A stretch of 64,000 bases of DNA, from NCBI GenBank assembly GCA_963662545.2, contig CAXXLL010000002.1, positions 1,088,001 through 1,152,000 of the forward strand, given 5' to 3'. The position numbers were made by a program, and so were the translations under genes. Shown piece after piece: positions 1-64,000 of this stretch. The first letter of the stretch is position 1, and each line of letters opens with the position of its first letter. The notes under the pieces are model-generated. The model saw nothing but the letters and a program-made list of their open reading frames with translations, searched no databases and was not told the origin of the DNA. The DNA is from Gammaproteobacteria bacterium (GTDB lineage: Bacteria > Pseudomonadota > Gammaproteobacteria > Ga0077536).

Positions 1-402
1 CGCGCCTGAACGCGTATTGCAGTGCAATCTGTTCAACCAGGAAGCGATTGGAATCGAAGCTCAGGCCGAACACGAGGTCTATGCGGTGTGTGCGGAAATC
101 ATCTTCCAGTGACGACAGGCAGCGCGAAGGATCGACGTCGATCGCTTCGACATGGCGTCCACACATTGTCGCGAACCGTCGCGTGTCGTCGCAAACAGTG
201 TCCGTCACCACGCGCAAGCGCCGCTCTTCGCCGAAACTTCCGAGCTTGGGACCAGCAGACAAGGGCAAGCTCATTACAATCAGCGAAGACTGCAGGAATG
301 CGCGTCGCGTCGCCGCCAAACGACTACCCCCGGGATTAATGGTGGCAGAATTATGCCAGATTCATCGAACGATCTGGTGACCTGCTGCCCGGTTAGAATA
401 GT

Positions 403-1179
403 GTGGACATGGATGAACTCCCCCTGGCGGACGAACTGAAATCATTTGCACACGGCGCGGTGAGCGCGGTGGAGGGGGCCCTCATCGTCGCCAGGATGGT
501 GCGGCCCGACACCGATGTCGAGTGGTGCCGCGACGAATTGCGCCGCCTCGGCGGCGCGGTGGGATCCGGCGCCGCGCCGGCAGAACTCGTCGAATATCTT
601 CGCGCACAGGGTTTCGCGGGCGCGGAGGCCTATTACGAAACCGATAACAGTTCGCTCGAGTGCGTACTCAGGACGCGGCGCGGGATTCCCATCACGCTCG
701 CGATGGTAGTCGTCGGCACCGCGGAATGTCTCGGGATGACGGCGGTCGGGATCAATTTCCCCGGCCATTTCATGGTGTCCCTCGACGGCTGTTTGTTCGA
801 TCCCTTCAAGATGCAGCCGATCGACGCCGCGGGGCGCCGTAAATGGCTGACCTGGAGCGGTGCCGAGGAGGAAAACGCCTTCGAGTACGCGACACCCGTC
901 GACGTTGTTCAGCGGATGTTGAACAATCTGCGGGCCCTCGCCCGGTCGCGCGGCGATCACGAAGCGGCGCTGGAACTGACCGAATACCAGCTCATTGTTA
1001 CGCCGGATCCGTTGCCGATTCACGTCGATCGCGCCGAGTTATGGGCGGCGCTGGGCGCGATGGAGATGGCGAGGCGCGAACTCGAATGCGCCCTTGCGCT
1101 CGCGCCGGACGCCGCGCTCAGGGCGCAGCTCGAAGAGCGCCTGCTCGGGCTCGGTGCATCCGGACCCACGCTGCACTGA
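403..1179 (+). CDS. SirB1-family / transglutaminase-like protein with C-terminal TPR-like helices
   Basis: Motifs YY..DNSSL..VL..RRGIPITLA, GINFPGHF and RMLNNL are typical of the SirB1 family. The ATG at 409 may be the true start. Confidence 0.85.
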   Translation: MDMDELPLADELKSFAHGAVSAVEGALIVARMVRPDTDVEWCRDELRRLGGAVGSGAAPAELVEYLRAQGFAGAEAYYETDNSSLECVLRTRRGIPITLAMVVVGTAECLGMTAVGINFPGHFMVSLDGCLFDPFKMQPIDAAGRRKWLTWSGAEEENAFEYATPVDVVQRMLNNLRALARSRGDHEAALELTEYQLIVTPDPLPIHVDRAELWAALGAMEMARRELECALALAPDAALRAQLEERLLGLGASGPTLH

Positions 1180-1258
1180 TCTAACATGCGTTGATAGCCC
1201 CCGCGTCTTGCGATTAGGATGTGGATCTTAAGATCACGCCAAGCGGAGGAGATGCGTA

Positions 1259-1972
1259 ATGGCCTTTGCACCCATCTATCCACACGACCCGATCGAAGAG
1301 ATCGCCGAGGACGTTTTCATGGTGCGCGGCTGTATCCGCATGAACGCCCTGATGACGATCACGCGCAACATGGCCGTCGTGCGAAACGACGGGGAGCTCA
1401 GCTTGGTCGACCCTCTTCGCCTCGACGAGGCGGGGGAAAAACAGCTCGAAGCACTCGGGCAGGTCAAGCACATGCTGCGCCTCGGCTGCTTTCACGGCCT
1501 GGACGACCCTTACTATGTCGAGCGTTACAAGCCCGCTCACTGGTGTCAGCCGGGCGGCACGACTTACACGGAACCCGCCATCGATCACGAACTGACCGCC
1601 GGCGGCGAACTGCCGTTCCCCGACGCCGAGTTGTTCTGTTTCGAAACCACGAAGCAACCCGAATCTGTCTTACTCCTGCGCAAGGGCGACGGATTACTGC
1701 TGACCTGCGACGCAATCCAAAATTACGGCGACTACCGTCACAACAACCTGCCGGCGCGATTGCTGATGCCTTTCATAGGCTTTCCCAAAACGACGCTCAT
1801 CGGTCCCCTGTGGCTCAAGGGTATGACACGCGAGGGCGGGTCGCTGAAAAGCGAGTTCGAACGCTTGCTGGATCTACGATTCGACAGTTTGCTGAGCGCA
1901 CATGGGAGTTTTCTACCGAGTGGCGCCCACGCGGCGGTAACCGCGGCGCTGAATCGAGCGTTTCCGGACTGA
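1259..1972 (+). CDS. DUF4336-like / metallo-beta-lactamase-fold-like hypothetical protein
   Basis: RNMAVVR..GEL.LVDP, LEALGQVKH, FH, LLTCD and LLSAHG pattern; GGAGGAG RBS upstream. Confidence 0.6.
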   Translation: MAFAPIYPHDPIEEIAEDVFMVRGCIRMNALMTITRNMAVVRNDGELSLVDPLRLDEAGEKQLEALGQVKHMLRLGCFHGLDDPYYVERYKPAHWCQPGGTTYTEPAIDHELTAGGELPFPDAELFCFETTKQPESVLLLRKGDGLLLTCDAIQNYGDYRHNNLPARLLMPFIGFPKTTLIGPLWLKGMTREGGSLKSEFERLLDLRFDSLLSAHGSFLPSGAHAAVTAALNRAFPD

Positions 1973-2003
1973 ATCGCGAAGAATCGACATTCGGGTTCCG
2001 CGC

Positions 2004-3413
2004 TTGGGCGGGACGGCCCGGCCGCGCCCGCTACGACGTCAAAAATGGAAAGGGATTCGCCGTTTGAGTGAGGATTCACAAGACGATGCCGTAAACGCCT
2101 CACCGGGCGTAGAAACCCAGATAGCCGAGGGCGCCGTTACGGGCCTGCAGCTTACGGTGCTCGCACTGTGCTGCACGATCAATGCCCTCGACGGTTTCGA
2201 TATCCTGGCGATCTCTTTCATCGCCGCGGAGATCGCTGACGAATGGTCGCTCGCTCCCGACGAACTCGGCCTGCTGTTCAGCGGCAGCCTCATCGGCATG
2301 ATGATCGGTGCGTTCACGATCGCGCCGCTGGCCGATCGATTCGGACGCAAGCCCGTTCTCATCGCGAGCCTCGGCTTGATCGCTACGGGCATGGTCGCGA
2401 CCAGCGGCGTGGCGTCGGCGCCCTGGCTGTTCATCGCGAGGGTGATCACGGGGTGCGGCGTCGGCGGCGTGTTACCGAACATCAATACCCTCGTCGCGGA
2501 ATACGCGCCCCTGAAACATCGCAACATGGCGATCAGTACGTTGATGATCGCCTATCCAATCGGTGCCATCCTGGCCGGCGTCATCGTCGCCTGGATAATG
2601 CCCGTATGGGGCTGGCGGGCGGTGTTTCTCGCGGGCGGTCTCGCGACCCTGGTCATTATGCCGCTGCTGTTCTTGCTGCTGCCCGAGTCCGTACATTTTC
2701 TGATCGATCGACGTCCGCGCGATGCGCTGTCGCGCGTGAATCGTATTCTCGCGCGAATGCATCTCGATCCAATCGAAGCAATGCCACCGCGCGAGGTCGC
2801 TGACGACGCGCCGCCGAGTGCGAGCGAACTGCTGGCGCCTGAATACCGGCGGCGTTTCTTGCTGCTGTTGACGGCGTTCTTCATGTGCACCTTGGTGGTG
2901 TATTTCGTGCTGAGCTGGACGCCCAAGATCATCATCGATGCGGGGATGGGTTCGGAACTCGGGATCTACGGCGGTACGATCCTGAACGCGGGCGGGATCG
3001 CGGCTACGCTCCTGATGGGTTACCTGTTCGGCCTGTACGGTTTACGCCGCGTGCTGGTCACGATTTACCTGCTGCAAGCGGGTTTGATGATCGTGTTCGC
3101 TTACGTCGTGGGCGGGCCGGTCTATCTGGTCCTGCTGATCACGGGCTTGCTGGGGGGGTGTACCCATGCCGGTATCGTGGGTCTGTACACCTGTTCGGCC
3201 TGGCTGTTCCCGACGCGTCTGCGCAGCACTGGCCTCGGCTGGGCGATCGGGCTCGGGCGGAGCGGGGCGGTGATCGGGCCTTACCTGGCCGGCCTTCTGA
3301 TGAGCTTCGGTTGGTCGCGCGAAGCGTATTTCATCGTGATGGGGACGCCCATCCTGCTCGCGGCGGTGGCGGTGTGGATGATCCCGTTTCCAAAAGTCGG
3401 CAGCTCGCATTGA
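2004..3413 (+). CDS. MFS transporter, aromatic acid:H+ symporter (BenK/PcaK-like) family
   Basis: LDGFD in TM1, LADRFGRK motif A, EYAP..R, FPTRLRSTG.G...G.GR.G. About 12 hydrophobic segments. True start probably near 2064. Confidence 0.9.
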   Translation: MGGTARPRPLRRQKWKGIRRLSEDSQDDAVNASPGVETQIAEGAVTGLQLTVLALCCTINALDGFDILAISFIAAEIADEWSLAPDELGLLFSGSLIGMMIGAFTIAPLADRFGRKPVLIASLGLIATGMVATSGVASAPWLFIARVITGCGVGGVLPNINTLVAEYAPLKHRNMAISTLMIAYPIGAILAGVIVAWIMPVWGWRAVFLAGGLATLVIMPLLFLLLPESVHFLIDRRPRDALSRVNRILARMHLDPIEAMPPREVADDAPPSASELLAPEYRRRFLLLLTAFFMCTLVVYFVLSWTPKIIIDAGMGSELGIYGGTILNAGGIAATLLMGYLFGLYGLRRVLVTIYLLQAGLMIVFAYVVGGPVYLVLLITGLLGGCTHAGIVGLYTCSAWLFPTRLRSTGLGWAIGLGRSGAVIGPYLAGLLMSFGWSREAYFIVMGTPILLAAVAVWMIPFPKVGSSH

Positions 3414-3435
3414 CTCGGATCGGCGCTTACGAAGT

Positions 3436-3565
3436 TGTAAAAATTCTTGACAACCGTAGAGATCGGGCAGAATCCGGTTTAAGTATTTGAAATATCTCGT
3501 ATTTCGGAGGCGCCGGCGGTGTTTCTGCGCGGCCCGGTGCACGGAAACTGTCAAGATTTTTTACA
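3436..3565. promoter_or_regulatory. Two TGT-N11-ACA enhancer-like sites in inverted orientation
   Basis: TGTAAAAATTCTTGACA (3436-3452) and TGTCAAGATTTTTTACA (3549-3565) are 16/17 reverse complements and lie upstream of a -24/-12 promoter. Confidence 0.6.
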
Positions 3566-3628
3566 AATAGCGCAGGGCCCTCGTATGGGCAAGATCGCAA
3601 GGTCTTGAAAAGTGGGAAAATTACCGTT

Positions 3629-3644
3629 TGGCGCGTTTCTTGCA
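3629..3644 (+). promoter_or_regulatory. Sigma-54 (-24/-12) promoter
   Basis: TGGCGCG-TTTC-TTGCA matches TGGCACG-N4-TTGCW with exact GG-to-GC spacing, 95 bp upstream of the ATG at 3739. Confidence 0.75.
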
Positions 3645-3738
3645 AATAAATTATGACTAAAATCAAGGCCTCGCGTGGAAATCGAGGTAGATCTGAGTGT
3701 AAAACGCCAACCCACGGCTGCCAGCAAAGGGGACGATC

Positions 3739-4536
3739 ATGACGGACAAAGACCCTCATCTCACCATCGAGAACGACGAAAACAGCGAGAAAAGTCCCCC
3801 AACTGGCGGCGACTCCGCCGGCGAGCGCCAGAAAACCTTCAGCCGCCGCGCGCTGCTGGAAGCGGGCTGGAGCGTGCCGCTGATAGCGGCCGTGCAGTTC
3901 CCGACCGACGCCTTCGCGGTGTCGATCCCGACGCACGAAGACTCCGCGGGACATTCCGACATCCCAGGGTCGCAGCACGACGACATGGCCCTCGAGCCAC
4001 ACGTGGATACCAACCCGCACGTCGACACCAGCCCGCACAGTGATGGTCCCATGCACAGCGACAGCTTCGAGCCGCATTCCGACGCGTCCACGCACGACGA
4101 TTTATTCAGTGGTCCTACCCACGTTGACATACCCTTTCATGCCGACGATCCGCCGGTGCCTCACAGCGATGGCCCCGATATTTTTCATGGGGATGCGAAC
4201 GCGCCAACGGCCGGGGGGCATGCAGACGATGCGGCCGCTCCGCACGGCGATAGCAATCCCCACTCCGACGCTTTCAATGTTCTGGTGGGACATGATGACG
4301 ACGCCGGCCACAACGACGACGTGACCCCGCACACGGATGCGTTCCATAACGACACCAACCCGCACAACGACAATACGCACAATGACGGCCTGGTGCACTC
4401 TGACTTCGGAACCCCGCACGGTGACAGCGGAACGCCGCACGGCGACACGCCAGAAGTACCGCATGATGACGTCGTGACACCGACGCATAATGATGGGGCG
4501 CCGCATAACGACCATAACGACCTGATAACGACCTGA
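3739..4536 (+). CDS. His-x-Asp repeat protein with twin-Arg/RiPP-like leader
   Basis: Leader FSRRALLEAGWSVPLIAAVQFPTDAFAVS is followed by 29 HxD motifs. GGGGA RBS, own promoter and downstream hairpin. Confidence 0.85.
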   Translation: MTDKDPHLTIENDENSEKSPPTGGDSAGERQKTFSRRALLEAGWSVPLIAAVQFPTDAFAVSIPTHEDSAGHSDIPGSQHDDMALEPHVDTNPHVDTSPHSDGPMHSDSFEPHSDASTHDDLFSGPTHVDIPFHADDPPVPHSDGPDIFHGDANAPTAGGHADDAAAPHGDSNPHSDAFNVLVGHDDDAGHNDDVTPHTDAFHNDTNPHNDNTHNDGLVHSDFGTPHGDSGTPHGDTPEVPHDDVVTPTHNDGAPHNDHNDLITT

Positions 4537-4586
4537 TTGGGAACGTGCCCCACGGCGACGCCTGATATACAGAACTCGACGCGGAA

Positions 4587-4614
4587 CACGCGCCCCGGTT
4601 ATCCGGGGCGCGTG
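4587..4614 (+). terminator. Perfect 12-bp hairpin downstream of the HxD gene (terminator or 3' stabiliser)
   Basis: CACGCGCCCCGG-TTAT-CCGGGGCGCGTG; no U-tract. Confidence 0.55.
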
Positions 4615-4641
4615 ACGAATGATACGGAGGTCACAGCCAAG

Positions 4642-4710
4642 CTGTTCTCGGTACATCCATGTACCGGGAACAGACTATCGAAAAATGCCGTTTTTTTAAC
4701 AGCCCCTTAG
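4642..4710. repeat. Partial copy of MITE family C
   Basis: CGGTACATCCATGTACCGGGAACAGACTATCGAAAAA...TTTTTAACAGCCCCTTAG aligns with the reverse complement of the left half of 7817-7977. Confidence 0.6.
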
Positions 4711-5576
4711 GGCGCGAGTGCCTCCAGCGCGTCCCAATCGGGTCCCGGCTCGCCGTCGGGTCTGATCGCCTGGATCACGACCTGGTCCGCGCCCTTGTCG
4801 AAATATTCCTTGAGCCCCGCCTTGATCTGATCGGCGTCGCCCCAGAGCACCATTGCATCCATCAGCCGATCGCTGCCGCCGTTTTCGAGGTCGCTCTTCT
4901 CGAAGCCCAGGCGGAACCAGTTGTTGTAATAGTTCGGCAACGGCAAGTAGACGCCGAGCGCCGCACGCGCGGCGGCCCGGGCCTTAACGGGGTCGCTGCA
5001 CAGGCAAACCTTTTGCTCGCAGATGATCGCCCCCTCGGACCCCATGTATTCGCGTGACAGCGTCGCCTGCTGCGGCGTGATGTTATAGGGGAAGGTGCCG
5101 AGCGTGCGCTCCGCCGACAGCTTCGACATGTTGGGGCCGAGCGCGGCGAGTACGAGTTGCTTTTTATCGGGTGTACTGCCGAGTGCCTTCCACGCCTGGT
5201 CCATGCCATCGAGATAGGCACGCATCGTCGCCACGGGTTTCTTGTATTCGTGGCCGCGCACGTCGGCTACCAGCGGCGCGTGCGAGACGCCGAGCCCGAG
5301 CACGAAACGCCCGCCGTAGAGCGCGTTCAAGGAGTTGTGCCCCATCGCCGCGGCGGCGGGATCGCGCGCATAAATATTGGCGATGCCGCTCGCGACCTGG
5401 AGTTTCTCGCTGTGGCCGAGCAGGTAGCCGGCGATGGCGAAGGTCTCGTAGTTAAAAGCCTCGGGATACCACAAGGTCGAATAACCGAGGTCCTCGACGC
5501 GACGGGGCAGTTCCGCGCACTGGTCCGCGTCGAGTACGTCGGCGAAGGCGAAGACGCCGTATTTTCCGAATTTCAT
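4707..5576 (-). CDS. Luciferase-like (LLM) oxidoreductase, putatively F420-dependent (MSMEG_4141-like)
   Basis: LGYSTLWYPE, ASGIANIYARDP, GRFVLGLGVSH, LAALGP, GADQVVIQ. Confidence 0.9.
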   Translation of the reverse strand: MKFGKYGVFAFADVLDADQCAELPRRVEDLGYSTLWYPEAFNYETFAIAGYLLGHSEKLQVASGIANIYARDPAAAAMGHNSLNALYGGRFVLGLGVSHAPLVADVRGHEYKKPVATMRAYLDGMDQAWKALGSTPDKKQLVLAALGPNMSKLSAERTLGTFPYNITPQQATLSREYMGSEGAIICEQKVCLCSDPVKARAAARAALGVYLPLPNYYNNWFRLGFEKSDLENGGSDRLMDAMVLWGDADQIKAGLKEYFDKGADQVVIQAIRPDGEPGPDWDALEALAP

Positions 5577-5609
5577 GAGATTTTTCCCTATTGATGTTTC
5601 GTTCGCGGT

Positions 5610-6311
5610 TCAGTTTGCCGCGCCGCTCCTGAACGCCTGTGCCGACAGGCCCTGTGCCGTGCCGCTCGCGTAAGCGGTATAACGGGGCACGAACCATTCG
5701 AGGTCGTGCGCGGTCGCTGCCGCGGCAGGGCGTTGGATCATCGTGTCGAGCCAGCGCCGCAGCCGCTTGCACGATGCCGGCATCGTCACCTCGCGATAAT
5801 AGTTGAATACGGGCAGGCGTTCGAAGAAGGGATACAGGGCGAGATCCGCCAGCGACAATTCCGCTCCCAGCCAGAAAGGACCTGCGCCCTGGTTCGCTTC
5901 GAGGCGGCTTTCGAGATACCGCATCCCGTCCTCGACGGCGGCGCGCAATCGTTTCCGGTCGGCCGGGTCTTGTTCGAAGAGAAGCTTGTACAAGCTCGCG
6001 AGAAAGACGTTGTCGAAATGACGAATTTCGTTACGCATCACGGCGCGGCCGCGTTCCTCGGCGGGCCTTAAGGCGGGTCCCGCAAAGCTTGCATCCAGGT
6101 ACTCGTTGATCGTCGCCGATTCCCACAGGATGAATTCGCCGTGACGGATCACGGGGACGCGTTCGGCGGGCGTCAGCTCGAGAAACCAGCCGGGCTTGTC
6201 ATCGATGTCGATCTCGATCGATTCGTGCTCAATCGCCTTTTCCCCGAGCAGTATCCGCGTGCGCTGGGCGTAGGGACAGACTTCGGCGGTATAAAACGTG
6301 AGATCGTTCAT
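5610..6311 (-). CDS. Glutathione S-transferase (omega-like)
   Basis: CPYAQR active-site motif, VPV, ESATI.EYLD, SLADL..YPFFER. Confidence 0.9.
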   Translation of the reverse strand: MNDLTFYTAEVCPYAQRTRILLGEKAIEHESIEIDIDDKPGWFLELTPAERVPVIRHGEFILWESATINEYLDASFAGPALRPAEERGRAVMRNEIRHFDNVFLASLYKLLFEQDPADRKRLRAAVEDGMRYLESRLEANQGAGPFWLGAELSLADLALYPFFERLPVFNYYREVTMPASCKRLRRWLDTMIQRPAAAATAHDLEWFVPRYTAYASGTAQGLSAQAFRSGAAN

Positions 6312-6362
6312 GCGGGGTCTCCAGGAATTTCACATCGGCTCGCGTCGCGATCCCCGCGACGG

Positions 6363-7172
6363 TCAGGGCTTGACGAACTTCAGGGTCATCCGATCGCTCT
6401 CGCCGATGGCAGTGTACTTATCCCTGTCCTTATCGCCCGTGCGGAAATTCGGCGGCAGCGTCCACACGCCTTCCGGGTAATCCTTGGTGTCCTTCGGATT
6501 CGCATTGACCTCACTCGAGGCAAGCCATTTGAATCCGGCGGCTGCGGCCAGGCGCTTCGCCTCGCTTTCGGCGAGATAGCCTTTCCTGGCCCACGCCTTG
6601 CCGGTCATGTGGTCTTTGCCGCGATGCGCCACGAGACCGAGGGTACCCCCGGATTTTAATGCCTCGAACATCGCCTTGAACATCGCGTCGGCGCGATCTC
6701 CCCGCACCCAGTTGTGGAGGTTGCGGAAGGTGAGCACCATGTCGGCCGATCCGGCAGGCGCAGCCCGTAGCGATGCCGGCGGCGTCAAGGCCGTCACGAT
6801 GACTTTGTCGTAGACATCAGGATGCGCGGCGAGCTTGTCCTTGAACTTCCGCGCATTTTTCCGATAGTAATCGACACCCGTGCTACCGTCGTAGTTTGCC
6901 GCGTAGAGGGTGCCTTTCTCGCGCAGGTAGGGCGCGAGCACTTCCGTATACCAGCCGCCGCCGCCCGGCCAGATCTCAACGACCGTCATGTCGGGGCGGG
7001 TGCCGAAGAACTCGAGCGTTTCGAGCGGGTGGCGAAATGTATTTCGCGCGATGTTCACGGCCGAACGGTGTTCGCCCGTGATCGCGTCCGCGAGCGTCAC
7101 GGCGTCGCCGCCAGCAGCGGATTGAGCAATCATGAACAAACCGGACATGAGCACGATCGCGTTGAACTTCAT
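6363..7172 (-). CDS. Secreted predicted SAM-dependent methyltransferase (COG4798-like)
   Basis: Signal peptide, RHP.ETL.FFG, VVEIWPGGGGWYT, TFRNLHNW, GVWTLPP, GESDRMTLKF. Confidence 0.88.
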   Translation of the reverse strand: MKFNAIVLMSGLFMIAQSAAGGDAVTLADAITGEHRSAVNIARNTFRHPLETLEFFGTRPDMTVVEIWPGGGGWYTEVLAPYLREKGTLYAANYDGSTGVDYYRKNARKFKDKLAAHPDVYDKVIVTALTPPASLRAAPAGSADMVLTFRNLHNWVRGDRADAMFKAMFEALKSGGTLGLVAHRGKDHMTGKAWARKGYLAESEAKRLAAAAGFKWLASSEVNANPKDTKDYPEGVWTLPPNFRTGDKDRDKYTAIGESDRMTLKFVKP

Positions 7173-7254
7173 GAGCACGCTCCAGGGTAGACAGGCGGGC
7201 AGTATACGCATTTCGAACCGCTGAGAAACGTCCATTGTCGTCAGCACGATTCCA

Positions 7255-7650
7255 TCAGTCGCTCAGCATATAGGTGACTGTTGCCACGGCGATTTCCTCG
7301 CCGGCATCGGTCGTCACCGCGACGTGAGCGACACAGATCTTGCGTCCACGGCGGCGTACCGTCGCGGTCGCGATCAGGTCGAGCGCCGTCGCTTTGCGCA
7401 GAAAGTTGATTGAGAAGCAGACGGTCGCGCCGCGCGCGTCAGGGTCGATATCCGGATGTGACCAGAAGGCGCAGACGGCCGCGACGTCGACGAGCGAGCT
7501 GATCGCGCCGCCGTGCATGCGGTCGAGCCCGAGATAGGCCCGGTAGGGTAGGCACAGAACCGCGCGATCCTGCGCTGATTCGACCAGCTTGATGCCGAGA
7601 TGCTGCGGGTAAGGCTCGCCTTCGGCGATCGTTTTGACGCGTTCCAGCAT
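7255..7650 (-). CDS. PaaI-family thioesterase (hotdog fold)
   Basis: HGGAISSLVD, ATV..SINFLR, RRGRKI. Confidence 0.9.
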   Translation of the reverse strand: MLERVKTIAEGEPYPQHLGIKLVESAQDRAVLCLPYRAYLGLDRMHGGAISSLVDVAAVCAFWSHPDIDPDARGATVCFSINFLRKATALDLIATATVRRRGRKICVAHVAVTTDAGEEIAVATVTYMLSD

Positions 7651-7816
7651 GGCGAGTATTCCGCATGGCTATCGATCGTCCGATCCCGCCGCGCCGTTTC
7701 GGCCGGATCGGGATCGAAAGGCGGCCAGCCTACCATCTTCCGCGCCCGCCCATCCGCGGCGCTCGGCATGTCGGTCCGAATCGAATTGCCGCGTCGCGTC
7801 GTTTTGAGCTGCCTAA

Positions 7817-7977
7817 CAGACTGTTGAAAAACTTGTTTTTCGACAACCTGTGCCCGGCACAGGGATGTGCCGGCGTCAATCGAGCACGCTATGTGCTTGA
7901 TTGATGGAGCAAGACGGAAACCGCGTTTTCGTCTTGCGAGTTGAAAAACGATAAGGACATCGTTTTTCAACAACCTG
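7817..7977. mobile_element. MITE family C (161 bp, IS5-like ends)
   Basis: TIRs CAGACTGTTGAAAAAC and GTTTTTCAACAACCTG, flanked by a CTAA direct repeat; no transposase. Confidence 0.75.
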
Positions 7978-8110
7978 CTAAGGCGCCGCGCAAGTTGAGA
8001 TGAGCGGAAACCAGTCGGGTGTCGAAAACCCTGGTTTTCAACGGCCTGTCAAACGGGCGCCGTCACCACGTCCGGCGCACGCCGCCCGTTTGTGTTGGAA
8101 ACGCTTGCCC

Positions 8111-8551
8111 CTACCACCGCCCGCCGAGGTTGTACCCGAGTACCGCCCCCAACGCGGTCGCAGCGAGATTACCGCTGCCCTTGCCAACCTGCGAGCCGGC
8201 CCAGCCGCCCAGCGCGCCGCCGATGGCCTGGCCGACCGAGGGCGCGTAGGAGCTACGGGCACCCGCGTAACGCGAGCCGTAGCCGCCGTAGACTGGTGCG
8301 GCACGATACTGGGGCGCATAGGGTTGGCCGTAAGCGTAGGATCCCTGCTGGTAAGCGGGTCCCGCGTACGGGCAATGGTGCCCTTGGCCGGATGGAAGCT
8401 GCTGTTGGTTGTAGTGGTAGTAATGGTGATGTTCGTGCTTCACCACGCCATGGTTTTCATGATCCGCCATTACGGGCGCCGCGGCCATGGACAGGCCTAG
8501 AACCGCCGCTGCACCCAGCAGTGTCGAACGTTTGCTCAGAGTGTATTTCAT
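8111..8551 (-). CDS. Secreted His/Tyr-rich protein with C-terminal glycine-zipper 2TM domain
   Basis: Signal peptide (..AAAPVMA-D), HENHGVVKHEHHHYYH, IGGALGGWAGSQVGKGSGNLAATALGAVLG. Confidence 0.85.
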   Translation of the reverse strand: MKYTLSKRSTLLGAAAVLGLSMAAAPVMADHENHGVVKHEHHHYYHYNQQQLPSGQGHHCPYAGPAYQQGSYAYGQPYAPQYRAAPVYGGYGSRYAGARSSYAPSVGQAIGGALGGWAGSQVGKGSGNLAATALGAVLGYNLGGRW

Positions 8552-8839
8552 CGTCGACTCCTTAAGCGTTCGAGATGTCTCGAACGAGTCTTGGTATTTC
8601 TATGAAGCATTATGCTCTGAGGCGACGGTAAGCGATGTGAGCTTAACGGCGCCTGAATCGGCGCGCGCCGTAGATTACGAGACACCCGGCGATCCCGGAA
8701 GAGTTAGCCCAATGCTTACCGACGCTTAGCCCGGGCTATTTGGTGGGTGTCCAGAATTCACCCGAGAATTTATCCAGAATTCACTCTCACGGTAGGTTCT
8801 AAAAAGGTGGGGGGAACGGGCGCCGGACCCGTTTAGCAG

Positions 8840-9630
8840 CTAGGTGGCGATTTCGGTCAGAAACTCGTCGATTGCCCGGGAGAAGCCTTGCGGATCGAGC
8901 GCCGGTTCGAAGTTCGCGCCTTTGAGTTCGACTGCCTTGGCCTGCGGGCAGGCAGCGGCGGTGTTCTTAAATCCGCAATGCAGTACGTCATCTGGCGCGG
9001 CCAGCAGCAGCATCGGACACTTCACTTTCCGATGAACAGATCGAAACGATAGTCCCAAACGCACTGGTAGACCCAGCCGCGCGCCTTCCACGCACGCAGC
9101 GATGACCAGAACTCGGTATTCATGTTTTCGATATCCAGGCTGCCGCCCAGATTGTAAATGTAGTCCCACGTGACTTTGAGGTACTCGGCATCGTGATCGG
9201 GACCAGCAGAGCCGCTGAATTGTTCGCGAAACGGTTCGACCTCCTCGGGCTTGAGCAGCGTCGGGCCGACCATCATGCAGGTCTTGACGCGCGCGGGATA
9301 CAGCGAGGCCATCTCGGCGGCCATCGCCGCCCCGGTATGATTTCCGAGCGCGTGGAAGGTGTCGATGCCCAGGGCATCGATCGCCGCCATGACGTGTCGC
9401 GTTATTTCACTGATGGAAGTGAACTCGGGTGGATCAAAGGACATGCCGAAACCTGGAAAATCGAACGCGATGCAGCGGTGCTTCTGTTGCAGGATTTCGA
9501 ATGACCTGACGTACATCACACCGCTACTGACGTTTTGGTGGAGAAAGATGATGGGGATCTGATCGTCCGGTCCGCAGTAGTAGTAATGCATTTGTCCCAG
9601 CGGGATGTCCACGTAGGCTTTCCTGATCAT
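8840..9630 (-). pseudogene. Alpha/beta hydrolase split by a single -1 frameshift at about 9025
   Basis: The N-terminal ORF (RKAYVD..LGQMHY, FLHQ, FDFPGFG.S, GNHTG) ends GGA AAG TGA. The -1 frame continues KVKCPMLLLAAPDDVL...AIDEFL, a typical hydrolase C-terminus. Confidence 0.8.
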
Positions 9631-9874
9631 TTTAATTTTTCCATTGTTGTAGGTGCGCCCGAAACGGAGTTTGATTCATACGCGCATTGCGTGCTAGCCA
9701 TAACACGCAGACGGCTAGCAAATCACGCCGTTGGCGACCGTGTACTATCCGCAAGGTGCACCCTGCCGGGTAGCGCGCGATGGAATGATGCAGAATCGGA
9801 TTTGCCCGCGCGACAAATCCAGCGACATCTCGCAGTATGGATCTGCTAACGCCGGCGCGCCGGCGGCGGGGACC

Positions 9875-11260
9875 TCAGGTTCCGAGCCTTCGCAGGGCCG
9901 GTCGCGTCATGAATTGGGAGACGAAGTCATCCTCCGGGTCGAGCACCGACTTCCAGTCGCCTCGGCATTTCAGAGCGTGATGAAAACGCGTGACGCTGTT
10001 CGTCTGCACATCGTGGCTAATCGCCCAACCCCAACTCCATTCCGGCCGCCCGTCGGTGGTCAGCATTTCATGGGTGTCGGTCTTGCGCTGACCGCCGCCT
10101 CCTTCAAATCCCTTCCAGGCTTCGCCGTGGCGATCGTAGGTAATCGCCTGCACCGTGCCCATGTTGCGCGCATCCATGAAGAGGCGGCGCTTGCTGACCG
10201 GCGCGTTGGGATAACCGATCGGTTCGCCTTCGAAAACGATGACCTCGGGGATCAGCGACTTGCCCACGTAGTAGTAGCTCTGGTCCTGCTTGCCCCCGAC
10301 TAGCGGCGGTTCCCAGTTATCGTTATCCGGCAGCCACTGGAAGTGGGTCGAAGCCAGGAAGGGTCCGCGGTGGATGATCTTGAAATTGCCCCAGGTCAAC
10401 ATGGGATCGCCCGACGCCCAGGCGTCCGATAGGTACAGGTTCATGCCCGGCATATAGGGTTCGAAACGCTGGTTGGCGGGGAAACGGCGCACCCGTTTGA
10501 ATTGCGGCAGGTAACCGAACAATTCAGGGATCCTCCGCTGGTCGTAGCTCCAGATGCTCAAAAACGCCGAGCCCTTGACGTCGATGGTATGCGTGAACAA
10601 GATGGTCTGCAGGCGCGTCTTGTCTTCGTGCCCGGACAGGTAGGGTCCCCCCGCACTGGGATGAACGAGGCCGGTGCACTGCTGCTCGACCCACACGAAA
10701 TCGTATTCGTAGCCTACTTCGCCTTCCGGTCTTACCACGAGTGCTGGAATCGCGAACAAGGATTTGTCATGGCGACCCCAACTCAAGGTGATGTTGGCGA
10801 TCGCCTCGTTGCCGGTCTGGCAGTCGGGGAAGGGCAGGCCGCCGATCCAGGGCTTGCCGTCGGTGGTATAGACGTTGCCAATATCGTCGAAAGTCGCCAG
10901 GCCCTGGTTCCTGATCGTGGCGTCGAGGAAGTAGGGCGGGTACATGGTTTCGATTTCTTTCGGCGACGGCTGAATAAAGAACTTGCGGCCGTCCTGTTTG
11001 ACTTCCTGGTATAGGATCGGGTCGACCAGGTCTTGCACGAGGTCGATTGAGTCGGCGTCCATGACGTCGCCGACCTTGACCTGGCCCTTGGTGAAGGCTT
11101 CGATATCGTGGAGTTCGTCGGGGTAAACCTTTTCGATCGAGCCTGAGCGGCATACTTCGGGCCACAGTGCGCTCAGGACGCCGGCGCTCCCTAGCCCCAT
11201 CGCCGTTTTTTCCATGAAAAGGCGGCGGCTGTAATCGAAATCGAATTTTCGGATGTGCAT
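9875..11260 (-). CDS. DUF1329-like exported protein, copy 1
   Basis: SRRLF twin-Arg N-terminus, GGLPFP, GYLPQFKRVRRF, YDRHGEAWK. Confidence 0.8.
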   Translation of the reverse strand: MHIRKFDFDYSRRLFMEKTAMGLGSAGVLSALWPEVCRSGSIEKVYPDELHDIEAFTKGQVKVGDVMDADSIDLVQDLVDPILYQEVKQDGRKFFIQPSPKEIETMYPPYFLDATIRNQGLATFDDIGNVYTTDGKPWIGGLPFPDCQTGNEAIANITLSWGRHDKSLFAIPALVVRPEGEVGYEYDFVWVEQQCTGLVHPSAGGPYLSGHEDKTRLQTILFTHTIDVKGSAFLSIWSYDQRRIPELFGYLPQFKRVRRFPANQRFEPYMPGMNLYLSDAWASGDPMLTWGNFKIIHRGPFLASTHFQWLPDNDNWEPPLVGGKQDQSYYYVGKSLIPEVIVFEGEPIGYPNAPVSKRRLFMDARNMGTVQAITYDRHGEAWKGFEGGGGQRKTDTHEMLTTDGRPEWSWGWAISHDVQTNSVTRFHHALKCRGDWKSVLDPEDDFVSQFMTRPALRRLGT

Positions 11261-11553
11261 AGCGATCGTTTACCGTGAAGTTAATGTGAAGGCCGTCCGC
11301 GTCACGTTTTGCGGCGGCCAGCAGGCATAGGCTAAGTGTAACGGATATTTCGACCGTGGCCAGAAACCCTCGGCGCAGGTCCGCATGACCGCAGTCTGAA
11401 AGGCCTGGAGCAGGAAATACGACCCACGAGCGGTGCAGACGTCTTGCACCCGCGTACCGAAAAGGACCGCATGTTCCCGGTCACGGTCATCTGCCATCTT
11501 GGAGCGCAGACCGAAACAATGTCAGACTTCAAAGCACCTCGAGAGTGAAGACC

Positions 11554-12315
11554 ATGACCAGAGAAAGCGACACCCTGATCGAAGAACGTCTAGGCCACGT
11601 GCTCGTGCTGACCATGAACCGGCCGGCGCGCCACCACGCCTTGAACCAGGCGCTCGCACGACGGCTGGTGGAAGCCGTCGACCGCGCCGAATCCGAATCC
11701 GAGGTTCGCGTCGTCGTTGTGACCGGCAGCGGCTCGAAGGCGTTCTGTGCCGGTCAGGACATGCTGGAACTGAGCAGCGTTGAAGCCGGGGCGGGCGATC
11801 TTGATTCTGTGTCGGCTAATATCGCGATCAATCGGTTCGCGATCACCCCGCTGCCGGTCATCGCCGCTATCAATGGGTATTGTTTCGGCGGCGGTGCGAC
11901 GCTGGCCATCGCCTGCGATATCCGTCTTGCTTGTACTTCCGCGACGTTTCGCCTGCCGGGCGCCGAATACGGTCTCGTGGTTGGAGCCGCTACCCTGCCG
12001 CGCCTAGTCGGTGCCTCGAAAGCCAAGGAACTCATCTTAACCGCGCGGAAATTCGGCGCCGAGGAAGCCCGTGAATGCGGACTCGTAAGTTCGCTGCACA
12101 AGCCGGATGCGCTGATGTCTGCCGCCATGGACCTGGCCGAAGCCATCGCCGCCAATTCCGTCGCGGCCGTACGCCAGTCGAAACGGGTGATCGATGCGGC
12201 CACTTTGTCCGCGGAAGCAGCGGCCATGGAATCCAACGCGAACCGGCACCTGCGCGGTACGCCCGAGCAGACGGAGCGCTTTCGCTCTGCGACACGCAAG
12301 GTCACCGGACGGTGA
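11554..12315 (+). CDS. Enoyl-CoA hydratase/isomerase family protein
   Basis: MNRP...HALN, AFCAGQD, IAAINGYCFGGG..LA.ACDIR. Confidence 0.9.
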   Translation: MTRESDTLIEERLGHVLVLTMNRPARHHALNQALARRLVEAVDRAESESEVRVVVVTGSGSKAFCAGQDMLELSSVEAGAGDLDSVSANIAINRFAITPLPVIAAINGYCFGGGATLAIACDIRLACTSATFRLPGAEYGLVVGAATLPRLVGASKAKELILTARKFGAEEARECGLVSSLHKPDALMSAAMDLAEAIAANSVAAVRQSKRVIDAATLSAEAAAMESNANRHLRGTPEQTERFRSATRKVTGR

Positions 12316-12413
12316 CCTCAGCTTAGAGCGATCGACAGGAAGCGGCCTCAACGCCTTGCGATCCGCGGTCTGCCTTGGTCAACGCAGGCTATTCGTTCAC
12401 TTGAGCCCCGGGT

Positions 12414-13256
12414 TCAAGCCCTTGGATCAAACGGCAACTCGGCGACAGCCTGTTCCATCCGCTTGAGATGTCCCTTGGCATCGAGGCCGCCGCCGAGCGT
12501 ACGCAGGCACAGATGACTCAAACCTAAGCGATGCCAAACGCTCACGCGATCCTGCCATTCGGCCTCGCGCGGCCCGACCACCGCGACGCCTGCTTCTATG
12601 CCGATGTCTGCGGGCCGCCGGCCGGCGTCTCGCGCTTCACGGTGGACGTCGTCTCGCAAAGCCGGAAATTCCTCCGGCGCACACAGGTTGAACCAGCCGT
12701 CGGCGAGTCGACCAATGCGGCGGCGGATGCGTTCGACGGGATTGCTGCTGGAGCCGATCCACAGCGGGATCGGCCGCTGTACCGGGAGCGGATCAAGGCC
12801 CGCTCCGGAAATCGTGTGAAAAACTCCTTCAAAATCGACACGTGGCTCGGTCCACAGGCGCTTGAGAAGTTTCATCTGTTCCTCGCAACGCGCGCCGCGC
12901 GTATGAAAATCTACGCCCATGGCTTCATATTCAAACTTGCTGTTACCGACCCCGATACCCAGCCGCAGGCGCCCGCCTGACAGAACGTCGAGCGCGGCCG
13001 CCTGCTTGGCAACGAGCACCGTCTGCCGGCACGGCAGGATGATCACCGAGGGCACGAGTTCAATGGAATCGGTGATCGCTGCGACGTAGGCCAGCAAGGT
13101 CATCGCTTCGTGTAGATAACCGCTGTCCGGGCGCAAAACCTGGTCCGGGATCCGCAAGTGTGTCAGGCCCAATCCCTCGGCGGCTTGCGCGAACGCCTTG
13201 ATCGCACCCAGATCCCCTTGCAGCTCCCGCACGGGCAGCGAGATGCCGATTTTCAC
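12414..13256 (-). CDS. LLM-class oxidoreductase, putatively F420-dependent (Rv2161c-like)
   Basis: ILPCRQTVLVAKQAAALDVLSGGRLRLGIGVG, P.PVQRPIPLWIG. Confidence 0.9.
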   Translation of the reverse strand: MKIGISLPVRELQGDLGAIKAFAQAAEGLGLTHLRIPDQVLRPDSGYLHEAMTLLAYVAAITDSIELVPSVIILPCRQTVLVAKQAAALDVLSGGRLRLGIGVGNSKFEYEAMGVDFHTRGARCEEQMKLLKRLWTEPRVDFEGVFHTISGAGLDPLPVQRPIPLWIGSSSNPVERIRRRIGRLADGWFNLCAPEEFPALRDDVHREARDAGRRPADIGIEAGVAVVGPREAEWQDRVSVWHRLGLSHLCLRTLGGGLDAKGHLKRMEQAVAELPFDPRA

Positions 13257-13507
13257 TGATCGACTCCTTGGTTTCGTTTATTGCCGTAGTCGTTTAGGGA
13301 AGACCGAGCTCATTCTATCGGGCGGTTCATGCACGGCATAGATTTCTATTCGCCCGCATGCGCACGAACAGGGTCCGCCGTTGCATTCAGCAAAGCGCTT
13401 ATGATTAAAAGGGTTGGCGACGCGGATATCTCGTGCATGCGCAAGAGACCGGAATCGGTTCTAATTGAGATCGATTCAAAGTCGATTTAATGAGGGGAGC
13501 CCCGCCG

Positions 13508-14032
13508 ATGACCCAACCGCTTTTCACCGTTCGGCAACTGGCCTACGTCGTTCGAGATCTCGATGCCGCGCTCAAATACTGGGTGGACGTATTGAAAGTC
13601 GGGCCGTTCTTTCTCTTCGATCATTGTCCGCTGGAAAATCAACGCTATCGCGGCAAGCCGTCAAACGTCGACGTGAGCCTGGCGCTCGGCAATAGCGGCG
13701 CCCTGCAGATCGAGCTCATTTTTCAACACAACGATGAGCCGTCAGTGTACAAGGAGTTTCTCGATGCCGGCCGGATCGGTGCCCATCACTTCGGCCTGAT
13801 GCCCCCGGATTACCCCGCGTCTTGCGAACGTTACAAAGCGCTCGGACACGAAGCAGCGTTCGAATGTACGGTGGGCGGCGCGGAGTTGACTTATTTCGAT
13901 ACGGTTGATGCCATCGGACATTTCACCGAGTTGTGGGATAACGTCGAGCTGTTCAAGGATCTGTTCATGATGGTCGAGGATGCGGCGAAAGACTGGGACG
14001 GCAAGGACCCGGTCAGACCCGGGCCCCTTTGA
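13508..14032 (+). CDS. VOC/glyoxalase family (methylmalonyl-CoA epimerase-like)
   Basis: QLAYVVRDLDAA, QIELI, GAHHFG, YFDT....GHFTEL. Confidence 0.85.
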   Translation: MTQPLFTVRQLAYVVRDLDAALKYWVDVLKVGPFFLFDHCPLENQRYRGKPSNVDVSLALGNSGALQIELIFQHNDEPSVYKEFLDAGRIGAHHFGLMPPDYPASCERYKALGHEAAFECTVGGAELTYFDTVDAIGHFTELWDNVELFKDLFMMVEDAAKDWDGKDPVRPGPL

Positions 14033-14132
14033 TGCGACATCTTGGGACCGGAAATCTGTGACTGGGTAGATCGTTTCCGGGCGGCTAAATGGTACTCTGG
14101 GCGCACCGCCGGAGGATTGTGGACCGTTTGAT

Positions 14133-14468
14133 ATGACCGACATCACCCGCACTGCCGAATTTCGGATCGGCCAGGTCGTCCGTCACCGCCTGTTTCCGTT
14201 TCGCGGCGTCATTTTCGATGTCGATCCCATCTTCAACAACACCGAGGAATGGTGGTTGTCGATACCCGAGGAAATGCGGCCGCGCAAAGATCAGCCCTAT
14301 TACCATCTCTTTGCGGAAAACGACGAAACGACGTACCTCGCGTACGTTTCCGAACAGAACCTGCTGACCGACGACAGCGGTGAACCCGTCGGGCATCCGG
14401 AAATAACAGAATACTTTGGCGAGTTGATCGACGGCTTCTACCAGGCGAAGAGCAACATGGGTCATTGA
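14133..14468 (+). CDS. hspQ: Heat shock protein HspQ (YccV-like)
   Basis: F.IGQVVRHRLFPFRGVIFDVDP, KDQPYYHL, AYVSEQNL, HP. Confidence 0.93.
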   Translation: MTDITRTAEFRIGQVVRHRLFPFRGVIFDVDPIFNNTEEWWLSIPEEMRPRKDQPYYHLFAENDETTYLAYVSEQNLLTDDSGEPVGHPEITEYFGELIDGFYQAKSNMGH

Positions 14469-14487
14469 GCGCGGGCGTTCCGGCCGG

Positions 14488-15873
14488 CTACGTCCCGAGT
14501 CGTAGCAGCGCCTGTTTCGTCATGTAGAGGACCAGGAGGTCTTCGTCCGGGTCGAGCGCGGTCTTCCAGCCGCCGCGGCATTTTTCCGCCTGATGGATCC
14601 GCGTCACGACGTTGGTCTGGATGTCGTGGCTGATCAACCAATTAAAACTCCAGTCGAGCCGCCCGTCAGTGGTGAGGATTTCATGACCGTCGGCCCGACG
14701 TTGGCCGGCACCGGTCTCGAATCCCTTCCATGGTTCCCCGTGTCGGTCGTAGGTGATCGCCTGAATGACACCCATGTTGCGGGCGTCGACAAAAACGCGC
14801 CGCTTGCTGACCGGCGCGTTGGGGTAGCTCACCGGCTCGCCTTCGAAAATGATGACCTCGGGGATCAGTGACTTGCCCACGTAGAAGTAGCTCAGGTCCT
14901 GCTTGCCGCCGATTAGCGGGTGCGCCCAGTTATCGTTATTGGGCAGCCACTGGAAATGGGTCGAACCCAGGAAGGGGCCGCGGTGAATGATCTTGAAATT
15001 GCCCCAGGTCAACATGGGATCGCCCGACGCCCAGGCGTCCGACAGGTACAGGTTCATGCCCGGCATATAGGGTTCGAAACGCTGGTTGGCGGGGAAACGG
15101 CGCACCCGTTTCATCTGCGGCAGGTAACCGTATAACTCGGGCACCTTTCGTTGGTCATAGCTCCAGATGCTCAAGAAGGCGGAGGCCTTGACGTCGTTTG
15201 TGTGCGTGAACCAGATCGTCTGCAGGCGCGTCTTGTCTTCGTACCCGGACAGGTAGGGTCCCCCCGCACTGGGATGAACGAGGCCGGTGCACTGCTGTTC
15301 GGCCCACACGAAATCATATTCGTAGGTAACTTCGCCATCCGATCCAATGACGAGGGCCGGGAAAGCATACAAGGCCCCATCGTGGCGTCCCCAGCTCAGG
15401 GTGATGTTGGCAATCGCCTCGTTGCCGGTCCGGCAGTCGGGAAAGGGCAGGCCGCCGATCCAGGGCTTGCCTTCGCTGGTGTAGACGTTACCGATATCGT
15501 CGAAGGTCGCCAGGCCCTGGTTCCTGATCGTGGCGTCGAGGAAGTACGGCGGGTATAGGGTGTCGATTTCTTTCGGCGACGGCTGGATAAAGAACTTGCG
15601 GCCGTCCTGCTTCACTTCCTGGTAGAGGATCGGGTCGACCAGGTCCTGTATGAGGTCGATGGAGTCGGCGTCGATGACGTCGCCGACCTTGACCTGGCCC
15701 TTGGTGAAGGCTTCGATATCGTGGAGTTCGTCGGGGTAGACCTTCTCGAGCGAGCCCGAGCGGCATACTTCGGGCCACAGTGCGCTCAGGACGCCGGCGC
15801 CCCCCAGCCCCATCGCGGTTTTTTCCATGAAAAGCCGGCGGCTGTAATCGAAATCGTATTTTCGGATGTGCAT
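14488..15873 (-). CDS. DUF1329-like exported protein, copy 2
   Basis: Same 461-aa length and collinear high similarity to 9875-11260. Confidence 0.8.
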   Translation of the reverse strand: MHIRKYDFDYSRRLFMEKTAMGLGGAGVLSALWPEVCRSGSLEKVYPDELHDIEAFTKGQVKVGDVIDADSIDLIQDLVDPILYQEVKQDGRKFFIQPSPKEIDTLYPPYFLDATIRNQGLATFDDIGNVYTSEGKPWIGGLPFPDCRTGNEAIANITLSWGRHDGALYAFPALVIGSDGEVTYEYDFVWAEQQCTGLVHPSAGGPYLSGYEDKTRLQTIWFTHTNDVKASAFLSIWSYDQRKVPELYGYLPQMKRVRRFPANQRFEPYMPGMNLYLSDAWASGDPMLTWGNFKIIHRGPFLGSTHFQWLPNNDNWAHPLIGGKQDLSYFYVGKSLIPEVIIFEGEPVSYPNAPVSKRRVFVDARNMGVIQAITYDRHGEPWKGFETGAGQRRADGHEILTTDGRLDWSFNWLISHDIQTNVVTRIHQAEKCRGGWKTALDPDEDLLVLYMTKQALLRLGT

Positions 15874-15967
15874 AAAGACGAGTGCTGTGCAGTTTGTAGT
15901 ATGTTCCCCTCAGCGCTGTATTGGGTTGGCGCACAAGCGTGAGAATGAACCTGCCTCCAGCGTTTGC

Positions 15968-16753
15968 TTAAATCATCGTATAGCCACCGTCCACCGTCCA
16001 CGCCTGTCCGGTGACGAAACTGGACTCGTCTGACGCCAGGTATACCGCGAGGCTCGCGACTTCTTCGGGCTTGATCCAGCGCTGGTTCAAGGGGATCGAT
16101 CCTTTGAAATTCTTCTCGACGATGTCCCGCGTCAGTCCGAGAATCTCCGCGTGCCGGTCGAGAAAGCTGTCGGCAAGATCCGTTTCGACGATCCAGGGAC
16201 AGATTGCATTCGCCCGGATGTTGTAAGGCGCCATTTCCAGACCCAGACAGCGCGTCATGCCGACCACGGCGTGTTTCGATGTGTTGTAGGCGCTTTGATT
16301 GCGCGAACCCCATTTACCAGCCGTCGAGGCGATGTTCACGACCACGCCGCTGTTGCGCGCCGTCATCCGGCGCAGCACGAACTGGGTGACGTGGAGCACA
16401 CCGTAGACGTTCACCTCGATGACGTTTCTGAAATCCTCAAACGTGTAATCGACGAAAGGCGCGGCTTTGTGGATGCCGGCGTTGTTGACCAGGATATCGA
16501 TCGGGTTCGCCGCGTCGGCTTGATTCACCATCGCTTCGACGGCATCGCGGTCGACCACGTCGCAGGCGAAGCTCGACACCTCGGCGCCGTATGCGGCACG
16601 GATTTCATCGGCGGTTCGATCGAGACGTTCGCGGTCGCGCGCGTTCAATACGATGCGGGCGCCTTCCGCGGCGTAGGCTTCGGCGACGGCGCGGCCGATG
16701 CCGCGGCTGCCGCCGGTGATGAGAGCGGTTTTGTTCTTGAGTCGGTCTGCCAT
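15968..16753 (-). CDS. Short-chain dehydrogenase/reductase
   Basis: TGGSRGIG, NNAG, YNTSK catalytic motif, VDGG. Confidence 0.93.
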   Translation of the reverse strand: MADRLKNKTALITGGSRGIGRAVAEAYAAEGARIVLNARDRERLDRTADEIRAAYGAEVSSFACDVVDRDAVEAMVNQADAANPIDILVNNAGIHKAAPFVDYTFEDFRNVIEVNVYGVLHVTQFVLRRMTARNSGVVVNIASTAGKWGSRNQSAYNTSKHAVVGMTRCLGLEMAPYNIRANAICPWIVETDLADSFLDRHAEILGLTRDIVEKNFKGSIPLNQRWIKPEEVASLAVYLASDESSFVTGQAWTVDGGYTMI

Positions 16754-16856
16754 AATTTTGAGATAGGCTCTACTGAGTACCGGGCAGCATGACGGCGAAC
16801 ATTCGAATCGCCGTGGGCGCCCGCGATGAGGCCGGGCCGAATCGAGACCTTGTCTC

Positions 16857-17480
16857 TTAAGTGACGGCTACGCTTGATTCTTCCTGCCGCGCTTTCGCGG
16901 CGATCGCGCGATAACGGGCAACATCCTCCGGCCGTGCCGGCACGTTATCCCAGTGATCGCCCTTCTCGACAGAAAACGGCCGCTGCCAGGCGGCGAACTC
17001 GAGCATGATCCCGTCGGGATCGAGAAAATAAACCGAACTGACCCAGACGCCGTCCTCCACCGCCAGGGCTGTCTGTCCGGGCGAATTGTCGTGATGCATC
17101 ATCTCGCTGACGGTGATGCCTGCATCGATCAGTTTCTGTCGATACGCTTCGATCTTGTCCGGCGCGACGTCGAAGGCAAAGTGGTTCATCGAGCCGTGCG
17201 AAGAGATCCACGCCGTCGGGTCTTGGTGAAATTCCGCCGGGTCGACCAGCTGCCTGGGATTCGACACCCCGGGGCGCCGATCTTCGGCTTCGGCGAACCA
17301 GAAAAACGCAATGCACTGTCGCCCACCCGTGTCGAAGAAGAAGTGCTGCCCCAAGCCGCCCGGCAGATCGATGGTCTTCACCAGTTCGAAGCCGAGAATG
17401 TTCGTGTAGAAATCGACCGTGCGCTGCATGTCGCGGCAGACGAGCGCGACGTGATTAAGGCCGTTAATTTCGAATTTCAT
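16857..17480 (-). CDS. VOC/glyoxalase family protein
   Basis: LNHVALVC.DM.RT..FY, MNHFAF, SVYFLDPDGIMLEF. Confidence 0.9.
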   Translation of the reverse strand: MKFEINGLNHVALVCRDMQRTVDFYTNILGFELVKTIDLPGGLGQHFFFDTGGRQCIAFFWFAEAEDRRPGVSNPRQLVDPAEFHQDPTAWISSHGSMNHFAFDVAPDKIEAYRQKLIDAGITVSEMMHHDNSPGQTALAVEDGVWVSSVYFLDPDGIMLEFAAWQRPFSVEKGDHWDNVPARPEDVARYRAIAAKARQEESSVAVT

Positions 17481-17613
17481 GTTAGGTGCCTCCTAATCGA
17501 TTGATCGATACGTTCACCCCTTGTCCCCATGGTTGCGTGACCGGCGGTTTAAAACAAGCTCGGCAGGTCGCTCATCGAGAACGGTGACCGGCGTACGCGA
17601 ATTCGCGCGGCTC

Positions 17614-18576
17614 CTAATTCCCGTCAATTTCGCCCAGGAAGCGCAGGATCTGGGCGGTCGTTTCGGTGGGTTTTTCCTCCTGGAGCCAGTGACCGGCGCC
17701 CTCGATGATTTCGACGAACCGCAGGTCGTCGAAGTCTTTCGGAAACGTCTCGCGCCAATCGGGATCGTAGAGCAGGACGTCGTCTTCCGCGCCCGCGACG
17801 AAGGCCGCGGGTTGTTTAAAACGCGCGCCCTCTAGTTCGGGTGTTATCTCGCTGTTGGCCGGGATGTTCCGGTAGTAGTTGCATGGTCCGCGAAAACCGC
17901 TCTCGCGATAGGTCTCGAGGTAATAATCGAAATCTTCCTGAGTCAGCCAGCCCGGCAGCTTGCCGGGCTCGGGCAGCACCTCGAGCAGGCCGCTCCCGCG
18001 CGGATGCTCCATCTGCCCGATCCAGCTTCCAGGCGGTGAATCGGCGGACAGGCCGTAGTAAAGAACGCGAAGGCTGCGTGCCAGGTCTTTTTCGAGCTCG
18101 GCCTCGACCACGCCCGGTTCCATGAAATACCGCCAGTACCAGAACTTGTCTTCCATCCCGGGCGGATCAACCCCATCGGGCGACAATCTCCAGAACGGCA
18201 CGCCCAGACCCATCACGGCCCGGCAAGATGATTCATGCAAAAGGGCCATATGCCAGGCGACGACGCATCCCCAATCGTGGCCGACGACGATGAATTCGTC
18301 GTAACCGAGTACCGGCGCGATGCCCGCCGCATCGGCCGCGAGGTCGCGGATGTTGTAGTCACTGACGTCCGGCGGCTTGCTGCTGCCGCCGTATCCGCGC
18401 TGGTCGGGCACGGCGAGGCGATACCCGGCGGCGACGATGGGATCGATCTGATGCCGCCACATGTACCAGCACTGCGGCCAACCGTGCAGCAGAATGACCA
18501 GCGGGCCGTCGCCTTCGACGACCGTGCGTAGGCGGACGCCGTTCGTCTCGATCATCTGGAAATTGCGATCGATCAT
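17614..18576 (-). CDS. Epoxide hydrolase-type alpha/beta hydrolase
   Basis: LHGWP, PDQRGYG.S, GHDWG nucleophile, NYYR, GAGHW. Confidence 0.92.
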   Translation of the reverse strand: MIDRNFQMIETNGVRLRTVVEGDGPLVILLHGWPQCWYMWRHQIDPIVAAGYRLAVPDQRGYGGSSKPPDVSDYNIRDLAADAAGIAPVLGYDEFIVVGHDWGCVVAWHMALLHESSCRAVMGLGVPFWRLSPDGVDPPGMEDKFWYWRYFMEPGVVEAELEKDLARSLRVLYYGLSADSPPGSWIGQMEHPRGSGLLEVLPEPGKLPGWLTQEDFDYYLETYRESGFRGPCNYYRNIPANSEITPELEGARFKQPAAFVAGAEDDVLLYDPDWRETFPKDFDDLRFVEIIEGAGHWLQEEKPTETTAQILRFLGEIDGN

Positions 18577-18678
18577 CGTGTTGAGCCCTTGGTGACACTT
18601 CGCTCGTGCGCTTTGGATATCGAATGTAGCGGGGGAACGGCGTCATTCCAAGGCTTGTAGTCTATTTTAGTGGCTTAA

Positions 18679-18840
18679 GGAATCTCTGAGTAAGTCATGG
18701 CACACGTGCCTTGCGCCTGAAATCGTGCAGCTCGGCGTTACGAAGCTTGCCAATAGTCCCCGCTATTGCCTGCGATTCGTGCCTTGATCTGCACGATTTC
18801 ATGCACCATTCACATGCACCATGACTTATTCAGAGGTTCC
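18679..18840. mobile_element. MITE family A copy 1 (162 bp, IS5-subgroup-like)
   Basis: TIRs GGAAtCTCTGAgTAAGTC and GACTTATTCAGAGGTTCC; near-identical to 37648-37809 and 47019-47180. Confidence 0.85.
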
Positions 18841-18880
18841 CCAATTTGCAATCGACGGCGCGAGTGGTTGAACTGGCGGC

Positions 18881-20023
18881 ATGACGCGGGAGACGATCAC
18901 CTTGGGGATGCCGATCTCGCTGAGCGGTCGCTATGCAATGCTCGGCCGACAGGTGCTGGCGGGCTTGCAATGCTACGTGCGGGCCGTCAACGCCGCGGGC
19001 GGAATCTACCTTTCGGGCTCGAAGCGCAGCTTGCCGGTCGCGCTCATCGCACATGACGACGAGGGCCGAGAGAAAAAGGCCCGGCATCTGGTCGAACGCC
19101 TGATCAATGAAGACGCTATCGACGTCTTGTTGGGGCCCTACGGCAGCGGCCTCACTTTCGCCGCGGCCGAGGCGGCGGATGCGGCCGGCATGGTTTTGTT
19201 CAATCACAGCGGCTCGGCCGATTCCATTTTCGCGCGGCAATCGCAGTGGATGGTCGGGATCATCAGCCCCGCGTCGCGGTACTTGTGCAGCGTGCTCGAT
19301 GCGCTGCGCGCGCGTGATCCCGCCGCGCGAACGATCGCGATCGTCAGCGCGGAGACGGGGTTTGCCGGCGAGGTCGCGCAAGGCGCGGTCGACTGGATCA
19401 ACAAGCAGGGCCTGGAGTTAAGCCTGCACCAGCGCTACCCCTCGGGGCTCGAGGACTTTCGCGATCACGTCGGCGTACTCAAGGAGGAACCACCCGATTG
19501 GTTACTGGGAGTCGGTCGCATAGAAGACGACGTTCGGTTCGCGCACGAACTCTGCGAAATCCGCCCTGAAGTCAAGGCTACCGCTCTCGTCGTCGCCGCC
19601 ATCGATCACTTCAGCCACGCACTCGGCGATGCTAGCGACGGGTTTCTCGCGCCTTCGCAATGGGAGCCCCAGGTACGTTATGCGGTGGACTGCGGCCCGC
19701 TGGCCAGCGAGTTCCTCGAGCGCTACCGCCAGGCATCCGCCTTGCCGCTTGACTACCCGGCCGCCCAGGCTTACGCCGGCGGCGTAATCGTTCAGCGCTG
19801 TATAGAAACCGCCGGATCGCTCGAACAGAAAGCCCTGCGCGATGCCGCACGCGGTCTGCGCTGCACGAGTTTCTACGGTCCCTTCGCCATCGACGGCGAA
19901 AGCGGACGCCAGACGGCGCATCCGATGCTCACGACGCAGTGGCAGGCAGGCGGTAAGAAGATCGTGTGGCCGCCGCCGGTGGCGGAGGCGACGATCGCTT
20001 ATCCCGGTCCTTTTCGGCAGTGA
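18881..20023 (+). CDS. Branched-chain amino acid-type ABC substrate-binding protein (LivJ-like), orphan
   Basis: SLSGRYA, VNAAGGI, LLGPYGSG, QWQ.G...IVWP. No signal peptide visible. Confidence 0.85.
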   Translation: MTRETITLGMPISLSGRYAMLGRQVLAGLQCYVRAVNAAGGIYLSGSKRSLPVALIAHDDEGREKKARHLVERLINEDAIDVLLGPYGSGLTFAAAEAADAAGMVLFNHSGSADSIFARQSQWMVGIISPASRYLCSVLDALRARDPAARTIAIVSAETGFAGEVAQGAVDWINKQGLELSLHQRYPSGLEDFRDHVGVLKEEPPDWLLGVGRIEDDVRFAHELCEIRPEVKATALVVAAIDHFSHALGDASDGFLAPSQWEPQVRYAVDCGPLASEFLERYRQASALPLDYPAAQAYAGGVIVQRCIETAGSLEQKALRDAARGLRCTSFYGPFAIDGESGRQTAHPMLTTQWQAGGKKIVWPPPVAEATIAYPGPFRQ

Positions 20024-20108
20024 GGCGACGCCCACCGCACCGTGCGGGCGTCCATCACGGTGGGGGATCCGCGCGGTTTGCTATAGTGAAATCGACGCTA
20101 CCGTTCAC

Positions 20109-20271
20109 CTAGTGTGCTGTCCCGTGAAAAAGTTGCGTAAGTCGCGCCGGATTTATTGTCGCTGGCAAGGCGCAACGACGCCGTGTAGCGGGCTCTACAC
20201 AAGGAGGAGCGCGGCTGGTGGCAACTAAAGACCAGCGAATTATGAAAGTTTTTCACGGGACAGGACACTAG
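20109..20271. mobile_element. MITE family B copy 1 (IS630-like ends)
   Basis: CTAGTGTGCTGTCCCGTGAAAAA ... TTTTTCACGGGACAGGACACTAG, with CTAG/TA at both ends; other copies at 35133 and 59668. Confidence 0.85.
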
Positions 20272-20280
20272 GAGAGATCC

Positions 20281-20712
20281 ATGAAACTCGACGCCGCCGT
20301 GGTGACCCTGCTCATCGCGGTTCATCATGCCATCGCTTACATTCACGGCGGCGCCCATACCGATCTCGCCATCGTCATGTCGGTATTTCAGAACGCGTTC
20401 ATCTATTTCGTGATCCTCCTGGTACCGCTGGCGGGCGCCGTTCTTACCTGGATGAGCAGGCCCAGAATCGGCCTGTGGGCCGTGATCATCGGCATGGCGG
20501 GGGCCCTCATCTTTGGCGTCACCCATCACTACATGCTCGTATCCCCGGACCATATTGCTCACCTGCCGGCGGCAACGCCATACGTCCACGACACTTTCAT
20601 CTGGACGGCGGGCGCCATGGCGATGGTGGAAGGCGCGTGCGCCATGCTGGCTGCATATTTTCTCGGGCGTCGTTATCGCGACGCGACCGCCGCCTGGCCG
20701 ACGGGAGATTAG
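20281..20712 (+). CDS. Small His-containing 4-TM membrane protein
   Basis: Four hydrophobic segments, HHAIAYIHGGAH and HHY...SPDHI; AGGAG RBS overlapping the MITE end. Confidence 0.7.
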   Translation: MKLDAAVVTLLIAVHHAIAYIHGGAHTDLAIVMSVFQNAFIYFVILLVPLAGAVLTWMSRPRIGLWAVIIGMAGALIFGVTHHYMLVSPDHIAHLPAATPYVHDTFIWTAGAMAMVEGACAMLAAYFLGRRYRDATAAWPTGD

Positions 20713-20821
20713 AGGTAAAAACTTGGACTCGTTCTTACAGATTGGCATCTTGGATACGACCTGACCTGATAAGTACCGTAGCATAAACACAGCACTCCGC
20801 TGTCGGGCTTTACGAGATTAG

Positions 20822-20894
20822 GGTCCGCTATACCGCCGTGAGCAGCCACGCCATGCTGCACTGCACCAGTTCGTAGTCGACCCTGAACGGACAT
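20822..20894. repeat. Cassette-boundary repeat R0 (partial)
   Basis: GGTCCGCTATACCGCCGTGAGCAGCC, then TGCTGCACTGC, then TCGACCCTGAACGGACAT: same order of motifs as R1-R3. Confidence 0.6.
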
Positions 20895-20942
20895 CGACCC
20901 TCGACCTTCAACGGATTCGCTTCGCGGTAAGAACCAGCTTAA

Positions 20943-21467
20943 CTAACTCACGGGCATATCCGGTCTAGGACTTGTTCCAGCGAATATCGATTCGCCTGGA
21001 GGCGCGTCAAGAAGCAATTCCACTTCCTTTTGGAAATTAGCGCTAAACCACGCTTTTCTCTGTTTCCACCAAACTCTTCCGCTGGGCGTATTGAGTACTC
21101 CCGGGACCATTACCCGGTAAGTATCTTCCATGTCATCTGGGTAGTTTCTCTGCCGAATGTCGGCAAACGCTTGTTCTATAGCTTGAAGCCAAATGAGTGT
21201 CGCCAGATCAAATCGATATCGTTCTACCGGCGTGAAATTCTCGAAACGGTCGAGGTCCGCAAAGCCGTTGAGGATGATCTCAGCGATCTCTGGATCATTC
21301 GCTAAGACTGTAATAGCTGCTGCATGATCGTGGGCGGTTGCTCGTGCGTTCGCTCTGCGCGTTTCAACTGTGTGCTTTTTGATCTGGAAACCGACGTACA
21401 GCAGCGAAAAAATGACGCCAACAGCGCTAATAATCTCGGCCACTCCACTGATAGCATCCCAATTCAC
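20943..21467 (-). CDS. Hypothetical protein with N-terminal TM helix (MNWDA...FQI family)
   Basis: 174-aa ORF, lower GC than neighbours, NWDAISGVAEII...SLLYVGFQI and WW..RKAWF...F. Confidence 0.75.
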   Translation of the reverse strand: MNWDAISGVAEIISAVGVIFSLLYVGFQIKKHTVETRRANARATAHDHAAAITVLANDPEIAEIILNGFADLDRFENFTPVERYRFDLATLIWLQAIEQAFADIRQRNYPDDMEDTYRVMVPGVLNTPSGRVWWKQRKAWFSANFQKEVELLLDAPPGESIFAGTSPRPDMPVS

Positions 21468-21523
21468 CTTTGCCTCTCCCGCTGAATAAACGATGAATCA
21501 GGATAGCGAATTCCCTCATGTGG

Positions 21524-21657
21524 GACGACCATTGCTGACCGACTCCCGCCGTGTTCTCTCAACTCGATGCTTAACGCAACTCGACGGCCGCTTATGAGCG
21601 CATTGCAGACGTAACCTAGAAAGGTGCTGCACTGCCGCGAGGGGGCCGCTGACGACC
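21524..21657. repeat. Cassette-boundary repeat R1 (interrupted by IS1182; continues 23343-23358)
   Basis: AACGCAACTCGACGGCCGCTTATGAGCGCATTGCAGACGTAACCTAGAAAGGTGCTGCACTGCCGCGA..GGCCGCTGACG is closely matched at 24823-24904 and more loosely at 25557-25637. Confidence 0.85.
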
Positions 21658-23342
21658 CAGAGTGTGTGAAAACTCGGAATGAAGAGGAATCACGTCGAGA
21701 ACTCCTCGTCAGACGCAACGCGGCGCGGTTACGACGGCCGCGCTCGCGGTCCAATGCGATCGGTTAGTTAATGGAACATTCCTTAGAACGGCCCCAGAAG
21801 CCGGCAGTGAAGCCGTGGATCAGGGAGTTTTCGAGGCCACAGAGGGTCTCATGCCGTCATCGCTTCGATGAGCGTAGCGACACCCAGTAGATTCATCACG
21901 CGTTTCATGTTGTAAGCGAGCACGTGCAGACTCATTTCCGTACCAACGTGTTTCAGCGTGCGCATCTGGAAGTGGGTCGAACCCATCCAGGATTTGATCG
22001 TGCCAAATGGATGCTCGACCGTCTCTCGGCGGACACGCATAGGGTCAGGTTCACGATCCAATCGCGCCTGCACCGCTTCAACAACCGCTTCATGTTCCCA
22101 ACGGCTGACGCGCCGGTATCGACCCGTTGTGCATTTAGATTTGATCGGGCAGCGGGGACACGCCGAACTCCAGTAGCGCCGGATCTGCTTGCCTTTCTCC
22201 ACTCGGGTGAACCGGTAAATCAGTCGCTCACCGGCCGGGCATTCATACGCATCCTCTTCGGGTTGGTAAATGAAGTCGCGCTTGCCAAACAAGCCCTTCG
22301 CCTGGTTACCCGAGGTCTGCGGTTTCGGCAGATAGGTCGTGATGCCGGCTTTAGCGCACGCCAAGATCTCTTCGCCACTGAAGTACCCGCGATCCGCAAC
22401 GACGGTCAACTCCTTCTTATCCAGCGCCTCTTTGGCTTTCTCCGACATGTTCGACAGTTGCGCCCGGTCATGACCTACGTTCGTCACTTCATGTGCCACA
22501 ATCAGATGACTCTTCGTGTCGACCGCCGTCTGCACGTTGTACCCCACCATGCCGCTGCCACGGCCGCTCGTCGCCATCGAGCGCGCGTCCGGGTCCGTCA
22601 GTGAGACCTGATGGTCCGGCGTCTCCTCGAGCCGTACCTCGAGCTTTTTTAGGCGGCCTATCTCTTCCTTCAGTACCTCGATCTTGTCCTTCAAACGCTG
22701 CGACTTGTCACCTGACACCGCACGCTCCTGGCGGTCGGCACTTGCAATTTCCGCCAGGTACCGCTCAACGCTCTCGTCAATCTGCTGCAACCGACGTTTC
22801 AGCTTCGCCTTCGTGAAGTTCCGGTCACGGTTGTTTACCGCTTTGAACTTGCTGCCATCTATCGCCACGAAGGCTTCCGAAAACAGCTGCAGCTTACGGC
22901 ACAGCATCACGAACTCCCGGCATACCAGACGAATGGCGTCACCGTTATCTTTGCGGAAATCGGCAATGGTCTTGAAATCAGGCGCCAGACGACCCGTCAG
23001 CCACATCAGTTCCACGTTCCGCTGCGCCTCCCGTTCCAGGCGACGGCTCGATTGAACCCGGTTCAGGTAACCGTAGATATAGAGCTTCAGCATCGTCGCC
23101 GGGTGATACCCCGGTCGACCCGTCTCATGCGCATCGGTTCTGAAACTCAGACCTGACAGATCCAACTCATCGACGAACACATCGATGACCCGCACCGCAC
23201 TCTCCTCAGCGACATAATCGTCCAGACACTCGGGAAACAGCGTTGTTTGGCGGCGGTCCGCGCCTTCAATGAACCCGCTCATCAACGACTCCCCAGGACC
23301 GAAAGAGTGATCTTATCTGATGCAGAGTTTTCACACACTCTG
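21658..23342 (-). mobile_element. IS1182-family insertion sequence, apparently intact
   Basis: Perfect 18-bp TIRs CAGAGTGTGTGAAAACTC / GAGTTTTCACACACTCTG and a 4-bp TSD GACC (21654-21657, 23343-23346). Confidence 0.93.
21849..23282 (-). CDS. IS1182-family DDE transposase
   Basis: GRPGYHP..MLKLYIYGY, SSRRLE, PDFKTIADFR, AIDGSK, SLTDPDAR, ADRGY, TVEHPFGTIK. Confidence 0.95.
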   Translation of the reverse strand: MSGFIEGADRRQTTLFPECLDDYVAEESAVRVIDVFVDELDLSGLSFRTDAHETGRPGYHPATMLKLYIYGYLNRVQSSRRLEREAQRNVELMWLTGRLAPDFKTIADFRKDNGDAIRLVCREFVMLCRKLQLFSEAFVAIDGSKFKAVNNRDRNFTKAKLKRRLQQIDESVERYLAEIASADRQERAVSGDKSQRLKDKIEVLKEEIGRLKKLEVRLEETPDHQVSLTDPDARSMATSGRGSGMVGYNVQTAVDTKSHLIVAHEVTNVGHDRAQLSNMSEKAKEALDKKELTVVADRGYFSGEEILACAKAGITTYLPKPQTSGNQAKGLFGKRDFIYQPEEDAYECPAGERLIYRFTRVEKGKQIRRYWSSACPRCPIKSKCTTGRYRRVSRWEHEAVVEAVQARLDREPDPMRVRRETVEHPFGTIKSWMGSTHFQMRTLKHVGTEMSLHVLAYNMKRVMNLLGVATLIEAMTA

Positions 23343-23372
23343 GACCCATAGCCGACATCGCGATTCTCCTTA

Positions 23373-24719
23373 CTATGCGTCCCGCACCCCGAGAAGCTCC
23401 TTGGCCGCCCGCATGCCGGACCAATGGGCTTGGCCAACGGTGCTGTTGACCAAATAATCGCCAGCGAATGTGACCCGCTCCAACGGTCCAAGGTCGCGAA
23501 ATCGTTTCAACGCTTTGAGATAACCTTTGGGTCTTCGCGCTATCGCCAGGTCATTGCGCTGGATGTATTGGTCAACAATGATCGCATCGCGAATCTGTGG
23601 GAATGCCCTCGTCACTTCTTTCCAACCGTCTTCTAGCACAGCGTCCGACGACCACGCCTGGGTCTCCTTGCTGCCCCAGTTCTTCCACTGGGCGTAGACG
23701 AGCGTTCGCCCTTCACCACCAGGGCTGAACGCGACATCGGCAACTACCCTGTACCCGTCTACCGTCGGCAGCAAAACCCGCTCGGGCAGATCGTCCCGGA
23801 GCGGTTCGTCCAACAGATACCACGCGTTATGGTGGCCCGAATACGAGACACCCTCAAAGAACTGACGCCGTTCTTCGTCAATGCCGGGGAATAAGTTTAG
23901 AACCAGAGTCCCGGGCACTGCGATGACCGCGGCGTCGGCGGTGATCGTTTCGACCGCGCCGTGCCGGTTCACATCAACTTCAATATGACTTTCGAGCACC
24001 CGCAGTTGTTGGGCGATGACATGGAAGTTCAACTGCGTGCCTTCGTCGCGAACGAAATGTTCGCCGAGCGAGCGGGTCAGCTGGCCGACGCCGCGCTCCT
24101 CGAACGCCCACCAATGTTCGGCACCCCAGGTAAGGCGGCTCGCGACCAACCACAGCAGCCAGGCGAGCGAATAATCATCCTCTCCATAACCGCAAAAAAG
24201 CGACAGGCAGGGATCAAGGAAATAATCGACGAACTTTGGCGAATGTGCCCGAAAGTACTCGCACGCGTTCTGATCGTCGAATTTCGCTGCGGTCACCGGA
24301 TCCCGCGGGTCGCACGCAGCCATCTGTTTGAGCATTCGCGGCACAACTTTACCCAAAGCCAGTTTCTCTTTGACGGGGATGACATCGGATTTGATCGCTT
24401 CGAGAATATCGAAGTCGTCGAAGGATACGATACCTTTGTCCTTCAGTAGAACGTGGTAGCGTGGTCGGCTTTCAAGAAATTCTGTGCGCGGCAACGTGTC
24501 GTAGATGCCGAGTGCGGTCGCTAATTCGACCAGGTTTTCTTCCGAGCCGATGAATCCCTCAGCGCCTCGCTGCAGATACATCCCGTTCCATTTGAATGCG
24601 CGACACCGACCCCCAGCATCTTCGTTCTTCTCCAGGATCACGACTTCATGATCGCTCTCCCGCAATGTCCAAGCGGCCGACATGCCAGCCATGCCGCCAC
24701 CGATGACAATGATTTTCAT
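23373..24719 (-). CDS. FAD-dependent amine oxidase / protoporphyrinogen-oxidase-like protein
   Basis: IGGGMAGMSAA, LEK...AGGR, GAE, FAGDY...STVGQAHWSG..AA. Confidence 0.85.
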   Translation of the reverse strand: MKIIVIGGGMAGMSAAWTLRESDHEVVILEKNEDAGGRCRAFKWNGMYLQRGAEGFIGSEENLVELATALGIYDTLPRTEFLESRPRYHVLLKDKGIVSFDDFDILEAIKSDVIPVKEKLALGKVVPRMLKQMAACDPRDPVTAAKFDDQNACEYFRAHSPKFVDYFLDPCLSLFCGYGEDDYSLAWLLWLVASRLTWGAEHWWAFEERGVGQLTRSLGEHFVRDEGTQLNFHVIAQQLRVLESHIEVDVNRHGAVETITADAAVIAVPGTLVLNLFPGIDEERRQFFEGVSYSGHHNAWYLLDEPLRDDLPERVLLPTVDGYRVVADVAFSPGGEGRTLVYAQWKNWGSKETQAWSSDAVLEDGWKEVTRAFPQIRDAIIVDQYIQRNDLAIARRPKGYLKALKRFRDLGPLERVTFAGDYLVNSTVGQAHWSGMRAAKELLGVRDA

Positions 24720-24773
24720 AGTCGCCCCATCGGTTCGTTTAAACGCCGGAGACTATACATCAGTAAGGCGGGC

Positions 24774-24921
24774 GGTGGCCGCTCCTGGCCGACTGCCGTC
24801 GTCATTGGTTAACACGTCAGTGAACGCAACTCCACGACCGCTATGGAGCGCATTGCAGACCGAATCTAGAACAGTGCTGCACTGCCGCGATGAGGCGGCT
24901 GACGGCGGGGAAAGCGGACCT
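24774..24921. repeat. Cassette-boundary repeat R2
   Basis: GGCCGCTCCTGGCCGACTGCCG ... GACCGCTATGGAGCGCATTGCAGAC ... GTGCTGCACTGCCGCGA ... GGCTGACGGCGGGGAAAGCGGACC. Confidence 0.85.
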
Positions 24922-24995
24922 ACGGCTGGCAATCATCGCTGACAGTAACCCGAGCCGCCGGCATGCCTCGCGCTCGGCGCATGTGGTACTCGCCG

Positions 24996-25370
24996 TCACG
25001 CCTTCTCTGTGTGTCGGACGTTGTACATGAAGTACAAACTAATCAGCGTGCCTGTCACGAGAAAGATCACTACAGCTTCGATCCACCAAGGAAAAGTAAC
25101 AAGCGATATTTCGTCGTAAACAGATTGCTCACGGGCACGGAGCAGCACCCACGCTTTGACATGTACAAACGTAGTTACGCCAAACATTGAGGCAGAAAGC
25201 AGATAAACGAACGATATCATCATGCATTGGTACCGTGACAATGCTCTGCCGACGAAATATGAAACTGTGAGATAAGCAAAAGTTAGAGAAAGCCATACTC
25301 CAAGATATGTCGCCGCGACATCGGCGATGTCGGTCAATGCACCAATAACTCCAATTCCTACTTCAGTCAT
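24996..25370 (-). CDS. Small 3-TM hypothetical membrane protein
   Basis: 124 aa, FAYL..SYFVG..LSRYQ, C-terminal SLYFMYNVRH; low GC. Confidence 0.75.
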   Translation of the reverse strand: MTEVGIGVIGALTDIADVAATYLGVWLSLTFAYLTVSYFVGRALSRYQCMMISFVYLLSASMFGVTTFVHVKAWVLLRAREQSVYDEISLVTFPWWIEAVVIFLVTGTLISLYFMYNVRHTEKA

Positions 25371-25505
25371 CTCTTCATTCCCCCATAGTTAAACCAACAG
25401 GAGTAAGGATATAATTGATGTCAGGGCCAGTGGGTGGCACGCTCTTATGTCTCAAATCCTCGTTTCCGTAAAACCCAAATGAATACAAAGCTGTTCCAGA
25501 AGGGC

Positions 25506-25653
25506 GACCGGCCGTTTCTGGCCGACTATCGCCGTGCTCCCTCCACTCAATTCTTGAAGCAATCCGACGACTGCTTACGAGGGTACTGCAGACGTAATCT
25601 CTAGCTGTGCTGCACTGCGGCGATTCGGCCGCTGACGACCCACTACGGACCGT
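25506..25653. repeat. Cassette-boundary repeat R3
   Basis: GGCCGTTTCTGGCCGACTATCGCCGTG ... GACTGCTTACGAGGGTACTGCAGACGT ... GTGCTGCACTGCGGCGA ... GGCCGCTGACGACCCACTACGGACC. Confidence 0.85.
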
Positions 25654-25780
25654 CGCAGTGGCTAATATGCGTTCAGCTATGCTCAATTAATGGTCAATTT
25701 CCAGACCGCTATCCTATTTATAGAAATTGGCGGCGACCCATAATTGCTACTCACCGGATGTTTGACGTGAAGTTGGGGGC

Positions 25781-25806
25781 AAAGGGGCGTTAATGCCGCC
25801 TATACT
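25781..25806 (+). other. IS91/ISCR oriIS-like terminus (putative)
   Basis: AAAGGGGCGTTAATGCCGCCTATACT resembles ISCR-type ori ends (..GG.GTT.A....CCTATAC). Confidence 0.45.
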
Positions 25807-25919
25807 TTCCGTATAAATCGTATTTGGCTTTGCATTTATGGAAGGCGGTGGATACCAAACTGATTAAGTAAGCTATTTATATCGACGGTAAAATAAGTCT
25901 CATCTGAGCCCATATAAAC

Positions 25920-27362
25920 TTATGTATCGAATACTTCCAGATCAGCAAAAGTAATTTCCTCACCTTCTTCGTACATTAGAAGGTCCCCGGCGATAATGTG
26001 GGCGGCGCCTTTTAAGCATTCTAGTAAAGAGGGGTGTGGAAATATTGATTCCAGCAGGTAGGTATACGGCAACTCTCGCTCAATAATGATCGAGGCGGCA
26101 CTGACAATACCGTCAGCTTCAGGGCCCACCACGCGCACACCGAGAATTCGGTCATCACCTTTGGGCCCAACAATCAACTTGACGAAACCGGCCGCCGGTT
26201 GAATGGCGTGGGCGCGATGATTGCGCGCATAGGGGTATTTACCTATCCGCACCTCGCCGTACTTTTCCCGGGCATAGGTCTCATTAACCCCAGCGCCTGC
26301 CAGCATGGGCACGGTAAAAATGATATAGGGGATGTGGTTCATGCTCTGTGGATAATCTTGGTTGAGGATATGTGCAGCTGCGCAACGCCCCTCAGCTTCG
26401 GCAACATGAACCAGTGCCAAGTCGCTAGGTATATTTCGATTGCCGATGTCGCCTACCGCATAGATGTGCGCTACCGAGGAGCGAGTATCCAGGCCCGTGG
26501 GTATATAGCCTCGCTGGTCCAATTCGACACCGCTAGCTTCAATATTCATGGTGCCCGAGCAGGGCATGCGGCCTATGGCTAGTAATACCGTTTCGGTTTC
26601 AATCTCACCGCTGGATAATGTGGTTTTTACGCTGGTGTCCAGCAGTTCCATGCTCTGATAGCGGCTGCAGGCTATCACCTTGATTCCGCGTTTTTCAAAA
26701 GCGTTAGCCACAAAGTGGCTGAGATCTGGGTCTTCATTTGCCATGATGACCTGCTGGGTATCGACCAGGTGAACCTGGGTGCCCACGGCGTTGAACATAC
26801 TGGCGAATTCACAACCGATGATGCCGGCTCCTAGAATCAGCATCGAGCTTGGTGTGGTGCTTAGCTGGTTAACCTCATCAGAGGTAAGTACGCGCCGGCC
26901 ATCGATTTCCATGCCAGGCAGCACGCGGGGGCAGGTGCCGGTGGCGATGATAATGTTGTCAGCGCTGTAGCGGGTCCCATTGACTTCGACTGTATGGGGG
27001 TCAATAAAGCGTCCGCGCCCCTTGATGACTTCAATGCCCAAGCGCTGCAAGCGCTTTTCAAGCATTTTGGTGAGGTTTGCCGCCGATTCGGCAACCCCCT
27101 GTTGCAGTGTTTCGATTTTCAGTGGCTTGAGTTCGCCGAAGACGTGCTTGCGTAATCGAGTGTGCAAGTACTCACGGCTAATTTCAAAGCCTGCCTTGGA
27201 GCGAAAAGCTCCATCGATGCCGTAGCCCATCAGTGGGCCCTCATTAATGATGATGGCCTTCCTGCCGGCCAGTGCGAGCTTGCTTGCGGCGCTGATTCCG
27301 CCGGGGCCGCCGCCTATTACTAGTACATCGCAATGAATTGCCGTCATGGTTTTTTGTTCCAT
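25920..27362 (-). CDS. Class I pyridine nucleotide-disulfide oxidoreductase-like flavoprotein lacking the redox-active Cys pair
   Basis: IGGGPGG, IATG..P, GAGIIGCE, IYAVGD and HPSLLE are present, but GYGIDGAFRSK replaces GGTCLNVGCIPSK. Lower GC than host genes. Confidence 0.88.
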   Translation of the reverse strand: MEQKTMTAIHCDVLVIGGGPGGISAASKLALAGRKAIIINEGPLMGYGIDGAFRSKAGFEISREYLHTRLRKHVFGELKPLKIETLQQGVAESAANLTKMLEKRLQRLGIEVIKGRGRFIDPHTVEVNGTRYSADNIIIATGTCPRVLPGMEIDGRRVLTSDEVNQLSTTPSSMLILGAGIIGCEFASMFNAVGTQVHLVDTQQVIMANEDPDLSHFVANAFEKRGIKVIACSRYQSMELLDTSVKTTLSSGEIETETVLLAIGRMPCSGTMNIEASGVELDQRGYIPTGLDTRSSVAHIYAVGDIGNRNIPSDLALVHVAEAEGRCAAAHILNQDYPQSMNHIPYIIFTVPMLAGAGVNETYAREKYGEVRIGKYPYARNHRAHAIQPAAGFVKLIVGPKGDDRILGVRVVGPEADGIVSAASIIIERELPYTYLLESIFPHPSLLECLKGAAHIIAGDLLMYEEGEEITFADLEVFDT

Positions 27363-27372
27363 CTTGGCGGAA

Positions 27373-28005
27373 GAGAATAAGCCGAATAAACACCCTTTTC
27401 CGCAATTCCACCGAGTATCGTCAGGTCATCAAACCGTCGTCAACCTGCGATTCGACGCGGTGTTGGCCTGAATTGAGCCCCTGAGCCGGCAGTAATTCTG
27501 TACATCAGGGCGATTTTTCGACGGTTCCGAGCGTCGGCACGACAGCGACTCTGCCGCGTCGCTGAGTGTCGCAGCCGCTGGTCTTACGCGCGTGGTTGCG
27601 CGTGTATCAGGCGAACCAGCGGGCCTGGGGCGGCGCCCGACACGGTGGCAAACGCGAGGCAGCTGTTGAAGTGTTTTTGCGGTCGAGGTGGGTGAGGATC
27701 TTCTCGATCACCACAGGGTCTTCGATGCAGGCGATGATCCTGACGTGGCCGCCGCAGCTCTTGCAGGTCTCGATGTCGATGTTGAAGACCCGCTTCAGGC
27801 GCTGTGCCCAGGTCGCCGCTCTTGCGCATCCCTGCGCCCGCGGCATTAGTGCATCCATGCACGTCATGGCGGCCCGGCGTTCGGCGGGCGTTAGGTCTTC
27901 AGTCGCCGCCGCGTTGGCTTTGTTGCCCTTGCCCCGTTTGGCCGGCGTCACCCGCGCACGATGCGCGCTGTTGGGGGCGAACACGCCGTGGAAGCGGGTG
28001 AGGTT
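27373..28005 (-). mobile_element. Truncated IS91/ISCR-like element: transposase 3' fragment (27607-28005) plus oriIS-like end
   Basis: NLTRFHGVFAPNS, ERRAAMT..WAQRLKRVFNIDIETC..CGG..RIIACIEDP.VI.KIL.HL, RAPP. Minus-strand GGAAAAGGGTGTTTATTCGGCTTATTCTC ends near 27373. Confidence 0.88.
27815..27862. repeat. 48-bp double-hairpin micro-insertion with 3-bp TSD (GTC), in frame in the IS91 transposase
   Basis: GCCGCTCTTGCGCATCCCTGCGCCCGCGGCATTAGTGCATCCATGCAC is flanked by GTC at 27812-27814 and 27863-27865, adding 17 codons inside MT-WAQRL. Confidence 0.85.
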
Positions 28006-28029
28006 GGCAGGTTTCTTTTTTGGCTCACC

Positions 28030-28103
28030 ATGTCCGCAGTTGGCCGGTTGCTGCCGAAATCGTCACTGCGAAGTTTGACTGGAATGCCTTCATTAGCGGA
28101 CAT
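28030..28103. repeat. GTCCGC..GCGGAC-type palindromic units adjoining the IS91 remnant
   Basis: ATGTCCGCAGTTGGCCGGTTGCTGCC and TGACTGGAATGCCTTCATTAGCGGACAT, the same unit type as in R0-R3. Confidence 0.6.
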
Positions 28104-28280
28104 CAATTCACGTGTTGGAACTGTCCGAGCAAGTTTGAACTCCGCTTTTAGTCTGTCAGATCGAGTCTGAATTTTAAAAATCAGGGGGATCGCGGTGATG
28201 GAGGTCCGCAGGCTTTCGAGCGGTATTCAAGCTTCGCGCGCAAGCGGGCGAACCTGAATACCCAATTTCGGATTGCGCCG

Positions 28281-28886
28281 CTAAATCCGCTCGGCGCGTA
28301 CTATCCACAGGGGATCGGCATTCGCCGGTGAACGATCGAGCGCCTCAGGCATGTCGAAACTGCCCGCGCGACGAACGTACTCGGCGACGAGGCGCATGCG
28401 CTCGTCCGTGCCGGATGTGTGAAACGCGCGAATGGCCTTCGTGTGGAAACAGCGATGCGACATGCTCACGACGACCTGCCCGCCGGGGCGCAGGACGCGG
28501 GCTATGTCGGCAAAAACATCCAGGGGACGGATTAGGTATTGGATCGACACCGCGATAAACACGAAGTCGAAGCGCGCAGCATCCCATGGCAGTGAGGGAT
28601 CGTGATTTAAATCGTGGACGACTTGTTCTCCCAGCCGTGGATTGCCGTCCAGTTCCGCCGCGTTCATGCCGAGGCCCGCGACGTGTCCGAGTTCCGGTTC
28701 TTCGGGCAGATGCGAAACCCAGGACGACATGAGATCGAGCACGTCGGCACCGCTGAATAAGATCTCGCTATAAAAAGAAGTGAGCGCAGCGATGGTGGCG
28801 TCATCGATGTGCGTTACGAAGCGGGGCTGGATGTAAAACAGTGCATCGGGCGTTTCGTCGAGTCGCTCGAACATCGTCGGCGACAT
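28281..28886 (-). CDS. Class I SAM-dependent methyltransferase (type 11)
   Basis: D..FY..PRFVTHID, VLDLMSSWVSHLP, GLGMNA.EL..N, VSIQYL.RP. Confidence 0.9.
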   Translation of the reverse strand: MSPTMFERLDETPDALFYIQPRFVTHIDDATIAALTSFYSEILFSGADVLDLMSSWVSHLPEEPELGHVAGLGMNAAELDGNPRLGEQVVHDLNHDPSLPWDAARFDFVFIAVSIQYLIRPLDVFADIARVLRPGGQVVVSMSHRCFHTKAIRAFHTSGTDERMRLVAEYVRRAGSFDMPEALDRSPANADPLWIVRAERI

Positions 28887-29139
28887 TGGCGTTCCACCTC
28901 GGCGCGTCAATGAATTCGTGCATCGCAACCGCGCGGTCACGGCGGATATCGCACTGCATCCAACGCGAGCTGCGCGGGGACTTCATTGCCAGATCTATTG
29001 CGCCAAGATCGATCGGTTGAACTATCGGGCCCGCAGCCAGTAGCGCGGTTGTGAAAGTTGTTGACGTGGACTCTACGGTCGCTGTTCACTCGATAGCTGA
29101 TGTGGACATCATTTATTGAAATTACCGTTCTGTATGATG

Positions 29140-29721
29140 TTACGGTAGGCACGGCTTTTGCGGCCCGCTCTTCTGCTGTTCGCTCTCGATTTCTTGTACA
29201 AGGGTTGCATAGGCGCCCGCCGAGATGAGTCTACGAGCTTCTTCGACGAATGATCGGCAATCACTAAGCCTTTGCGGGGTCCTGTGGACACGGGGCGTTT
29301 GCTCGAGAAAATTCGCCATCTCAATTTCAATGAGTGCTTGAAGCACCTCCACTTGGATCGTTATTAGGCGCCCGTGGCGTTCATCCCTTACACGAATCGG
29401 GCGTTTGTTGATGTTCGTTTGAAACGTTCTGCGGTCGCAAACGCAGAACAGGTAAGCGAGATCTTCAGAGGTGGAGCCGATTACGCGGCGAACCTTCGAT
29501 CTCTGCTCCAATTCCGCCGAAGCGACACGGAAGCTTCGCGTACCGTAAATACTATGGAAAAGGCCGGCGACGCACGTCTCCGTGGGATTTCCCCACGACG
29601 CAAGAATGTCGTGCGTCTGAATCAAATGACGCACCAATACGTCGCCGGAGTGCGGATTCGTATCTGCACCGAACTCCTTAAGAAGCTCTAGATACTCTTC
29701 ACTGATCATCGAACGTGCCAT
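29140..29721 (-). CDS. DUF6817-like HD-domain-related protein
   Basis: HSG..L..HL..T..IL..WG......AGLFHSIYGT, IG..SE.LAYLFC, EMANFLEQ. Confidence 0.75.
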   Translation of the reverse strand: MARSMISEEYLELLKEFGADTNPHSGDVLVRHLIQTHDILASWGNPTETCVAGLFHSIYGTRSFRVASAELEQRSKVRRVIGSTSEDLAYLFCVCDRRTFQTNINKRPIRVRDERHGRLITIQVEVLQALIEIEMANFLEQTPRVHRTPQRLSDCRSFVEEARRLISAGAYATLVQEIESEQQKSGPQKPCLP

Positions 29722-29802
29722 GGCGACGACGACTCTGATGCCTCACCGAAAGTATTGACCGAGGGCGTAACGCTGACCTACTCGCCAAGAACGGCTCCGA
29801 CG

Positions 29803-29931
29803 GTACTGTCAAGTTAACTGATTTCATGGAGATTTCACTGACCGTGACGCCACCTAAGTTGCTGATTCGTGGTCCTGGCTAGAATAAATTTTGCTTCGAA
29901 AATGAGCAAATTCTAGTTAACTTGACAGTAC
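29803..29931. mobile_element. MITE-like element D (129 bp)
   Basis: Perfect 17-bp TIR GTACTGTCAAGTTAACT / AGTTAACTTGACAGTAC with an AT-rich non-coding interior. Confidence 0.7.
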
Positions 29932-29960
29932 GCTTACTCATGATCGGGATCAATTATCCT

Positions 29961-31004
29961 TCAGGTTGCGAGCAGGTCGCGGAGGTTGTCGTCGATCGCC
30001 TGCTTGTCTTTTTCGTCCATGCAGAACATCGTGAAATGGGCCCACAGCGAATCGATCAGCCGGTACTCACAATCCGGAATCAAGTCGGCTTCCGCCTTGC
30101 AGTCCGCCGGCGGAAAAAACATGTCGTTGCCGAATGGCATGACAAAGGTCCGGGCCTTGATGCGCCCGAGGGCGGCGGCGAGGTCCCCGTCGGTATGCAG
30201 GCTTACGTCGCCGTGTCGCCACTTCCATGCCATGCAGATGAGGTTGTTCGGATCCATGGGCGCGAAATAGGCCTCCCAGAACCCCGTGACGAATTCGTCG
30301 AGGGTCGAGAAATCGAGGCCGCGCCACACTTCTTGTCTGTAGAACTCGGGGCAAAGCCCCATCACCGACCAGATCTCGGCGTGCCGGCGCAAGCCGAGGT
30401 GGACCGCGTTGGGTTCGGTATAGAACCCGCCGTTCCAGGCCGGGTCGGATTTGATCGTGTTCTCGTGGGCGCGCACGAACAGGTAGTCGTGCGGCGTTGT
30501 CTTGGCGGTGCCGGCGAAGGGCGCGGCCCGCTTTACCATGTCGGGGTAGCGCACCGCCCATTCGTAGGTCTGTTCCGCACCCATCGACCATCCGAGTACC
30601 AGTTGTAACTCGGAGATCCCGAACACCTCGGTTACCAGGCGATGCTGGGCCTGGACGTCGTCGCCGATCATGACGTTCGGAAACGCACCCATGTTGTGCG
30701 GCGGTGGCGTGTTGCTCGGTGAGGACGAAAAGCCGTTGCCGAACTGGCCCGGCAGGATAATGAAATACTTCGAAGGATCCAGCGCACGACCTTCGCCGAT
30801 GAAGATCTCCATCGACTTCGACGTGCCGGACCACATATGCGGAAAGAGGATCGCGTTGTCCTTGGCTTCATTCAGTGTGCCGTGGGTGCGATAGGCGAGC
30901 CGGGCGTGCTGGAGGGTTTCACCCTGAATCAGGGAGAGGTCTCCGAGTTCGAGGTATTTATGCGGACCCAGCGTGTCTTCCGAGTAATAGGCATTGTCGA
31001 TCAT
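29961..31004 (-). CDS. Homoserine O-acetyltransferase-like alpha/beta hydrolase
   Basis: LAY.THGTLN..KDNAIL, FGNGFSSSPSN, GWSMG, DMFFPP, WAH. Confidence 0.88.
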   Translation of the reverse strand: MIDNAYYSEDTLGPHKYLELGDLSLIQGETLQHARLAYRTHGTLNEAKDNAILFPHMWSGTSKSMEIFIGEGRALDPSKYFIILPGQFGNGFSSSPSNTPPPHNMGAFPNVMIGDDVQAQHRLVTEVFGISELQLVLGWSMGAEQTYEWAVRYPDMVKRAAPFAGTAKTTPHDYLFVRAHENTIKSDPAWNGGFYTEPNAVHLGLRRHAEIWSVMGLCPEFYRQEVWRGLDFSTLDEFVTGFWEAYFAPMDPNNLICMAWKWRHGDVSLHTDGDLAAALGRIKARTFVMPFGNDMFFPPADCKAEADLIPDCEYRLIDSLWAHFTMFCMDEKDKQAIDDNLRDLLAT

Positions 31005-31205
31005 GATCTTTCCTCCAAACTTGTCATTAGCGTTGTTCTCTTCTGACGTACATCCGGGGCGTGTCGACTACGAAAATACGGTTGATAAGAAATTATCAGG
31101 AACGCTCGTATCGAACTCGATTCGTCTCCGCGCATCGAAGCGCATTGCACGTCCCGATACGGTGTTGCTATTTTTGGGTATACAGTACCCTAAGGGAGGT
31201 CGATT

Positions 31206-32006
31206 ATGGCAGTCCGAGTAGAGAAAAGCGGTGCGGTCACCACCGTCATTCACAGCCGGCCGGAAGTGCGCAACGCGATGGATCCGGAGAGCGCTGATGC
31301 ACTAAACGAAGCCTTTTTGGCTTTCGAGGGAGATCCCGAGTCCAGTGTCGCCGTCTTCTGGGGCGAGGGCGGTGCTTTCTGCGCGGGGTGGGACTTGAAA
31401 TTCGCGAGTATGCTGGAGGGGCGGGAGCATCCCCTTGAAGATCTGGATTTTCCGGTGGGCGACGGCGCGATCCCGCGCGGCCCGATGGGCCCGAGCCGGC
31501 TCAACCTGTCGAAACCCGTGATCGCGGCGGTGGCGGGGCCGGCCGTTGCCGGGGGGTTCGAGCTCGCGCTGTGGTGCGACATTCGGATCATGGAAGAGAG
31601 CGCCTACTTCGGCGTTTATTGCAGGCGCTGGGGGATCCCCTTGATCGACGGCGGCACCGTGCGCCTGCCGCGCCTGGTGGGGCAGGGACGCGCGCTGGAA
31701 ATCATCCTGACAGGGAGAAAGGTTCCGGCGGATGAAGCGCTGCGGATCGGCGCCTGCGAGAAGGTCGTTGCCGATGGGACGGCGCGCGAAGCGGCGGAAG
31801 AGATGGCGCTCGCGATCGCGCGGTTTCCCCAGGTTTGCATGCGCGCGGACCGACGTTCGGTTCATTTGCAGCATGGCCTTTCGTTGGGCGAGGCGCTCCG
31901 CAGTGAATGGACCACGAGCGTCGGCGTCGTCGCCAGCGAAGGTGTTGCCGGTGCGACGCGTTTCAGCGGCGGCAAGGGCCGGCACGGCGATTTCGGGGAT
32001 CTCTGA
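31206..32006 (+). CDS. Enoyl-CoA hydratase (crotonase) family
   Basis: AFCAGWDL, GPMGPSR, AVAGGFELALWCD, CRRWGIPLIDGGTVRLPRL. Confidence 0.93.
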   Translation: MAVRVEKSGAVTTVIHSRPEVRNAMDPESADALNEAFLAFEGDPESSVAVFWGEGGAFCAGWDLKFASMLEGREHPLEDLDFPVGDGAIPRGPMGPSRLNLSKPVIAAVAGPAVAGGFELALWCDIRIMEESAYFGVYCRRWGIPLIDGGTVRLPRLVGQGRALEIILTGRKVPADEALRIGACEKVVADGTAREAAEEMALAIARFPQVCMRADRRSVHLQHGLSLGEALRSEWTTSVGVVASEGVAGATRFSGGKGRHGDFGDL

Positions 32007-32009
32007 GCG

Positions 32010-32804
32010 ATGGGCAGGCTCGCAGGAAAAATCGCCATCGTCGTCGGCGCCGGTCAGACGCCGGGCGACACCATCGGCAACGGGCGCGCGACGGCCATTC
32101 GATTTGCCGAGGAGGGCGCCACCGTCCTGCTCGTCGATCGCGATCTCGAATCGGTCGAGGAAACGCTGTCACTAATCGAAGCGCGCGGCGGTCGCGGCAG
32201 TTGCTTCGTCGCCGACGTAACGAGCGAAGCACAGTGCAAAGCGATCACGACGATTTGCCTGGAACGCTACGATCGCATCGACGTGCTCCACAACAACGTC
32301 GGTATTGGCACCGGCGACCGCGGCCCGACGCACATCACCGAAGATGTCTGGGACCACATTTTTACCACCAACCTGAAATCGATCATGTTCACCTGCAAGC
32401 ACGCTTTGCCGATCATGCGCGAGCAGCGGGGTGGGTGCATCGTCAATATTTCCTCGATAGCCGCGATCTGCGAGATGGGGCTGGTCAGCTACAAGGCGTC
32501 GAAGGCCGCGCTCAATGCCTATACCCATACCTTGGCGACGGGCGGCGCGAAGTACGGGATCCGCGCCAACGTCATCATGCCCGGCCTAATGAACACACCG
32601 ATGGCTATCGAGGGCTACGTCGCTGCGGGGCACGATCGTGCGGCCTTGATCGAACGGCGCAACGCGAGCGTACCGTTAGGCGGACAGATGGGAACGGCAT
32701 GGGACGTGGCGAACGCAGCCCTGTTCCTCGCTTCCGACGAAGCGAAATTTATTACCGGTGTCTGCCTGCCGGTAGACGGCGGGCAGTCGGCGTTGATCGG
32801 GTAG
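32010..32804 (+). CDS. Short-chain dehydrogenase/reductase
   Basis: GAGQTPG..IGNGRA, LHNNVG, YKASK, VDGG. Confidence 0.92.
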   Translation: MGRLAGKIAIVVGAGQTPGDTIGNGRATAIRFAEEGATVLLVDRDLESVEETLSLIEARGGRGSCFVADVTSEAQCKAITTICLERYDRIDVLHNNVGIGTGDRGPTHITEDVWDHIFTTNLKSIMFTCKHALPIMREQRGGCIVNISSIAAICEMGLVSYKASKAALNAYTHTLATGGAKYGIRANVIMPGLMNTPMAIEGYVAAGHDRAALIERRNASVPLGGQMGTAWDVANAALFLASDEAKFITGVCLPVDGGQSALIG

Positions 32805-32851
32805 TGCTGATCGCTTGCTTCGAAAAATACCCTTCGATATGGCCGAGGTTC

Positions 32852-34030
32852 TTAGCTGTCGGAAAATAGTGAGGCGATGTGAGCCTGGACGTGTTCCAGG
32901 CCACACCGCACTCGGCTGCGAATCGCTCGGGTCGAGCTGCCATGCCTGTGCAATGACAGCCAGCTATCCTGTGCGGGGATCAATTTGCGCCATCGCTCTT
33001 CGATCCGCTCTACCTGGCTCGCGCTTAACTCAAAGGGGTCGGGCAAGGGAAGTTCATAACGGTCCAGGTATTCAAGTGCTGCATCCCAGTAATCGGCCCA
33101 GAGGCGAGCATCGGTCAGTTCGGATCCGGGATTTTCGCGGCTGCGAGCCACGAACGACGGCAGGAAAGGTTTTATCTTTCGGTGGCCAATGGGTAGGTAA
33201 CGCATATTAAAAGCCCAGCGGTATGAATCGGACGTTTTGTTTTGCGTCGATGCGTGGAACAACTTGGCGTCCATGAGCACGATATCTCCCGGACGCGTGT
33301 CCAGTTGTAGCGCCTCGTTCTTACGATCTTCGGGAAATTCCCGATATCCGCCGAGATGTGACCGTGGCAACACTATTAAGCTGCTGTTTGCAGAATTTGC
33401 TTCAGTCATGGGCACCCAGGCATTGACGTAATTGTGTTCAAAATCGTCTGCGAACCCGGGGAAGCCATCAACATGCCAAGGCGTTTGACCCAGATGGAAA
33501 CCATTCAAGAATCTTGATAATTTCGAGGATCTGCGATTCTTGAATCCGATCCCTACCGCCCGTTGGTTGACCCTCTGCAGTTGCTGCAAGTGGGCGGTTC
33601 CAAGTTTGAGGTTGAAATGGTAGAGCGGGGTGGCTGAAATTTCAGGCCCGATCACCGATTCCACAAGGTCGAGGATCCGGGGATTTCGCATCAAATCGAA
33701 TAGTTCGGGGATTTGAGCGCTTGATACATTTCTCCACCTTCGGTAACCCTTTTCAAAGATGGCCAGCGCCGGATCAATGTGGTGAAAAACGCCGCCATTC
33801 GTGACGCCGACGAGGCTTGCGAACCGGTTGGGGAAGTCCAGCTCGCGGTAGTTTGCACAGATTTCATTCAGTTTTGAGCCGAGCAACTCGCTCGCGAGAC
33901 GATCGATCAGATCCGACCATGCACCCGCCAGCGGGGTCAGCTCGGTTTCCGGGTCAAGCGCACTTCGGAGTACCAGAAAACCTTCTGCGAGAAATTGTGT
34001 CTTCAGTGGCTCCTGAAATTTACCTGTCAT
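32852..34030 (-). CDS. Phytanoyl-CoA dioxygenase (PhyH)-family Fe(II)/2OG enzyme
   Basis: F..EGFLV, TPWHVD (HxD), NAWVP, PRSH, PGDIVL...LFHAS..N....RW. Confidence 0.85.
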   Translation of the reverse strand: MTGKFQEPLKTQFLAEGFLVLRSALDPETELTPLAGAWSDLIDRLASELLGSKLNEICANYRELDFPNRFASLVGVTNGGVFHHIDPALAIFEKGYRRWRNVSSAQIPELFDLMRNPRILDLVESVIGPEISATPLYHFNLKLGTAHLQQLQRVNQRAVGIGFKNRRSSKLSRFLNGFHLGQTPWHVDGFPGFADDFEHNYVNAWVPMTEANSANSSLIVLPRSHLGGYREFPEDRKNEALQLDTRPGDIVLMDAKLFHASTQNKTSDSYRWAFNMRYLPIGHRKIKPFLPSFVARSRENPGSELTDARLWADYWDAALEYLDRYELPLPDPFELSASQVERIEERWRKLIPAQDSWLSLHRHGSSTRAIRSRVRCGLEHVQAHIASLFSDS

Positions 34031-34261
34031 TAGCCTGTCACTTCCTACCCATCCTTCGCGACCATATGAAAAATTTCTTTGGGAGGATTATTACGGATCA
34101 GCACACCGGCGATCATTCATCGGTTCGTACGTCCGGTATTACTCGCATCCCGGCCAATTTGAGCCGGGGTGCCACATGTTCAAGCTCCGCTTCCTTTGTA
34201 ATCACCGCGCTCACGATGAGTCGGGCGGTGCTACAGCGAGCATCGCCTAATTGGCACCGCT

Positions 34262-35065
34262 TCATTGCGGCACCCGCAATCGCGTTGTGAGTAATTGGGC
34301 CGCCCGCGCATAATCGAACTGCACCGGGCCGCAGGCCCCAGCACATAGATCGGTGAGACGGTTGTCCGTCACCGGATGACTGAACTGTGCGTTGCGCATG
34401 CGTATTCGCTGTTGCAGCTGCGCGACCGTGATCCTGCCCAACAGCTCCCAGTCCGCTTCCGTCAAGCCCACCTGGTCGATGCCGGCGGTGGCGCCCAGCA
34501 TGTGATCGAATTCGTCTTCGTAGACTACGGCACAGGCCGCGGCGATCCGAGCATCGAAGCCACCACAAGCCGCGAGTTTCATGCCCTCGCTGTACAATGC
34601 GCAGTAACCGCCTTCGGTGAACCGCTGTGCGCGCGTGCCGAGCTCCCCATGGCGCCGGCGATGTCCGGCGCGCAGCTCCATAAGTTCGTCATTTTCAGCC
34701 CAGCTGCCGAGGCGTCTGCTGGTTTGCGGATCGAGTGCGGGCTCGCCCGCGTTACGCAGTTCGTCGTACAGATCGGCAAACAGGTAGTAGTGCGTCAGCT
34801 CATCGCAGAGCATTTTCGCGTCGTCGAGTAAGGCATGGCGATCGATACCCCCATCGACGCGAACAATTTCCTCCTTGATGCGTTCGAAGGGGGGGTGAAA
34901 TCCATCCCAGAACTCCTTGTATGTCTGGCGCAGCAGCCACAGGCGATCCGTTTCGCGTGAACGCAGCGGCGAATTCCAGTAGGTCCTGACGATCTCCGCC
35001 TCGCCAGCCCACAGCGGCGCATTGAGATCGATCAACCGGCGCAGAGGTTCACTCGGTTTCAACAC
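34262..35065 (-). CDS. Ferritin-like four-helix diiron protein (putative)
   Basis: KE...DELTH...TEGG...YEDEFDH gives two ExxH motifs at diiron-carboxylate spacing. Confidence 0.6.
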   Translation of the reverse strand: MLKPSEPLRRLIDLNAPLWAGEAEIVRTYWNSPLRSRETDRLWLLRQTYKEFWDGFHPPFERIKEEIVRVDGGIDRHALLDDAKMLCDELTHYYLFADLYDELRNAGEPALDPQTSRRLGSWAENDELMELRAGHRRRHGELGTRAQRFTEGGYCALYSEGMKLAACGGFDARIAAACAVVYEDEFDHMLGATAGIDQVGLTEADWELLGRITVAQLQQRIRMRNAQFSHPVTDNRLTDLCAGACGPVQFDYARAAQLLTTRLRVPQ

Positions 35066-35132
35066 AACTCATCCCATCATCTCCGCCGTAGCGATTTCTT
35101 TGAGAAACACTGCTGCACTGCCGCTGCTCAAA

Positions 35133-35297
35133 CTAGTGTGCCGTCCCGCGAAAAAGTTGCGTAAGTCGCACCGGATTTTTCGTTCCTGGCAAGGCGCGAG
35201 GACGCCGCGTAGCGGGCTCTACGCAAGGACGAGCAACGCCGCCGGGGACGAAAAAGACCAGCGAATTATGGAAGTTTTTCGCGGGACGGTGCACTAG
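35133..35297. mobile_element. MITE family B copy 2
   Basis: CTAGTGTGCCGTCCCGCGAAAAA...TTTTTCGCGGGACGGTGCACTAG; collinear with 20109-20271. Confidence 0.85.
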
Positions 35298-35310
35298 GAT
35301 GCATTTCACA

Positions 35311-36186
35311 TCAATGCGCAACGATGTGCACGAAGTCGGCATGTCCCGGTACCGTGGGACCTGAAAGCTCACTCGTGGACGCGTTTTCCATCGATATTAC
35401 GTCGAAGCGCTCGAAGTCAAAGCCTGCCTCTGTGAACAGGGTCCGTAACTCGCGGCGCGACCGAATGGGATAGAGTTGCAGACGCCGCGCGTAGATATGC
35501 GCCGCCGTCACCAGGGTTTCCGGGTCGAAACCCAGTTCCGTCCGGCGCGCCTCTTGTCCGACCCGCTGCGCAAACAAACGCGCCTCCTCCGAGGTAAAAC
35601 GTACGACAGCATTTGGATAATCCGGGCGCAGGCGTTGAATCAGGATCAAGCGCCCGCCGGGCCGCAATAGCGCGCGCCATCGTGCCATGAGCCGCCTGCG
35701 GCCGTCGTCATCGAAAAAACCGAGAAAGGCGTGCGTACAGATCACGTCGAATCGTTGCTCAACGGAAAATTCGAGGATATCGATCGCACGGGTTTCTACT
35801 GATGCCTCGACTCGCTGTGCATACCACGTGCAGAGATAAAGGGGAGTCTCGCAGAGGTCGACGGCGGTACATTCCAGTGGTGCGCCTGCACGGCCGTAGG
35901 CCCAAACCACATGAGCGAACATTGAACAGTCCGCGCATCCGGAGATCAGAACGCGCGGGTGACGCCGCTCACGGGCCACGGCGTCGAGGGAGGAGAGGAT
36001 CAGTGACGCATGGACCGCCGGCGAAGTACCGATGCCAAGCGCGCGAAGAGACGGCCACAGGCCATGGTACCAGGCACAGTCTTTCCCGTCGGCGCGATCG
36101 GTTCGGCACTGGCGCAAAGCGGCCGCGCGCGCCACCGATGCGCACTCGATCAATGGTTCCTCCAATACTAACGCTGATCCAGTCAT
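35311..36186 (-). CDS. Class I SAM-dependent methyltransferase
   Basis: VLISGCAD, AVDLCETP, FDVICTH, LLRPGG; N-terminal C...C......C.WYH. Its start overlaps the upstream ligase stop. Confidence 0.8.
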   Translation of the reverse strand: MTGSALVLEEPLIECASVARAAALRQCRTDRADGKDCAWYHGLWPSLRALGIGTSPAVHASLILSSLDAVARERRHPRVLISGCADCSMFAHVVWAYGRAGAPLECTAVDLCETPLYLCTWYAQRVEASVETRAIDILEFSVEQRFDVICTHAFLGFFDDDGRRRLMARWRALLRPGGRLILIQRLRPDYPNAVVRFTSEEARLFAQRVGQEARRTELGFDPETLVTAAHIYARRLQLYPIRSRRELRTLFTEAGFDFERFDVISMENASTSELSGPTVPGHADFVHIVAH

Positions 36187-37619
36187 TCGAGGCGTGATGT
36201 CAAAGCGGCATCGCTTTCGTCGTCCGACATGAAATCGGAGGTGAAATCCTGGATCTTGCCGCCGCGTCCCGGGGCGATTTGATCCAACTCAACGATTCTA
36301 AGCATGGCCTCATCCGTGTCGTAGGTCTCCGACCACGCTGCGTGGATCCGTTCGGAAAACCCCGGCGGCAACGCCGTCGCGGTGACTACCCGCAATTCAA
36401 AGGATTGATCGCGACACTGGTGCACTTGATAACGGCGAAGGTTTACGAGCAGTGCCGCCGGCAGTGACTGCAAAGTGTCTATCAGTAGTCTGAATCGCGC
36501 CCGCGAATCGGGTGGCAACGATAACCAGCGCCGGTAACGGCCGGTAATCTCGCCGATACTCGGCAGCGTACGCCCACAAGCGCACGGGCCGGCAACGGCC
36601 TCGGCGGTATCATCGGTATCGTAACGAAGTAGCGGCATCGCTGCATTCTGCAGCGCGGTCACGACGATACGCCCGATCGAACCGGGTGCGCAAGGCCGCC
36701 CGTTCTGGTCGACGATTTCGACCACGCAATGTTCGGTATGCACGTGGTATCGCCCTGCTTCGCAACGCCCGGCGACAATGCCGATTTCATTGAGGCCGTA
36801 GCTCTGATGCACCGGGATCCCGAAGCTTGTTTCGATCCGGCGCCGCATCCCGGGCGTCATCTGCGCCGAGATCCCCATGAGTCCTCTGAGACTATCCAAC
36901 GCGACCCCCTCCGGTGCGGCAAAGGCTTGCTCTTCGAGGGTCCCGGGATAGGTGACCAGGTAGTCCGGCCGTTCCTCTCGTAGCCAATCTATCTGTCGCT
37001 CGATTGAGTTGGCACGGCTGAAGGTAATAGATGGCCCGGTTTCGGCTACACGATCGACGTAACGCCAGTGTGGATTGCGCAACGTAACGCCATCGGCAAT
37101 CAGGGATCCGTCAGCCTGCCGGGGCAGTTCCTCGGGTATTCGAATTGCGGCCAGCGTGCCGCGCGGGTCGAAGCGAAACCAGCGGTAGTGGCGTTGTGTC
37201 AGTACGGTAAACATAAAATTGGCGCGCGTCGTCATAAGCACTCGCGCCGGGCGCCCCGTGGTGCCCGATGACTTGAAATAGCCGTAGATCGTCTCTCCCG
37301 GCGGCAGCACCTCTGCCCGTAATTCCGTTTCGTGTTCCAGCAACTCCCATTTGTTCAAGATCGGTAATCCGGGTAGATCGCCTATCCTGCGAAATGCGGC
37401 TGGCTTGAGTGCGTGCTGCTCGAAAAGCCGACGATAATAGGGGACGTGCGTCGCCGCGTATTCGGTGATCGCCGCCAGAGCGGTGTTCACTCGGCGGCAC
37501 TGCTCATCGGCGGGCAAAAATTCGTTAGCGAGGAGATCCTCGAAAAGACTCTGGGATACGCCCTGCGGTTTGATCCGCCAGCGACGTTGCTCATCGCGCT
37601 CTTCGTTCAGGCTGGTCAT
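36183..37619 (-). CDS. Phenylacetate-CoA ligase/F390-synthetase-like adenylate-forming enzyme
   Basis: HVPYYR, LPIL.K, SSGTTGRP, YGLNE, TAL.NAAMPLLRYDTDD, C.CGR, GR. Confidence 0.9.
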   Translation of the reverse strand: MTSLNEERDEQRRWRIKPQGVSQSLFEDLLANEFLPADEQCRRVNTALAAITEYAATHVPYYRRLFEQHALKPAAFRRIGDLPGLPILNKWELLEHETELRAEVLPPGETIYGYFKSSGTTGRPARVLMTTRANFMFTVLTQRHYRWFRFDPRGTLAAIRIPEELPRQADGSLIADGVTLRNPHWRYVDRVAETGPSITFSRANSIERQIDWLREERPDYLVTYPGTLEEQAFAAPEGVALDSLRGLMGISAQMTPGMRRRIETSFGIPVHQSYGLNEIGIVAGRCEAGRYHVHTEHCVVEIVDQNGRPCAPGSIGRIVVTALQNAAMPLLRYDTDDTAEAVAGPCACGRTLPSIGEITGRYRRWLSLPPDSRARFRLLIDTLQSLPAALLVNLRRYQVHQCRDQSFELRVVTATALPPGFSERIHAAWSETYDTDEAMLRIVELDQIAPGRGGKIQDFTSDFMSDDESDAALTSRLE

Positions 37620-37647
37620 CTCATGCGCTCAGTAATGCAATATTTAA

Positions 37648-37809
37648 GGAACCTCTGAAAAAGTCGTGGCACATCTGCCTTGCCCATGAAATCGCGCAGC
37701 TCCGCGTTACGAAGCTTGTCAATAGTCCCCGCTATTGCCTGCGCTTCGTGCCTTGATCTGCACAATTTCATGAACAATTCAGACGCACTATGACTTATTC
37801 AGAGGTTCC
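37648..37809. mobile_element. MITE family A copy 2
   Basis: GGAACCTCTGAA...TTCAGAGGTTCC, 162 bp, TTAA TSD on both sides. Confidence 0.9.
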
Positions 37810-38069
37810 TTAAAGCGAATAATTGATCAAATCGCGCACGCTTGCCTGCCTGTTGATTGCACGGGTAAAGATCATTATTGCGCCCAGATCATCGATACTC
37901 CACTCATTCAGAAAAGTCCGCGTGAAACCAATCAACGGCGCGTTCATCACGGAACTTATAAATTATCCGGGCTGAGCGCCGGCCTCGCAAACGATGGCTG
38001 AACTGCGCGGTTGCGGCCCGACTTAGCAGCCTGTAGGCTGCGAATCGAACTCCAATATGCCGGCAGACG

Positions 38070-39296
38070 ATGACCGGGCCCGCCACCGACAAGAAGCTCA
38101 AGACCCAGCTCCCGGACTTCGAGTCCGATGCCTTCATCAATGATCCATATGCCGATTACCGGCGGTTGCGGGAGCACGATCCGGTGCACGAGAGCCCATG
38201 GGGAGACTGGTATCTGACCCGCCACGCCGACGCGGAATTCGTCCTCAAGGACCCGCGCTTCGTGCGGGAATCGCCGGGTGGGGTCAACCCGCTGGCGGCT
38301 CACACCGGCGAGGCCGCAACGCTCGAAACGGTGATCCACGAATGGCTGGTATTCCGGGATCCGCCCTACCATACCGCGCTGCGTGGCTGGATGAGTCAAT
38401 ATCTGAACCGCGCCAGCTTCGAGGCGATGACGCCGCGCATCGAGGTGATCACCCAAGAACTACTCGATGGCGTCGCGGCGAGCAAGCACATGGAAGTGGT
38501 CGGCGACCTCGCCTATCCGCTACCGGTGATGGTGATCGCCGAGCTGCTCGGCCTGCCCGTTTCCGACCGGCACCTGTACGAGGTTTGGTCGCACCCGATT
38601 ACCCGCGCCCTGGATCGGGGATTGCCGCAGGACATGGCCGCAGCGGAACCGGCGATCACCGAAATGCTTGCCTACCTCGCGCAGATCGTCGCAGAACGCC
38701 GACGGCGTCCCCGTGATGATTTCGTCACGGCGCTCCCTCGCGCGCAGATCGACGGCCGGCCATTGTCCGAGGACGCGGTGCTGGCCACCTTGGTATCGCT
38801 GCTCTGGGCCGGCCACGAGACCACCCGCAACCTCATCGGAAGCGGCCTGATGATACTCCTGCAACACCCCGAGCAATGTGAGCGCCTGCGGCGTAAACCG
38901 GCGCTCATGCGCACGGCGATCGAAGAATTTCTACGCTATGAGAGCCCGGTGCAGAAGATCAGCCGCTGGACGACCCAGACCATTACGATCGGCGCAAAGC
39001 AGGTCCCCGCAGGGTGCTTCGTCGTCTGTCTGCTGGGCGCGGCCAACCGCGATCCACTGGTATTCGCGGATCCGGAGCGCGTGGATATCGAACGGCGCAA
39101 CAACCCGCATCTGGCCTTCGGCCGCGGGATCCATACCTGTATCGGAGCACACCTCGCGCGCCTCGAAGGTCGCATCGTCCTTGCTGCCGTATTGCAACGG
39201 TTTCCGGAGCTGGCGCCAGCACCCCCGGGCGCCGAGTGGCGCCGGCATTCGGCGTTTCGCAGCTTGAAGCATCTCCACGTCACACTGGGGCAATAA
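38070..39296 (+). CDS. Cytochrome P450
   Basis: DPPYH..LR, AGHETT I-helix, EFLR (ExxR), AANRD, FGRGIHTCIG heme ligand. Confidence 0.96.
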   Translation: MTGPATDKKLKTQLPDFESDAFINDPYADYRRLREHDPVHESPWGDWYLTRHADAEFVLKDPRFVRESPGGVNPLAAHTGEAATLETVIHEWLVFRDPPYHTALRGWMSQYLNRASFEAMTPRIEVITQELLDGVAASKHMEVVGDLAYPLPVMVIAELLGLPVSDRHLYEVWSHPITRALDRGLPQDMAAAEPAITEMLAYLAQIVAERRRRPRDDFVTALPRAQIDGRPLSEDAVLATLVSLLWAGHETTRNLIGSGLMILLQHPEQCERLRRKPALMRTAIEEFLRYESPVQKISRWTTQTITIGAKQVPAGCFVVCLLGAANRDPLVFADPERVDIERRNNPHLAFGRGIHTCIGAHLARLEGRIVLAAVLQRFPELAPAPPGAEWRRHSAFRSLKHLHVTLGQ

Positions 39297-39303
39297 GGTT
39301 CGC

Positions 39304-40683
39304 ATGGACACCGCGATCCCGAAGTCGTCGATACCCTTCATCCGCTTTCCCGCCATTCCTGCGGGACCGGCGGCGACCTCGCTGGCGCTCCAGTACCAGC
39401 TCGATCGTTCGCAATGGTGGACGCCAGAGCAATTGCTCACCCAGCAGGGCGGCCAACTCGCGCAACTGTTGCAGCACGCCTGGCGGACCGTCCCTTTCTA
39501 CCGGGAGCAGCTTGCTCAGGTCGGCTATCGCGGCGAAGCGGACGATCCATTCGCTGTTCTGCATGCCCTGCCGATCCTGAGCCGTAGCGTCTTGCAGGAG
39601 GACGTCGATCGGATCCGATCCTCGCAGATACCCGAAAGCCATGGCAACACCCATCCCCTCGAGACCTCCGGCACCACGGGCCGCGCCGTTAAGCTGCTAG
39701 GCACCCAGATTACGAATCTTTTCTGGCGGGCCTTCGCTCTGCGCGAACACATTTGGCACCAACGCGACCTTAGCGCCAAACTCGCTGCCATTCGCTGGGT
39801 AAGCAAGGGCGTTGCGATGCCGCCCGACGGTGTGGTCACGTCCAGCTGGGGCCCGCCGACTGACGCGCTGTTCAGCACTGGACCAGCGGCGCTCTTGAAT
39901 GTGGCCGCCGATACCGAGGCGCAACTACAGTGGCTGCAACGGACCGATCCCGACTACCTTCTGTCTTATCCCTCGCACCTCGCTGCGCTGGCCGAGGAAT
40001 TTCTCAAGCGCGACCTGCGCCTGCCGCGACTGCGTGAAGTCCGCACAGTCGGCGAGACTGTTACCGAGCAGCAACGCGCACTTTGCCACGAGGCTTGGGG
40101 CGTTTCGCTGATCGATGTGTATACCTGTGAAGAAGCGAGCTATCTGGCCCTGCAATGCCCCGAAAGCGGTGAATACCACGTGCAGAACGAAAACATCGTC
40201 CTGGAGATCGTCGATGATCAGGATCGCCCCTGCAAACAAGGCGAAGTCGGCCGCGTCGTGATCACCGCGCTACACAACTTCGCCACGCCCCTGCTGCGCT
40301 ATGACCTCGGGGACTTCGCCGAGTTCGGCGGCCCTTGCCGCTGCGGCCGTGGTTTAGCGGTAATCCGCAGGATCCTCGGTCGGATGCGTAATCGCATCCG
40401 GCTGCCGGACGGCAGCAGCCGTTTTCCGTACCTAGGCGAACGTAAGGAGCGCGAAAGGATCGCGCCCAGCATCCGCCAGTTTCAATACGTGCAAAAAAGC
40501 CTCGAGGAAATCGAATACCGCATTGTGACGCCCGAGCCGCTAACCAGCGATCAGGAACGCCTACTGCGCCAGTTCATTATCGGTAACTTCGGTAAATCGT
40601 TCCGGGTCACGATCACCTACCACCAGGAGATCCCGCGCTCGTCCAATGGTAAGTACGAGGAATTCGTCAGCGAGCTTGGCTAG
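39304..40683 (+). CDS. Phenylacetate-CoA ligase/F390-synthetase-like adenylate-forming enzyme
   Basis: VPFYR, TSGTTG, YTCEE, TALHNFATPLLRYDLGD, C.CGRG, ILGR.RN, NGKY. Confidence 0.9.
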   Translation: MDTAIPKSSIPFIRFPAIPAGPAATSLALQYQLDRSQWWTPEQLLTQQGGQLAQLLQHAWRTVPFYREQLAQVGYRGEADDPFAVLHALPILSRSVLQEDVDRIRSSQIPESHGNTHPLETSGTTGRAVKLLGTQITNLFWRAFALREHIWHQRDLSAKLAAIRWVSKGVAMPPDGVVTSSWGPPTDALFSTGPAALLNVAADTEAQLQWLQRTDPDYLLSYPSHLAALAEEFLKRDLRLPRLREVRTVGETVTEQQRALCHEAWGVSLIDVYTCEEASYLALQCPESGEYHVQNENIVLEIVDDQDRPCKQGEVGRVVITALHNFATPLLRYDLGDFAEFGGPCRCGRGLAVIRRILGRMRNRIRLPDGSSRFPYLGERKERERIAPSIRQFQYVQKSLEEIEYRIVTPEPLTSDQERLLRQFIIGNFGKSFRVTITYHQEIPRSSNGKYEEFVSELG

Positions 40684-40733
40684 GCATTGTGCGCACATAG
40701 TTTCCGGCCAAAGGCGATTCCGTGGACAGAAGT

Positions 40734-41417
40734 TCAAAGTTGCCGTACCACCAGGGCCGCGTAATTGAGGCTCGCGAGATCCGGAAAGTAGTCGGGGCGT
40801 ACGTGGTTTTTATCCGGCACGACGAAGCCGATTTCATCGTACATTGATAACAGGGGGTCGAGCGGGTGACTACCCCTGCGCAAAAACGCATAGTCTTCGG
40901 CCGATACCCCGGCGTGTTTCTCCCGATATTTTGCATAACCCGGGATCACCGCACCGGCGATTACAAAGCGCAAACCGAGCGATCGCGCCAATTCCACTTC
41001 AGTATTGATCATACGTTCGAAGATATCCCCGCCCCGCGCGTCCTTGGCGATCACCCCGGAGACGATGTACAGCGCGTTGTAGTCCTCGAGCGCCCCGACA
41101 TCGTCCAGATAGCCCCTATTGGTCGCTCTATCCCAACTGCCGAAAAGCGCCAGATCCATCGGGTCATAGCAACGCGGACAGGCGGTAATCGTGGCAACCA
41201 GGCGGTCGTCCCGCTCGGTGACATAAAACCCTTGCGGAAACTTTTCCAGCCGGGCTAAAAAAATATCCGCAGTAGCGCGACCGCCCTCAGGCCAGCTTTT
41301 CTCTACGTCCATTATTCCCGCGAGGTCGGACAATGCGGCGTTTCGAATTACATCCACCGTGGTAAGCGCCCTGTATTCGGAAGGTTTAATGCCGCCAGGA
41401 TCCGCGCGGGGCGGCAA
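40734..41417 (-). CDS. GNAT-fold acyltransferase-like protein
   Basis: IRNA...DL..I..VE...WP, RLEKFPQGF, ARG, IPGY, DP.L..Y...GF, YF.D..S.NYA. Confidence 0.75.
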   Translation of the reverse strand: MPPRADPGGIKPSEYRALTTVDVIRNAALSDLAGIMDVEKSWPEGGRATADIFLARLEKFPQGFYVTERDDRLVATITACPRCYDPMDLALFGSWDRATNRGYLDDVGALEDYNALYIVSGVIAKDARGGDIFERMINTEVELARSLGLRFVIAGAVIPGYAKYREKHAGVSAEDYAFLRRGSHPLDPLLSMYDEIGFVVPDKNHVRPDYFPDLASLNYAALVVRQL

Positions 41418-41803
41418 AACCGGATCGACCCAATCAGTGTCACTAGTACGCTGCTATCGAACGCCAATAGATTCTAGAAGTGGGCAATCACCTCGGCAAG
41501 GTGGTGTTCGTACTCCTGTAACTAGTCTAGCCCGAAACCGTTTCCAGCTAGCCCACCGAAGATGCCGGTCAGCATAAGGGAAGGATAACCGTCCGTTTTC
41601 GCGTAATCGAGTATTCATGGCTTCGATTGGGGCGCACTAAGAGCGAACCGTGGGCCGTGACATTGGTCGCATTCTGCTCGCACGCGGCGTATTTGCATCC
41701 TCCGCCCACCGAAGATGCCTTTTTGGCCAGTCGCTCGTCAAGACAAAAAGGACCATGAGGCATAATGGGTATACTGCCCCGGGAATCCCCAGGGAGCGAT
41801 CCA

Positions 41804-42256
41804 TTGGCATTTGAAATTCTACCTTGGCACTGGGTCGTATTTGGTTTCGCTGTAATGGTGAGCGAAATGTTCCTGGCGACTTTCTTTATTCTATGGTTCG
41901 GCGCGGCCGCTGTGGTGGTCGGTATCGTGTTATTTCTAATGCCGGGCCTTTCCATGACCTGGCAGGTTTTGTTATGGACGATCTTGTCGTCGGCCCTGGC
42001 CTTGGGATGGTTTAAATATCTAAAACCTTTGTCGATCGATAAAACCAAAGCCGGCCTCTCAAAAGAAGCCATTACCGGAGAAATCGGGCAGGTGATGATC
42101 GTTCCAACTGCGGAAAAGCGCGGTAAACTGCGCTTTCCGGCTCCAGTATTAGGTGCAGACGAGTGGATCATTATTTCAACCGATGAACTGTCGGTGGGTG
42201 ACAGAGTCACTGTGGTGGATGTATCCGGTAACTCTCTAATCGTCAAAAAGACTTAG
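41804..42256 (+). CDS. NfeD-family membrane protein (SPFH partner)
   Basis: WHW..FG.....EM....FFILWFG, C-terminal OB fold G..EW....L.VGD.V.V....GN.L.V. TTG start with GGGAG RBS. Confidence 0.88.
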   Translation: MAFEILPWHWVVFGFAVMVSEMFLATFFILWFGAAAVVVGIVLFLMPGLSMTWQVLLWTILSSALALGWFKYLKPLSIDKTKAGLSKEAITGEIGQVMIVPTAEKRGKLRFPAPVLGADEWIIISTDELSVGDRVTVVDVSGNSLIVKKT

Positions 42257-42306
42257 CTAAAACACTTCAGGCTGGAAAAATTTTTCTATTTAGACGGAGC
42301 AGGAAT

Positions 42307-43155
42307 ATGGGTGCAGGATTATTCATAACGCTGGCGATTTTTGTTTTTGTTGTCATCACTGCACTCAAAGGCGTACGCCAGGTTCCGCAGGGCTTCAAGT
42401 GGGTTGTACAGCGACTTGGAAAATATGATGGTTCGTTGAATCCGGGACTAAATTTTATTATTCCCTACGTTGATATCGTGGCTTACAAAGTAACCACCAA
42501 GGATATCGTGCTGGATATTCCCTCACAGGAAGTGATCACCAAAGACAACGCGATTCTCATCACCAATGCAGTAGCTTACATCAATATTATTTCCCCGGAA
42601 AAAGCTGTTTACGGTGTCGAAGATTACGTTATCGCTATTCAAACCCTGGTACAAACTTCTCTGCGCTCCATAGTGGGTGAAATGACCTTGGACGCTGCGC
42701 TTTCCTCGCGTGAACATATCAAGGCGAAATTGAAGGCTGCAATTTCCGATGACATTGCGGACTGGGGCATCACATTAAAAACCGTAGAGATCCAGGACGT
42801 TAATCCATCCCCCACCATGCAGGCGGCGATGGAAGAACAGGCTGCTGCAGAGCGCGCCCGTCGCGCTACCGTAACCCGGGCCGATGGTGATAAGCAGGCT
42901 ACCATTCTCGAAGCGGAAGGTAATCTCGAAGCCTCCAAACGCGCAGCAGAGGCCCAGGTGATATTGGCCAAGGCCAGCCAACGCGCAATACAACTGGTGA
43001 CCGAGGCGATTGGTGAAAAGGAAATGCCTGTGGTTTATTTACTCGGCGAGAAATACATTAACTCTATCGAGGCCTTGTCCATCTCTGACAACGCTAAATC
43101 GGTTATTTTCCCCGCCGATATTCCAGGCGCCATACGAGGCATGATGGGCAAATAA
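42307..43155 (+). CDS. SPFH/band-7 (stomatin-like, QmcA-type) protein
   Basis: VPQG..WVVQRLGKY, PGLNFIIPY.D, QEVITKDN, LRSIVG, Q..AER.RRA. Confidence 0.93.
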   Translation: MGAGLFITLAIFVFVVITALKGVRQVPQGFKWVVQRLGKYDGSLNPGLNFIIPYVDIVAYKVTTKDIVLDIPSQEVITKDNAILITNAVAYINIISPEKAVYGVEDYVIAIQTLVQTSLRSIVGEMTLDAALSSREHIKAKLKAAISDDIADWGITLKTVEIQDVNPSPTMQAAMEEQAAAERARRATVTRADGDKQATILEAEGNLEASKRAAEAQVILAKASQRAIQLVTEAIGEKEMPVVYLLGEKYINSIEALSISDNAKSVIFPADIPGAIRGMMGK

Positions 43156-43242
43156 TCGCGCGACAGCGCTGGCTCCGCTCGCCTCAATCCAGACGTTTAG
43201 TCTCTAGCACGCGCGGGGCGTGCCACGCGCCGATCCGCTACG

Positions 43243-44025
43243 ATGCAGCCTCTGATGAAGGACTCCCGAACACAAGCAGAAATCGCCCATCCAGCGCCCT
43301 CGGAGCCGGCCGCCCCTGCGCCTGCGAGCGGTCGCATCGAGCGTTTCTCCTCACCGGAAGGACGCGTGTTTCTAATCGGTGCCGTTTTGGGACTGTTCTA
43401 CCTGGTGTGGCTCGGGGCGTCATACTTCATCGATCGCGAAAACTTCCACGTCTACATCGGCATGACAGTGGCACACCTGTTCTTCGGACGTGCCGCCGGT
43501 ATGACCTTCGGCTATGCGCTGGATTACGGCCATGCCGTCGTCGTGCCGGTAAATCTCGCGATCGAGACCGTTATGATCATGCTGCTCTACCCGCTGTTCG
43601 TGTTCAGCGTGCGCAAGCTGCTCGTTATCAACGTGCTCAAAAGCTTCATGGACCGATTACAGGAGACGGCGGCGGCGAACCAGGAAAAAATTCGCCGTTA
43701 TGGCACGCCCGGGCTATTCGTCTTCGTGTTCATCCCCTTCTGGATGACGGGGCCGATCATTGGGTCCATCATCGGCTACCTGCTGGGGCTGCGCACCTGG
43801 GTGATCATGAGCGTGGTGATCGGCGGCACTTACGTCGCGACCGGCGTGTGGGCGTTCATCCTGGTGGAGCTTCGCGATCGAATGTCGACGTTCACGCCCT
43901 ACGCACCGCTGCTGCTCATCGGGGTCGTGATTCTGATCGTCGTCGCGGGCCGCGTGCTCGAACGCTCGGCGCGCAACGGCCGCGTCGCGGGGAAACTCGA
44001 TCAGCGCGAATCAGATCGTCTGTAA
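43243..44025 (+). CDS. Small multi-drug export-like membrane protein (COG2426-like)
   Basis: RYG..GLFVFVFIPFWMTGP..G...GYLLGL; multiple TM segments. Confidence 0.75.
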   Translation: MQPLMKDSRTQAEIAHPAPSEPAAPAPASGRIERFSSPEGRVFLIGAVLGLFYLVWLGASYFIDRENFHVYIGMTVAHLFFGRAAGMTFGYALDYGHAVVVPVNLAIETVMIMLLYPLFVFSVRKLLVINVLKSFMDRLQETAAANQEKIRRYGTPGLFVFVFIPFWMTGPIIGSIIGYLLGLRTWVIMSVVIGGTYVATGVWAFILVELRDRMSTFTPYAPLLLIGVVILIVVAGRVLERSARNGRVAGKLDQRESDRL

Positions 44026-44121
44026 GGAAAAAATTACGCGCGAGATCCCATTTGTTCGAAATCACCTATGACCCTTTCGAAAGCAGCCGTACGAAGTGCG
44101 GTTTCTATCCGTCGCGTATCC

Positions 44122-44337
44122 TCAGCTACTCGCTTCGTATTTGAATGAAACCTTCACCTTGGCACGGTACTCTTCAACTTTTCCATCCTTGATCAGCATA
44201 TCGAGTTCCGCTACCTCAGCAATCCTGAGGTCCCGTAAACTTTCTCCAGCTCGTGAGATAGCCGCCGCCGCCGCCTTTTCCCAGGACTCGTTGCTGGTTC
44301 CTACTAGCTCAATGATTTTATAAACGCTTTCTGCCAT
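44122..44337 (-). CDS. Dodecin-family flavin-binding protein
   Basis: SVYKIIELVGTS..SWE.AA..A...A..SLRDLR, YR.KVKVSFK. Confidence 0.93.
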   Translation of the reverse strand: MAESVYKIIELVGTSNESWEKAAAAAISRAGESLRDLRIAEVAELDMLIKDGKVEEYRAKVKVSFKYEASS

Positions 44338-44624
44338 TTTTATCTCCTACAGGGCCATACCAGGCCGCCTTTTTTCAAGCTTATTGTAATACCTCCGTCG
44401 TCCGAATGTGCTGATTGCGCAGATACCTGTTCTAGGAGTCTTAGCGGATTATCAATAGCTTGATTACGCTGTGAGAATTAGGGAATTGCGGCGACCTTAA
44501 ACGACATTCGCCGGGGCGTTTACACACGCGGTCGTTCCAGCCGGCATCCATTGCGGCTTCCAAAATGCGTATACTGTCGACGAATATCTTGAACGTCTGC
44601 TGCATTTCGGTTCGATTTTCGCGA

Positions 44625-45023
44625 ATGCCTTCGAAGACACTAAGCACTGCCTGCCTGGGAATCACTCTGGCGCTGACCACGCCCATGGTAATGGGTGAAT
44701 TGCTGCATCTGGGGGACCGGCATTTTACCTGTAAGAAGGGCGAGTTGCGGCTGCACGGAGACAGAGGCAGCAAACGGTATCCCGCCGGCAAGCGAGAGAA
44801 AATCAGGATCCCGACGAAGATTGGGATCCTGTCATACACCTGTCGTTACATTCGCAGCATCGTTAGCTGTCCCGTCGATACGACGGTCGTGACCGTGAAG
44901 CGCGGTACCTATCAAGGGCGATTCGACGTGGAGTGCCTGGGCGTGCCCAAGGTTCTTCCATACGGGTTCGGTGCGGAAAGCACTGTGGCCCCGCCGGAGG
45001 ATTCCAGCGGGCCGGAGCCCTGA
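44625..45023 (+). CDS. Hypothetical secreted Cys-containing protein
   Basis: Signal-like N-terminus and four mature-region Cys; fills a gap between genes. No family recognised. Confidence 0.5.
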   Translation: MPSKTLSTACLGITLALTTPMVMGELLHLGDRHFTCKKGELRLHGDRGSKRYPAGKREKIRIPTKIGILSYTCRYIRSIVSCPVDTTVVTVKRGTYQGRFDVECLGVPKVLPYGFGAESTVAPPEDSSGPEP

Positions 45024-45239
45024 GCTCGTGGTTACGGTTCGTTCAGCAAAGTGCGGCCTGTCGTTTTGAGGCTGCGAATAATACGCACCGAATATGTGTT
45101 TCAGCGGGCACGTATTTGTTGGTGGGGATCGGCCGCGACCGGTTGTGCAAGCTGATACGGAACTCGTGGTAAAACCGCCAAATGAAGACCCGAACCCAGT
45201 ACTCGCATGTGGCTAATCTGACGATAGAATACAGCCAGC

Positions 45240-46241
45240 GTGACCCTACTTAGTGTGCCTCTCATCGATATTTCCGCGTTCGATTCGCCCGACGAACCCA
45301 CGCGCCGAGCGCTCGTGGCGCGTGTCGCGGCGGCCTGCCGCGATATCGGTTTCCTCACCATCACGGACACCGGGGTTTCAGCCGATTCCATCGCCGCGGT
45401 AATCACTGAATGCCGGCGCTTTTTCGACCTCGACCTCGCCTTTAAGCTCGCCGCCGGCCGGCCTCAGCCGGACCACATTCGCGGGTACAGCGGCATGGGC
45501 ACCGAGGCGCTTTCCCAACTCGACAATGAAGCGGCACCGCCGGACCTTAAGGAGTTGTTCGATGTCGGGCCCTTCGATCTCCCGTGCGACGACGCCTACT
45601 ACGCGCTTGAAAACGCGGGCGCCAGCTTTGCATCGAACGTGTGGCCCGAAAAATCGCCCGGGCTACGCCCGGCGATGTGCGAATATTTCACGTCCATGGA
45701 CGCTTTGGCACACAGGATGACGCACATCTTCGCAGCGGCGCTCGATTTGACCGAGGACTATTTCGACGACAAGACGGATCGCCACATCAGCATTCTCCGT
45801 GCCAATTATTACCCGAAGCAGACGACGCCGCCGCTGCCAAAGCAGTTACGCGGCGGTGGCCATACCGATTACACCGCCTTCACGATCCTCTGGCAGGAGA
45901 CCGTGGTCGGCGGCGGTTTGCAGGTTCGCAACATGAATGGCGACTGGGTGGACGTTCCGGCGGTCCCGGACTCTTTCGTCGTCAACATCGGCGATTCCCT
46001 CGCGAGGTGGACGAACGACACCTGGGTATCGACCATGCACCGCGTCGTGAATCCGCCGCCCGATATCGCGGCGGAGGTCGACCGTCTGTCCCTCGTATTC
46101 TTCTTTCAACCGAATTATGACGCCGTCATCGAATGCATCTCTACCTGCCAGGGGCCGGACCGTCCGGCCAAATATGCGCCCGTTACCAACGGCGCGTTCC
46201 TGGCGGAGAAGTTCGCCGAGCAGCAAATCGCGAACGCATAG
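45240..46241 (+). CDS. Isopenicillin N synthase-like Fe(II)/2OG dioxygenase
   Basis: VP.ID, ACRDIGF, HTD, GLQV, VNIGD..ARWTN, STMHRV, R.S..FF. Confidence 0.92.
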   Translation: MTLLSVPLIDISAFDSPDEPTRRALVARVAAACRDIGFLTITDTGVSADSIAAVITECRRFFDLDLAFKLAAGRPQPDHIRGYSGMGTEALSQLDNEAAPPDLKELFDVGPFDLPCDDAYYALENAGASFASNVWPEKSPGLRPAMCEYFTSMDALAHRMTHIFAAALDLTEDYFDDKTDRHISILRANYYPKQTTPPLPKQLRGGGHTDYTAFTILWQETVVGGGLQVRNMNGDWVDVPAVPDSFVVNIGDSLARWTNDTWVSTMHRVVNPPPDIAAEVDRLSLVFFFQPNYDAVIECISTCQGPDRPAKYAPVTNGAFLAEKFAEQQIANA

Positions 46242-46489
46242 GCGGGCAGCCGCACGTCGCAAGGTTGCGGAATAGCCGGTCTTTCCGTTTCCAACCCATG
46301 CCGGCGCTTCGCGTTAAGCCGAAAGAAACTCACCGAAGCGGGTTTCAGTCTCACTCAGCGATCCCCAGTCCCAGGCAAAGCTTTCCGCTATAGGTACGAT
46401 ACGCGAAATTCCGTGAAGCCGGCTCGAATGCCGGACTCGCTATAATTCGTGACGATGCACGGGGTGTTGCATCGTGCAAAAGCCTATCC

Positions 46490-46855
46490 ATGCAAAGGTT
46501 GACGCGTATGAATCAAGCAGGTACCCGACCCTGGGAAACCGAATATTCGATAGAGGCGACTGAGATCATCGCTGAAACGCAAGAATTGAGGGTGCTGCAA
46601 ATCACACTCGCACCTGGGCAGTGCATCCCGTGGCATTACCACTCGGCAATCGTCGATCAGTTCTTCTGTCTTGAAGGCGACTTGAATGTTGAAACGCGGG
46701 CACCTAAGGGTGTTCACACCCTGGCGCCCGGCGGCGAGTATGCAGTGCCAGCACGCGCGGCCCATCGGGTTATGAACGATGGATCGTCGCGGTGCCGGTT
46801 CGTTCTCGTTCAGGGTGTGGGGGCTTACGATTATTGCGCGCTACCGGAGGCCTGA
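46490..46855 (+). CDS. Cupin-domain protein
   Basis: LAPG..IPWHYH...D.FFCLEG, VP....H.V.N. Confidence 0.85.
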   Translation: MQRLTRMNQAGTRPWETEYSIEATEIIAETQELRVLQITLAPGQCIPWHYHSAIVDQFFCLEGDLNVETRAPKGVHTLAPGGEYAVPARAAHRVMNDGSSRCRFVLVQGVGAYDYCALPEA

Positions 46856-46931
46856 TGACAAGCTTATGTTCGCCCGCAAACGCGTTCCTACTGCATCGGC
46901 GGCGTAAGAAGCCTGCTTGCTGGCTACTCAT

Positions 46932-47227
46932 TGTCCATCAATAAATGTCAATATTTCTCTCGCAAAGACGCGAAGAAAGCAGTTGGTATTATTTCAATAT
47001 CAATCCTTTATCACTTAGGGAACCTCTGAATAAGTCATGGCACATCTGCCTTGCCCATGAAATCGCGCAGCTCTGTGTTACGAACCTTGCCAATAGTCCC
47101 CGCTATGGCCTGCGCTTCGTGCCTTGATCTGCACCATTGCATGAACCATTCAGACGCACCATGACTTATTCAGAGGTTCCTTAGCGATCTTTGCGTCTTG
47201 GCGAGAGTCATTCTTTTCGGATGGACA
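46932..47227. repeat. Nested palindromic host repeat surrounding MITE A copy 3
   Basis: Outer IR TGTCCATC / GATGGACA; inner 18/20 IR CTCTCGCAAAGACGCGAAGA / TCTTTGCGTCTTGGCGAGAG. Confidence 0.65.
47019..47180. mobile_element. MITE family A copy 3
   Basis: Perfect TIR GGAACCTCTGAATAAGTCATGG / CCATGACTTATTCAGAGGTTCC with TTAG TSD. Confidence 0.9.
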
Positions 47228-47270
47228 TCAATTAGAGCCTGTCTCTAAACTCGGGACGGCGCACTAGCCG

Positions 47271-48368
47271 CTATCCCTTCCGCCAGACCATGTACGCGCT
47301 CAGCAGTCGAAAAACGGTTTTTTCGATCGCGTTGCTGCGGATCGGAAGCGGGGGATCGGTTACTTTCAGTAACTGTTTGCCGAGATTTTCCCCGGTAAAC
47401 AGCCGGGTCAAGGTTTTCGGGATGTTGTCGAATCCGTGCTGCATGTCGATTTCTTGAATGATTTTGCCGTCTTCGATCCACTTGTTGAGACACAGCAGGC
47501 CCTCGACGGCGCGGTCCAAATAATCGAGGATGAGGAACCCTTGGGCCGTCGCTCGCCTGATAATGAGGGACACGTAATTCTTGACGCCGTACATATCGTC
47601 TGGATTGTTGTATTGCGAGATCGCGCCGCAGACAATGATCCGCGCGTTCAAGGCTAGGTGCATCAACACTTCGTCAAGAATTTCGCCGCCGACGTTATCG
47701 AAGTAGACGTCGACGCCGTCCGGACAGAGTGCGGTAAGCCGTTCGCCGACGTTTTCATTCTTGTAATCGATCGCGGCGTCGAACTTGGCTGTTTCGGTAA
47801 GCCAGTTGCACTTCTCCGGCCCGCCCGCGATGCCGATCACGCGGCATCCCTTGAGCTTCGCAATCTGGCCGGCAACCGAGCCGGTCGCTCCCGCTGCGCC
47901 GCTGATGAGGACCGTATCACCATGCTTCGGCTTACCGACATCCAGCAAGCCGAAGTATGCCGTCAAGCCCGTGAGCGACAGCGCGAGTAGTAACGCGGGG
48001 TCGATGTGGGCCGGCATCTTGGTGACCGGCACGAATCCGCGCTCGTCCGGATCAATAACGATATATTCCTGCCACCCACAGAAGTAATTGATCAAATCGC
48101 CGGCTTTGAATTTGGGATGCCGGGACTCGATAACCTGCGCAATGCCGCCGGCACGCATCGGTTCTCCGAGTTCCACCGCGGGGATGTAGGTGTCCATGGC
48201 CATCCACGCGCGCTGGGTCGGATCGAACGATAGATAAAGCGTCTGAGCCAGTATCTGGCGATCGGCGAGTTCGGGCACCGGTGATTCCACGAGTTCGAAG
48301 AGAGACGGGTCGACCATGCCTTCCGGACGCCTTTTCAGAATCCACTGCCGATTGGTTCGTGTTTGCAT
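47271..48368 (-). CDS. NADP-dependent oxidoreductase (prostaglandin reductase/CurA-like MDR)
   Basis: RPEG, YLSFDP, TGLTAYFGL, SGAAGATGS, YFDNVGG, CGAISQY, G.NLGK. Confidence 0.93.
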   Translation of the reverse strand: MQTRTNRQWILKRRPEGMVDPSLFELVESPVPELADRQILAQTLYLSFDPTQRAWMAMDTYIPAVELGEPMRAGGIAQVIESRHPKFKAGDLINYFCGWQEYIVIDPDERGFVPVTKMPAHIDPALLLALSLTGLTAYFGLLDVGKPKHGDTVLISGAAGATGSVAGQIAKLKGCRVIGIAGGPEKCNWLTETAKFDAAIDYKNENVGERLTALCPDGVDVYFDNVGGEILDEVLMHLALNARIIVCGAISQYNNPDDMYGVKNYVSLIIRRATAQGFLILDYLDRAVEGLLCLNKWIEDGKIIQEIDMQHGFDNIPKTLTRLFTGENLGKQLLKVTDPPLPIRSNAIEKTVFRLLSAYMVWRKG

Positions 48369-48578
48369 GTCTACCTCACCTGCACTCGAGCCTGTGCGTT
48401 CAATTCACTTATTGCACATCATAATGCGCGACTGTGTTCGGCGTCTGTTCCATGCATTGAAACATAGTCGTGGAGGACCGAGGCAAGTATGCTTGCCTTG
48501 TTCAGGATTGTAGTCAGGGAATCGATTGAATCAACACGTTCGATTCCGCATTTCAAGCCGGTCGGGCGGGGAGGGATA

Positions 48579-49709
48579 ATGTCGGAACCCAACGATGCGG
48601 ATCTCATCGCGGGCGATGCTGCCGAAAGTCCATCGATAAACACGATCCCGTTTGTATTCGAAGGCAAGGGGGGCGAGTACTTCGGGATCTGGATCACCAA
48701 TATATTCCTCACCGTCCTAACTCTCGGCATCTACTCGGCCTGGGCCAAGGTGCGGAACCTGCGCTACTTCTACCGCAGCACCAGCCTCGACGGCGCGCAT
48801 TTCGACTTTCACGCGAATCCGGTCGCGATCCTCAAAGGACGCCTCATCGCAGTCGCTTTCTTTATCCTGTTCGCCGTAGTCTCCGAATTGTCACCGATTG
48901 GAGGCCTCGTTCTAACGGTAGTACTCGCACTTGCCATTCCATGGATCATCGTGCGCGCACTCAAGTTCCGGTTCGCCAATACCTCATATCGAAACCTGCG
49001 TTTTGGATTCGACGGGAGTTATTCGGGCGCGATGAAAGAGTACCTGTTAATGCCCTTGTTGCTGATCCCGTCGCTCGGCCTGCTGTGGCCTTACATCCGC
49101 TATCGCCAGCAGCGATATATCGTATCGAATGTCCGCTATGGCAGGTCCAAGGCAGGCTTTACCGGGCCCTGGATCCCGTGGTTTATTGCGGGCGTTCCGC
49201 TGGTTCTCGTCGCGCTGCTGGGCTTCGCCGTCCCCGCTATTTACGTTGCGATCAAGCTTCAGGCGGCGCTCGCGAGCGCCGCAGCGTCCGCCGAGGAAGC
49301 CGACGGCCAGGTAGTGATCAATACCGACGGCATGGAGGCCGATCCCTTCGCCGAAATGGGGCCGATCTTCGTGTTGGCCATCCTGGCGTTCTACCTTGCG
49401 CTCCCGTATTACATCGTGAAGACGAGGAATCTATTGTTCGAAGCGACGTCGATCGGCGCCCATCACTTCGAATCGACCATGAGAACATTCAAATACATGG
49501 GCGTCGTGCTATTGAATCTTTTCATCGTAATTTTCACTTTTGGATTCGGAATCCCACTGGCCAAGGTCATCATGGCCAAATACAAGGCCGAGACGCTGAC
49601 CCTGATCTGTGAAGGCGATCTCGATCAATTCGTCGCGCAGGAACAGGAGGCCGTGAAGGCACTCGGCGAGGAACTCGGAGAGGCGTTTGATATCGATATC
49701 GATATATGA
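48579..49709 (+). CDS. YjgN/DUF898-family inner membrane protein
   Basis: F.G.GGEYFGIWI.N..LT.LTLGIYSAWAKVR..RYFY, IL.GRL, NTSYRNLRF.F. Confidence 0.93.
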   Translation: MSEPNDADLIAGDAAESPSINTIPFVFEGKGGEYFGIWITNIFLTVLTLGIYSAWAKVRNLRYFYRSTSLDGAHFDFHANPVAILKGRLIAVAFFILFAVVSELSPIGGLVLTVVLALAIPWIIVRALKFRFANTSYRNLRFGFDGSYSGAMKEYLLMPLLLIPSLGLLWPYIRYRQQRYIVSNVRYGRSKAGFTGPWIPWFIAGVPLVLVALLGFAVPAIYVAIKLQAALASAAASAEEADGQVVINTDGMEADPFAEMGPIFVLAILAFYLALPYYIVKTRNLLFEATSIGAHHFESTMRTFKYMGVVLLNLFIVIFTFGFGIPLAKVIMAKYKAETLTLICEGDLDQFVAQEQEAVKALGEELGEAFDIDIDI

Positions 49710-50791
49710 GTGAAGCGCTGCAAGGAATTTGGTATGACGGTAACTCGTCGCGTGCTGTCACTGCCGAACTGCAGGTAAGCGGGATCGAAACCCTCGTACT
49801 AAAGGCAGGCGAAGCGCAATACAGCGCGGCCTTAAGTGAAGTCACCGTCGCTGCGCGGTTAGGGAATTCGCCGCGCCGCATAGATTTCCCCAATGGCGGC
49901 GCGTTCGAAACATCCGACAACGATGCCGTCGATCGACTCGTCCTCACGACTGGCAACTCCTCCCACACTTGGCTGCGGCGGTTTGAAACGAGCTGGCGAT
50001 TGTTGGCGGCGGCGGCAGTCATTTTGGCGATGGTGGCCTGGGGCGTATTTCAGCACGGCATTCCGGCCGCGGCCAAGAACATGGCCGCCATCATTCCGCC
50101 TGCGGTCCTCGAATCGCTGGGCGCCCAGACGCTGGCCGGTATCGATCGTGTCGGTCTCGACGAGACGCGATTGCCAGCCGCCCGCCGCGTGGAGATTTCG
50201 AATCAATTCGACATCGTGGTCGCAGCTGCGGCAATGAATGACGTCGATTGTCGCGTCGAGTTCCGCTCGGCGAAAGCCACGTTCGGGCCCAACGCCTTTG
50301 CCCTGCCGCCCTGTGTCATCATCGTAACGGACGAGTTGGTTGAGCTTGCACAAAACGATGCCGAGCTGACCGCGGTCATTGCCCACGAAGTCGGCCACAT
50401 CAAGTACCGACATTCGTTGCGGCGCATCATCCAGGACACCTTTCTGACGTTCATTTTCATGTTGATGACCGGGGACAGCACACAGATTTCCGCGACACTT
50501 GCGGCGGCACCCGCATTACTGTTGGAACTCGGGTACGCACGGGATTTCGAGCGTGAAGCAGATGCATTCGCGGCCGCATACATGCGCGCGGCCGACATAC
50601 CCCTGCGCGCGTTTCCCGACATTCTCGAGCGCATGGAACGCTGGTATCCGAAAGACGAATGTACGGGCGAAGATTGTCCCGCGCTGGACATATCGGATGA
50701 TGGTGCGAGTTTTCTGGATTACTTCTCTACGCACCCCGCGACCAGCGAACGCGCGTCTATGTTCGCAGTCGACGGTGGGCTCGGAAAATGA
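49706..50791 (+). CDS. M48-family zinc metallopeptidase
   Basis: PNAFALP, AHEVGH, Y.R.FEREAD, STHP...R; overlaps the YjgN stop. Confidence 0.93.
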   Translation: MSEALQGIWYDGNSSRAVTAELQVSGIETLVLKAGEAQYSAALSEVTVAARLGNSPRRIDFPNGGAFETSDNDAVDRLVLTTGNSSHTWLRRFETSWRLLAAAAVILAMVAWGVFQHGIPAAAKNMAAIIPPAVLESLGAQTLAGIDRVGLDETRLPAARRVEISNQFDIVVAAAAMNDVDCRVEFRSAKATFGPNAFALPPCVIIVTDELVELAQNDAELTAVIAHEVGHIKYRHSLRRIIQDTFLTFIFMLMTGDSTQISATLAAAPALLLELGYARDFEREADAFAAAYMRAADIPLRAFPDILERMERWYPKDECTGEDCPALDISDDGASFLDYFSTHPATSERASMFAVDGGLGK

Positions 50792-50842
50792 CCGGCGCGA
50801 AAAGCATGGAAGAAGGCCTTTCTTCCTGTATCCTTTTCCGCC

Positions 50843-52801
50843 GTGTCGTCGATCCATAATCCCGGAGAATTTCCGCCGTTCGCGCCGGCGCCCAACGCGG
50901 TGGTGATCGACGCGATGGTGGACGATTTCAAACGTCGCCGGGTACGGGTGGCGTCCTGGGTGTTCATCGTCACTGTGTCGCTCGCCTTAACTGCGAATTT
51001 TCTCCGTCCTCCGGTATACCGCGCGATCGCGTTGATTGAAATTGAGCCGCCGGCCTCGCAGCCTGAAGCGTCGCTGACGGTGCTGCTGGGCAGGGAGCGC
51101 GAGCGCATCACCAGCGAAAGCATATTGAGGGACATCGACAGGCGACTCGGCGATTCGATATTTTCCAGCGACATCGGCAATGCGCGCAGATCCGGCTTGG
51201 AGCTGGAGGCGGAAATCGCCGTGGACACGAATCTGATCAGGCTTTCTGCTTACGGACGGAAACCGGACATCCTGCCTCTCATCGTGAACACCTGGGTTGC
51301 GGTGTATCAGGACAAACTGTCTCAAACGCAGGGTGCGAACGTTGAACGAACAAAGGCGGCTCTCGATACCCAACTCGCTGAATTCGAAACGCGCATCCGG
51401 GACCAAAGATATGAAATTGACGCGTTTCGGGAGGAGCACGATATCGTTTCCCTCGACAGTGATCAGAACCGGGTGCCCGCCCGGCTCAAGGGCGTTTCGG
51501 ACGCGCTCGCCAGCGCGCGGGAGGATCAGACGGTGGCCGTCGCTGAACTCGAATCGCTGCGCCAGGCCGTGGCACAGGGGCGGCTCGTCAGTGACTCGCG
51601 GGATGAACGCGTCATTGCCGATCTGGAAGCCCGGGTTGTAGACCTGCGCGCCCAGATCCTTGATTTCGACGAGCGCTTCACCTCGGCCTACGAAGCCTAT
51701 GATCCGTCCGTGACCACCGCGAAGAAACAGCTGGCTAACATCGAGGAGGCGTTGATCGCCAGGCGGGAGGAAGCCCAACAGGCCGTGATCAGCGAGGCGG
51801 AGAAGACATTAAACAGCGCGCGCATGCGAGTGCGGGCCCTGAAGACGGAGATGGCCGAGTACCAGGGTCAGGCGACCGAGTTCCTGGGTCTTTACCAGGA
51901 GCACGAATCGCTGCAGCTCGAATTGGACGAACTCGAACAGCAGACCCAGAAGATCCGCAACGAGATCGTCGCAGCGGAAGTCGCGAACCGGAACCTCTTC
52001 CCGCGGGTTGAAGTGCTCGAACCGGCGTTTACGCCGACCGCGCCGATTCGCCCGCAGTACCTGCGGGACGCAGCGTTCGGCGTTGCGGGATCCGTTCTGC
52101 TCGCTTTGCTCGCGATGTGGGTGTACACGCGGCTCAAGAATCCCTACCGATATGCGGCAGGCGGCGTGGTCCAACAACCGAATATCCTTTCCTATCACAC
52201 GCAGATCTTAGCGCCAGGCGGTGGGGAGATGCCGCTCACCCACGACCCTGCCGGCGTTCCCGCCCTGGCTCATCAAAGTCGACGCGAACTTTCTCTCGTC
52301 GAGGTCCAGGCCATGTTCGCGGTGTGTGAAGCCGGTGAGCGCCTCCTGCTCGGCCTGCTTCTCGTCGGCCTGACCGTCGATGAAATCGGGCAGTTAACCG
52401 AAGATGCCCTCGACGTGGAGGGTGAGCGGATTCATGTTGGCGGCGCCCAAGCCCGGATCTTGCCGCTTCCGCCGTTCATACGGCGCGCCCTTGATGAAGC
52501 AGAACTGAATCGTACGGAACTTTTCGACGCGGCGGCGATACCGGCCCGGCTCGCGCAAGCGCCGTATACCGCAGGCCTCGCCGATCCGGGGTCAGTCGAT
52601 GCCGACGCGCTGCGGCATACTTACCTCTGCTTTCTCGTACGGCAGGGATTGAAATTTGACGAACTGCAGCGGATCGTGGGGCCGCTAGACGCCAGAGAGA
52701 TGCAGCGATACGGAGAGATGATGCCCCCGATGCCGGGCAAGAACGCTGCGGAAGTGACGCTCGTCTACCCGGCGCTGGCACCCTCGCCCCAGGTCGAATG
52801 A
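50843..52801 (+). CDS. GumC/Wzc-like polysaccharide co-polymerase domain fused to a degenerate tyrosine-recombinase catalytic domain
   Basis: TM1 plus PPVYRA, long coiled coil (FREEHDIVS), VLEPAFTP..PIRP plus TM2, then GLTVDEI..L...LD, R.LPLP, DALRHTY..FLV.QG, LQRIVG, QRY. Confidence 0.8.
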   Translation: MSSIHNPGEFPPFAPAPNAVVIDAMVDDFKRRRVRVASWVFIVTVSLALTANFLRPPVYRAIALIEIEPPASQPEASLTVLLGRERERITSESILRDIDRRLGDSIFSSDIGNARRSGLELEAEIAVDTNLIRLSAYGRKPDILPLIVNTWVAVYQDKLSQTQGANVERTKAALDTQLAEFETRIRDQRYEIDAFREEHDIVSLDSDQNRVPARLKGVSDALASAREDQTVAVAELESLRQAVAQGRLVSDSRDERVIADLEARVVDLRAQILDFDERFTSAYEAYDPSVTTAKKQLANIEEALIARREEAQQAVISEAEKTLNSARMRVRALKTEMAEYQGQATEFLGLYQEHESLQLELDELEQQTQKIRNEIVAAEVANRNLFPRVEVLEPAFTPTAPIRPQYLRDAAFGVAGSVLLALLAMWVYTRLKNPYRYAAGGVVQQPNILSYHTQILAPGGGEMPLTHDPAGVPALAHQSRRELSLVEVQAMFAVCEAGERLLLGLLLVGLTVDEIGQLTEDALDVEGERIHVGGAQARILPLPPFIRRALDEAELNRTELFDAAAIPARLAQAPYTAGLADPGSVDADALRHTYLCFLVRQGLKFDELQRIVGPLDAREMQRYGEMMPPMPGKNAAEVTLVYPALAPSPQVE

Positions 52802-52860
52802 GATCGCGAGTAGCGAGGGGGCGCGAATTTATATCTAAATGGTGAAGAGGAGAATGACGA

Positions 52861-53235
52861 ATGTCACCAGAAGAAACAGTCAACGCGTTTTGCGAAGCCC
52901 TTAACCGTAGCGTGGAGGAATCGCTGCAATACATTGCGAAAGATTGTGTCTACCAGAACATGCCGTTCGACGCCGTAGTCGGCCCGGAGGCGGTACGTTC
53001 GACCCTCGAGGGGTTTTTCGAAATCATAGGGCCGGTTCGTATCGAAACGGTAAAACAATGCTCGACCGGGAACTTCGTCATGAACGAACGCATCGATCAT
53101 TTCGATCCGCCTAAGGGTAAGGCTTTCGGGCTGCCAGTGTCCGGTGCCTTCGAAATCAAAGGCGGCAAGATCACGGCTTGGCGTGATTATTTCTGCATGC
53201 GGCAGTTTAGCGAGGGGACGGGCATCGAGTTTTGA
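52861..53235 (+). CDS. Limonene-1,2-epoxide hydrolase-like (NTF2/SnoaL fold)
   Basis: VYQNMP, VMNERID, LPV.G.FE...GKIT.WRDYF. Confidence 0.9.
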   Translation: MSPEETVNAFCEALNRSVEESLQYIAKDCVYQNMPFDAVVGPEAVRSTLEGFFEIIGPVRIETVKQCSTGNFVMNERIDHFDPPKGKAFGLPVSGAFEIKGGKITAWRDYFCMRQFSEGTGIEF

Positions 53236-53264
53236 GCGCGTGTTCCTCGGCATCACCGGGTGCC

Positions 53265-53297
53265 AAAAAAAGGAGCCGGGCGCAGGGAGGCCCGGCT
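53265..53297 (-). terminator. Rho-independent terminator for the small-peptide transcript
   Basis: Minus strand AGCCGGGC-loop-GCCCGGCT-CC-TTTTTTT. Confidence 0.75.
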
Positions 53298-53351
53298 TAA
53301 AGAGGGGTTCGTTGCCAAGCAGGGTTCTTCACCAGCCTGACTGCGTCGCAA

Positions 53352-53462
53352 TCAGACGATCGGCGGCACCAGGCTTGTGGCAAGCTGAAAGCTCAACAGA
53401 GCGGTCAGGGTTATCGTCGCGAGCGTGATGGTGACGGTTGAAAATCGATCGTTTCCGGTCAT
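53352..53462 (-). CDS. Small hydrophobic peptide B (36 aa)
   Basis: MTGNDRFSTVTITLATITLTALLSFQLATSLVPPIV with GGAGAG RBS 5 nt before the ATG. Confidence 0.65.
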   Translation of the reverse strand: MTGNDRFSTVTITLATITLTALLSFQLATSLVPPIV

Positions 53463-53524
53463 GTCGGCTCTCCAGGTAATTTCATTTGGTTTGAAGTCTG
53501 TGGCTTCCGTATCGGTAGTCGGAT

Positions 53525-53641
53525 TCAAAGGATAGGCGACGCGACACTGAAAGCCGTGGATATCCACAGAAGGGTCGACATGACGACCGTTGCACAGGTG
53601 GTGACGACGGCGGCGAGATTCTCTTTGTTCGTCGCGTGCAT
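53525..53641 (-). CDS. Small hydrophobic peptide A (38 aa; absent from ORF track)
   Basis: MHATNKENLAAVVTTCATVVMSTLLWISTAFSVASPIL with AGGAG RBS 7 nt before the ATG. Confidence 0.65.
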   Translation of the reverse strand: MHATNKENLAAVVTTCATVVMSTLLWISTAFSVASPIL

Positions 53642-53725
53642 GGTTTTTCTCCTGCGTTCTGCCTGTACCGGACGGCGCTTCGCGGACCGGTGGAAGGAAG
53701 TCTAGGGAAAGCCGTGCAGCGCCGA

Positions 53726-53741
53726 TGTGATAATTCCCACA
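53726..53741. promoter_or_regulatory. CRP-type operator
   Basis: TGTGA-TAATTC-CCACA, one mismatch from TGTGA-N6-TCACA, between the Crp gene stop and peptide A. Confidence 0.7.
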
Positions 53742-53799
53742 TTGGCGGCGAATGATTTCGAGCGCCGGAATCGACCGCTGCGACGGGTATCGCGTCGCT

Positions 53800-54513
53800 T
53801 CAGGCGTCGGATACGTTCTGGACCATGGCCTCCAAGTGCTTGACGTCGATCACCCGCAGGACGCCACGGGCACGCTCGATCACGCCGTTTTTCACGAGCA
53901 CGCCGATCTCCTTGGTCACCGCTTCGCGATGCGTGCTGACGCGGCTCGCGATGTCGGCATGGGTCGGGGCCGGACGGATCTCGGCCTGGTTGCCCTCGAT
54001 ACCGTGTTGCCGGGCCAATCGCAACAGCTCTGCGTGGATCCGGTTATTGACGCCTAAGGTCGACAGTTCGACGACGCGATCGCTCAAGGAACGGATACGC
54101 GACGCCAGTTGTACGAAGATCTTGGTGCCAACTGCAGGATAGCGAGTCGCGATATCGAGAAAATCGTGGGCCTTGATCGCGCCGACGAAGACCTCGCTAA
54201 GTGCCTCGACCTCGGCCGAGCGCGGACGCCCGTCGATTGCCGAGAGTTCACCGAAACACTCACCGGCATACTGATCGCGAAACTGGACGTCCTTGCCGGG
54301 CTTGGAGTGAAACGTGACCCGCACGGTTCCGCTGACGATGAAGAAGACGTCGGTCTCGTCACCGCGCTGCATGACGATGCGCTCGCCGGCCTTGAAGTAG
54401 CCGCCCTGGCACTGCCGCGCAATCGTCGTTCGATCCTCGGGCGTCATGCCGCGGAACAAATCAACCGCAAGCAGGGTTTCCGCGCCGATGATGGCGTTTT
54501 GACTCGAATTCAT
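53800..54513 (-). CDS. Crp/Fnr-family transcriptional regulator
   Basis: cNMP pocket FGELSAIDG.PRSA; HTH THADIASRVSTHREAVTK. Confidence 0.95.
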   Translation of the reverse strand: MNSSQNAIIGAETLLAVDLFRGMTPEDRTTIARQCQGGYFKAGERIVMQRGDETDVFFIVSGTVRVTFHSKPGKDVQFRDQYAGECFGELSAIDGRPRSAEVEALSEVFVGAIKAHDFLDIATRYPAVGTKIFVQLASRIRSLSDRVVELSTLGVNNRIHAELLRLARQHGIEGNQAEIRPAPTHADIASRVSTHREAVTKEIGVLVKNGVIERARGVLRVIDVKHLEAMVQNVSDA

Positions 54514-54731
54514 CGGTTGATTGTCCCTTCTTCCAAATGCCTGCCGGTAATTTCATGTCGGTCGCGTTTGTGACGTCGCAGAATCATAACTGCAAGCGGC
54601 GGGCGACGGTCATCGGCGTGTTCGGGGTAAAGACCGGGTTACTCGGAGTAATATACCGGCAAAGGGCCCGGTAGTTGATTTCGAAAATACCGATGGATTC
54701 GCTTGCCGCAATGACTTTCGACATCTGATAG

Positions 54732-55283
54732 ATGGCCGATTCCTCGAACGGCACAACGACAAGGCTTATTCGCCTGGCGGCGGTCGACGGCCATCGTATC
54801 GATACCAACGGTGCGTCATCCGTTCAGGTCGCCTTGCAGCGAAGTCCCGACGATACACCGCCGTTTCCGATCGATGCCATCGTCCTCGAGGAAGACACTG
54901 GGCTCGTGCTCAATGCGGAGCTCGACATCAGGGACGACGGTGGCCACCCGATCCGCATCATGACGAATCTCTACGACTTTGAGGCCGCGCAAGTGGGCGA
55001 GGTGATCGTTCGAGGCCGGAACCCGTATCGTTTTCTCGCCGTTGTGCACGACTTCGAACGCGAACCCGCCTGCCGCGAAGCTTGGGTCGTGGGCGCGTTG
55101 AGGAATACCCTAAAAAAATGCGTTGAACTACGGATCCGAGCGCTTGGTATGCAAATGCTGGGCACGCGTTTCGGACCGTTCACGAGGGCTTGGTTCATCC
55201 AGCAACTGGAATCGGAACTCGCCGCATTCGCGCTTGGGCGGCTCGATCGAATCTGGTTGATGGACGAGCCAGACGACGCTTGA
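54732..55283 (+). CDS. Hypothetical protein, possible macrodomain-like fold
   Basis: IDAIV, GEVIV, FLAVVH, AL...L.......IRALGM..LGT..G pattern. Confidence 0.5.
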   Translation: MADSSNGTTTRLIRLAAVDGHRIDTNGASSVQVALQRSPDDTPPFPIDAIVLEEDTGLVLNAELDIRDDGGHPIRIMTNLYDFEAAQVGEVIVRGRNPYRFLAVVHDFEREPACREAWVVGALRNTLKKCVELRIRALGMQMLGTRFGPFTRAWFIQQLESELAAFALGRLDRIWLMDEPDDA

Positions 55284-55294
55284 ACGGCGCCTAA

Positions 55295-55337
55295 CAGGAT
55301 GTTGAAAAACGATTTCCTATCGTTTTTCAACCGCCTG
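55295..55337. mobile_element. Minimal 43-bp MITE family C copy
   Basis: CAGGATGTTGAAAAACGA..TCGTTTTTCAACCGCCTG with CTAA on both sides, between convergent genes. Confidence 0.75.
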
Positions 55338-55344
55338 CTAATTG

Positions 55345-56343
55345 CTAACGTATCGCCACCGGGTTGATGATCATTTGTACAGCCCCTTTCAAGCGCGCCT
55401 GTCCGAGCACGAACATGAACTCCCAGGCTTCGTCATCGACGAGTTCGCGTGTGACGATGTTCTCGAGAACGTATATACCATTCTTGGGCAGGAGTTCGAC
55501 GTGTACGGGTAGATAATCCCCTTCTATTTCGGCGGGCATGACTTCCGTACCGTAAGTATCGGCGCCGATCGCAACCGGATTATGTTTTACGAGAAATTTC
55601 GCACCCCCGACGCCGAGACCTGGGATCGATTCCATGAAGCGTGCGCTGTCGATGTCCGCCATTTCCATGTAACCGGTGTGCAGCAGTATGACGTCGCCCT
55701 TGCCGAGGGCGATACCCTGACGCGTCAGCGCGCCCTGAATTTCTACCTCGTTGATCGGCGTGCCTTCTTTCAACATTTCGAACCCGCCGACGGTCATGAC
55801 TTTATCAGGCGCCGCCTGCCTCATGTAGGCAACGATATCGAGCACGATGCCGCGCGCGACGATCGGCGGGATCTGATCGGTGCTGAGCGACTTCAAGCCG
55901 GACGGTGTAAAAAAGTCGCTGACATGATTGCCGTTGTAATAAACGTGATCCACACCGAGGTGTCCGAGGCCGTCGATTTGCGATCCTACGCCCATGAAGA
56001 CGAGCGCCCAATCGTCGTTGGCGGTTATGCGGCTGGATCCAAGGGGCTCGCTGGTGCCGTTGAAGATGCCGCCGTGAGAGACGGCAAAGAGACGGAAAGT
56101 GCGGGCGCCAAAGGCCGGCGTATCGCGGCTCGTGACCTGGCCCAGGGCATAACGCTGGCCGGTCTTCACGAGCTTTGCAGCCGCCAGGATGCTTGCCGGC
56201 GTGATCTCGTTGACGGCGCCCAGGGTGTCGTCCTTGCCCCACTTGGACGGATACCAGTCCTCGGCGGCGGCGGGTCCGAAGAACAAATGCGCAACCAGGG
56301 CGCAAACGAGCGGTGCAATGCGTGGTAGTGAGGCGTGAGTCAT
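55345..56343 (-). CDS. Secreted cyclase-family (kynurenine formamidase-like) protein
   Basis: Signal peptide, SKWG.DD.LGA.N, GSQIDGLGH, YYNG, GD.ILLHTG, PG, H..LL...G.Y.LEN, NPVAI. Confidence 0.88.
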   Translation of the reverse strand: MTHASLPRIAPLVCALVAHLFFGPAAAEDWYPSKWGKDDTLGAVNEITPASILAAAKLVKTGQRYALGQVTSRDTPAFGARTFRLFAVSHGGIFNGTSEPLGSSRITANDDWALVFMGVGSQIDGLGHLGVDHVYYNGNHVSDFFTPSGLKSLSTDQIPPIVARGIVLDIVAYMRQAAPDKVMTVGGFEMLKEGTPINEVEIQGALTRQGIALGKGDVILLHTGYMEMADIDSARFMESIPGLGVGGAKFLVKHNPVAIGADTYGTEVMPAEIEGDYLPVHVELLPKNGIYVLENIVTRELVDDEAWEFMFVLGQARLKGAVQMIINPVAIR

Positions 56344-56502
56344 TTTCGTTTTTCTCCTGCTAGGGGCGGATCGATCATATCGGCTGCGTCGATCGGCGAT
56401 CAAGAAGGGTGGTCGAGCCCGATTTCTACCTATTTGCCTGCAAGCAGGCGAACCGAAACTCGTCTCAGCTTTCGAATCAGCAATTGACGTGGCGTTCCCA
56501 GC

Positions 56503-57321
56503 TTACAATCCATATTCCAGGTCGATTTCGTAGCCCGCGAATTTCCGGATATTGATGACGCCGGTATTCAGAATTAAATACTGGCCTTTGATGCCGCTAA
56601 GCGTGCCCTCGACGACCGGATTCTTGTCGAAGTTGAGAGACGTGATCTTCGTCGGATATTGGGTCACGGGATAAGTAATAGCCACGACATCCTCGTCGAG
56701 CGGTTCGATCGCGTCATCGCCAAGTTCATCGCGGATCGCATCCAGACGATCGGCGATAGCGGGTGCGGCGACCATTGCCTTCGCCTTGAGGTCGAGCGGC
56801 TCGCCGTCGCCTTTCAGCATCGCGCGCCAGTTCGTCTTATCCGCCATCGATTGCGCCAGTGCAACTTCTACATATCCGGAAATCCGCCGGGTCTTGACCC
56901 GGAAGATGGGCAGCGCCTGGGTGGCGCCCTGGTCCATCCAGCGGGTCGGTACCTGGCTTTGCCGGGTGATCCCGACCTTGAGACTCGAGGTATTGGCCAG
57001 GTAGACGATGTGCGGGGTCATACAGTGTTCCTCGCCCCATGCTGGCTCACGGCACGTGCCGGCATGGTAGTGGCAGGTCTCGGGTTTCAAGATGCACATG
57101 TCGCAGGCGGCGAGACTGGTCATGCAGGGATAGCAGTGGCCCTGTGAAAAACTCTTGGCTGTCTTGCGACCGCACGCAATGCAGAAAATCCGGCCGGTGT
57201 GAGTGAGCTTGATGTTTTGACCAATCAGGGGATTGAGCGGCAGCCGATCGTCGCCGACGGGCAGGTCGTATTCGACCGTCTCGCCAAGGTGGGTGATCAT
57301 CTTGCGTAGTGTGCCGTTCAT
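56503..57321 (-). CDS. DUF2797-domain protein
   Basis: C..CGRKT.KSF.QGHCYPC, H.VYLANTS..KVGITR, RW.DQGA, GIKGQYL. Confidence 0.92.
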   Translation of the reverse strand: MNGTLRKMITHLGETVEYDLPVGDDRLPLNPLIGQNIKLTHTGRIFCIACGRKTAKSFSQGHCYPCMTSLAACDMCILKPETCHYHAGTCREPAWGEEHCMTPHIVYLANTSSLKVGITRQSQVPTRWMDQGATQALPIFRVKTRRISGYVEVALAQSMADKTNWRAMLKGDGEPLDLKAKAMVAAPAIADRLDAIRDELGDDAIEPLDEDVVAITYPVTQYPTKITSLNFDKNPVVEGTLSGIKGQYLILNTGVINIRKFAGYEIDLEYGL

Positions 57322-57457
57322 TGATCCAGAAAAGCTTGCCAAAGTTCGATTCGCCCGCAAGCGGGCTCCTACGTCGGGGGCGCCACCGTAGGGGCCCGCT
57401 TGCGGGCGAACAAGATCATTTACCGCAGCCTGTTTCCTTCTCACCGAGCTTATCAGT

Positions 57458-58369
57458 TTACCCGCTAACCGGGAGTGAATCTCGTTTGGGTATGCCCGTA
57501 ATCATCAGGCCCATCACGATCACGGTGAGCCCCGCTATCGACGTCACCCGTATGGTTTCGCCGAGCACGGTGCCGATCAATATCATTGAAAGGAAGGGGG
57601 CGAGGAAGATCAGCTGGCTGATCCGCCCGGCGTGCGCGGTCGTTTTCAAGGCCTTTTGCCACAGCAGAAACGTGACCCCCATCTCGATCAAACCGACCCA
57701 GGCGCCGAATAAGAGGTTCGCCGGCGTCCATTGCGGCCACCCCGGCCCCAGACCGCACGCCGCCGCAACCAAGACGAGTCCGACGGTGAAACTCACGAAC
57801 ATGATGGCCAGGGGATCCGATCGGCATTTAGTGTTGTAGAGCCAGTAGCTCGCCCACAGCAGCGCGCTGCCGAGGGCCAACCCAATCCCGGTAGTGCTGA
57901 GTGGCGTGCTCGCAGCCGACGGGTTCGGCGAGAGCAGTATGACGACACCCGCGTAACTCACGACGATGCCGGCCAATGTCCTCCGCGTTAAGGTTTGTTT
58001 CAGAATGGGTACCGCCAGCAGGGCAAGCGCGATGGCCCAGGTATAGTTGAGGGGTTGGGCGATCTGGGCTGGCAGGCGGTCATAGGCCTCGAACAGGATG
58101 AGGTAGTAGAGGAACGGGTTGACAACGCCGAGCCCGACGACCGTTAAGAACTCGCCGCGCGCCACCGCATAGGTTTTGCGTACCGCTGCGAGCACCGCGA
58201 ACAATAACCACGAAACAAGGGTACCCAGGAACAATAATTGCGCGGGTTCGACTACCGCAAGCCCCAATTTGAAGCCGGTGGCGACAGTCGACCACAGCAG
58301 GACTGCGCAAAGTCCGAAGATCAGCGCCTGGCGCTCGCGGTTTGAGCCGCTTTGGGAGTCGTTCGCCAT
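57458..58369 (-). CDS. DMT/EamA-family transporter
   Basis: LWSTVAT.FK, NPFLYY.ILFEAY..LPAQ.AQPLNYTW, EMG.TF.LW. Confidence 0.9.
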   Translation of the reverse strand: MANDSQSGSNRERQALIFGLCAVLLWSTVATGFKLGLAVVEPAQLLFLGTLVSWLLFAVLAAVRKTYAVARGEFLTVVGLGVVNPFLYYLILFEAYDRLPAQIAQPLNYTWAIALALLAVPILKQTLTRRTLAGIVVSYAGVVILLSPNPSAASTPLSTTGIGLALGSALLWASYWLYNTKCRSDPLAIMFVSFTVGLVLVAAACGLGPGWPQWTPANLLFGAWVGLIEMGVTFLLWQKALKTTAHAGRISQLIFLAPFLSMILIGTVLGETIRVTSIAGLTVIVMGLMITGIPKRDSLPVSG

Positions 58370-58733
58370 ACTGTGCCATAGGCGCGTTCTTGGCATACTG
58401 GAACGCGGTGTATTTGTCCGTGCTTGCCGTGTGGAATGATACCCCCGAGGAGTGATAACTACTTTCCTGACTCGCGATCAGTTGGGAACGGATCGATATT
58501 CCCGTAACATCGCGCATCCGACCGTATCACCGCATTTCCCCTTTCCCGCTGAAGTGGAGCTTGGGTGTGGCGGTTTATTTTCCAACCGATAGAAATCGCA
58601 GGTTCGTAATACTGCAACCGTATGCGATCGACTTCGGCTCCGAAACATTGCCTGAATCGCGATTCGTCACCGCGCCAGCCGATCGAAATGCTGAACAGAA
58701 TTTTCGGTATACACAGTAGAAGGGTGGTGAGAA

Positions 58734-59666
58734 ATGCGTGTTGAGTACACTTCAAGCCGCCTTACGCCGATGATCGCCTACGTGATGCTGGTCGTGGTGA
58801 TGGCGTGTTGGGCCGGCGGTGTCGTGGTTGCTCGAAGCGTCCACGATCTCGTCCCGCCGATCGGGTTCTCATTCTGGAGGTGGTTCACCGCTTCGGTATT
58901 GCTGACGCCCGTAATCATGACGAGGATGGCCGGGGAATGGCCGGTGATCCGGCGTTGTATTGGCTACTTCGCTTTACTCGGCCTGTTCATGGCGGGCGCC
59001 AGCACGATATTAATGTGGGCCGTCCAATACACGACGGCGACGAACGTTGCGCTGGTGAGCGCTACGCAACCGATCGTCACGGCGATTGCCGCGTGGATTC
59101 TCCTGAAAGAGCGGCTGACGCGGTTCCAGACCGCCGGCGTCGCCGCAGCATTGAGTGGCATCGTCGTCATGGTCGCGCGACTGGACGTGAACGTCATTCT
59201 CGAGCTTTCTTTCAACCCCGGTGATTTCCTGGTGGTTCTGGCCGTGGTTCTCTATGCGCTCTACTCGGTGAATCTGCACAAATGGGTCGCGGGCGTGAGC
59301 CCTTTCATGATGATGTACATGACCTGTGTCTTCGGAACGATCATCATCTTGCCGTTCTACCTAGCCGAGTCGTCATTGATGCAGACCGTTCCCCTCGACA
59401 GCCGGGTTATCGCGGCGGTTCTTTTCATGGCAGTGGTGCCGACCTTGATCGCAACGACGATGTGGAACGTGAGCGTGGGCGAGGTTGGAGCCAACAAGGC
59501 CTCGGTGTTCATCAATCTGCTGCCGATCTTCGGTACGCTTCTTGCCGTTGCTTTCCTGAATGAACAGCTGCATATCTACCATCTGATCGGCGGCGTACTC
59601 GTGTGTGCAGGGGTTACGATGGTCGTCAAAACGATGAATCCTGACGAACTCGAATTACGCGAATAG
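58734..59666 (+). CDS. DMT/EamA-family transporter
   Basis: WAG..V.AR, PP....FWRW, YTTATN, LKER, GD, VGA.KAS.F.NL.P.F, L.E. Confidence 0.92.
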   Translation: MRVEYTSSRLTPMIAYVMLVVVMACWAGGVVVARSVHDLVPPIGFSFWRWFTASVLLTPVIMTRMAGEWPVIRRCIGYFALLGLFMAGASTILMWAVQYTTATNVALVSATQPIVTAIAAWILLKERLTRFQTAGVAAALSGIVVMVARLDVNVILELSFNPGDFLVVLAVVLYALYSVNLHKWVAGVSPFMMMYMTCVFGTIIILPFYLAESSLMQTVPLDSRVIAAVLFMAVVPTLIATTMWNVSVGEVGANKASVFINLLPIFGTLLAVAFLNEQLHIYHLIGGVLVCAGVTMVVKTMNPDELELRE

Positions 59667-59667
59667 G

Positions 59668-59831
59668 TAGTGTGCCGTCCCGCAAATATATTCCACAATT
59701 CGCTAGTCCTTTTTGCCCCTGGCTGCGTTGCTCGTCGGAGTGTAGAGCCCGCTACACGGCGTCCTCGCGCCTTGCCAGGAACAAAAATCCCTGCGCGACT
59801 TATGAAACATATTTGCGGGACGGCACACTAG
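59668..59831. mobile_element. MITE family B copy 3 (inverted orientation)
   Basis: TAGTGTGCCGTCCCGCAAATAT...ATATTTGCGGGACGGCACACTAG; interior is a reverse-complement match to copies 1 and 2. Confidence 0.85.
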
Positions 59832-59864
59832 GTCGCGTTCGTGTAAGCCCCCGGCGCGAAAGGT

Positions 59865-60284
59865 TCAGCCAGACTTGGGTTTCGGCAGCTTCGCCTCTTT
59901 CTCCACGGTCGGACCGTCGGCCTCGACCCAGGCCGTGTAACCGCCCGTCATGTGCGCGACCGGGGCAAGGCCCATGCGGTGGACCGATTGCGCCGCCAGC
60001 GCCGATCGCATACCGCCTGCACAGTAGAAGACGTACTTTTTCCCGGCAGCGAATTCTTCGCGATGATAGGGGCTCTCGGGATCCACCCAGAATTCGAGCA
60101 TGCCGCGCGGCGCGTGGGTCGCGCCGGGTATCGTGCCGTCGCGCCACAGTTCGCGGATATCTCGAATATCGACCAGCTGGACGTCGGGGTCGTCCTTGAT
60201 TGCCATGACTTCTTCCACCGTCATGGACTCGATTTCCTGCTCGGCTTCGGCACAGAGTTCCTTGATACCTTTCGTAACCATCAT
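59865..60284 (-). CDS. Single-domain rhodanese
   Basis: VDIRD.RE, G.IPGA...PRG.LEFW.DP.SPYH, YCAGG.RS, GGY.AW. Confidence 0.92.
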   Translation of the reverse strand: MMVTKGIKELCAEAEQEIESMTVEEVMAIKDDPDVQLVDIRDIRELWRDGTIPGATHAPRGMLEFWVDPESPYHREEFAAGKKYVFYCAGGMRSALAAQSVHRMGLAPVAHMTGGYTAWVEADGPTVEKEAKLPKPKSG

Positions 60285-60483
60285 TCTTTCTCCCATGGGC
60301 GGTTTCAGCCAACAGTAATTCAACCACGTGGTTTATGCCAGATGTCCGCTCCGTTCAAACGCGCCCAACGATCGAAGGGCCCGGAATTGGCCGGATGATC
60401 CATCCGCCCCGGTCATTTCGGGCGCGTGGCGTCATCATCGAAAATGCTACGCTTCGGACCGATATGACTTTCGAGAGGCATCC

Positions 60484-61014
60484 GTGAGCGAGAGCGAACG
60501 CTTCGATTGGCCCACACGCATTCACCAGGTGCTCGGGCGTTGCGGGGTTCGACAGGTGGCCTACGTGCCGGACACCGGTCACAAACGGCTGATCGAATTG
60601 TGCAGCGAGGACCGCGGCATGCGCGCCATACCGCTGACGACCGAGGAGGAGGGCATTGGGCTGCTGGCAGGCGCGTGGCTGGGTGGTGAGCGCGGTACCC
60701 TGCTGATGCAGTCGAGCGGCGTCGGTAACTGCGTCAACGCCATCGCGTCGATCACACAAGCGTGCAGATTTCCCCTATTTCTTCTGATCACCATGCGCGG
60801 GGAAAGCGGTGAGAGCAATCCCTGGCAGGTGCCGATGGGCCGGGCGACGGCGCCGGTGCTGGAAACGCTGGGCGTGGCGCTGACGACGGTAGATCATCCG
60901 CACGAGGTAGAAGCCGCAGTCGCATCCATGGCGGCGCGATCATTCGAAGGCGGCGCCGCCGCGGGCGTCTTGTTATCGCAGCGCTTGATCGGGACCAAGG
61001 TATTCCGGGAATGA
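60484..61014 (+). CDS. Sulfopyruvate/phosphonopyruvate decarboxylase alpha-like subunit (TPP N-domain)
   Basis: YVPD.GH, TTEEEGIG..AGAWLGG, MQSSGVGN..N, MRG...E.NPWQVPMG. Confidence 0.88.
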   Translation: MSESERFDWPTRIHQVLGRCGVRQVAYVPDTGHKRLIELCSEDRGMRAIPLTTEEEGIGLLAGAWLGGERGTLLMQSSGVGNCVNAIASITQACRFPLFLLITMRGESGESNPWQVPMGRATAPVLETLGVALTTVDHPHEVEAAVASMAARSFEGGAAAGVLLSQRLIGTKVFRE

Positions 61015-61607
61015 GCGGATCGCGATCGAACCGCCTGGACAGGCGCGCCGCCGTCACCGAGCTGGTACGCGATCGCGGTGCTCTGCTGGTCGTCAGCGGA
61101 CTCGGCGGTACGACCTGGGACCTCGCGAGCGCGGGCGATCACGATCTTAATTTTTACCTGTGGGGCGGCATGGGAAGTGCCGTACCGATGGGATTGGGGC
61201 TCGCCCTGGCCCAGCCGCGCCGACGGGTGCTCGTCGTCACGGGCGATGGCGAGATGCTGATGGGGCTCGGTGCACTGGCGACGGTTGCGGTGCAGGCTCC
61301 GGCGAACCTCGCGATCGCCGTGATCGACAATGAACGCTATGGCGAAACCGGTGATCAACTCACGCACACCGCTCAGGGTTCGGATCTCGCGGCTATCGCG
61401 CGCGCCGCCGGCATCCCCGATGCGGTGACGCTCGTCGATGGCGCGGGTTTAGAAGCGTTTCGGGACAAATTGCATGCGGCGCAGGGCCCGATCGTCGCCG
61501 TCGTCAAGGTTGGGCAGGACAACGCCGGCATGGTGCTGCCGCCGCGCGACGGCGTACATCTCAGGCAGCGCTTTCGACGGTGCCTGCTCGGTGACGAGGC
61601 GGGATGA
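61011..61607 (+). CDS. Sulfopyruvate/phosphonopyruvate decarboxylase beta-like subunit (TPP-binding)
   Basis: NFYLWGGMG, GDGE..M...L, DNERYGETG.Q; ATGA overlap with the alpha subunit. Confidence 0.88.
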   Translation: MSGSRSNRLDRRAAVTELVRDRGALLVVSGLGGTTWDLASAGDHDLNFYLWGGMGSAVPMGLGLALAQPRRRVLVVTGDGEMLMGLGALATVAVQAPANLAIAVIDNERYGETGDQLTHTAQGSDLAAIARAAGIPDAVTLVDGAGLEAFRDKLHAAQGPIVAVVKVGQDNAGMVLPPRDGVHLRQRFRRCLLGDEAG

Positions 61608-61727
61608 GTGCCAACGGAATAACGCTGCCGCAGGTGCAACCGGGCGCATTTCGTAGGCTATCGCGACCGGGCTATACTGCGTTTTACCATCCAAGAAAAC
61701 CGCCGAAGTTCGCGGAGGAGGATCATC

Positions 61728-62450
61728 ATGACGCACGCACACGACGAGGCGAGCCAACGACATGCGCTCGCGGCTGCCCACCGCTTGACCGCCCGCAACC
61801 GCTGGGACGATCTAATCTTCACCTTATTGTCGGCGCGGGTGCCGGGTGAGGATGAGCGCTTATTGGTGTCGCCCTTCCCGGGGATGTGCGGGCAAGTTAC
61901 CGCTTCGAGCCTGGTCAAGGTCGACCTCGCCGGCAAGCCGGTCAACGGCGGGCGCATCGACATCGATGGTTTTCCGCTCTACGGCGCCATGCATAAGGCG
62001 CGGCCGGACATCAATTGCATCCTCCACCTGCACACGACAGCAGGCGTCGCCGTATCGACACAGGTGGACGGCCTGCAACCGATTTCACAAACCGCGATGC
62101 TCATCATCGGCGATCTCGCCTATTGCGACTATGAAGGGATCGGCCAGGGCGACGACAACGTCGTCGCAGCACTCGGCAATAAGAACAACCTGCTCCTGCG
62201 CAACCATGGCACCATGAGCGTGGGTGGTTCGGTGGCCGAGGCGTTTGGGCGATTGCATGTGCTCGAATGCGCCTGTGCCATCCAGATGGCCGCGATGGCG
62301 GGAGGAGCTGCGCTCAATCCGGTCGATCGCCCGGTGATCTCGAGTGTCGAGGAAATGGGTACGAACTATCTGGCCAGCGGGGTGCTCGATGATGCATGGG
62401 ACGGCATGGTAGCCGTGCTCGACACAGAAGAGCCGGGGTATGCAGCCTGA
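61728..62450 (+). CDS. Class II aldolase/adducin family
   Basis: SARVPG, VTASSLVKVD, LHLHT, LRNHG. Confidence 0.9.
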   Translation: MTHAHDEASQRHALAAAHRLTARNRWDDLIFTLLSARVPGEDERLLVSPFPGMCGQVTASSLVKVDLAGKPVNGGRIDIDGFPLYGAMHKARPDINCILHLHTTAGVAVSTQVDGLQPISQTAMLIIGDLAYCDYEGIGQGDDNVVAALGNKNNLLLRNHGTMSVGGSVAEAFGRLHVLECACAIQMAAMAGGAALNPVDRPVISSVEEMGTNYLASGVLDDAWDGMVAVLDTEEPGYAA

Positions 62451-63612
62451 GGTCATCGTCGGCGCGGAACTCGAGGCCGCGCAGCAGCTCATTCCCAACA
62501 TCGCAGCCCGCGCCAGGGAAATCGAATCAGCGCGCCGCGTACCCGCGGAAATCGTCAAGTCCTTCGTCGACGAAGGCCTCATCGACATGGCGGTCCCCGT
62601 AGCCTACGGCGGCCGCGCGAGCGATCCCCTCGATATCGTCAAGGTGATCGAGGCGATCTCCTACGCCGACGGTTCGACCGGCTGGTGCCTGATGAATTAC
62701 CAGACGAGTGCGCTGGTTTCAGCCTTCCTGCCGCGGACGTGGGGTGAGGCGATCTTCGGCACCAACGAACGCTGCGTTCCCGCGGGCGTCCTCGCGCCGA
62801 CCGCCCGGGGGCGCTTTGTCGACGGCGGTATCGTAGTTAACGGCCGCTGGCGCTTTGGCTCCGGTTGCGACAACGCCAACTGGCTGCTCGGGACCGTCTT
62901 GATGGTCGACGACAACGGCAAGCCGCAAACCAAGGCCGATGGTTCGCCACAGATCCTTTGGTCGATGTTCAGCATGGACCAGATCAGCATCCTCGATACC
63001 TGGTACGTCTCGGGTTTATGCGGCTCGGGCAGCCACGACCTCGAAGTGACCGACGCCTTTGTGCCGGAGGGCCGTTGGCTCGCCTCTCTCGACGATCCCG
63101 CGGTCATCGACGAGCCCTTGTTCCGCTTTCCGATCTTGAGCCTCTTCCCCCCCACCGTCGTCGCGATTCCGCTGGGGATCGCACGCGCCGCACTCGACAG
63201 CTTTCTGGTGCTGGCGCGGGACAAGGTGCCACATGGCGCGGTAGCGCCCCTGGCCCAACGCAGCTCGGCACAGATCGACGCGGCGCGCGCCGAAGCGCTG
63301 ATTGAAGGCGCGCGCGGCTACGTCTATGAGACGACCGACTCTTTATGGAAGTTGGTTCAATGCGGGCAGGACGTGACCAGCGACGCGCGCCGTCGCGTCC
63401 GCCTCGCGGCCTGTCATGCCTGCGAAGCGGCGGCGCAAGCGGTGAACCTGCTCTACCGGGCCGGCGGTGGATCCGCGATCTTCGACGACAATCCGCTGCA
63501 GCGCCATTTTCGCGACATCCATGCCACGACCCAACACATCCAGATCAGTCACGGCAATTTCGAAACGATGGGCAGGCTGCGATTGACGGGGAGTTTAGAC
63601 CTACCGTACTGA
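62440..63612 (+). CDS. Acyl-CoA dehydrogenase-like flavin-dependent monooxygenase (HsaA/C2-type)
   Basis: D.STGW, GRW.FGSG, W.V.GL.GSGSHD, AGGSAI....LQRHFRD.HA..QH. Confidence 0.9.
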   Translation: MQPEVIVGAELEAAQQLIPNIAARAREIESARRVPAEIVKSFVDEGLIDMAVPVAYGGRASDPLDIVKVIEAISYADGSTGWCLMNYQTSALVSAFLPRTWGEAIFGTNERCVPAGVLAPTARGRFVDGGIVVNGRWRFGSGCDNANWLLGTVLMVDDNGKPQTKADGSPQILWSMFSMDQISILDTWYVSGLCGSGSHDLEVTDAFVPEGRWLASLDDPAVIDEPLFRFPILSLFPPTVVAIPLGIARAALDSFLVLARDKVPHGAVAPLAQRSSAQIDAARAEALIEGARGYVYETTDSLWKLVQCGQDVTSDARRRVRLAACHACEAAAQAVNLLYRAGGGSAIFDDNPLQRHFRDIHATTQHIQISHGNFETMGRLRLTGSLDLPY

Positions 63613-63919
63613 CCGATCGCGCCTCACACCTGCCCCGCAGTAAACGTCATACCGTCCATCTCCATCTTTTCCAGCAATTCTGGCGACAGGTGCTGCACTT
63701 CCTCGCCGATCGCGGGCCGGAAATCGATGTCGTTCATGTCATGGACGCCGCCGGTAATTGCGATAGACCACTTAATTGCTTTTCACGCTGAACGTAGTTC
63801 GCAAGCAAACGTTCGACACGAAACTGGAGTTCGACGTCGGTCAGGGACTAAAGATTCACACACTAGCTCCGCGATGAACTGCTGGTGAACCAATAGGCGC
63901 TCATTTTGCCTTTACCTGT

Positions 63920-64000
63920 TCAAGCGTCGTCGCCACCGGCGCCGACTACGGCGACGGCTTCGATCTCCACTAAAAGATCTCGCAGCACCAGGCTCTTGAC
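63920..64000 (-). CDS. C-terminal end of a probable RidA-family protein (truncated by window)
   Basis: VKSLVLRDLLVEIEAVAVV..stop; L.VEIEA.A is the RidA C-terminal motif. Confidence 0.6.
   Translation of the reverse strand, partial: VKSLVLRDLLVEIEAVAVVGAGGDDA

What the first reader, a model, noticed from the sequence alone, without database searches (positions are those of the whole stretch)
20822..28227. Integron-like gene-cassette array delimited by non-attC tripartite palindromic repeats and linked to IS91/ISCR ends
Seen: three unrelated minus-strand genes (25370-24996, 24719-23373, 21467-20943) are each bounded by copies of a ~140-bp repeat (R3 25506-25653, R2 24774-24921, R1 21524-21657+23343-23358, partial R0 20822-20894). 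Each full repeat has three ~26-bp imperfect palindromes of type G(T/G)CCGCT..N..AGCGGAC, conserved spacers and a TGCTGCACTGC motif. Repeats begin about 15-75 bp after a stop codon and end about 55-135 bp before the next start, as cassette junctions do. The same palindromic units recur at 28030-28227 next to an IS91/ISCR transposase remnant. There are no RYYYAAC/GTTRRRY attC ends and no intI. Inference: a gene-capture platform whose sites are processed by a tyrosine recombinase (inverted arms plus short spacer) or by the rolling-circle HUH transposase acting on ssDNA hairpins.
Basis: partly seen in the sequence, partly recalled or inferred. Interest (0 to 1): 0.88.

Follow-up and report, generated by a model that had tools for sequence, protein, structure and literature searches.

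The report
Mosaic repeats bounding gene modules
The three repeats are real, but they belong to a genus-specific family of over 100 non-coding repeats that separate small gene modules in variable, transposon-rich islands and act as recombination and insertion hotspots, not as integron sites.

Summary
The three ~134-nt repeats are real (72-77% identical), and R1 is split by a 1687-bp IS1182-family element. The partial copy R0 and the units at 28030-28227 are not statistically detectable.

- **Family size and layout:** the genome holds 118-127 copies. Nearly all lie in 11 IS-laden islands (6.75% of the genome), and 112 of 118 are intergenic. They are co-oriented within islands and separate mostly one- or two-gene modules whose genes face either way.
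- **Not attC:** they have no RYYYAAC/GTTRRRY ends and no conserved hairpin. The same genome has two integron integrases with classical 122-nt attC arrays that fold as expected.
- **Variable block:** the sister genome G002 lacks window 20438-28270.
- **Module shuffling:** the same modules recur between different repeat copies in other arrays and genomes. Junctions fall at three or more positions within the repeat, and the repeats are mosaic. This favours general recombination between repeats over a single-site recombinase.
- **Insertion target:** IS1182-type elements insert at the 3' end, and integrase+IS91 elements insert at a 5' CTTGGCCG module (6 of 6). Classic IS91 remnants are enriched in the arrays.

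The integron-like architecture is partly supported. A dedicated capture enzyme is not shown.

The parts
20438..28270 (.). Strain-variable block that contains the whole finding. It is absent from the sister genome G002, and G001 has other DNA at this place.
   Evidence: the reverse complement of G002:C50 matches window 19702-20437 and then 28271-28880, only about 20 nt apart; weak similarity on the right side may begin at about 28243. G001 has about 6 kb of different content and no repeat here.
20822..20894 (+). R0, a degenerate remnant of the repeat's 3' part (TGCTGCACTGC ... GTCGACCC).
   Evidence: (D10). The HMM gives only E = 1.6 at 20876-20912, which is not significant.
20943..21467 (-). 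Module gene 1: 174 aa with an N-terminal membrane helix and no Pfam or NCBIfam family. It belongs to a large paralogous family that is also carried in the genome's classical integron cassettes.
   Evidence: 0 families; 29 tblastn matches genome-wide, and 17 members lie in repeat-bounded units; relatives lie in the attC array at C2:988-993k.
21526..21657 (+). R1, a repeat copy cut near its 3' end (GACGACCCA|) by the IS. The short remainder lies at 23344-23358.
21658..23343 (-). IS1182-family insertion sequence, 1687 bp, with a 478-aa transposase at 21849-23285(-).
   Evidence: 24-nt inverted ends. (DUF772, DDE_Tnp_1, NF033551 at 466.5 bits); 14 full copies at 98.9-100% identity; its end abuts 14 of 107 3'-complete repeat copies.
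23373..24719 (-). Module gene 2: 448-aa flavin-containing amine oxidase-like oxidoreductase.
   Evidence: PF01593, 98.9 bits.
24776..24909 (+). R2, a full repeat copy.
   Evidence: E = 2.5e-41.
24996..25370 (-). Module gene 3: 124-aa membrane protein with no family. The module 24911-25522 recurs in G001 (88.5% identical) in another context.
25509..25642 (+). R3, a full repeat copy. From 25587 onwards it is shared with a second locus, C3:930693.
25920..27362 (-). 480-aa pyridine nucleotide-disulphide oxidoreductase. Together with R3 and the IS91 remnant it is duplicated at C3:930.7-933.1k.
27372..27397 (-). GGGTGTTTATTCGGCTTATTC motif downstream of the transposase remnant, possibly an oriIS-like end.
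   Evidence: Read. It resembles GTGGTTTATGCTATCTATACAC downstream of the full copy. The oriIS consensus is recalled, not tested.
27607..28002 (-). Remnant (C-terminal 131 aa) of a classic IS91-family (Y2 HUH) transposase.
   Evidence: tblastn gives 27 such loci, and the remnant is 65% identical to the full 500-aa copy; that full copy has Y2_Tnp and Zn_Tnp_IS91; the remnant alone has no Pfam hit.
28013..28106 (.). Weak resemblance to the repeat's 5' module (ATGTCCGCAGTTGGCCGG...).
   Evidence: E = 0.25 on each strand, not significant. Read by eye.

Best explanation
The repeat (called R here) is a genus-specific, non-coding, mosaic interspersed repeat. It is not a recombinase site of the integron type and not an IS91 end.

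R copies fill nearly every intergenic gap of about 11 flexible, IS-laden islands. Within an island they all point the same way, and they separate one- or two-gene modules of unrelated accessory genes.

R works as portable homology and as a landing pad:
- Recombination between R copies excises, duplicates and re-inserts modules. Excision between direct copies would give a circle carrying one R, and re-entry at any other R would keep all copies co-oriented. This reshuffles modules between arrays and genomes and makes the R copies themselves mosaic.
- Several mobile elements insert preferentially into R. IS1182-type elements insert at ...GACGACCCA|. Integrase+IS91 (Y2 HUH) elements insert next to the CTTG of the 5' module. 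An IS5-like element inserts at the CTAG of the core.

The window holds a small island of this kind, about 7.8 kb.

Shown: the distribution, co-orientation, module sharing, multiple junction positions, mosaicism and insertion specificity. Inferred: that general (homology-dependent) recombination and circle re-integration build the arrays.
For: **Family and distribution**
- nhmmer finds 118 hits and 127 with a 104-copy HMM.
- 112 of 118 hits are intergenic, although the crude gene call covers 85% of the genome.
- Arrays of three or more copies cover 6.75% of the genome.

**Co-orientation**
- Arrays are 39/39, 17/17, 9/9, 9/9, 4/4 and three arrays of 3/3. One group is 11 plus a lone opposite copy 20 kb away. 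Two more are mixed: C3:1449925-1462040 (++-) and C3:2543610-2566753 (++++------).
- In relatives, G001:C14 has 11 copies all '-' and G002:C67 has 3 all '+'.
- Orientation does not follow the GC-skew replichore.

**Modules**
- There are 98 inter-repeat intervals with a median of 2188 nt.
- Of 74 IS-poor intervals, 35 hold one gene and 15 hold two.
- Gene direction is 106 opposite to R and 101 the same.
- Functions are unrelated: of the 25 unit proteins scanned, 17 matched Pfam families spanning unrelated functions and 8 matched none.

**Variation between genomes**
- G002 lacks window 20438-28270.
- The module 24911-25522 is in G001.
- The 627-aa PQQ-dehydrogenase module lies in two G000 arrays and in G001, and has a repeat-less paralogous locus.
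- Contig L046, 96-99% identical to G000, joins C2:607k-like and C3:899k-like DNA through one R.

**Junctions at three or more positions in R**
- At the 3' end.
- In the mid-core at TGCAGAC.
- After the 5' module TTGGCCGAC.GC.

**R does not travel with a flank**
- Pairs that share only one flank have core identity 0.74-0.84, against a background median of 0.76 (n = 7495). One pair reaches 0.91.
- Some of the listed pairs share an IS rather than a module.
- Mosaic R copies appear.

**Insertion targets**
- for IS1182; for the integrase+IS91 elements, 6 of 6; for the IS5-like element.
Against: - Homologous recombination alone does not explain how a gene first comes to be flanked by R copies. It also does not explain why R sits in almost every gap of the islands yet almost nowhere else.
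- Three independent junctions lie exactly at the 3' end GACGACCC(A)|. This is the same place where three types of IS1182-like element insert, which could mark a specific cleavage site.
- Two or three junctions lie at the end of the 5' module, close to the insertion point of the integrase+IS91 elements.
- Only about ten junctions could be read cleanly, because the arrays are riddled with IS copies.
- No circle or excision product was seen. The read data were assembled contigs too short to tell.
Confidence: 0.55

Rival explanations
1. R is the recombination site of a dedicated site-specific system, a second and non-integron cassette platform. A tyrosine recombinase would cut at the 5' module or at the 3' end and insert or excise modules. 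The recombinase could be the integrase carried by the integrase+IS91 elements or one not yet identified. The 5' module reads as inverted arms around TGGCCG in the consensus.
For: - Co-oriented arrays of one- or two-gene modules.
- Recurrent junctions at the 3' end and at the 5' module.
- Integrase-bearing elements sit in or at the ends of arrays, always in the 5' module and always in one orientation, 6 of 6.
- The consensus GtCCGctctTGGCCGagAGCCG is nearly palindromic.
Against: - Junctions also lie in the mid-core.
- The arms are not conserved: a GTCCGC-like start occurs in 22 of 68 long copies, and there is no covariation.
- That integrase was not found in G001 (89% complete) or G002 (95% complete), which both have arrays.
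- A small recombinase fragment beside the G001 module has no relative in G000.
- Gene orientation is random.
Confidence: 0.15
2. The arrays are built by rolling-circle (IS91/ISCR-type) one-ended transposition. The Y2 HUH transposase would start at an oriIS, run into neighbouring genes and deliver them next to a CTTG-type tetranucleotide. R offers that tetranucleotide in its 5' module. R would therefore be the preferred target, and the modules would be the cargo.
For: - The IS91 family inserts with oriIS next to 5'-CTTG or 5'-GTTC and co-mobilises adjacent DNA in 1-14% of events (PMC13181058; passages read).
- The integrase+IS91 elements abut CTTG, CCTG, GTTG or TCTG of the 5' module.
- Classic IS91 remnants occur at 13 of 27 loci within arrays, p = 5e-9.
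- In the window, a transposase remnant with an oriIS-like motif directly precedes the 480-aa gene, and that whole unit is duplicated at C3:930.7-933.1k.
Against: - Most modules have no IS91 remnant beside them.
- Remnants lie in both orientations relative to R (read, about 7 each way).
- Junctions at the 3' end and in the mid-core are not next to a CTTG-type site.
- R shows no likeness to the ends of either IS91 type (by eye).
Confidence: 0.15
3. R is itself a small non-autonomous mobile element (MITE-like) that inserted separately into each intergenic gap.
For: - 118 or more copies at 72-94% identity, restricted to one genus.
- Some copies are framed by GTCCGC ... GCGGAC. A shorter variant of about 80 nt has the same frame.
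- Solitary copies exist outside the arrays.
Against: - The frame is present in a minority: 22 of 68 starts and 10 of 107 ends by a strict pattern.
- No target duplication was seen.
- Random insertion explains neither the clustering in 6.75% of the genome nor the strict co-orientation, and orientation is not tied to replication direction.
- No clean empty site for a single R was found in the three solitary loci compared.
Confidence: 0.1
4. R is an unusual attC recognised by one of the genome's two integron integrases.
For: - Array architecture.
- A protein family shared between R units and classical cassettes.
- A few classical attC sites lie inside or beside R arrays.
Against: - R has no RYYYAAC/GTTRRRY ends and no hairpin.
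- The classical attC sites of the same genome give -61.8 kcal/mol, 41 pairs and 8 compensatory changes under the same method.
- Both intI genes sit next to classical attC sites and not next to R.
Confidence: 0.01

Closest known systems
Neisseria intergenic mosaic elements (NIMEs: RS repeat units framed by dRS3), with dRS3 acting as an insertion site for mobile elements (recalled, not tested)
   Same: Non-coding mosaic repeat blocks of 50-150 nt in intergenic gaps. They are lineage-specific, act as substrates for recombination that swaps neighbouring genes, and are preferred insertion sites for mobile elements.
   Different: R is longer, is strictly co-oriented over up to 136 kb, and separates one- or two-gene modules of unrelated genes. 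No short framing repeat is consistently present. The organism and the sequence are unrelated.
Integron cassette arrays and CALINs (attC sites)
   Same: Co-oriented repeats of about 60-140 nt separate single unrelated genes in variable arrays. The repeats are hit by specialised insertion elements. The same genome carries both kinds of array, and they share a protein family.
   Different: R has no inverse core sites, no conserved hairpin, no integrase or attI at the array head, random gene direction, several junction positions, and repeats that do not travel with the gene.
REP/BIME and ERIC-type intergenic repeats, which are targets of IS elements such as IS1397 and ISPpu9/10 (recalled)
   Same: Intergenic, non-coding and abundant, and used as specific targets by insertion sequences.
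   Different: R is not palindromic and is not dispersed over the chromosome. It is concentrated in islands at roughly one copy per gene or two, all in one orientation.
pdif modules of Acinetobacter plasmids (recalled)
   Same: Small gene modules bounded by recombination-site-like repeats and found in many contexts, with a mechanism not fully shown.
   Different: pdif sites are 28-bp XerC/D sites in alternating orientation. R is about 85-150 nt, is co-oriented, and has no demonstrated recombinase-binding arms.
ISCR/IS91 accretion regions
   Same: Truncated Y2 transposase genes with oriIS-like ends lie beside captured genes. The insertions are target-specific, next to a CTTG-type tetranucleotide.
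   Different: Most modules have no IS91 remnant. R is not an IS91 end, and a tyrosine recombinase gene accompanies the intact elements.

Membership tests
Integron attC site | Inverse core sites RYYYAAC ... GTTRRRY at the two ends | tested here: not met
   Absent from R1-R3 and from the 104-copy consensus. The genome's classical attC sites have CCTAAC ... GTTAGG.
Integron attC site | Conserved imperfect hairpin maintained by compensatory changes | tested here: not met
   R gives no consensus fold on 101 copies, no covarying helix, and -8.5 kcal/mol with 0 compensatory pairs on 9 copies. The control with 9 classical attC sites gives -61.8 kcal/mol, 41 pairs and 8 compensatory changes.
Integron attC site | Array headed by intI and attI; cassette genes mostly co-oriented | tested here: not met
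   The two intI genes (462.5 and 461.1 bits) lie at C2:996.7k and C3:1527k beside classical attC sites. Genes in R units run 106 opposite to R and 101 the same. IntegronFinder itself was not available.
MITE | Terminal inverted repeats and target-site duplication at defined ends | tested here: not met
   A GTCCGC-like start occurs in 22 of 68 long copies and a GCGGAC-like end in 10 of 107 (strict patterns). No duplication was seen in the junctions read.
REP/BIME-type repeat | Short palindromic units dispersed over the chromosome in intergenic regions | tested here: not met
   Intergenic: yes, 112 of 118. Palindromic: no. Dispersed: no, arrays cover 6.75% of the genome. A RAYT-type transposase was not searched for.
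IS91/ISCR terminus (oriIS or terIS) | Sequence likeness to the ends of an IS91-family element in the same genome | tested here: inconclusive
   No likeness was seen by eye to the ends of the two integrase+IS91 types or of the classic full copy. No formal alignment statistic was computed.
IS91-family insertion target | Element end abuts a 5'-CTTG or 5'-GTTC type tetranucleotide, with no target duplication | tested here: met
   The integrase-proximal end abuts CTTG (2 copies), CCTG, GTTG and TCTG (2 copies) of the R 5' module in 6 of 6 copies. The rule is taken from PMC13181058 (passages). Which end is the oriIS is inferred.
IS1182 family (the element in R1) | DDE transposase matching the family model, terminal inverted repeats, multiple near-identical copies | tested here: met
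   NF033551 at 466.5 bits against a cut-off of 270. 24-nt inverted repeats, 92% complementary. 14 full copies at 98.9-100% identity. An apparent GACCCA duplication is inferred.
pdif (XerC/D) module | 28-bp XerC-spacer-XerD sites in alternating orientation around each module | tested here: not met
   R copies are 85-150 nt and co-oriented. Xer binding is not testable here.

The most novel reading that the evidence does not exclude
The repeat arrays are a second gene-cassette system that runs beside the classical integron in the same genome. Modules would be cut out and inserted at defined points of the repeat: the 3' end GACGACCCA| and/or the CTTGGCCG 5' module. The enzyme would be one not yet tied to cassette capture, such as a tyrosine recombinase or the Y2 HUH transposase of the integrase+IS91 elements. 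The mid-repeat junctions would then be later homologous exchanges.
Probability: 0.2. Interest if true: 0.85.

Novelty: new variant of a known kind. Interest (0 to 1): 0.55.

Why it matters
If the reading holds, a lineage of uncultured bacteria keeps roughly 7% of its genome as co-oriented arrays of single-gene modules stitched together by a mosaic repeat, next to ordinary integrons. That would show that an integron-like architecture (a stockpile of shuffled, unrelated accessory genes) can arise and be maintained without attC hairpins or an integron integrase, simply through portable homology and targeted insertion.

It also gives clear examples of target choice by mobile elements:
- IS1182-family elements insert at one nucleotide position of a repeat.
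- IS91-family elements that carry a tyrosine recombinase always insert into the same 5' module.

If a dedicated enzyme is behind it instead, this would be a new gene-capture platform.

Tried and rejected
- **Rfam:** gathering thresholds on the whole window gave 0 matches.
- **attC reading:** rejected.
- **Replication-strand bias as the cause of co-orientation:** rejected, because both orientations occur within one GC-skew arm of C2.
- **MITE frame GTCCGC...GCGGAC:** I proposed this from a few copies. It does not hold family-wide.
- **BLAST end points at HMM positions 152-162:** these first looked like one crossover point. Fine alignments showed that many were the IS1182 target duplication or HSPs running on through family similarity, so I did not use that count.
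- **Shared 'module' C2:710902-712064 = G001 tandem pair:** this is an IS5-like element in the CTAG of the repeat core, not a cassette.
- **Flank test:** several 'same left flank' pairs are IS1182-like ends in the 5' module. The test is therefore based on few clean pairs.
- **Small tyrosine-recombinase fragment beside the G001 copy of module 3:** it has no relative in G000 (no hit at E 1e-3).
- **Integrase of the IS91 elements:** not found in G001 or G002 with this query at E <= 1e-40. Both genomes are incomplete, so this does not show absence.
- **Empty-site search for three solitary copies:** this gave rearranged or non-syntenic matches and no clean empty site.
- **Sequencing runs:** the stretch is held by 20 listed runs of 8 studies. 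Contigs of 4 partial holders laid on 18000-30500 were 200-1700 nt long and bridged nothing, so parts without cover mean nothing.
- **Pattern scans:** 3 contigs in genome contigs and 1 in metagenome contigs.
- **Literature:** two 15-16-nt motifs of the repeat are in no paper of the library. A search on sponge symbiont, integron, cassettes, IS and repeats listed only integron papers (listing only). Searches were seen as listings and abstracts. For PMC13181058 I read only the passages returned by 'find'. Supplements were not opened.
- **Not used:** Structure prediction, fold search, complex prediction and the big protein searches.

Full report
**1. What is in the window**

Three direct copies of a 134-nt repeat lie at 21526-21659, 24776-24909 and 25509-25642. 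They are 72-77% identical, and no further copy lies in the 64 kb.

R1 is cut at 21657/23343 by a 1687-bp element with 24-nt inverted ends. Its 478-aa protein is an IS1182-family transposase (DUF772 and DDE_Tnp_1; NF033551 at 466.5 bits against a cut-off of 270).

Between the repeats lie three unrelated minus-strand genes: a 174-aa protein with no family, a 448-aa amine-oxidase-like flavoprotein, and a 124-aa protein with no family. Further right come a 480-aa pyridine nucleotide-disulphide oxidoreductase and, at 27607-28002(-), the C-terminal 131 aa of a classic IS91-type transposase.

The partial R0 and the units at 28013-28106 are not significant with a 104-copy HMM (E = 1.6 and 0.25). Rfam finds nothing in the window.

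**2. The repeat is a large family, clustered and co-oriented**

The window is C2:1088001-1152000 of a 5.58-Mb genome in 3 contigs.
- An HMM of the three copies finds 118 hits at E <= 1e-3. An HMM of 104 copies finds 127.
- With a crude gene call of my own that covers 85% of the genome, 112 of 118 hits are intergenic.
- The hits are not dispersed. Arrays of three or more copies, with 2-kb flanks, cover 6.75% of the genome.
- Within arrays the copies point one way: 39 of 39 in C2:612982-749010, 17 of 17 in C3:887202-930773, 9 of 9 twice, 4 of 4, and 3 of 3 three times. One group of 12 is 11 '+' copies plus a lone '-' copy 20 kb away. Two more arrays are mixed: C3:1449925-1462040 (++-) and C3:2543610-2566753 (++++------).
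- Orientation does not follow the replication arm, because both orientations occur in the rising GC-skew half of C2.

**3. Module content**
- There are 98 intervals between neighbouring co-oriented copies, with a median of 2188 nt.
- Of 74 intervals poor in multi-copy DNA, 35 hold one predicted gene, 15 hold two and 3 hold none.
- Genes point 106 times against the repeat and 101 times with it.
- Twenty-five unit proteins were scanned against Pfam. The hits were rhodanese, Yip1, an MFS transporter, a Na/H exchanger, SLT+LysM, an MscS fragment, two SPFH proteins, two luciferase-like monooxygenases, DUF4124, SnoaL, an adenylate cyclase with AAA domain, an FAD oxidase, a methyltransferase, an alpha/beta hydrolase and an SGL-like protein. 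Eight had no family.
- One family of 160-190-aa proteins with an N-terminal membrane helix has 17 members in the units, and window gene 1 belongs to it. The family also sits in classical integron cassettes of the same genome.

**4. It is not attC**

The genome has two full integron integrases (TIGR02249 at 462.5 and 461.1 bits, cut-off 265) at C2:996.7k and C3:1527k. None lies in the window.

Beside the first integrase lies a textbook array of at least 9 minus-strand cassettes with 122-nt attC sites that end in CCTAAC ... GTTAGG. The second has one such site. Classical attC sites form their own arrays, mostly apart from the R arrays.

Under the same method, 9 classical attC sites fold into a 41-pair hairpin of -61.8 kcal/mol with 8 compensatory pairs. 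Nine R copies give 13 pairs, -8.5 kcal/mol and no compensatory pair. On 101 copies RNAalifold returns no structure on either strand, and a scan of all column pairs finds no covarying helix. R is conserved in sequence, not in structure.

**5. Distribution among genomes**
- R was found in 2 of 2 other genomes of the genus, and in 0 of 38 other relatives searched (22 of the family and 16 of the class), at BLAST sensitivity.
- A core pattern scanned over one genome per species found 3 contigs, and over the metagenome collection 1 contig.
- The relatives also have co-oriented arrays. G001:C14 has 11 copies, all '-'. G002:C67 has 3, all '+'. The G002 array starts about 740 nt after a tRNA-SeC gene.

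**6. The block is variable**

In G002, which is 91-95% identical across the flanks, the flanks of the finding are joined. The contig matches window 19702-20437 and then 28271-28880 with about 20 nt between.

The break lies inside the 143-aa ORF 20281-20712, so a deletion in G002 is as likely as an insertion here. G001 has about 6 kb of other DNA there, without R.

**7. Modules recur in other contexts**
- Window 24911-25522 (gene 3 with its flanks) is 88.5% identical to G001:C14:30118-30729. Homology starts right after R2's 3' end and stops in R3's 5' module.
- A 2.16-kb module with a 627-aa PQQ-type dehydrogenase lies in two G000 arrays (95.8% identical) and in G001. It also has repeat-less paralogues at C3:2729-2741k. 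The two G000 copies share the module and the right-hand R, but their left-hand R copies are only about 79% alike. That junction lies just after GACGACCC(A).
- A G002 module follows a different R copy than its G000 counterpart, again with the break at the 3' end.
- Contig L046, 96-99% identical to G000, joins DNA that in G000 lies at C2:607k to DNA at C3:899k through one R. The left break is after the 5' module, and this R is a mosaic of other copies.

**8. Where the junctions lie**

Fine alignments show breaks at three kinds of position:
- At the 3' end (three cases above).
- In the mid-core at TGCAGAC: C2:1620413 against C2:2582263; window R3 at 25587 against C3:930693; and a later mid-core break in C3:909089 against C3:359197.
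- Just after the 5' module TTGGCCGAC.GC: C3:929879 against C2:76058, and L046 against C2:606.8k.

In an all-pairs test, R cores next to a shared left or right flank are no more alike (0.74-0.84) than random pairs of the family (median 0.76, n = 7495). The exception is the right-hand R of the PQQ module, at 0.91. Several listed pairs turned out to share an IS rather than a module, so the clean sample is about ten junctions.

Several junction positions and mosaic repeats point to general recombination between R copies, not to one cleavage point.

**9. R as a landing pad**
- **IS1182-family element.** It has 14 full copies. Its end abuts 14 of the 107 R copies that reach the 3' end, always at ...GACGACCCA|. 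By coordinates these are 13 full copies plus one degraded copy, and both orientations occur.
- **Two other IS1182-like end types.** They sit at the same place in 3 + 3 copies. One of them also sits in the 5' module.
- **Integrase+IS91 elements.** These are about 2.5 kb and encode a tyrosine recombinase (Phage_integrase plus SAM_4) followed by a Y2_Tnp/Zn_Tnp_IS91 transposase. They have 6 copies of two types. All 6 are in the 5' module, in one orientation, with the integrase-proximal end next to CTTG, CCTG, GTTG or TCTG. This fits the IS91-family rule of insertion next to 5'-CTTG or 5'-GTTC (PMC13181058, passages). Three of the six sit in a shorter variant of the repeat of about 80 nt, with the same 5' module and a different interior.
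- **IS5-like element.** It sits in the CTAG of the core.
- **Classic IS91 remnants.** They lie at 13 of 27 loci inside the arrays (binomial p = 5e-9), in both orientations.

**10. How it most likely works**

R is portable homology that marks the seams of flexible islands. Recombination between direct copies would delete a module as a circle carrying one R, and re-entry at any R would add a module and keep all copies co-oriented. Double exchanges in the two flanking copies would swap modules between arrays or incoming DNA.

This accounts for the co-orientation, the module sharing, the several junction positions and the mosaic repeats. It does not account for how a gene first acquires R on both sides, nor for the cluster of junctions at the 3' end and the 5' module. 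Those leave room for an enzyme-driven process (rivals 1 and 2).

The integrase of the IS91 elements is a poor candidate for a general array enzyme, because it was not found in the two sister genomes that have arrays (both are incomplete).

**11. Comparison and novelty**

The nearest known things are mosaic intergenic repeats such as Neisseria NIMEs, REP-type repeats used as IS targets, and pdif modules (all recalled), together with integron or CALIN arrays.

R differs from each, as listed under Closest known systems and Membership tests. Neither two motifs of the repeat nor a topical search found a description in the paper library.

I file it as a new variant of a known kind: a mosaic intergenic repeat family with an integron-like, co-oriented, module-delimiting layout.

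Noticed in passing
G000:C2:982347-997670 (L036) and G000:C3:1524812-1528210 (L037); also C3:1917893-1949539: The genome has two full integron integrases. One has a classical array of at least 9 cassettes with 122-nt attC sites, including BrnT/BrnA-like pairs and the 160-190-aa membrane family. A large attC cluster lies far from any intI.
   Followed up: partly
window 18675-18843, 37644-37812, 47015-47183: A 169-nt repeat family (88-93% identical in the window) with dozens of copies in both sister genomes. It is unrelated to the finding's repeat.
   Followed up: no
window 20105-20275, 35133-35299, 59787-59833: A MITE-like element of about 165 nt with 41-nt inverted ends starting CTAGTGTGCTGTCCCG, also with dozens of copies in G001 and G002. 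A longer element of about 1.17 kb with the same ends sits in the CTAG of a repeat core.
   Followed up: partly
window 21657/23343 and 13 other places in G000: The IS1182-family element inserts at one nucleotide position of the repeat (...GACGACCCA|), in either orientation, with an apparent GACCCA duplication. Two other IS1182-like end types use the same position.
   Followed up: partly
window 25599 joined to 24873: In contigs of two runs from different studies (X17, X18), sequence up to 25599 (R3 left half) continues, after 6 other letters, at 24873 (R2 right half). This is a hybrid repeat. It could be another family member, a tandem duplication or a circle junction of module 3. X18 has no cover over 25089-25505, so it cannot be told (table 5c).
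   Followed up: no
L056:9692-9997 (G001:C14:29692-29997, minus strand): A 101-aa N-terminal fragment of a small tyrosine recombinase lies directly beside the G001 copy of window module 3, where the repeat's 5' module breaks off. No relative was found in G000.
   Followed up: partly
window 9879-10178 and 14492-14791: Two 300-nt stretches 72% alike, probably paralogous genes.
   Followed up: no
G000:C2:606809-606907 and upstream of three integrase+IS91 copies: A shorter variant of the repeat, about 80 nt. It has the same GTCCG..TTGGCCG 5' module, a different interior (..ATGGTCAAGTG..GATGGCTGCTTTCGGG..) and ends in AAGCGGAC. The repeat HMMs did not detect it, so the family is larger than 127 copies.
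   Followed up: partly
L054:9953-10048 (G002:C67): A tRNA-SeC gene lies about 740 nt before the first repeat of a G002 array. In G000 the tRNA-like match is at C2:1267.6k, away from any array.
   Followed up: partly
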